DNA from: an uncultured virus (IMG/VR IMGVR_UViG_3300032136_000003)
Lineage: Duplodnaviria; Heunggongvirae; Uroviricota; Caudoviricetes
Length of the DNA stretch: 21,589 nt
Reading direction: 5' to 3' (one strand)
IMG/VR virus record: IMGVR_UViG_3300032136_000003
Made by a program: the position numbers and the translations under genes. The notes beneath the pieces were generated by a model. That model saw nothing but the letters and a program-made list of their open reading frames with translations, did no database searches and was not told the origin of the DNA. Positions 1 to 21,589 of the stretch are shown here, piece by piece. Numbering within the stretch: position 1 is the first letter of the stretch; every line of letters begins with the position of its first letter.

Positions 1-94
1 CCTGACCGCGATTAGTGATCGTTAACGCTTGAGCAACTGAAACAATCATGAAGAGTGCTAAAGCGCTAGCAAGTATTTTATATGAACTACGCAT
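1..94 (-). CDS. 5' part of a gene downstream of the capsid gene, encoding a signal-peptide-bearing protein (runs off the window edge)
   Basis: AAGGAG RBS then ATG at 94; translates MRSSYKILASALALFMIVSVAQA-LTITNRGQ..., with basic N-region, hydrophobic core and AQA cleavage motif; not in the ORF track. Confidence 0.7.
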   Translation of the reverse strand, partial: MRSSYKILASALALFMIVSVAQALTITNRGQ

Positions 95-114
95 AATATT
101 ATACTCCTTTAAAT

Positions 115-143
115 GGCTCCAGCTGGGTTATCCAGCCGGAGCC
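115..143 (-). terminator. Hairpin after the capsid gene (weak terminator or mRNA stabiliser)
   Basis: GGCTCCGGCTGG-ATAAC-CCAGCTGGAGCC on the minus strand just after the stop at 150; only a short T tail. Confidence 0.5.
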
Positions 144-149
144 GATTGA

Positions 150-1745
150 TTAGCTTTTTGTTACAGTACTAACTGCAGCAGTGAAGTCCGTGTAAGCGGA
201 AGGCTCGTTAGAAGCCCCTTCTACCCATGTGAACGTATACTGCGGCGCCAGTGAGCTATCGGCGATCTTAGCGGCGAACGCATTAGAATCAGCCTTCACT
301 ATGGACACGTTGTCTCCAACACCAGCCTCAAGCAGGTTAGCCAAGGTCAGCGTAACTCTGTTGAGAGTATCATCGAAGTCGCCAGTGACAGCATCAGATG
401 CAACCGAGATGGCTCCAGTTGATACGTCGCTGTTATCCTCGATCGCACATGCTGTACGTATGGAGTGAGCGCAGCGCTTGTAAGCGAAGACTGTACACTC
501 TGTAGCGAACAACAGTGGTTTCGGGAACAGCTGGAATCTTCCGTAGAAGAAGCCGTGCTCGCCGAGCATGTTGGTGACAGGATCCTGAATGTTGATCCAT
601 TTCCATTCACCAGTCATACCAGGCTTAGGCCCGAAGACCATGCCGGAACCGAGGTTATCGACGCTCGGTACGAACAAGTTCTGAAGAACGTCGTTCATAA
701 AGATAACACCAATACCGATTTCAGCACGGAAGTACTGTGGGTTAGGAATAGGCACGTTACCGATTGTCACAGCGCGACCAGCCTTGAGAGGCAGTACGCG
801 TGTAGCAACGACGTCACCGTTCGAATCGTAACCCTTGACTCTGAAACGCATCTGACGTGCATCATGCATAATTGCAAATCCACGGTAGATTTTCATTCCC
901 ATGTCATAGCCGTCGATCAGAGCCTGCGGTCTTGCATAGCGCCAATCTTCGTATGTGTTTGAATCAGCTTTGATCATGCGCTCGAAATCAAGCACGTCGA
1001 TCATGAGACCAAAGATAGGCATGTTACTTTCCATACCAAGAGCAGCCTCACCAGCCCTATCATTAAGGTTCGTACGCAGATAGTCGAGGAAGTCCCAGTT
1101 AAGGGTAGACAACTCTGTATTAGCGTCAAACGTTATGTAAGGAACTGCATCGCCATCAACATCTGCTACAGTAGCAAACGGATCATAGCTGAAACGATAT
1201 GCGGAGTTCTCTTCGAAATCCAAGCCACCGTTGGCCATCAACATACCGCGGTTAGACAGCATAGCCTGCTGTACATACATTTCACGGTTCCAGTTTTCAA
1301 GCATAGAAATACCATACTCTACACCAGTACGAACGATGAGAGCGAGCTGATCTTTTGCATAATCAACAAACTTCATGTCGTTAAGACATACAGGCTCGGA
1401 CTGCCATTCATCCTGGTATCCAGTGTACTGAACGGTTTCCCATGCATAGCTGTAAGTCTGCGGTGTGCCTGGAGCACAGTTATCGAATCCGGCGTCGCCA
1501 GACGATGGTTTACGAGAAGTGCCAATATCTTTCCAAGTGCTCAAACCAGCCTGAACTGGGAGACCACCGCGATAGATATTTGTCTTCTGTGTAAGACCGT
1601 TGAAAAGCTGGTACGTACCCCTTGGAATCCGGTCGTGCCAGATGTTAGGGTTTTTCATTGTACGAGCTTTTATAAACTCATCCCAATGCTCAGCCATTGT
1701 GAGCATCTTATCATTGTAATATTCTAATCCCGTGATAGGGGGCAT
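150..1745 (-). CDS. Major capsid protein (531 aa), with a possible C-terminal beta-rich extra domain
   Basis: Follows portal and scaffold; has its own promoter and downstream hairpin; GGAGG RBS before ATG at 1745 (MPPITGLEY) favours this start over 1811. Confidence 0.75.
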   Translation of the reverse strand: MPPITGLEYYNDKMLTMAEHWDEFIKARTMKNPNIWHDRIPRGTYQLFNGLTQKTNIYRGGLPVQAGLSTWKDIGTSRKPSSGDAGFDNCAPGTPQTYSYAWETVQYTGYQDEWQSEPVCLNDMKFVDYAKDQLALIVRTGVEYGISMLENWNREMYVQQAMLSNRGMLMANGGLDFEENSAYRFSYDPFATVADVDGDAVPYITFDANTELSTLNWDFLDYLRTNLNDRAGEAALGMESNMPIFGLMIDVLDFERMIKADSNTYEDWRYARPQALIDGYDMGMKIYRGFAIMHDARQMRFRVKGYDSNGDVVATRVLPLKAGRAVTIGNVPIPNPQYFRAEIGIGVIFMNDVLQNLFVPSVDNLGSGMVFGPKPGMTGEWKWINIQDPVTNMLGEHGFFYGRFQLFPKPLLFATECTVFAYKRCAHSIRTACAIEDNSDVSTGAISVASDAVTGDFDDTLNRVTLTLANLLEAGVGDNVSIVKADSNAFAAKIADSSLAPQYTFTWVEGASNEPSAYTDFTAAVSTVTKS

Positions 1746-1919
1746 AATAACCTCCGAATATATAGTTATTGTAAACAAAAACAACGTATGATCAAACACC
1801 AGTTTAATCACCTACTATTCCTGACGAGGCGGATCAGGGCCACGAATGTGGCTAATCCTCTACCCCCATGGGTATGGCCGCACTGGAGCGATGCGAGAGA
1901 TCTTCTCCAACTTTATGAA

Positions 1920-1948
1920 ATGTTACTACAAACCGTTAGGTCTGTCAA
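1920..1948 (-). promoter_or_regulatory. Sigma70-type promoter for the capsid gene
   Basis: TTGACA-17 nt-TAACAT on the minus strand, preceded by a very AT-rich UP-like tract (1950-1980). Confidence 0.7.
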
Positions 1949-1981
1949 CATATTTTTTAAAATAATTAAAACTTTTTTCAA

Positions 1982-2003
1982 GGCCCGGAAATTAATCCGG
2001 GCC
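1982..2003 (-). terminator. Hairpin after the scaffold gene
   Basis: GGCCCGGA-AATTAA-TCCGGGCC perfect stem immediately after the stop at 2013. Confidence 0.5.
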
Positions 2004-2012
2004 CCGAAGATT

Positions 2013-3329
2013 TTACCTTACTGGACTAGCGTGCCGAGGAGCGTCTTTAAACATCTCATCCATAAACTCATGAGGGCTTCTAGGAGCCTCGGGCTTAGTC
2101 GGCGCCATGACTGGTGGCCTATTGCCGCCGCCATTCAAGTTAGGGTTGGCCGAAACCATCTTATCCAACTGAGCCTTGAGTTTCTCTGCACGCTGGTTGG
2201 CGTCGAGGAACATCTTGCGCAGCTGTCTGGCCGTCACTCCCTCAACTACGTACTTAACGAGCTCGGCAGGCTTGGCCGTTCTGACGATACCTTTGACAGC
2301 ATCTACTCTTTGGGCTACCTGACCATTCCACTCCTCGTTAGTATTGGACCTACTGAACATCCAATTACCTTCCTTAACTGCCTGTTCTACAGCAGTTTGC
2401 GTATCTTTCTCAATATTGTCCAAGAGCTGAATTTCCTGCTCCCTCACAGCATGCTCACCGAGAGCCGCTCGAGTTTCTTTCCAATGAGCTATAGCCTCGC
2501 TACGCTCTTTGCTCAACTCGCTGTGCTCAGTAATAGCCGTAAGTAACGCCCCCTGCAGAGCATATGGCTCGTCAGCTACAGCACTCTGGATGTCTTCCAT
2601 ACTCATATCCGGGTCGACTAATCGAGATACAAACTTAGCGGCCGCCTCCGGATCTCTACCGGTACGGACAAGCAAGCTTACGCCTTTCTTGAACGCGTTA
2701 TCGATCGGCACATCGTACCGAGCCTTGAAAGCCTGTGTACTTGTGGTATCCAACTGGCCTAGTTTCTTCTCGTACTCATCAATCTGCTTGCGTAGTTCGA
2801 GTACTTCCTCGAGATCAGGAGTCTGAGATTCTCTCAAACGAGCGATCTCTGCTTCCTTGGCTTTGACCGTGTCGCGTAGTTCCTTGCGTTCTGCCTTTAC
2901 CTTCGCCCACGCGTGGTTGGCTTTAGGATCTATTTTGACAGAATCAGGCGGGTCTTCGTCGTCATCGGCGTCATCATCCCCAACGGCTTTATCTTTCGGC
3001 GGATCATCAGGAGACAAACCTAGGACATCGTTAGGAACGCCACTCTGATTATCAGGCGTCACTTCGGGGGTCACTTCGGGGGTCACTTCGGGGGTCACTT
3101 CGGGGGTCACTTCAGGTGTAACTTCGGGGGCGGCCTCGGGCTTCACTTCGGGAGTTTTCTCCTTAGGTGGTTCCTGTTGGCGAGCCTCAGGGGGAGTCAT
3201 ATCCCCAAGTACATCATTAATAGCGTCCCCAATAGCGGACGTAGCTGTCGAACCCTCCCCTGCTGGAGCTGGTGTATGTGGAGCACCGAGTGCTGGTGCT
3301 GGGTCTGATGATCTACTTTTATTGGGCAT
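2013..3329 (-). CDS. Putative capsid scaffolding protein (438 aa)
   Basis: Acidic, Pro-rich disordered N-terminus followed by coiled-coil segments; lies directly before the capsid gene. Confidence 0.7.
   Translation of the reverse strand: MPNKSRSSDPAPALGAPHTPAPAGEGSTATSAIGDAINDVLGDMTPPEARQQEPPKEKTPEVKPEAAPEVTPEVTPEVTPEVTPEVTPEVTPDNQSGVPNDVLGLSPDDPPKDKAVGDDDADDDEDPPDSVKIDPKANHAWAKVKAERKELRDTVKAKEAEIARLRESQTPDLEEVLELRKQIDEYEKKLGQLDTTSTQAFKARYDVPIDNAFKKGVSLLVRTGRDPEAAAKFVSRLVDPDMSMEDIQSAVADEPYALQGALLTAITEHSELSKERSEAIAHWKETRAALGEHAVREQEIQLLDNIEKDTQTAVEQAVKEGNWMFSRSNTNEEWNGQVAQRVDAVKGIVRTAKPAELVKYVVEGVTARQLRKMFLDANQRAEKLKAQLDKMVSANPNLNGGGNRPPVMAPTKPEAPRSPHEFMDEMFKDAPRHASPVR
3058..3153. repeat. 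12-bp in-frame tandem repeat (PEVT peptide repeat)
   Basis: GTCACTTCGGGG x4 exact plus 4 degenerate copies. Confidence 0.95.
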
Positions 3330-3642
3330 TACGCGCCTCCTTACTTAATATGTCCTTACATCCGTAAGTAGCTACGGGCAGGCCAGTTACATTATCACTA
3401 AGAAGCTCCGATCCTCTTCGGGGCTCTGCAATAAAGTCTATAATCTCATTTGCACCCGCGGCTCTACCACATTCATATATAGATGTAGTAGCGTCTGGCT
3501 GCATCTGAGGTTTAGGCTTGGCAAGTTCTCTGCAAGAAGCAATCAGCAACTGCGTCATGTCCTCTGCGTACCAATCCAAGAATGCTTTTTGACCGTCTGA
3601 CGTGGATAATAGTTTCCACAATCTATTTGTACTAGGGTTCAT
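3319..3642 (-). CDS. Small Bbp19-like head-module protein (107 aa)
   Basis: Sits between portal and scaffold; LLSTSDGQKAFLDW and YECGR patterns resemble this class; GGAG RBS. Confidence 0.5.
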   Translation of the reverse strand: MNPSTNRLWKLLSTSDGQKAFLDWYAEDMTQLLIASCRELAKPKPQMQPDATTSIYECGRAAGANEIIDFIAEPRRGSELLSDNVTGLPVATYGCKDILSKEARNAQ

Positions 3643-3665
3643 TTCGTCTCCTTATGTTGTTATAA

Positions 3666-6056
3666 TTATCGATCCTGCCTCTTCAGGTCGATACTGGCGC
3701 GAGTCTTAGCAGACTCCATCGCCAGTTCGGCAGCCTGACGCTCAGCCTTCAAGCGGGTGTCTGACACAGCTTTACCACGCTGTATCTGCATCTGCTCGGC
3801 AGTCTTAACACGTCTGGCCTCATTTATACTCTCCTGCTTCATAGTCTCCAGTTCGAATTCCTTCTGAATCTCTAGAACCTTGGCGCGGAACTCACGATCT
3901 TGTATGATCTGCTGTGCCTGGCCAACCTGCTCAGCCTGAGCCTGCTGTTGTTTCTGGACATCAGCCATAACGCGCTTAGCCATAGCCTGCAGTTTGCTGG
4001 CAGCTTGACCTGCGATCTGCAAGAACTGTTCTATCTGGGCGACATAATCGGCGCGGCGCTTGTCTGGGGCTAGATATTGTAAATGACCGGCTATGTGCTG
4101 CATTTCCAACTGCATAGTCCTAAAGTCAGTAACAGGATCCTGCACCTGAGCCGCGTCCACAGCTTGTATAATAGGAGCGATTCTAGCGACATGGCTATCT
4201 ATATGAAGTTTATGAACCTGATCATGACCCACGACTACAACGGAACCCTCGAACATATCGTTATCTTCAAGAGCCGCAATAGAACTTTCGTTACTGGTGA
4301 TCTGGTCTCTGTCCATACGGGCTACATATTTGTGAGCGTTTCTGTAGCCAACTCGTGCGGCTACGAAATCAAATAAAGCGTTACGTTTACCATTCTCGTC
4401 AAAAGAGCCGCTTACGTTCAATATCTGTGATGTTATGTCGTATTTAACAGAAGCGCTCCCGAGGCCTATGGCACGAGTTGTGGCAACCCTAATCTGGTCT
4501 TCCCACTCATACAAGAATTTCTTTGGAACACCGCGGGCCACGCATCTGTCAATAAAGTCCTTGGCGGGCTGCTGCCCGGGATACTCAATCTCTGACTCTA
4601 TGTAATCTTTGCGAGTTACCCGACGAAAAATTTCAGAGTACAAATTATCAAGCATATTGTATCTATGTGTGATAGCTGCCTTCTCGTACCGAGCTTCCTG
4701 ACTAGTCTCAGCCATAACCTGACGAGCTGTCTTAGGAGTGTCGTTATCGAGACTCTCTGAATGCTGACGATATGTACCAGTATTGTTCTTAAGAACTTCT
4801 TCAGAGACACGACGTAGAGAAATCAACGGAGCGATCTGAGGCTGGAATGTAGACTGTATAGCCTTAACTTCCGGAGGAAGAATGGTATAAGGCCCGTGGT
4901 GCATGAACTGCAGACGAGACAAATCTCCCTGACCGTTAGGCTGGAGCAACAGACTGGACGACATAAATCCGGCATCAAATACTCGGCATAGGAACCTATT
5001 ACTTAGATCGTCATGCTGGGCCATATGACTAGCCACACCGCGCACTGACCGCGCGTATCCGTCGCCATAATTATAAGGCAACCACCAAATAACTTTGTCC
5101 ATCTGTTCGTATTTATCAAGTCCCTCATAAATGAAAACAGGCTCAGAAGATTTCTCAGGCATGATTAGATGAGAAACTCGGCGCTCCCCATGCACTTCCT
5201 GAACAAGAATATGTACTACTCTGACTCGGTCAAACTGTCTTGACTGGTACTCAGGATCGTTGTTGCGGTAACGATGTTGCAGAGATTCCCAAGGTGACTG
5301 CTGGAAATCGTCGTCGCTGTCTCCGTTCTCCCCCTTCTCACGGAATACCTGAACCAATAGTTGTTTAATATAAGAAGGTTTCCAACCGGCGTTGCGAGCC
5401 ACTTCCTCATCATCCAGCAGTTCGAACAAGTCTGCCGCCTGCATCTCGCCACGAATCATGTAGATCTCGTTATCATTTACATCCACGCTAGCCTTAGGAT
5501 CCATCAAAAGGTTGCCCCTACGATAGGCTTTGGGTCGCCATTCCCATTCATTCTCAAATAGCATATATCCTATACCATACGCATCGGACTCTCTAACGAC
5601 TAGATCCAGGGCTTCGTGGCGACCTCTCCACTCCTCTAACGTCTGAGAAAACTCTTCTGCCACGATCGAGCACCAATGATAAATATCTGGGTTAGCTATC
5701 GCGCCTGGCGCCTTAGGATAACACTCAATTGCCGTAGGAACTTCGACAAACAACTCGTGGGCGGCGGCTGCGCGAGCATCTAGATTAGCACGCATAGTCA
5801 TAAAGTTAACGTTTGTTATGTGGCCCAGTCCCGAATCCTCCAGTTCATCATCGCTATAAGGATTATTACCGTCGATCATGCCCTGCAAAGTAGCCCTGCG
5901 CAAAGCGTCTTCACTATCCTCATCGAGTAGTTGTTCAAATATAGTATCAGCCGCAGCCGGAGTCGCCAAGCGACGCGGGGCTGGGGAGCCTGAATCATTC
6001 TGAACCGTTTGAAGTTCCAGTTCTTTAGTATCGTCAGCAGCTCTATTCTCGACCAT
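3666..6056 (-). CDS. Portal protein (796 aa) with a long C-terminal Q-rich coiled coil (P22-like barrel)
   Basis: Size, head-module position, YGIGY and YARSVRGVA motifs, helical Q/E/K-rich C-terminus; GGAGG RBS before ATG at 6056. Confidence 0.8.
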   Translation of the reverse strand: MVENRAADDTKELELQTVQNDSGSPAPRRLATPAAADTIFEQLLDEDSEDALRRATLQGMIDGNNPYSDDELEDSGLGHITNVNFMTMRANLDARAAAAHELFVEVPTAIECYPKAPGAIANPDIYHWCSIVAEEFSQTLEEWRGRHEALDLVVRESDAYGIGYMLFENEWEWRPKAYRRGNLLMDPKASVDVNDNEIYMIRGEMQAADLFELLDDEEVARNAGWKPSYIKQLLVQVFREKGENGDSDDDFQQSPWESLQHRYRNNDPEYQSRQFDRVRVVHILVQEVHGERRVSHLIMPEKSSEPVFIYEGLDKYEQMDKVIWWLPYNYGDGYARSVRGVASHMAQHDDLSNRFLCRVFDAGFMSSSLLLQPNGQGDLSRLQFMHHGPYTILPPEVKAIQSTFQPQIAPLISLRRVSEEVLKNNTGTYRQHSESLDNDTPKTARQVMAETSQEARYEKAAITHRYNMLDNLYSEIFRRVTRKDYIESEIEYPGQQPAKDFIDRCVARGVPKKFLYEWEDQIRVATTRAIGLGSASVKYDITSQILNVSGSFDENGKRNALFDFVAARVGYRNAHKYVARMDRDQITSNESSIAALEDNDMFEGSVVVVGHDQVHKLHIDSHVARIAPIIQAVDAAQVQDPVTDFRTMQLEMQHIAGHLQYLAPDKRRADYVAQIEQFLQIAGQAASKLQAMAKRVMADVQKQQQAQAEQVGQAQQIIQDREFRAKVLEIQKEFELETMKQESINEARRVKTAEQMQIQRGKAVSDTRLKAERQAAELAMESAKTRASIDLKRQDR

Positions 6057-6603
6057 CAGTCTTCCTCCAACAATTATCCGGGAAGTCACCTTCCGGGTTC
6101 TTTTCATCTATATGGACTACCGCTGATAGCGACGCCGCATCTACGTTACAAACTCCTAGCCACTCATCGCGCGGGGCGAGAGTACTACCAACCAATTTCC
6201 TCGACCAAGCCAACAAACCTACGCAAGAAGGGCACAAAGTGCGGTCATCCTGTGCGCAGTTGGCGCATGTCACGGCTCTGCGGGACGCCTCTGCTTTTCC
6301 CACACGCCCGTTTTGCCTAGCCTTTGCGAGAGTTATATCTTTTATTTTAGCCATTGTCACTACTCTCGCACGAGGCCTACCGTCCAAGCTGCCGTAACAA
6401 AAGTCGTTGGGCAGCTTGCGGCACATATAATCTACTACAACTTCCTCGAGATTCTGAGGAAGTTCTATCTTTTCAACAGTTGCGTGAATGCGTACCTTAA
6501 GAAGCAACGATCTCATGTCATACGCCTCAAAAAGGGAGTCCCCCAGTTGGTAAAAATATTTACCTCCTGGGGGTACTATTCGCTTTACCCTAAACTGTAA
6601 CAT
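6043..6603 (-). CDS. Cys-rich hypothetical protein (186 aa), probably metal-binding
   Basis: CANC, CPSC, GVC and NCW motifs; ATG at 6603; overlaps the portal start. Confidence 0.65.
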   Translation of the reverse strand: MLQFRVKRIVPPGGKYFYQLGDSLFEAYDMRSLLLKVRIHATVEKIELPQNLEEVVVDYMCRKLPNDFCYGSLDGRPRARVVTMAKIKDITLAKARQNGRVGKAEASRRAVTCANCAQDDRTLCPSCVGLLAWSRKLVGSTLAPRDEWLGVCNVDAASLSAVVHIDEKNPEGDFPDNCWRKTDGRE

Positions 6604-6916
6604 CTTCCCCACCCCCCACAAGCTTATATATATCCTCTAAGCTGTACAGCCACTTTCGCGCACCACGGCCACCGACGACACTCGCCCTACGTAGCACGCC
6701 GTCCCGGACCCAAGTAGTGACCTTGCATCGGAATGTCGCCACCGGCATTTCTAGCAAATTAGCTATTTCCGAAGAAGTAGCTACGTCGCCGAGAGCTTCT
6801 AGCGCCTTCTTATCGCTTGCTACCTTGTCTTTTAACAACTGCCTATAATCTACGCTTAACGGTTCTCCATTCTTTGTACCACTCCCGCTTGAAATAGAAT
6901 TTTGTCTCTTCTCCAT
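6590..6916 (-). CDS. Winged-HTH DNA-binding protein (108 aa)
   Basis: TSSEIANLLEMPVATFRCKVTTWVRDGVL HTH-like pattern followed by a wing (GRGARKWLY). Confidence 0.6.
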   Translation of the reverse strand: MEKRQNSISSGSGTKNGEPLSVDYRQLLKDKVASDKKALEALGDVATSSEIANLLEMPVATFRCKVTTWVRDGVLRRASVVGGRGARKWLYSLEDIYKLVGGGEDVTV

Positions 6917-7668
6917 CCTTCCGCCTCCGTTGCTTGCACGACCACCTTGACTAGTCCAATGTCGACATGGCCGTCACAAATTTCGTCCCCATAAACACTA
7001 CCTAGCCCACTCCAGGCAGGTAGAACAACAACATCGCCCCAAGCGTTCTCTGCCGCAAGGTAGTAATGTCTATGCCCGAATAACATAAGATGGGGCCACA
7101 CAGGTGCCCCACCCCCATCCTTTGCAGACAAGGCTGCGTTTAACACATTCCAAGTCTGAGATTTCAGCGGAGCCGTAGCTCTGCCGTGCGGAATCCCAGA
7201 GCCGCCAATAAAGTGACGAGCCTCTAGGACAAACCAATCGTTAATTGTCGTCTTCAGCTTGCGCCGTATAGACACCTTAACCTCTCTGTTATACTTCAAC
7301 AGCATCTGAGTCTTGATGCGCTCTGCGCAAACAATGTCAAATGCCTGATCTTCGTTCATGACGTGGTATCTAGTACCCGTCACCAAAATTACTTCTCGCT
7401 TAGGCTTCTGCATAACTATGAGGTCTGCGCAATCCATAGCCTGCTTAACCATGTCCTCTTCTGTCGTGTCTTTGCTCTTCTTGTCTTTACCGTCCCAACC
7501 ATCCCCATTGTGCAATATTATGTCTGGTTCGCAGCCAAGCCACTCTATTGCCTGCTTGTACCTGTCGAGCAATCGGGCCTGTACTAAGTTTCGTGGATCG
7601 GTTGTCAATCCAGTTGTGGCCCCGTCATGAGTGTCCGACATTACCGATATGATAGTCTCTTCTGGCAT
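6856..7668 (-). CDS. Calcineurin-like metallophosphoesterase (270 aa)
   Basis: SDTH, NGDGWDG, GTRYH (in place of GNH), RH and GHRH motifs in canonical order; GGAGG RBS before ATG at 7668. Confidence 0.8.
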   Translation of the reverse strand: MPEETIISVMSDTHDGATTGLTTDPRNLVQARLLDRYKQAIEWLGCEPDIILHNGDGWDGKDKKSKDTTEEDMVKQAMDCADLIVMQKPKREVILVTGTRYHVMNEDQAFDIVCAERIKTQMLLKYNREVKVSIRRKLKTTINDWFVLEARHFIGGSGIPHGRATAPLKSQTWNVLNAALSAKDGGGAPVWPHLMLFGHRHYYLAAENAWGDVVVLPAWSGLGSVYGDEICDGHVDIGLVKVVVQATEAEGWRRDKILFQAGVVQRMENR

Positions 7669-7691
7669 ATAGTCCTCCATTAACTTCACCA

Positions 7692-7720
7692 AACATACAA
7701 CAAAACGGGCACCAGGTCAA
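7692..7720 (-). promoter_or_regulatory. Sigma70-type promoter for the phosphoesterase-portal-scaffold genes
   Basis: TTGACC-17 nt-TATGTT in the intergenic gap. Confidence 0.55.
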
Positions 7721-7723
7721 CTG

Positions 7724-8350
7724 TTAAATTAATATTTCTTCTATGCACTGATCCGTTACATCTTCGTAGCATCCCTGCAGGATCCTATTCTCAAAAGTCT
7801 TAGGCGTCCAGAGCTTCTTCTTTTTACCGTCAGGCCCATCTATGATGTGATGACAAATGGCCATAGTAGCCTTAGCAACAAGTTGCGAGCACCACTGAAG
7901 ATGCATCCTGAACGGAATAAACCCGGTGGCGTTGACGAGCTTAGACGCCAGTATGATCATTTTCCACTTCTTTGGGTAGGGTAGCCCCAATAAAAATCGG
8001 GTGAAGTAGTGGGACATGGCGACCCGCTGCGCTTCCGTGCAGTGCTTCAGCCTATATATGCGGACTCTATACCCCTTATCCATCATGGCTTCGTACTCTT
8101 CTATAGTGGTGAGACGTGAGACAGGCTCTACAGCTTCTGCAATAAACCAATGCCCGCTCTTGTAGACAGTCATGGCATCGTGGTTGGAGTAAGAACCCAC
8201 TCCGAACCGAATCAATTTAGAGTACTTGTCTTCGCCGGGGATCTCGTTGCGACATTTAACCAAGTCACCCGCATGCAGGTTCGTCGTTATAAACTTGTAT
8301 CTGGTTGTGGGTACGTCCCGTCGTGTTACTGGTTCTCTGGATGATTTCAT
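7724..8350 (-). CDS. Permuted papain-like NlpC/P60 (YiiX/YaeF-like) enzyme (208 aa)
   Basis: LHAGDLV, YSNHDAM (His), IAEA, VRIYRL, GLPY, WCSQLV (Cys) and TP motifs in His-before-Cys order. Confidence 0.75.
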   Translation of the reverse strand: MKSSREPVTRRDVPTTRYKFITTNLHAGDLVKCRNEIPGEDKYSKLIRFGVGSYSNHDAMTVYKSGHWFIAEAVEPVSRLTTIEEYEAMMDKGYRVRIYRLKHCTEAQRVAMSHYFTRFLLGLPYPKKWKMIILASKLVNATGFIPFRMHLQWCSQLVAKATMAICHHIIDGPDGKKKKLWTPKTFENRILQGCYEDVTDQCIEEILI

Positions 8351-8353
8351 AAG

Positions 8354-8752
8354 CTACTCCGTTACGGTTACGAGTTGCTGCACGGCCTTCACATCCTTTT
8401 CAATGGTCATGAAGTCAGGCAGTTTGCCCTTGCTGTCAAGCCAAAAGTATACAATAAATATGACCACGGCCGCTCGGAGCAAATCGCGCGGCTCGAAGTT
8501 AGATAATTCGAGGGGGCCAAATTTCAGCCCAGCCTTGTTGTGTTTCTTCAGTTCAATCAAGGCCTCGCTTACGTTAGTGACGGCCTCCTGGTTCTTGGCA
8601 ATCGTAGTCACCAACGCTTCTTTGCCGTTTGTTTTGAACAGCCGGTCATTCACCGTGGCGACCTGTTTGCTGACATTCTTTATCTCGGCCAGCATGGCGT
8701 CGTTCTGTGGCTTGCATATTTTGTTATAGTGTTCTTCCGGCGTCATAGACAT
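8354..8752 (-). CDS. Membrane protein with a coiled coil and one TM helix (holin-like candidate)
   Basis: Coiled coil with NG motif, then hydrophobic AAVVIFIVYFWL. Confidence 0.45.
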   Translation of the reverse strand: MSMTPEEHYNKICKPQNDAMLAEIKNVSKQVATVNDRLFKTNGKEALVTTIAKNQEAVTNVSEALIELKKHNKAGLKFGPLELSNFEPRDLLRAAVVIFIVYFWLDSKGKLPDFMTIEKDVKAVQQLVTVTE

Positions 8753-8769
8753 ATCCCCAACCCCCTATT

Positions 8770-9210
8770 TTAAAACATTACGAATCGAATTGACTTAATC
8801 TCAGCTTTGCTGAGCGTAACCCACCCGGGCCGCTGAGGTTCAATGAACCTTACCTCGTGATCTTTGCCGACGATTGCAACGTTAATAGCGTGCCATCCAC
8901 CGTTGTCGATCTTGTACGATACTTCACCTATGGCGATGCCTTCTGCGGGGTTCTCCTCACCCCGCTGGCCGTTGCACACAGAAGCCAACCACCGCAGCCC
9001 TGTAGACTTGTCGTCGCAGTCATTGTTTGGCTTCCAGCCTTTAGTGTTTAGGAGTTCTACAACTTCTTCGTGCCATATAAAAAATTCATCAAACCACTCT
9101 TTCGCTGGAACGAGATACGTTGAATCGCGGAACTTGAGTGCCTCCAGATTCGGGTAGTTGTCCCGGCTGAAGATCTTGTGCAACTCTGCATATGTTATGA
9201 CGTCACGCAT
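8770..9210 (-). CDS. Papain/transglutaminase-like cysteine protease resembling the MOA agglutinin C-terminal domain (146 aa)
   Basis: DCDD (Cys), WHAIN (His) and FIEPQ (Glu) motifs. Confidence 0.65.
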   Translation of the reverse strand: MRDVITYAELHKIFSRDNYPNLEALKFRDSTYLVPAKEWFDEFFIWHEEVVELLNTKGWKPNNDCDDKSTGLRWLASVCNGQRGEENPAEGIAIGEVSYKIDNGGWHAINVAIVGKDHEVRFIEPQRPGWVTLSKAEIKSIRFVMF

Positions 9211-9347
9211 TACTGCTCTCCATCACTGTACGGGACTGGTGGATTGGTTACACTACCCGGAAACCGATATGGGTTGCTGATCGGTGTAGTCACCGTTCCG
9301 CATCCTGCTAGAATTAATGCCGCTATGATTGCTATTATCAGTTTCAT
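9210..9347 (-). CDS. Small Pro-rich lipoprotein (45 aa), o-spanin-like candidate
   Basis: MKLIIAIIAALILAG-CGTVTTPISNPYRFPGSVTNPPVPYSDGEQ; LAGC lipobox; ATGA and TAATG overlaps with both neighbours; absent from the ORF track. Confidence 0.75.
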   Translation of the reverse strand: MKLIIAIIAALILAGCGTVTTPISNPYRFPGSVTNPPVPYSDGEQ

Positions 9348-9745
9348 TCTGCTGGCTCCTCCTTCTTGGTTAGACCTAAACTTTCACACTTGGCTTGAAC
9401 TGCATCAGATTCGCTCTGTCCGGCTTCGGGTTCAACATCCCCGATCCATGCCTTATTCGCATCAATCGCCGCCTGAATCTTCGCCTTGATAATCGCTAAC
9501 TGTTCAGGTGTCCATTGCTCTTTACTTGCCCTGCGTAGCTTGCTCATTGCTCCGTTAGCAAAGTAGGCGATGCCGTAGTCGTGGAGGCCTGCCTCGTATT
9601 CAAATGACAGTCCGATTGATTGCTGTTCAGGCAGGAAATTTTGAAAGAATGCCTGAATCTCCGCCTCTTTGTTCAGCCATGTATCGTCACGGATTATGAG
9701 CAAAAGCCCTATCATAAACACTGTCATTATCATATCTTTTTTCAT
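9344..9745 (-). CDS. Hypothetical protein (133 aa) with a hydrophobic N-terminus
   Basis: Tiles between neighbouring genes; MKKDMIMTVFMIGLLLII. Confidence 0.7.
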   Translation of the reverse strand: MKKDMIMTVFMIGLLLIIRDDTWLNKEAEIQAFFQNFLPEQQSIGLSFEYEAGLHDYGIAYFANGAMSKLRRASKEQWTPEQLAIIKAKIQAAIDANKAWIGDVEPEAGQSESDAVQAKCESLGLTKKEEPAE

Positions 9746-9751
9746 AATCCC

Positions 9752-10528
9752 CTACGGTCTGTATTTACGCAACAAAGTGTTGCCTATACTTTTAATATCA
9801 TTAGTTGCTTGGTTCTTATTATAAATTCGAGCTTCATAGATTGTACCTTCCCATTCTTGTCCACCAACAGTCTGCTGTAATGCGCCTATTGTGGTAGACA
9901 AAGCTTGATTTACCAATCCAGTAAAAGTCCCAACTGTAACTGGAGTATCCGCAGGAGTTACCACTCCATTGGTGTAAAAAGTAAGAGAGTCTGGTGTAAG
10001 CCCTCCATCCCACTTATAAGTTATGACGTGAACTCCACTACCTAGAATAGATTGTATAAAGCCCGTCTGCTTTCCAATAGAATTAGCAATACTTCCAGTA
10101 TATATTTTAATCTGCATAGCACCAGAGGTCTTTCTTACAATAAAATCCCTCAGTCCGAGACCATCTGCGTATCTACCCATGATTGTTTCGGATGTGGTGT
10201 TCCAACCTTCTATCACAAAGTGTGCAGTAAATCCATCAGTGAACTTTGTACTAGCAGATTCTGGTACGCTGTACCAATCATCTACACCATCAAACACAAG
10301 CGCATTGCTATTTGTCCATACAGGTTGCTTGTTTGCTGTAGCCTGTACTGCGTTATTGCTGTAAGAGGTGGAATCGTAGATAATCCCAGATACATCAAAG
10401 TCTGCATCGAACTCGTGCCACGCAACGAGGTTAGTATCAATTGGTGCTGACGGTTGCCACAATCCAAACATAGGTCTGGCCTGTGCAGTTGATACTAACA
10501 TAAGTAATATGGCTACTGTTAACCTCAT
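9752..10528 (-). CDS. Signal-peptide LamG/concanavalin-A-like domain protein (258 aa)
   Basis: AQA-RPMFGLWQ; LVAWHEFD, ALVFDGVDDW, YTNG, IGA and WEGTIYEARIYN motifs. Confidence 0.8.
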   Translation of the reverse strand: MRLTVAILLMLVSTAQARPMFGLWQPSAPIDTNLVAWHEFDADFDVSGIIYDSTSYSNNAVQATANKQPVWTNSNALVFDGVDDWYSVPESASTKFTDGFTAHFVIEGWNTTSETIMGRYADGLGLRDFIVRKTSGAMQIKIYTGSIANSIGKQTGFIQSILGSGVHVITYKWDGGLTPDSLTFYTNGVVTPADTPVTVGTFTGLVNQALSTTIGALQQTVGGQEWEGTIYEARIYNKNQATNDIKSIGNTLLRKYRP

Positions 10529-10998
10529 GGTTCTATGATCCCCGTTCCGAATGTGTAGCCTGCAATGGCGTTAGTGATTACTGGTGAGTCTATCGGTAAA
10601 TTTGTTATGACGCAACTATTGTTCGCCATATAGGTCGTTAATTGATCTTTTGAGAACGTAGTCAGAACTAGTTTCTTGAGCGGTATTCCCTCTGTGCCTT
10701 CTGGCAAAGCATACCACCAGTGAACTTTGATCGTGCCTGCTGAGTTTGTCCATTTGTAAAGATCAGACCAGCACGTCGTAGCCTGTTTGCCATTCAATGG
10801 AGTATATAGAACGTTAGTATTACTCATATCAAAATACTGCGGGTAGTTTGTGAAAATCTGCTGTAATGCCCAGTGAAATTTATTATAGACCTCAACAGCG
10901 TGACCGTCTGTCTGGTTCTGCATCCCGAATATTTTAACTGTTTCCTGTGCCGATGATACACTTGCTATTAAACAGATTGCTAAAATCAATTTCTTCAT
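10525..10998 (-). CDS. Signal-peptide hypothetical protein (157 aa)
   Basis: AGGAG RBS and ATG at 10998; MKKLILAICLIASVSSA-QE. Confidence 0.75.
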   Translation of the reverse strand: MKKLILAICLIASVSSAQETVKIFGMQNQTDGHAVEVYNKFHWALQQIFTNYPQYFDMSNTNVLYTPLNGKQATTCWSDLYKWTNSAGTIKVHWWYALPEGTEGIPLKKLVLTTFSKDQLTTYMANNSCVITNLPIDSPVITNAIAGYTFGTGIIEP

Positions 10999-11005
10999 AA
11001 TTCTC

Positions 11006-11812
11006 CTACTGTGTTGGTGCTGAGTCTTTATATGGATGATCTGCGGGTAGATTGTCTTCAAGCCCCCATTTCCATGCAAGATATCCTTCAAGTTTCTGTC
11101 GGTCTGATAGAGAAACGGTACCGCTGATCACAATAATTTCGCCTAGAGTTCCATTCCAGCCTTGAGCAGTGCCATTGCCGTCACCTATTCTATTCCATGT
11201 AGATGCCCCTGATTGTGCAACATCTGAAAACATCCTTGTGTAAGAGATCGCAGCATTATAAGCCATGTCTACTTTGTTGGCACTATTTCTTGTCACACCT
11301 ACAATCACTGGATTGTTTCCTAAACCAAAAGCCAGCGTTCTGTCGTCACTAGTCAGCACCCTCAAGAATGTTTTAGAGGAATAGAAGCCTATCTTATTAT
11401 CACCAGATGTTTCCCCGAAATACATGTTCGCTTCTCCGACTATGTCGTTTTCAAACACAGCGAAGAATCCAAATTCTCCGCTTAAGCTGATGACTGATGT
11501 CAAATCTAGCTGGTTGTTTGCACCATCAAAATCAAGTACGTTCAAACCATCAATTGTTCTAGATCCAGTTGTGGGCTGATATGTGCCAGTACCCTGCGTG
11601 GCGTGCTTATTATTTCCGCTCTTATCATCCCACTGGCTGACGGCTCCTGCTGATTCTGTAATCGTGTTAGTGTCTGATGCATCATACCAAGCGTATGTCG
11701 TTAGGTTGGATGGTGTCCAAAGAGGTGCTGATGATGATTGCCACAATCCCCACATAGGTCTGGCCTGTGCTACACTTGCCATTAAAAAGATTGCTAAAAT
11801 CAATTTCTTCAT
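11006..11812 (-). CDS. Signal-peptide LamG-like beta-sandwich protein, putative adhesin (268 aa)
   Basis: AQA-RPMWGLWQ; AWYDASD, VSQWDDKSGN, LDFDG, GTLGEIIV and EGYLAWKWGL..LP.DHPYK motifs. Confidence 0.8.
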   Translation of the reverse strand: MKKLILAIFLMASVAQARPMWGLWQSSSAPLWTPSNLTTYAWYDASDTNTITESAGAVSQWDDKSGNNKHATQGTGTYQPTTGSRTIDGLNVLDFDGANNQLDLTSVISLSGEFGFFAVFENDIVGEANMYFGETSGDNKIGFYSSKTFLRVLTSDDRTLAFGLGNNPVIVGVTRNSANKVDMAYNAAISYTRMFSDVAQSGASTWNRIGDGNGTAQGWNGTLGEIIVISGTVSLSDRQKLEGYLAWKWGLEDNLPADHPYKDSAPTQ

Positions 11813-11818
11813 AACTTC

Positions 11819-12640
11819 CTACTGTGTTGGCGCTGAGTTTTTGTATGGGTGATCTGACGGTAAATTAGCCTGCAATCCCCACTTCCATGCAAGATAACCT
11901 TCTATCTTCTGGCGGTCAGCTTCTGAAATAGCACTACTGAAAAAGATTGTTTCAGCAATCACGCCATTGCCATACCCTGAGTCATTCGGTTGCCCTCCCA
12001 AGGCTAAACGCTGACTCGTAAACGTGGTTACAGTAGTAGTTCTAGAACTGACTACTCCATCCTGTGTCGCAAGCTGACTACTAGTGCCGTTCTTCACGTA
12101 GGCCGAAAAATGTGGGTTGGTATCTTGAGCAAAATATAATTCTGCTTGATTTGGATAACGACTTCCATAGCCACGTATTGTCAGGTTGGCTCCTGCATTC
12201 CTTATGTAACCTTCTGTGTGTGTGGCTCTTCCGAATCCAAAAAATGATCCTGCCGAGCCAGAGATGATATCACTCTTAAAAACTTGTGCGAAGGATATAT
12301 TCAGACTGCTAACTGCAAAAGATGTATTCATTAGAATATCGCCACCATCAAAGTCTAAAACGTTGAGAGTTCCTATTGTCCTTGCTCCTGTGGTAGGTTG
12401 TTTTGAACCTGTCCCTTGAGTTACGTGTCTATTATTCCCACTCTTGTCATCCCACTGGCTTACCGCTCCTGCTGATTCTGTAATCGTATTTGTATCTGAA
12501 GCATCATACCAAGCGTATGTCGTTAGGTTGGATGGTGTCCACGGTTCAGCTGATGATTGCCACAATCCCCACATAGGTCTGGCCTGTGCAGAACCTGCAC
12601 AGATTAAAACTAAACCTATTATGGAATACAACCGACGCAT
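11819..12640 (-). CDS. Signal-peptide LamG-like beta-sandwich protein, paralogue of 11006..11812 (273 aa)
   Basis: Near-identical N- and C-terminal segments to the neighbouring gene, with a divergent middle. Confidence 0.8.
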   Translation of the reverse strand: MRRLYSIIGLVLICAGSAQARPMWGLWQSSAEPWTPSNLTTYAWYDASDTNTITESAGAVSQWDDKSGNNRHVTQGTGSKQPTTGARTIGTLNVLDFDGGDILMNTSFAVSSLNISFAQVFKSDIISGSAGSFFGFGRATHTEGYIRNAGANLTIRGYGSRYPNQAELYFAQDTNPHFSAYVKNGTSSQLATQDGVVSSRTTTVTTFTSQRLALGGQPNDSGYGNGVIAETIFFSSAISEADRQKIEGYLAWKWGLQANLPSDHPYKNSAPTQ

Positions 12641-12649
12641 CAGAACTCC

Positions 12650-13420
12650 TTATCGAGCTTTGCCCGTAGCGTAGCGAGTGCCGTCAGCTCCTATGAATAT
12701 AGAAATTATATTCGTGTTGCCCTGCGTCAGTTCATCACCCAACCAATCAAACGCACCTTCTCCAGAAGTAGCTCCCCAAACAATATCCCCTGAGCCGTCA
12801 GCCGTAATAGCCTCTAATGTGAGAGTCATGCCTGCTGTTGCATTTGTGATTTGGAAAATCGTACCGGCAGAATATCCTGACAGTGTTGCAGAGAGATACT
12901 CTGACACATCCCAGACGACGTTTGTGCCTGATTCGGTAAGCGTTGCCATGCCTGTTACTTTGTCTGTAACTGCATCATAGCTCATTACGTCGTTGCCATT
13001 TGTGCCCGGTGCTGATATCTGCCATAATCCGAGAGAGCAATCAAGTACAGGCGCACTAGCACCAAAATCAATTACGGTTGTCCCATCTAGCTGGAGGTAT
13101 GTTTCTTCCCCTCCCACATCTATAGTGGTGAATTTAACACGTGTCCCAAAGAAAAGATCGGAATCTACCGGAATATACACATCGTCAAACACATTGCTTG
13201 ATGTGAACGTATTAAAGTTAGCCAGGTACGCATAAAGATTTGTCTGACCATCAAGGACTCCTATAGACACTTCATTGGATGTGACCCGGTCCGTTAGCGC
13301 ATTCAAAGCGTAAGGACTTGGTGTCATATAGATAGCGGCTTCATAAGAAGGAGTCGTATCAGAGAATGCAAGGGAAGACCCCAACATAACAGCGAGAAAT
13401 ATTGATAAGAACTTGTACAT
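12650..13420 (-). CDS. Signal-peptide fibre-like protein (256 aa)
   Basis: AAGGAG RBS and ATG at 13420 (MYKFLSIFLAVMLGSSLAFS); short coiled coil, T/S/G-rich body and a C-terminal domain resembling phage fibre distal domains (ITNATAG..LTL..DGSG.IVW..IISIF..DGT.YA). Confidence 0.65.
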   Translation of the reverse strand: MYKFLSIFLAVMLGSSLAFSDTTPSYEAAIYMTPSPYALNALTDRVTSNEVSIGVLDGQTNLYAYLANFNTFTSSNVFDDVYIPVDSDLFFGTRVKFTTIDVGGEETYLQLDGTTVIDFGASAPVLDCSLGLWQISAPGTNGNDVMSYDAVTDKVTGMATLTESGTNVVWDVSEYLSATLSGYSAGTIFQITNATAGMTLTLEAITADGSGDIVWGATSGEGAFDWLGDELTQGNTNIISIFIGADGTRYATGKAR

Positions 13421-13433
13421 AGGGGACTCCTTG

Positions 13434-13910
13434 TTATCGATTGATGTCAATATAGCTAATAGTAGGCGTTCCTGATTCCGCAATCGCGAAGAAGGCGGAT
13501 TGGAATCCCATGAACGTTATCGTCTGTAGAGGCTCAAGCTTTATGCCTTCGCCCGAAACCGCGGCCTTGTCTAAGTTAAACCATACACTGATAGCCGTGT
13601 CTGTGTTCTGAAACATAACAGCCTTGCGTGCGTTGTGGTTAAAGAAACGAAGATTGTTTGCAACGCCGGACATGTGTACAGGTTCGTTAACCGAGGAAGC
13701 AATAAGAATCTCGGCCATATAAAAATAACCGTTGTTCTCTACAATCTGTCCCTGAGCCAAGGCGATGCCGTTAGTCCATTGTGTTGCTGCACCAATACCC
13801 CGCGCGGGCAAAAACTTCTGGGAGCTTGTGCTCAACGCCATGTTGCCACCCTCTGCCATAACGTAGCCTGCCACAAACAAAACCGCAATCGCGACCAATA
13901 TCTTCTTCAT
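13434..13910 (-). CDS. Signal-peptide protein with a small beta-sandwich C-terminal domain, spike-base/decoration-like (158 aa)
   Basis: MKKILVAIAVLFVAGYVMA-E; RKAVMFQN...GIKLEP...FAIA pattern. Confidence 0.6.
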   Translation of the reverse strand: MKKILVAIAVLFVAGYVMAEGGNMALSTSSQKFLPARGIGAATQWTNGIALAQGQIVENNGYFYMAEILIASSVNEPVHMSGVANNLRFFNHNARKAVMFQNTDTAISVWFNLDKAAVSGEGIKLEPLQTITFMGFQSAFFAIAESGTPTISYIDINR

Positions 13911-13911
13911 C

Positions 13912-14394
13912 CTAATCCTCCATCAATAGTTGTAAACCCTGCTCCACAGCATCGTTGCTGCCACCCAGCCCCTGCGTTGGGTCGGAGTTCTCAATGTTAA
14001 TATCACCCACTACAATAGATGTTTTGTCTCGTGGGTCGAAGCCGGGCTTCTTACCTCCGCGAAAAGACATGTCATACAATAGGTCCTGCTCAAAATTATA
14101 TAGAGTGCCGGGAGAAAAGAAATCCCCGACGACATACCAAAGTTCCTCTTGTTTTCTGTGAAGAAGTTTCAAAGGTTTAGCTGTGTAAGGACAGACCAAT
14201 GCTTTAACAGCATTCTTGACTCCCTTGCGCATGCGCATAGCCGTCATCGCCATCTCTTCGGAAACGAACGGAAGGCGAGGGTCTAATCCACCTTTAAGAT
14301 AGAAACCGGGATGACGGAGGTCGTCACAGTGGACGACCTCCATTTTGTTACCGGTATATGGACAAGTATAATTAGGCTTTTTTCCCACCGTCAA
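13912..14394 (-). CDS. Hypothetical protein with two internal CPYT-initiated repeats (160 aa)
   Basis: CPYTGNKM...P..PF..E...M.MRKG and CPYTAKPL...P..LY..E...M.FRGG; GGAG before a TTG start. Confidence 0.7.
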   Translation of the reverse strand: MTVGKKPNYTCPYTGNKMEVVHCDDLRHPGFYLKGGLDPRLPFVSEEMAMTAMRMRKGVKNAVKALVCPYTAKPLKLLHRKQEELWYVVGDFFSPGTLYNFEQDLLYDMSFRGGKKPGFDPRDKTSIVVGDINIENSDPTQGLGGSNDAVEQGLQLLMED

Positions 14395-14650
14395 CTACTC
14401 CCATTTTGCTTATGGCTTCTTTGGCTTTACCCTCAACCTGCGTCTCTCTGAAACGGAGATACCCTTCCATGCTCTGCATGAAAAGAACTCCCGCGTCAAA
14501 CTGATCGAGCGCCTGTCTTCCAATGTTAGACAACGTGCCGTCGCCAGCATTGGCCTGAACCGTTTCAAGAATCTTATTACGAACTTGGTTAAGCGTCCCG
14601 AACTCCTCCATGAACATACTCTCTACCCCGAACTGCGATGCTTCACTCAT
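14372..14650 (-). CDS. Hypothetical helical protein (92 aa)
   Basis: AAGGAG RBS; first gene after the terminase. Confidence 0.7.
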   Translation of the reverse strand: MSEASQFGVESMFMEEFGTLNQVRNKILETVQANAGDGTLSNIGRQALDQFDAGVLFMQSMEGYLRFRETQVEGKAKEAISKMGVVDGGKKA

Positions 14651-14671
14651 CTGTGTCTCCTTAATGAATTA

Positions 14672-16495
14672 TTAATACTTACCAGAACGATACGATTTCA
14701 TAGCCGAAAAGTCAACACTTTTCTTGTAAAAAGTTGAAAGAGTTACTTGGGGTATAATCACGGTCGGTTCGAAGCCGCCCACGGAAATACCCGCGTCCCT
14801 ATCTCGGCCAGGAGCGAGACCGCAGTGCAGCTTCGCAGCGCGGCAAGCAAGAGCCACCGCGTCACTCTCATCTGGAGAACTCCGTCCGGTCAATCTCTTT
14901 TTGAAATCACCCTTAGATTCCAAAGCCAGGGGTATGATACCCTTCTTATACATGCGAGAACAGAACTGCTGTCCCGCCACAGGATCCAGACCGCGGATCT
15001 GGTCATTCCTGCCGAGGTCGGCCACAAACGACCACATCTCTGTAACAAGATTCTTATACCTAGCTTGGGCGGGCTGGCCCGTCGGACTGATCTCCTCTGT
15101 CGCCTTTGCGGCAAAGTTGCATCGAATCGGGACAACACCAGTCTCATGTTGATAAACATCAGCTATACTCTGGGTACCGCTGTCGTCTATTGCAACATTC
15201 TTCAAAGGAACGCCGTGCATAGTTAGAACAGCCCGAGCCTCGTTGACTATCTGATAGGAAGCTGGGACGCCACTTGACGCACTAATCGGTATATAAGTAG
15301 GCGGAAGGAACGCGATTGCGTAGACTCCACCCTTTAAATAGCCCACAAGAGCCATCTGCAGCATGCAGTTGTCACCACCACTAGTGAATGCGGGGTCTAA
15401 TCCAGCCACTGGAATGAGAGATCCAGCATAACTTTCGGCCCAAGCAGGTTGGTCTGTCATATGAAAAGTAGTGATATCAGCAGGTGAAAGCACCGTATTA
15501 CTCAATCCAATAGGGGTTGGGTACCCATGGACCATAGTCCACACGACCGCACTGTCAGCATTTCCATGACCTTCTTCCCTAATAGTAGTCTCTATCTGAT
15601 CTTTGTTGATAAGATACGGATACTTCTCAGCACCACCCTCCTCAACCACAGCTGGAGAATCATAACCGTTGTGGTGCAAGACCAATCCGTACCGGGAACG
15701 CCACTGGGGTGTGTGCTCGTCTACAGATCCCCAGCCATCGAGAGGTTCGCAAAAACGAGTAGCCTCATCATTGAAGCTCGTCGGGTTCGCGAGACTGAGA
15801 AACCTAAACCTCTTAGCACCCATACGAGCGTTGATACGAGCCTTGGCAGCCGCTGGCGGCAACGCAGATCCTTCATCGAGTATTAAAGTAACAAACGGCA
15901 TGTGGGCACCAGCCAGCCTGGCAACAGCCTTGGATTCAGAACCACCATCCTGTAAAGCCACACCACGAATAGACGCCTTTATTGTAGCGTCGTTGTTTAT
16001 GTCGTCGTTCTCATTGATTATAGCCTTGAGTGATGGAGCTTCTTTCCCGGGGATGTAAAACTGTGGGTTGCGTTTCAGGGTACGAAAGGCACGTGTCACT
16101 GATTCGAAGGAACGTATCTTTAACATATCAACAGATGTAGAGGCCAGCGCTATGTATGTGTGAAGGGGGTCGCAGATCCACTCTAACACAGCACAGAAAC
16201 CAGCATCGTTACTCTTACCCGTGGATGCGGCGCCCAACTCTACGATGAAATTCTCTTCGCACCACGCGTGGACATGCTCCTCCATCCACCGGTGCCGACC
16301 CCATTCATCGTTGGTAAACAGGCCATCTATAGCACGGAGCCAATGCTCGCCTGGAGCGGAGTCAATTTTCCCATACTTGTAAGGCTCCAGCATCCATTTC
16401 TTACCTAAGATAAGCTCTATCTGGATATCGTGGATGTCTTTAGGCCAATCAAGCCCGTATTTAGTCCTTGTGTTCTGGCCTATGATGTTTGCCAT
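14672..16495 (-). CDS. terL: Terminase large subunit (607 aa)
   Basis: Walker A GAASTGKS, Walker B LILDE, ANP coupling motif, RNase H-like nuclease motifs AGLDPA and SPDESDA. Confidence 0.9.
   Translation of the reverse strand: MANIIGQNTRTKYGLDWPKDIHDIQIELILGKKWMLEPYKYGKIDSAPGEHWLRAIDGLFTNDEWGRHRWMEEHVHAWCEENFIVELGAASTGKSNDAGFCAVLEWICDPLHTYIALASTSVDMLKIRSFESVTRAFRTLKRNPQFYIPGKEAPSLKAIINENDDINNDATIKASIRGVALQDGGSESKAVARLAGAHMPFVTLILDEGSALPPAAAKARINARMGAKRFRFLSLANPTSFNDEATRFCEPLDGWGSVDEHTPQWRSRYGLVLHHNGYDSPAVVEEGGAEKYPYLINKDQIETTIREEGHGNADSAVVWTMVHGYPTPIGLSNTVLSPADITTFHMTDQPAWAESYAGSLIPVAGLDPAFTSGGDNCMLQMALVGYLKGGVYAIAFLPPTYIPISASSGVPASYQIVNEARAVLTMHGVPLKNVAIDDSGTQSIADVYQHETGVVPIRCNFAAKATEEISPTGQPAQARYKNLVTEMWSFVADLGRNDQIRGLDPVAGQQFCSRMYKKGIIPLALESKGDFKKRLTGRSSPDESDAVALACRAAKLHCGLAPGRDRDAGISVGGFEPTVIIPQVTLSTFYKKSVDFSAMKSYRSGKY
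14687..14715 (-). promoter_or_regulatory. Sigma70-type promoter inside the terminase 3' end
   Basis: TTGACT-17 nt-TATCGT, about 36 nt before ATG 14650. Confidence 0.5.
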
Positions 16496-16637
16496 CTAGC
16501 TCCTTCTCACAGTGGTGACATAGTGGGTGCTCGGGAAATCTTTCTCGAGCGTCGTCTATAGATAGGTTATGAGCCAATATAACGCGACACTTGTCACAAA
16601 GGACGGCTCCGCACCCGCCATTATACTTAAAATCCAT
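16461..16637 (-). CDS. Small Zn-finger protein (58 aa)
   Basis: AGGAG RBS; MDFKYNGGCGAVLCDKC...LCHHCEKE...; not in the ORF track. Confidence 0.65.
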   Translation of the reverse strand: MDFKYNGGCGAVLCDKCRVILAHNLSIDDARERFPEHPLCHHCEKELDGKHHRPEHKD

Positions 16638-16646
16638 GGTAGACTC

Positions 16647-16838
16647 CTACAATAAATCAATAGTTAGCTCGTCCAATGGAGGTAGGTAGGGGCTGCAACT
16701 CGGGCACACATCCCCGTGGACTCGCTTGCATTCCGGGCAAAGCTCGGCTCCACATGAGAGGCAGAAGAGTTCGTCCGCAATAGGATCCAAATCTGCACCG
16801 CACCTAACACAATAATCGGACTGTGAATACGTTGACAT
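16647..16838 (-). CDS. Small Cys-rich Zn-finger protein (63 aa)
   Basis: Four CxxC motifs. Confidence 0.65.
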   Translation of the reverse strand: MSTYSQSDYCVRCGADLDPIADELFCLSCGAELCPECKRVHGDVCPSCSPYLPPLDELTIDLL

Positions 16839-16868
16839 AATCTAATCTACTAAATAACAGCGTAGCCG

Positions 16869-17321
16869 TCAAGTCTTTCTTAACTCTGTTTCTTTACGAA
16901 ATGCGCAATCCAAATAGACGAACCTAAGCTGCCACTCGGGGCAATCGTTGTCCGGAAGAACGAAACTATTTCGAACCCAGGCGGATACTATATCAGACAA
17001 CCCGGAAGTTATATACGCCTTGAACTCACCAGGGTCTATGCCCACAAGTCTTTTCCGAGGCTTAAGATTTCTATACAAAAAATCAGCTGCGTGTGAACAC
17101 TCATGCACAATGACGTGACTATCTGTGGAGTGTAGGGCTATATCGATAGGTACGCACCCGTCCCGCCCGGGGTAAATCATACACACCCCAGCTATCCGGC
17201 TGGTCACGCATTCGTGGGGGTAGTTGCGTCTGAGAAACCCCGTGAAGCCGCTCCGGGATTCGTATACAGTAACCCGCACATCGATCCCCCTGTCTGGATT
17301 CTGAACAAACATTCTTTTCAT
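16869..17321 (-). CDS. HExxH zinc-metallopeptidase-like protein (150 aa)
   Basis: VIVHECSHAA plus downstream EFKAY. Confidence 0.6.
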   Translation of the reverse strand: MKRMFVQNPDRGIDVRVTVYESRSGFTGFLRRNYPHECVTSRIAGVCMIYPGRDGCVPIDIALHSTDSHVIVHECSHAADFLYRNLKPRKRLVGIDPGEFKAYITSGLSDIVSAWVRNSFVLPDNDCPEWQLRFVYLDCAFRKETELRKT

Positions 17322-17566
17322 ACGAAAAAGCTTATTTTGTTATCGTCACATAGTTTCACGGAGTCTACTGCAAGGCGAGTACCTATCGCCAAGACCACGT
17401 ATTCATTGAGCAAACCCTCTGAGGCTAAGTCCTTAAACAGCTGAACTATCCGAGTCGCCTTCCACTTATCGAGCTCCTCGACCCAAGCTTCAGCAGCCTG
17501 AGCCCGGACTTTCCAATGTTCCCGGCTATCTTTCAGCCCATCAACAAAATCAGCGCTATATCTCAT
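17318..17566 (-). CDS. Hypothetical protein (82 aa)
   Basis: GGAGG RBS; ATGA coupling to the next gene. Confidence 0.6.
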   Translation of the reverse strand: MRYSADFVDGLKDSREHWKVRAQAAEAWVEELDKWKATRIVQLFKDLASEGLLNEYVVLAIGTRLAVDSVKLCDDNKISFFV

Positions 17567-17717
17567 CAGAAGCCTCCCGTTTCAACCTGCAAGCCTGGCA
17601 GAAATGTTCCTTGTGTATCTTGTACCGCGGCAATTCCCTCACGGGTATTTCCGGGTCGATACAGATATAACACTTATCACAGAACAGAATACAAATGTCC
17701 CCTTTAACTTTTAACAT
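17556..17717 (-). CDS. Small Zn-finger protein (53 aa)
   Basis: MLKVKGDICILFCDKC...HFCQACRLK; AAGGAG RBS and TAATG coupling; not in the ORF track. Confidence 0.6.
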   Translation of the reverse strand: MLKVKGDICILFCDKCYICIDPEIPVRELPRYKIHKEHFCQACRLKREASDEI

Positions 17718-17935
17718 TATGGTCTCCTTATATTATACAGCTTCCTATCCAGGGCCCGACGTAACGTACGTATAGTGTCCTCTAATTCATCTATACGATT
17801 GTTTAGCCGCTTAATCTCCCAGTCATTTACGCCGACGTTGGGGGTAAACACAGGAGGATCGGGCAACGTATAGGGGCATCCCATGAGATGATCCCCTCCG
17901 TTATTATTACATCCTGGACACAAGGGTTTAGTCAT
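17717..17935 (-). CDS. Hypothetical protein (72 aa) with a CxxC-H-C motif and coiled coil
   Basis: CPGC...H..GC, then a heptad pattern. Confidence 0.6.
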   Translation of the reverse strand: MTKPLCPGCNNNGGDHLMGCPYTLPDPPVFTPNVGVNDWEIKRLNNRIDELEDTIRTLRRALDRKLYNIRRP

Positions 17936-18155
17936 TGGTCTCTTCCTGAATCTCTTCGCTGTCTATAGAAACGTCAACCCCTGGAACAAAACTGACGTTA
18001 GGCTTGACATCGGCCCCACCAGTCGTGGCATTCTCAGCCATAGCGTCGTTTCCAGCCACGGGTTGGCTTGATCTGTTATTCAATATGTTAACTGACACCG
18101 TGACAACGCACCCCGAGCACAGGGCAACTAAACACAAAACTGCTAATATCCTCAT
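17928..18155 (-). CDS. Small lipoprotein (75 aa)
   Basis: MRILAVLCLVALCSG-C lipobox. Confidence 0.7.
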   Translation of the reverse strand: MRILAVLCLVALCSGCVVTVSVNILNNRSSQPVAGNDAMAENATTGGADVKPNVSFVPGVDVSIDSEEIQEETND

Positions 18156-18304
18156 TGCTTTTTCTTCCTTTCCTCGGCTTCTCGGCGATTTATCTGGCGC
18201 TCGACAGCACGAATTTTCTGCATGTTCTCGTCAGTACTTTCCTCACTATAGAGATCAGCCCTACGTTTTAGCAGGTCTGGTAACTTAGGTTCGGAGGGGT
18301 GCAT
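18152..18304 (-). CDS. Small charged helical protein (50 aa)
   Basis: AAAGGAG RBS before ATG at 18304; ATGA coupling to the lipoprotein gene. Confidence 0.55.
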   Translation of the reverse strand: MHPSEPKLPDLLKRRADLYSEESTDENMQKIRAVERQINRREAEERKKKQ

Positions 18305-18516
18305 ATGATGCTCCTTTCTAATCGTCTCTGACGGAATGCCAGAAACGCGTACATAAATAGCCAAAAAACAATGGCGGCTGTTCCAAAAGGTCCCGAGGCC
18401 ACAGCTATTACCATAACATCTTTGGGACTGTTCCTATGAACTGCAGCTGCAACAAGCATTATTGCCAAGTTAAACAGGCTGCATACAAAGTATCCTAAAG
18501 CAAGTATCCAGATCAT
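18268..18516 (-). CDS. Small two-TM membrane protein (82 aa)
   Basis: Two hydrophobic stretches with a GPFG turn. Confidence 0.6.
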   Translation of the reverse strand: MIWILALGYFVCSLFNLAIMLVAAAVHRNSPKDVMVIAVASGPFGTAAIVFWLFMYAFLAFRQRRLERSIICTPPNLSYQTC

Positions 18517-18662
18517 GGGTGCATATACTCCAGTTTATTGAGACGTTGTCTCGTGGTTTCGAGGTTTATCTCAAGGGTAGCCATCCGAGCTGACAATATC
18601 AGCACGAACACCATAGACCCGAAAGACAATCCCAATCCTATTGATACGACAAGGTATTCCAT
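18513..18662 (-). CDS. Small single-TM protein (49 aa)
   Basis: GGAGGA RBS; MEYLVVSIGLGLSFGSMVFVLILSARM...; TAATG and ATGA couplings; not in the ORF track. Confidence 0.65.
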   Translation of the reverse strand: MEYLVVSIGLGLSFGSMVFVLILSARMATLEINLETTRQRLNKLEYMHP

Positions 18663-18874
18663 TATCCTCCTATATTATTTTTAGCCCATTCCTTAACACG
18701 CTGCGTGTGGGGCTGTATGGCTCTTGCTGACACGAACACGAACACACTTGTTACTTGGGTGCACTCAGAGCATACGTACCTAGCTGTGTGCGTATATCTC
18801 GGGTCACCCTCGAAGTCGAAAGTGCGACGTGAAACGTTGGAACAGTGTGCACAGCGTACATATATCGTATTCAT
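18662..18874 (-). CDS. Small Zn-ribbon protein (70 aa)
   Basis: CAHC...CSEC; AGGAG RBS. Confidence 0.65.
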   Translation of the reverse strand: MNTIYVRCAHCSNVSRRTFDFEGDPRYTHTARYVCSECTQVTSVFVFVSARAIQPHTQRVKEWAKNNIGG

Positions 18875-18881
18875 CTGACTC

Positions 18882-19181
18882 CTACATAATTAACCGGGTT
18901 ATAATACCCTGCAACCTGTTATTGATAACAACCGTCGCAGCTTCCCAGTCTTCCAGCTGTCTCAGGAATTCTACGGGGCTTTCATCCGGGACTTCACTAG
19001 GCTGTGAGACTCCAGGTTCTAAGAAACCATCCAGCTTCTGTTCCAGGCACAGGACCAAGCGATTTGTCTCGTTGATACATGAACCGAGTCGCGTGGATGC
19101 TATGGACAGCGGAGTTTGTTCCGTTGGTTGCTTTGGATCTTGTTCCGTCATTATCTGCTCTGATTCTCTATATGTTTGCAT
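18882..19181 (-). CDS. Hypothetical helical protein (99 aa), first gene of the minus-strand arm
   Basis: AAGGAG RBS before ATG at 19181. Confidence 0.65.
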   Translation of the reverse strand: MQTYRESEQIMTEQDPKQPTEQTPLSIASTRLGSCINETNRLVLCLEQKLDGFLEPGVSQPSEVPDESPVEFLRQLEDWEAATVVINNRLQGIITRLIM

Positions 19182-19205
19182 AATATGTCTCCTTATCTTG
19201 GTCAT

Positions 19206-19234
19206 ACCTTAGCACAGAGTTATGGGATATGCAA
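19206..19234 (-). promoter_or_regulatory. Sigma70-type promoter heading the minus-strand arm
   Basis: TTGCAT-17 nt-TAAGGT with extended TG and an AT-rich upstream tract; shares TATGTTG context with the capsid promoter. Confidence 0.55.
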
Positions 19235-19445
19235 CATAAATCTTTAAAAATTTAGTAAGAAAAATAGGGATAGTTTTTCTCAAAATCTTTAGGGCGTCAG
19301 GCCCCTATATTTTTTCAGGGTTGCTTTAAAGGGTGGGGGGTCGGATTTTTTAGATTTAGAACATTAATAATACCCCTCTAGCAATCGTAGGGTATCGGTT
19401 TGCTACAGTGAAACCAGTAGAAATAGGTTTTAAAGAATCCTTTTT

Positions 19446-19466
19446 GATGGGCAGTATTTGGGCGAG
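19446..19466 (+). promoter_or_regulatory. Repeated upstream motif, copy 1
   Basis: GATGGGCAGTATTTGGGCGAG. Confidence 0.6.
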
Positions 19467-19489
19467 CATATCGTCCAGACCCTGCAATA

Positions 19490-19641
19490 GTCGGCCTTGC
19501 GCCGTGAGCCCAGCTACGGGGAGCCCGAGGAGTTACGCTCTCGGACACAAGAAGAGTAACCAGACAGCAGACGTGGCGGTCTGTTCGTCGGTAACAGCCG
19601 TGCTCCGCTCAGTCCGCTATGGACGAGCGGAGCTCTTTTTT
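19490..19641 (+). ncRNA. Candidate structured small RNA
   Basis: Lies between motif copy 1 and an intrinsic terminator; three hairpins; no RBS-ATG ORF. Confidence 0.45.
19602..19641 (+). terminator. Intrinsic terminator
   Basis: GCTCCGCTC(A)GTCC-GCTAT-GGACGAGCGGAGC followed by TCTTTTTT. Confidence 0.75.
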
Positions 19642-19648
19642 CCCCAGA

Positions 19649-19669
19649 GATGGGCAGTATATGGGCGGG
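19649..19669 (+). promoter_or_regulatory. Repeated upstream motif, copy 2
   Basis: GATGGGCAGTATATGGGCGGG, 62 nt before ATG 19711. Confidence 0.65.
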
Positions 19670-19710
19670 ATATGTTGTCTCGCCGTAACAAGTAACAAAG
19701 GAGTAATATC

Positions 19711-20079
19711 ATGACAGTACTAGGTGAGAAGACAGAGGTTTCGGGGTATATCAATGGTGTCACGAGAACCAAAGATGGGGAAGGTAACCATCTCAGGTGC
19801 ACGTTGATATCGGAGAATCCAGCGCATGCGAACATTCGTTTCAGTGTGCTGGAACCGCTGGAATCCACAGTGCAAGCTGGGACGAAGGTTGTTGATGGCG
19901 TGTTTCAGCGCGCCTTCGTGAAAGGTGGGGAAATGGCTCCACCAGTGGAATTCAAGCCAGATGATAGGCCGGGCGTTACGCTCGTGTACTATACTGGTTA
20001 CATAATATCCGCGCAGAGCGTGGTTAACGGTGCCAGAAGTGTCCTTGGAGACATGCTGGCGCAGAACCAGAAGTCGTAG
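19711..20079 (+). CDS. Beta-rich hypothetical protein, possibly OB-fold/SSB-like, copy A (122 aa)
   Basis: AAAGGAG RBS; paralogue at 20540 with many synonymous changes; the fold is only an impression. Confidence 0.8.
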   Translation: MTVLGEKTEVSGYINGVTRTKDGEGNHLRCTLISENPAHANIRFSVLEPLESTVQAGTKVVDGVFQRAFVKGGEMAPPVEFKPDDRPGVTLVYYTGYIISAQSVVNGARSVLGDMLAQNQKS

Positions 20080-20086
20080 CAACAGT

Positions 20087-20112
20087 GCCCCTGGAGACAG
20101 GGGCTTTCTGTT
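20087..20112 (+). terminator. Intrinsic terminator
   Basis: GCCCCTG-GAGA-CAGGGGC then TTTCTGTT. Confidence 0.75.
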
Positions 20113-20114
20113 CA

Positions 20115-20135
20115 GATGGGCAGTAACTGGGCGGG
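20115..20135 (+). promoter_or_regulatory. Repeated upstream motif, copy 3
   Basis: GATGGGCAGTAACTGGGCGGG, 56 nt before ATG 20171. Confidence 0.65.
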
Positions 20136-20170
20136 CAATAAGGCCTGTCCTAAACGTGAAGGAGAAAGCC

Positions 20171-20254
20171 ATGGAAGAAATCTACGGTGAAGAGTTTGTC
20201 GATTGGGTTAATGAGTACGTCGAGTACCTCGAGCTTGCCGAGAGTGAAGTGTAG
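20171..20254 (+). CDS. 27-aa highly acidic peptide
   Basis: GAAGGAG RBS; MEEIYGEEFVDWVNEYVEYLELAESEV; has its own upstream motif and terminator. Confidence 0.7.
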   Translation: MEEIYGEEFVDWVNEYVEYLELAESEV

Positions 20255-20257
20255 TTC

Positions 20258-20290
20258 GAAAGGATCTCCAGTAATGGAGGTCTTTTCTTT
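20258..20290 (+). terminator. Intrinsic terminator
   Basis: GAAAGGATCTCCA-GTAA-TGGAGGTCTTTTC-TTT. Confidence 0.7.
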
Positions 20291-20477
20291 GGTAGAGGCG
20301 CCGCTGATAGGTGGGGCGGGTAATAGTGTTTTTCTTTGGAAGAGGCGCAGTTCCTATGTGGATTGGGTATTAACTCCAGAGATGGGCAGCGTCTGGCTTC
20401 TTATTCACTCAACACCCGACTTAGTCAACGGGGCAAACAATTACTGTGCTATCAGTTTATACGTCGCAATGGTTGCA

Positions 20478-20498
20478 GATGGGCTGTTTCTGGGCTGG
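20478..20498 (+). promoter_or_regulatory. Repeated upstream motif, copy 5 (degenerate copy 4 at 20381)
   Basis: GATGGGCTGTTTCTGGGCTGG, 62 nt before ATG 20540. Confidence 0.6.
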
Positions 20499-20539
20499 AT
20501 GTGTGTCTGGCCGTAAACACTAACTAAGGAGAGTATGTT

Positions 20540-20914
20540 ATGGAACTAGGTGAAAAGACTGTAATCTCGGGGTATATCAATGGAGTGACTCGCACTAAAG
20601 ATGGGGAAGGTAACCATCTCAGGTGTACGTTGATATCTGAAGCCAAAGGCCACGAGAATATCAGATTCTCTGTGCTGGAACCGCTGGATTCAGCTGTTCA
20701 GGCTGGGACGAAGGTTGTTAACGGTACGTTTCAGCGTGCCTTTGTCAAGGGCGGTGAGATGGCTCCTGCTGTTGACTTTCAGCCAGACGATCGCCCTGGC
20801 GTGACTCTGAAGTACTACACAGGCTATATCACAGCCGCTGACAGTGTAGTCAATGGGGCACGTAGTGTCCTCGGCGATATGCTCGCGGCGTCGGCTCAGC
20901 CTCAAGCTGAATAA
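20540..20914 (+). CDS. Paralogue of 19711..20079, copy B (124 aa)
   Basis: TAAGGAG RBS; about 17 substitutions over the ~114-aa shared core, by manual alignment. Confidence 0.8.
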   Translation: MELGEKTVISGYINGVTRTKDGEGNHLRCTLISEAKGHENIRFSVLEPLDSAVQAGTKVVNGTFQRAFVKGGEMAPAVDFQPDDRPGVTLKYYTGYITAADSVVNGARSVLGDMLAASAQPQAE

Positions 20915-20921
20915 ATCTAAC

Positions 20922-20951
20922 GGCCCCCGGAGACGGGGGTCTTTTCTTTTT
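20922..20951 (+). terminator. Intrinsic terminator
   Basis: GGCCCCCG-GAGA-CGGGGGTC then TTTTCTTTTT. Confidence 0.8.
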
Positions 20952-21194
20952 GTGAGCCGATTACCTCATACGGATCGGCTCACGTTCCAATGTCTCATTG
21001 TAACAATGTTTTTGTTCCAATGTGACGTTGAAACGTTGGTACGTGGTATCAATTAAGTATCAATTCGTTGGTGATTGATAGGAAGTGGGACATTGTGTCT
21101 CACTTTTGGTGCTGAGTACCACTGAGTGGGGGCGAGGGAACGTTGAGACGTTGGGACGTGTGACAGAATGTCACAGTGCCGGTGAAAAGGCCAT

Positions 21195-21475
21195 ATGTAG
21201 CTAACCTTTTGGACATGTAGCTAACCTCCTTTGGGCAGGTTGGTACCGAAAAGGCTTGAAAACAAAGGTCCGAACTAACCTGAACTAACTATATAACCTT
21301 TTTAGTAATATAATAAGGAAAGAGGTTGTTCTGTGGTTCTCTCTTTGTAATATATGCCTCACGCCAAGAGTTTTGGGATTTTGCTCGGAGGTCGGCTACG
21401 GTTAGTACGGACCAATGTTTATAGGCCTTTTGTAATCCGAGGTTAGCTACAAAGGTTAGCTACAGGTTAGCTACA
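21195..21475. repeat. Inverted iteron array around an AT-rich core (candidate replication origin or packaging site)
   Basis: TGTAGCTAACCT at 21196 and 21216; its reverse complement AGGTTAGCTACA at 21440, 21453 and 21464; 32-bp imperfect inverted repeat 21249-21280 / 21400-21431. Confidence 0.8.
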
Positions 21476-21589
21476 CCTCGTAACACGTTCCAGCGCAACA
21501 CGTTAAGTTGGTACAGGAAACAGTGTATTATCGTAACTTGCTATCTTGCAACTGCTTACGACTTCTCTTCCATTCACGTAATCTCTTAC

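Follow-up and report, generated by a model that had tools for sequence, protein, structure and literature searches.

A cassette of six late phage genes with probable Sec leaders, three of them lectin-like, in an uncultured tailed-phage lineage

Six consecutive minus-strand late genes, SP1 to SP6 (positions 9752-13910), lie between the packaging genes and the spanin-like and probable lysis genes of an uncultured Caudoviricetes virus (Table 1). The whole stretch of DNA analysed, 21,589 nt, is called the window here. The six genes share the strand of the late operon and are flanked by packaging and head genes; the start of SP6 overlaps the stop of SP5 (ATGA). TerL lies at 14672-16495, where Walker A and B motifs were read in the sequence. 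The run of envelope-directed products goes past SP6: with a transmembrane (TM)-anchored protein and a 45-aa lipoprotein it comes to eight consecutive genes. These last two, a TM-protein gene (9344-9745) and then a small lipobox lipoprotein gene (9210-9347, reading LILAGC, with a 4-nt overlap with the upstream stop), have the arrangement of a two-component spanin. Their matches to the Rz-like spanin profiles of PHROGs are weak (E 0.057-0.28), the best match being to the signal region of Cor (0.0019). Genes g132 and g208, whose family matches both fall under curated cut-offs, are the probable remainder of the lysis block. No integrase was seen and no tRNAs were found in the window.

Table 1. Features of the SP1-SP6 cassette and its surroundings in the window
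Feature	Position	Strand	Description
TerL + g92 + g160	13912..16495	-	upstream frame of the cassette; all without leaders
SP1	13434..13910	-	158 aa: 19-aa leader and 139-aa beta-rich part; no Cys
SP2	12650..13420	-	256 aa from ATG 13420: 20-aa leader and acidic protein
SP3	11819..12640	-	273 aa: leader and LamG/ConA-like lectin domain, EGYLAWKWGL...HPYK motif at end
Junction repeat D3	12543..12598	-	conserved, 56 nt; encodes ..AQA and, after the cut, RPMWGLWQSS
SP4	11006..11812	-	268 aa: leader and LamG paralogue
SP5	10525..10998	-	157 aa from ATG 10998: leader copied from SP4; mature part with 2 Cys
SP6	9752..10528	-	258 aa: leader and divergent LamG paralogue without the C-terminal motif
i-spanin-like protein	9344..9745	-	133 aa; N-terminal TM anchor, no cleavage site, helical outer part
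o-spanin-like lipoprotein	9210..9347	-	45 aa, MKLIIAIIAALILAGC..., Pro-rich; preceded by GAAGGAGG
g132 + g208	7724..8752	-	g132: C-terminal TM segment; g208: weak YiiX/Peptidase_C92 papain-like match
SP-A gene (next after capsid gene)	1..94	-	start only: leader and conserved TITNRGQ; cut by window end

All six genes begin at an ATG with a Shine-Dalgarno motif (GGAGG, AAGGAG, AGGAG or similar) 6-10 nt upstream. Their predicted leaders are 17-20 residues long, with an n-h-c build and a small-x-small cleavage site at the end: SP1 MKKILVAIAVLFVAGYVMA (followed by EG), SP2 MYKFLSIFLAVMLGSSLAFS (DT), SP3 MRRLYSIIGLVLICAGSAQA (RP), SP4 MKKLILAIFLMASVAQA (RP), SP5 MKKLILAICLIASVSSA (QE) and SP6 MRLTVAILLMLVSTAQA (RP). 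Leaders were detected with a crude home-made n/h/c and -3/-1 heuristic, whose scores are uncalibrated. As criteria for Sec/signal peptidase I pre-proteins it takes a positive n-region, an uncharged core of ~10-16 residues and small residues at -3 and -1 within the first ~30 residues. By this heuristic all six genes (6/6) encode such pre-proteins, every leader having a positive n-region, an uncharged core of 12-16 residues and small residues at -3 and -1. Among long minus-strand ORFs the heuristic flags exactly SP1-SP6 and one 75-aa lipoprotein-like ORF. A stricter version flags 6 of the 24 window ORFs of at least 100 aa and 17 of 758 (2.2%) in 79 unrelated IMG/VR phage loci (binomial P for at least 6 flagged of 24, 1.2e-5); in loci of the same lineage it flags 20 of 141. 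A reading made earlier from the sequence only had described six consecutive signal-peptide genes, and its coordinates and corrected starts prove right. The signal peptide it gave to the gene after the capsid gene (1..94) likewise qualifies by the heuristic, since the gene starting at 94 opens with MRSSYKILASALALFMIVSVAQA followed by LTITNRGQ. A public gene caller starts SP3 at an internal Met (MWGLWQ; P0001). We set this start aside: that ATG has no Shine-Dalgarno motif, and the region 5' of it is an open hydrophobic frame kept in all paralogues. Heuristic, start-site evidence and conservation together support the view that the leaders are real. The six proteins are thus probably exported from the cytoplasm; actual export and cleavage we infer.

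Leaders and gene junctions are repeated along the cassette. The SP4 and SP5 leaders lie in a 52-nt repeat that is 90% identical (10949-11000 and 11763-11814), and junction repeat D3 has copies at 12543-12598, 11724-11779 and 10440-10495, with 88% and 73% identity to the reference copy. RPMWGLWQ(S/P)S is common to the three LamG paralogues, and leader-bearing relatives elsewhere carry other linkers. Might export serve oxidative folding? We rejected this for the window because only 3 of the 1260 mature residues are Cys.

Three of the six proteins bear out the earlier suggestion of lectin-like LamG parts: the assignment of SP3, SP4 and SP6 to LamG/ConA-type lectin domains is supported by profile and fold. 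SP3, which has 1047 homologues, matches phrog_10356 (2e-37), SP4 is 48% identical to SP3, and SP6 aligns with LamG family profile A3 in hhalign (probability 95.9%, E 5e-9, 207 columns). The AF2 model of SP3 (pLDDT 85.5, pTM 0.84) has the two-sheet jelly-roll sandwich fold that LNS/LamG and lectin-like domains also show. In Foldseek it has 299 PDB matches at E <= 1e-3, the best being the 269-aa chain 9vyh_p of a Pan3 cyanopodophage tailspike entry (E 2.7e-8, TM 0.55), a likeness in fold only. Other matches include AbnA domain 4, a trans-sialidase lectin domain, neurexin LNS and clostridial Hc-N domains. RcGTA, which the earlier reading had named for comparison, had no structure among the fold matches listed. 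Against Pfam, including Laminin_G_3 (PF13385), none of the three proteins had a match at E <= 0.01. A PF13385 match was precomputed for 7 of the 120 SP3 homologues listed, and the model scores 33.9 bits in L005:77-1861. Sequence searches of PDB brought up nothing of significance for SP3 or for the LamG profile, which matched no PDB sequence, and no relative of SP6 was found in IMG/VR.

In other phages the LamG family is almost always leaderless and sits in structural modules; the modules of S-CBS4 and KBS-S-2A count indirectly for a place on the virion. S-CBS4 gp058, KBS-S-2A gp053 and phrog_10356 belong to the same domain family as the window LamG proteins (35-45% identity, with the EGYLAxKWGL..HPYK end). 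Together with Pan3 9vyh_p they have no leader, unlike the window proteins. These leaderless proteins are stand-alone genes of similar size to the window's, often in tandem arrays, and of 81 LamG-family ORFs in 79 IMG/VR loci only 5 were flagged for a leader, all weakly. Two features of the family count against a place on the virion. First, the mature LamG proteins begin ~12 residues before the domain and have no recognisable particle-binding domain. Second, among the closest relatives that do have a leader are three PEP-CTERM proteins of the cell surface, 46-49% identical in the domain body (TIGR02595 in P0007, P0014 and P0093: 27.7, 30.6 and 23.5 bits; cut-off 16). The subfamily therefore also works on cells. 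The TIGR02595 profile finds the PEP-CTERM domain in none of the window proteins.

SP1, SP2 and SP5 are three beta-rich proteins without detected relatives. Neither SP1 nor SP2 had a relative among 5.8 billion cluster representatives, nor SP2 among 1.84 billion representatives (HMMER); a narrow search of IMG/VR gave none for SP5. Weak leads came from the ESM Atlas: viral small beta proteins for SP1 (0.82), and for SP2 viral clusters (score 0.90, TM about 0.4), some of which carry T4_gp9_10_N or Phage_phiTE_241_C. Family scans of the six proteins (Pfam, NCBIfam, PADLOC-free) returned nothing usable, and the PHROGs scan matched only two LamG genes and, weakly, SP1 (phrog_19864, 6e-5). Relative L099 has leader-bearing proteins at this position too, and neither SP1 nor SP2 resembles them. 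Of the appendage kit that the sequence-only reading had imagined, the leaders, the LamG parts and a probable periplasm are supported; these searches gave no support for SP1 as a spike base or SP2 as a fibre with a distal domain.

What kind of cell would receive these proteins? The spanin-like pair directly downstream of the cassette argues for an outer-membrane host and hence for a periplasm, so the compartment proposed earlier for export is probably present. A similar small lipoprotein (41 aa) in relative L005 also counts for a diderm host, which we infer. Two relatives lie in metagenome-assembled genomes (MAGs) labelled Oscillospiraceae and Eubacteriales, both without Omp85. However, tetranucleotide similarity between relative and bin is only moderate in one case (r about 0.7) and poor in the second (about 0.2), and we take the labels as unreliable for host assignment; the spanin-like pair and small lipoproteins argue for diderm hosts against them. 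A Bacteroidota host, raised by A/Q sites, was rejected on the strength of the Shine-Dalgarno motifs, which are strong in almost all the genes and as a general rule speak against such hosts.

The leader habit is common to the whole lineage. This lineage is uncultured, since none of 50,697 records of cultured phages matches its TerL, capsid or portal protein; a PDB sequence search with TerL gave nothing meaningful. When 185,579 species, represented by one genome apiece, were scanned for two capsid-protein motifs, the lineage turned up only on two MAG contigs, of 57 and 33 kb; the 57-kb contig, read through, holds only phage-type genes. SP-A, the gene next to the capsid gene, is present in 12 of 14 relatives and has a leader in all 12, as in the window. 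Conservation is strongest at the new N-terminus, TVTNxxGQV. Since the window end truncates the gene, a model was made from relative L002; it has a cement-type jelly-roll fold, and by this model and its position beside the capsid gene SP-A appears to resemble capsid cement proteins. SP5 shows no similarity to it. Compared with solved cement proteins (Pam1 7eel_H, GP4 8h89_J, KHP30 7dn2, KHP40 7dou, BPP-1 3j4u_H), SP-A has a leader and about 28 extra N-terminal residues. The region matched to SP-A starts at residue 2 in KHP30 and KHP40, which therefore have no leader-sized extension, and at residue 18-19 in Pam1 and GP4.

Fibre-like proteins of the lineage also bear leaders. Leader-bearing proteins of L095 and L096 contain a Phage Tail Collar domain (63 and 48.7 bits; cut-off 24). 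L095 has a leaderless Collar fibre as well (75.8 bits), and L096 and L008 have no leaderless fibre gene where L095 has one. In the SP-B family the first 55-68 residues are conserved (44-48% identity) and the remainder is variable, the pattern of particle-anchored fibres. In L099, TerL is followed by a g92-size gene and a g160 homologue, and these by two genes for leader-bearing proteins, first one of 140 aa and then a BspA-type leucine-rich repeat (LRR) protein (1.9e-40). Relatives hold other binding domains at the cassette position.

Our best guess, held tentatively, is that the six proteins are exported and then join the particle. The genes would be translated late, as Sec-type pre-proteins, by a phage of an outer-membrane host; the pre-proteins would be translocated to the periplasm and lose the leader at the small-x-small site. 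The mature proteins would wait there until lysis brings them together with finished particles, to which they would attach as accessory fibres or decorations. The cassette itself would be swappable, its leaders and gene junctions having been duplicated from gene to gene. Virion-type folds, lineage-wide leaders and the position in L099 count for a place on the virion. The cassette lies outside the tail module and the stretch is not conserved among relatives, which counts against it.

Attachment to virions at lysis is made plausible by analogy with Cellulophaga phage phi18:3 (NC_021794.1), a precedent for this reading. There gp085, gp086 and gp087 are likewise consecutive genes with classical leaders, for example MKKTIYILSILLLTISGVSAQT, and lie beside the endolysin, terminase and portal genes, apart from other structural genes. 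The record annotates all three as structural/tail 'based on experimental MS/MS proteomics analysis', and nine other checked proteins with the same note have no leader. The three are longer than the window proteins (547-785 aa), show no sequence or Pfam relation to them, and come from a phage of a Bacteroidota species. MS/MS of purified particles can include co-purifying envelope material, which counts against reading these proteins as virion parts. We found no comment on their leaders in the record or in the papers met with. Nor did the literature searched, which took in few subscription journals, describe a tailed phage whose fibre, decoration or cement proteins have Sec leaders.

It is nearly as likely, though again only a tentative view, that the proteins are exported and never become part of the particle, acting instead as late proteins of the periplasm or envelope. 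They might exclude superinfection by binding envelope glycans or parts of incoming phages, cover the receptors of the dying cell and of its debris, or help or time lysis. The spanin-like pair and probable lysis genes adjoin the cassette, whose content varies, from LamG in the window to BspA-type LRR in L099. The PEP-CTERM surface proteins among close relatives fit such a role, and the pairing of leaderless with leader-bearing Collar proteins in L095 is the pattern expected of a secreted mimic; both count against a place on the virion. So does XepA of Bacillus subtilis, the 'PBSX exported protein', which is described as a late phage-element protein exported beyond the membrane and reported absent from particles, with jelly-roll-like domains that its authors compare to cement proteins (PMC6834076). 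XepA is one gene in a single-membrane host, whereas the window has a cassette. In PBSX the xepA gene comes last among the structural genes and adjoins the lysis genes. Further phage products that have a Sec or lipoprotein signal and work in the envelope are T5 Llp, Cor, lambda Lom and Bor, T4 RI and Sec-exported or SAR endolysins. To our knowledge, however, these are single small genes without virion-type binding folds, and we know of no exported accessory proteins that form a run of six or are a lineage-wide trait of head- or fibre-like proteins. Moreover, a purely envelope-acting role leaves unexplained the leader on cement-like SP-A, the conserved new N-termini with variable C-termini, and the fact that at the fibre position of L096 and L008 the only Collar protein is one with a leader. 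It also sits poorly with the report of gp085-087 in phi18:3 particles, and proteins held in the periplasm could not mask surface receptors before lysis.

Could the hydrophobic N-termini remain uncleaved, tethering the proteins in the cytoplasmic membrane or at its inner face as an assembly platform or simply going unused late in infection, while particles acquire the proteins in the cytoplasm as usual? The textbook route of assembly would then stand, and the AF2 models, in which leader confidence is low, are silent on the fate of the leader. We consider it unlikely, because the full n/h/c and -3/-1 pattern is followed directly by the most conserved residues of the family, and the true TM anchor in the block (9344-9745) differs in having no cleavage motif. 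In addition, SP5 took its leader from SP4 by duplication, which points to selection for the leader itself. Least probable of all, and only slightly credible, is that these are host-derived surface adhesins carried as cargo ('morons') and shown by infected or lysogenic cells to their own benefit, without relation to particle or lysis: the PEP-CTERM relatives and the BspA-type LRR protein in L099 would suit such an origin, but the window proteins have neither PEP-CTERM nor any other anchor, no integrase was seen, the capsid-motif scan met the lineage only on its two contigs, the larger purely phage-type, and the genes belong to the late operon, where they lie between packaging and head genes and share their strand.

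Returning to attachment after export, we suggest with more reserve that in this and several unrelated tailed-phage lineages a part of the virion is assembled outside the cytoplasm. Sec-exported decoration, fibre and lectin parts would be added late, at lysis, to particles already filled with DNA, and the cassette between terminase and portal would supply interchangeable host-recognition tips. Tailed-phage assembly is, in the textbook account, wholly cytoplasmic. A lineage with export signals on cement-like, Collar-fibre and lectin proteins would mean either that virion maturation has an extracytoplasmic step so far unrecognised or that a class of receptor-binding-protein mimics is secreted, and in phi18:3 there is a cultured phage with leader-bearing proteins already recorded in particles. 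Either reading, if true, changes the annotation of host-range modules, in which leader-bearing 'fibres' are now blindly trusted or discarded, the production of engineered phages, and how virion proteomes are read.

Genes from about 19,300 down to 1 all lie on the minus strand of this tailed-phage window (see table). The window comes from a contig of an uncultured phage, with a reported length of up to 83,589 bp. Size, gene order and motifs are the grounds for the names terminase, portal and capsid; these three window proteins went unrecognised by Pfam, by PHROGs and by sequence searches of PDB, and no match to them came from cultured phage records. The scaffold-like protein carries a TPEV repeat run (PEVTPEVTPEVT...) near its N-terminus. 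Among the small early genes, a 75-aa ORF at 17928-18155 (-) has a lipoprotein-like start (MRILAVLCLVALCSGC). A paralogous gene pair of 122-124 aa (..ISGYINGVTRTKDGEGNHLRCTLISE..) occupies 19711-20079 and 20540-20914 (+), at the window's distal end, and the sign of the GC skew flips where these opposite-strand paralogues sit.

Gene order in the window and positions of a small Cys-cluster protein in relatives
Feature	Position	Strand	Remarks
Small early genes	first in minus-strand order, from ~19,300	-
Large terminase (TerL), 607 aa	14672-16495	-	Walker A GAASTGKS and LILDEGS read in sequence
g92, g160	between TerL and the SP1-SP6 cassette	-
SP1-SP6, six cassette genes	after g160; 13434-13910, 12650-13420, 11819-12640, 11006-11812, 10525-10998, 9752-10528	-
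Membrane-anchored, i-spanin-like protein, 133 aa	after the cassette; 9344-9745	-	N-terminal transmembrane segment, uncleaved
Small o-spanin-like lipoprotein, 45 aa, Pro-rich	after the cassette; 9210-9347	-	canonical lipobox LILAGC; GAAGGAGG ribosome site; 4-nt overlap with the stop of 9344-9745
g146, g132, g208, g278, g108, g192, in order	between lipoprotein and portal	-
Portal, 813 aa	after g192	-
g107	between portal and scaffold-like gene	-
Scaffold-like protein, 438 aa	2013-3329	-	weak Phage_scaffold match
Capsid protein, 530 aa	after scaffold-like gene	-
Start of one further gene	after capsid gene, at window end	-
Cys-cluster protein	L003 10278-10838; L005 13107-13505; L004 9239-9667
Cys-cluster protein	L009 4203-4598; L095 12012-12317; L096 12044-12364

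The sequence-only reading held that six consecutive genes begin with signal peptides, and all six cassette genes, SP1 to SP6, bear this out. Each ATG has a GGAGG, AAGGAG or AGGAG-type motif upstream, and each protein opens with an n/h/c-type leader of 17-20 residues, in which one or two Lys/Arg are present, the core is uncharged and positions -3 and -1 are occupied by small residues. Our leader detector is a crude one of our own making with uncalibrated scores; among the long minus-strand ORFs it flagged SP1-SP6, the 75-aa lipoprotein-like ORF and nothing else. At a stricter setting it flagged 6 of the 24 window ORFs, compared with 17 of 758 ORFs (2.2%), mostly lysis-type proteins, in 79 unrelated IMG/VR phage loci (binomial P 1.2e-5 for 6 or more of 24). 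The public gene call for SP3 (P0001) starts at an internal Met just past the predicted cleavage site, at an ATG without a Shine-Dalgarno motif. The frame upstream of that Met is open and hydrophobic in every paralogue even though the residues differ, and is therefore translated. Export and cleavage of the six proteins, as predicted from their sequences, are strongly suggested.

Three of the cassette proteins are predicted to belong to the LamG/ConA family, in agreement with the lectin-like LamG parts proposed earlier: SP3 by the fold of its AF2 model, SP4 by its 48% identity to SP3, and SP6 as a divergent member (hhalign probability 95.9% over 207 columns). The SP3 model (81 sequences; pLDDT 85.5, pTM 0.84) is a ConA/LamG-type sandwich whose best PDB match is 9vyh_p (E 2.7e-8, TM 0.55/0.56), a chain of 269 aa from the tailspike entry of cyanopodophage Pan3; carbohydrate-binding lectin-like domains come next among its matches. 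Because the family profile found no PDB sequence, the likeness between SP3 and Pan3 is one of fold only. The SP3/SP4 family is very large, with 1047 matches in the protein collection and at least 661 loci in IMG/VR; its members are proteins of ~260 aa with a C-terminal EGYLAWKWGL..HPYK, and it matches phrog_10356, 'virion structural protein', at 2e-37. No match of the Pfam Laminin_G_3 model reached SP3, SP4 or SP6, and among the 120 homologues of the SP3/SP4 family that were listed, 7 are annotated with this domain. Two large IMG/VR contigs (L015/L016 2387-7721; 296 and 476 kb) encode six tandem leaderless LamG paralogues, all with an N-terminal extension of 75-88 aa.

How widespread are leaders in this family? 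Homologues in other phages mostly lack them: among the 81 family ORFs in the best 79 IMG/VR loci there is no convincing leader (the five weak flags concern short cores at doubtful starts), and both S-CBS4 gp058 and KBS-S-2A gp053, located inside structural modules, begin without one. Among the best 120 matches in the protein collection 13 were leader-flagged, or about 11 once the window's own SP4 and one doubtful case are set aside. Three of these carry a PEP-CTERM sorting domain above the cut-off and are therefore cell-surface proteins of outer-membrane bacteria. Leader-bearing members tend to cluster, with 16 of 36 top-3 neighbours also leader-bearing versus 14% expected; several others have leaderless nearest neighbours, and this scatter implies that the leader was gained or lost more than once.

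Judged by its nucleotide sequence, the cassette arose through the copying of leaders. SP3, SP4 and SP6 have in common, at 73-88% identity, a 56-nt stretch encoding ..AQA|RPMWGLWQ, and the hydrophobic cores differ. Moreover, the leader of SP5 and the end of the gene before it are a 90% copy of their SP4 counterparts, and the mature part of SP5 is unrelated; the leader is thus a portable element under selection. SP5 has no relative in IMG/VR, and homologue searches with SP1 and SP2 returned none. In ESM Atlas the neighbours of SP2 are viral clusters (score 0.90, TM ~0.4), some with T4 gp9/10-N or phiTE_241_C domains, and those of SP1 are small viral beta proteins (score 0.82), both being leads only by the tool's own calibration.

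With the capsid protein as query, 12 metagenome loci and two MAG contigs were retrieved (56-72% identity). These relatives conserve the block g192-portal-g107-scaffold-capsid but not what lies upstream of g192. In L099, the relative whose terminase region could be read, TerL, a gene of g92 size and a g160 homologue are followed by two leader-bearing genes, one encoding a BspA-type LRR protein (1.9e-40). With the order kept and an LRR gene instead, the position of the cassette is preserved and its content exchanged. The L099 terminase itself (3211-6276) is a single open frame of 1022 aa, whose match to the window TerL is split (query residues 8-96 and 91-568) by ~340 extra in-frame residues, a pattern suggestive of an inserted domain or intein-like element.

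In the lineage loci as a whole, 20 of the 141 ORFs were flagged versus 2.2% in controls, and leaders also recur 3' of the capsid gene. The gene right after capsid (SP-A) encodes a leader followed by an invariant T-x-T-N-x-x-G in the window and in 12 of 14 relatives; the remaining two have the next family in its place. SP-B, which follows, has a leader, 55-68 conserved initial residues, a variable remainder and weak tail-fibre PHROG matches. SP-C, after SP-B, has a leader and, in MAG contigs L095 and L096, a Phage Tail Collar domain (63 and 48.7 bits). L095 encodes an additional, leaderless Collar fibre (75.8 bits); at that fibre position L096 and L008 have no leaderless one. Interspersed with these leader-bearing genes, and conserved, is a small protein that lacks a leader and has Cys residues clustered (for example C..SCPE..P) close to its N-terminus. 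In relative L101 (G001:C12) the tail genes are followed by a 5681-aa ORF (729-17774, -), the third quarter of which contains an SF1 helicase module (AAA_30 1.2e-23, UvrD_C_2). A 126-aa protein of relative L100 (14063-14443, +), with a leader and then ..MVESGG.., resembles a lytic transglycosylase of the secreted or SAR type; it had no Pfam match.

Directly downstream of the cassette lies a spanin-like pair with two-component architecture and weak profile support. Its lipoprotein was missed by ORF lists with a 50-aa minimum, and relative L005 encodes a similar one of 41 aa. The lysis block may be completed by g132, with a C-terminal TM segment, and g208, with a weak YiiX-type papain-like match. 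The pair is good, not conclusive, evidence for an outer-membrane host and hence a periplasm; the pair, the shortness of the leaders and the relatives with PEP-CTERM domains all point to diderm hosts. The two MAG bins with relatives carry the labels Oscillospiraceae and Eubacteriales, and Omp85 is absent from both. The phages encode small lipoproteins and, in the window, the spanin-like pair; L095 and L096 are likely mis-binned. Agreement in composition between phage contig and bin is moderate for one (r ~0.7) and poor for the other (r ~0.2); the window's composition matches none of the relatives.

The mature SP1-SP6 proteins are almost cysteine-free, which speaks against oxidative folding as the motive for their export. 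Exported phage proteins as such are already known; the literature searched, with incomplete coverage, contained no description of a six-gene leader run or of lineage-wide leaders on cement-like and Collar-fibre proteins. We tentatively propose that the exported proteins could join the particles late, given their virion-type folds, the conserved new N-terminus of the cement-like SP-A, the anchored-fibre pattern of SP-B, and the fibre position of L096 and L008, where the only Collar protein is leader-bearing. A cultured precedent, by analogy, is Cellulophaga phage phi18:3, whose gp085-087 have classical leaders at their N-termini like the cassette proteins and are recorded, 'based on experimental MS/MS proteomics analysis', as structural or tail proteins; a leader is lacking in all nine of the other phi18:3 proteins checked that bear the same note. 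The gp085-087 genes adjoin those for endolysin, terminase and portal.

A role in the envelope only is a slightly less likely alternative. The cassette adjoins lysis genes, its content is exchangeable, some relatives carry PEP-CTERM domains, and L095 pairs a leaderless with a leader-bearing Collar protein. XepA of PBSX is comparable, being reported as exported late and absent from particles (PMC6834076).
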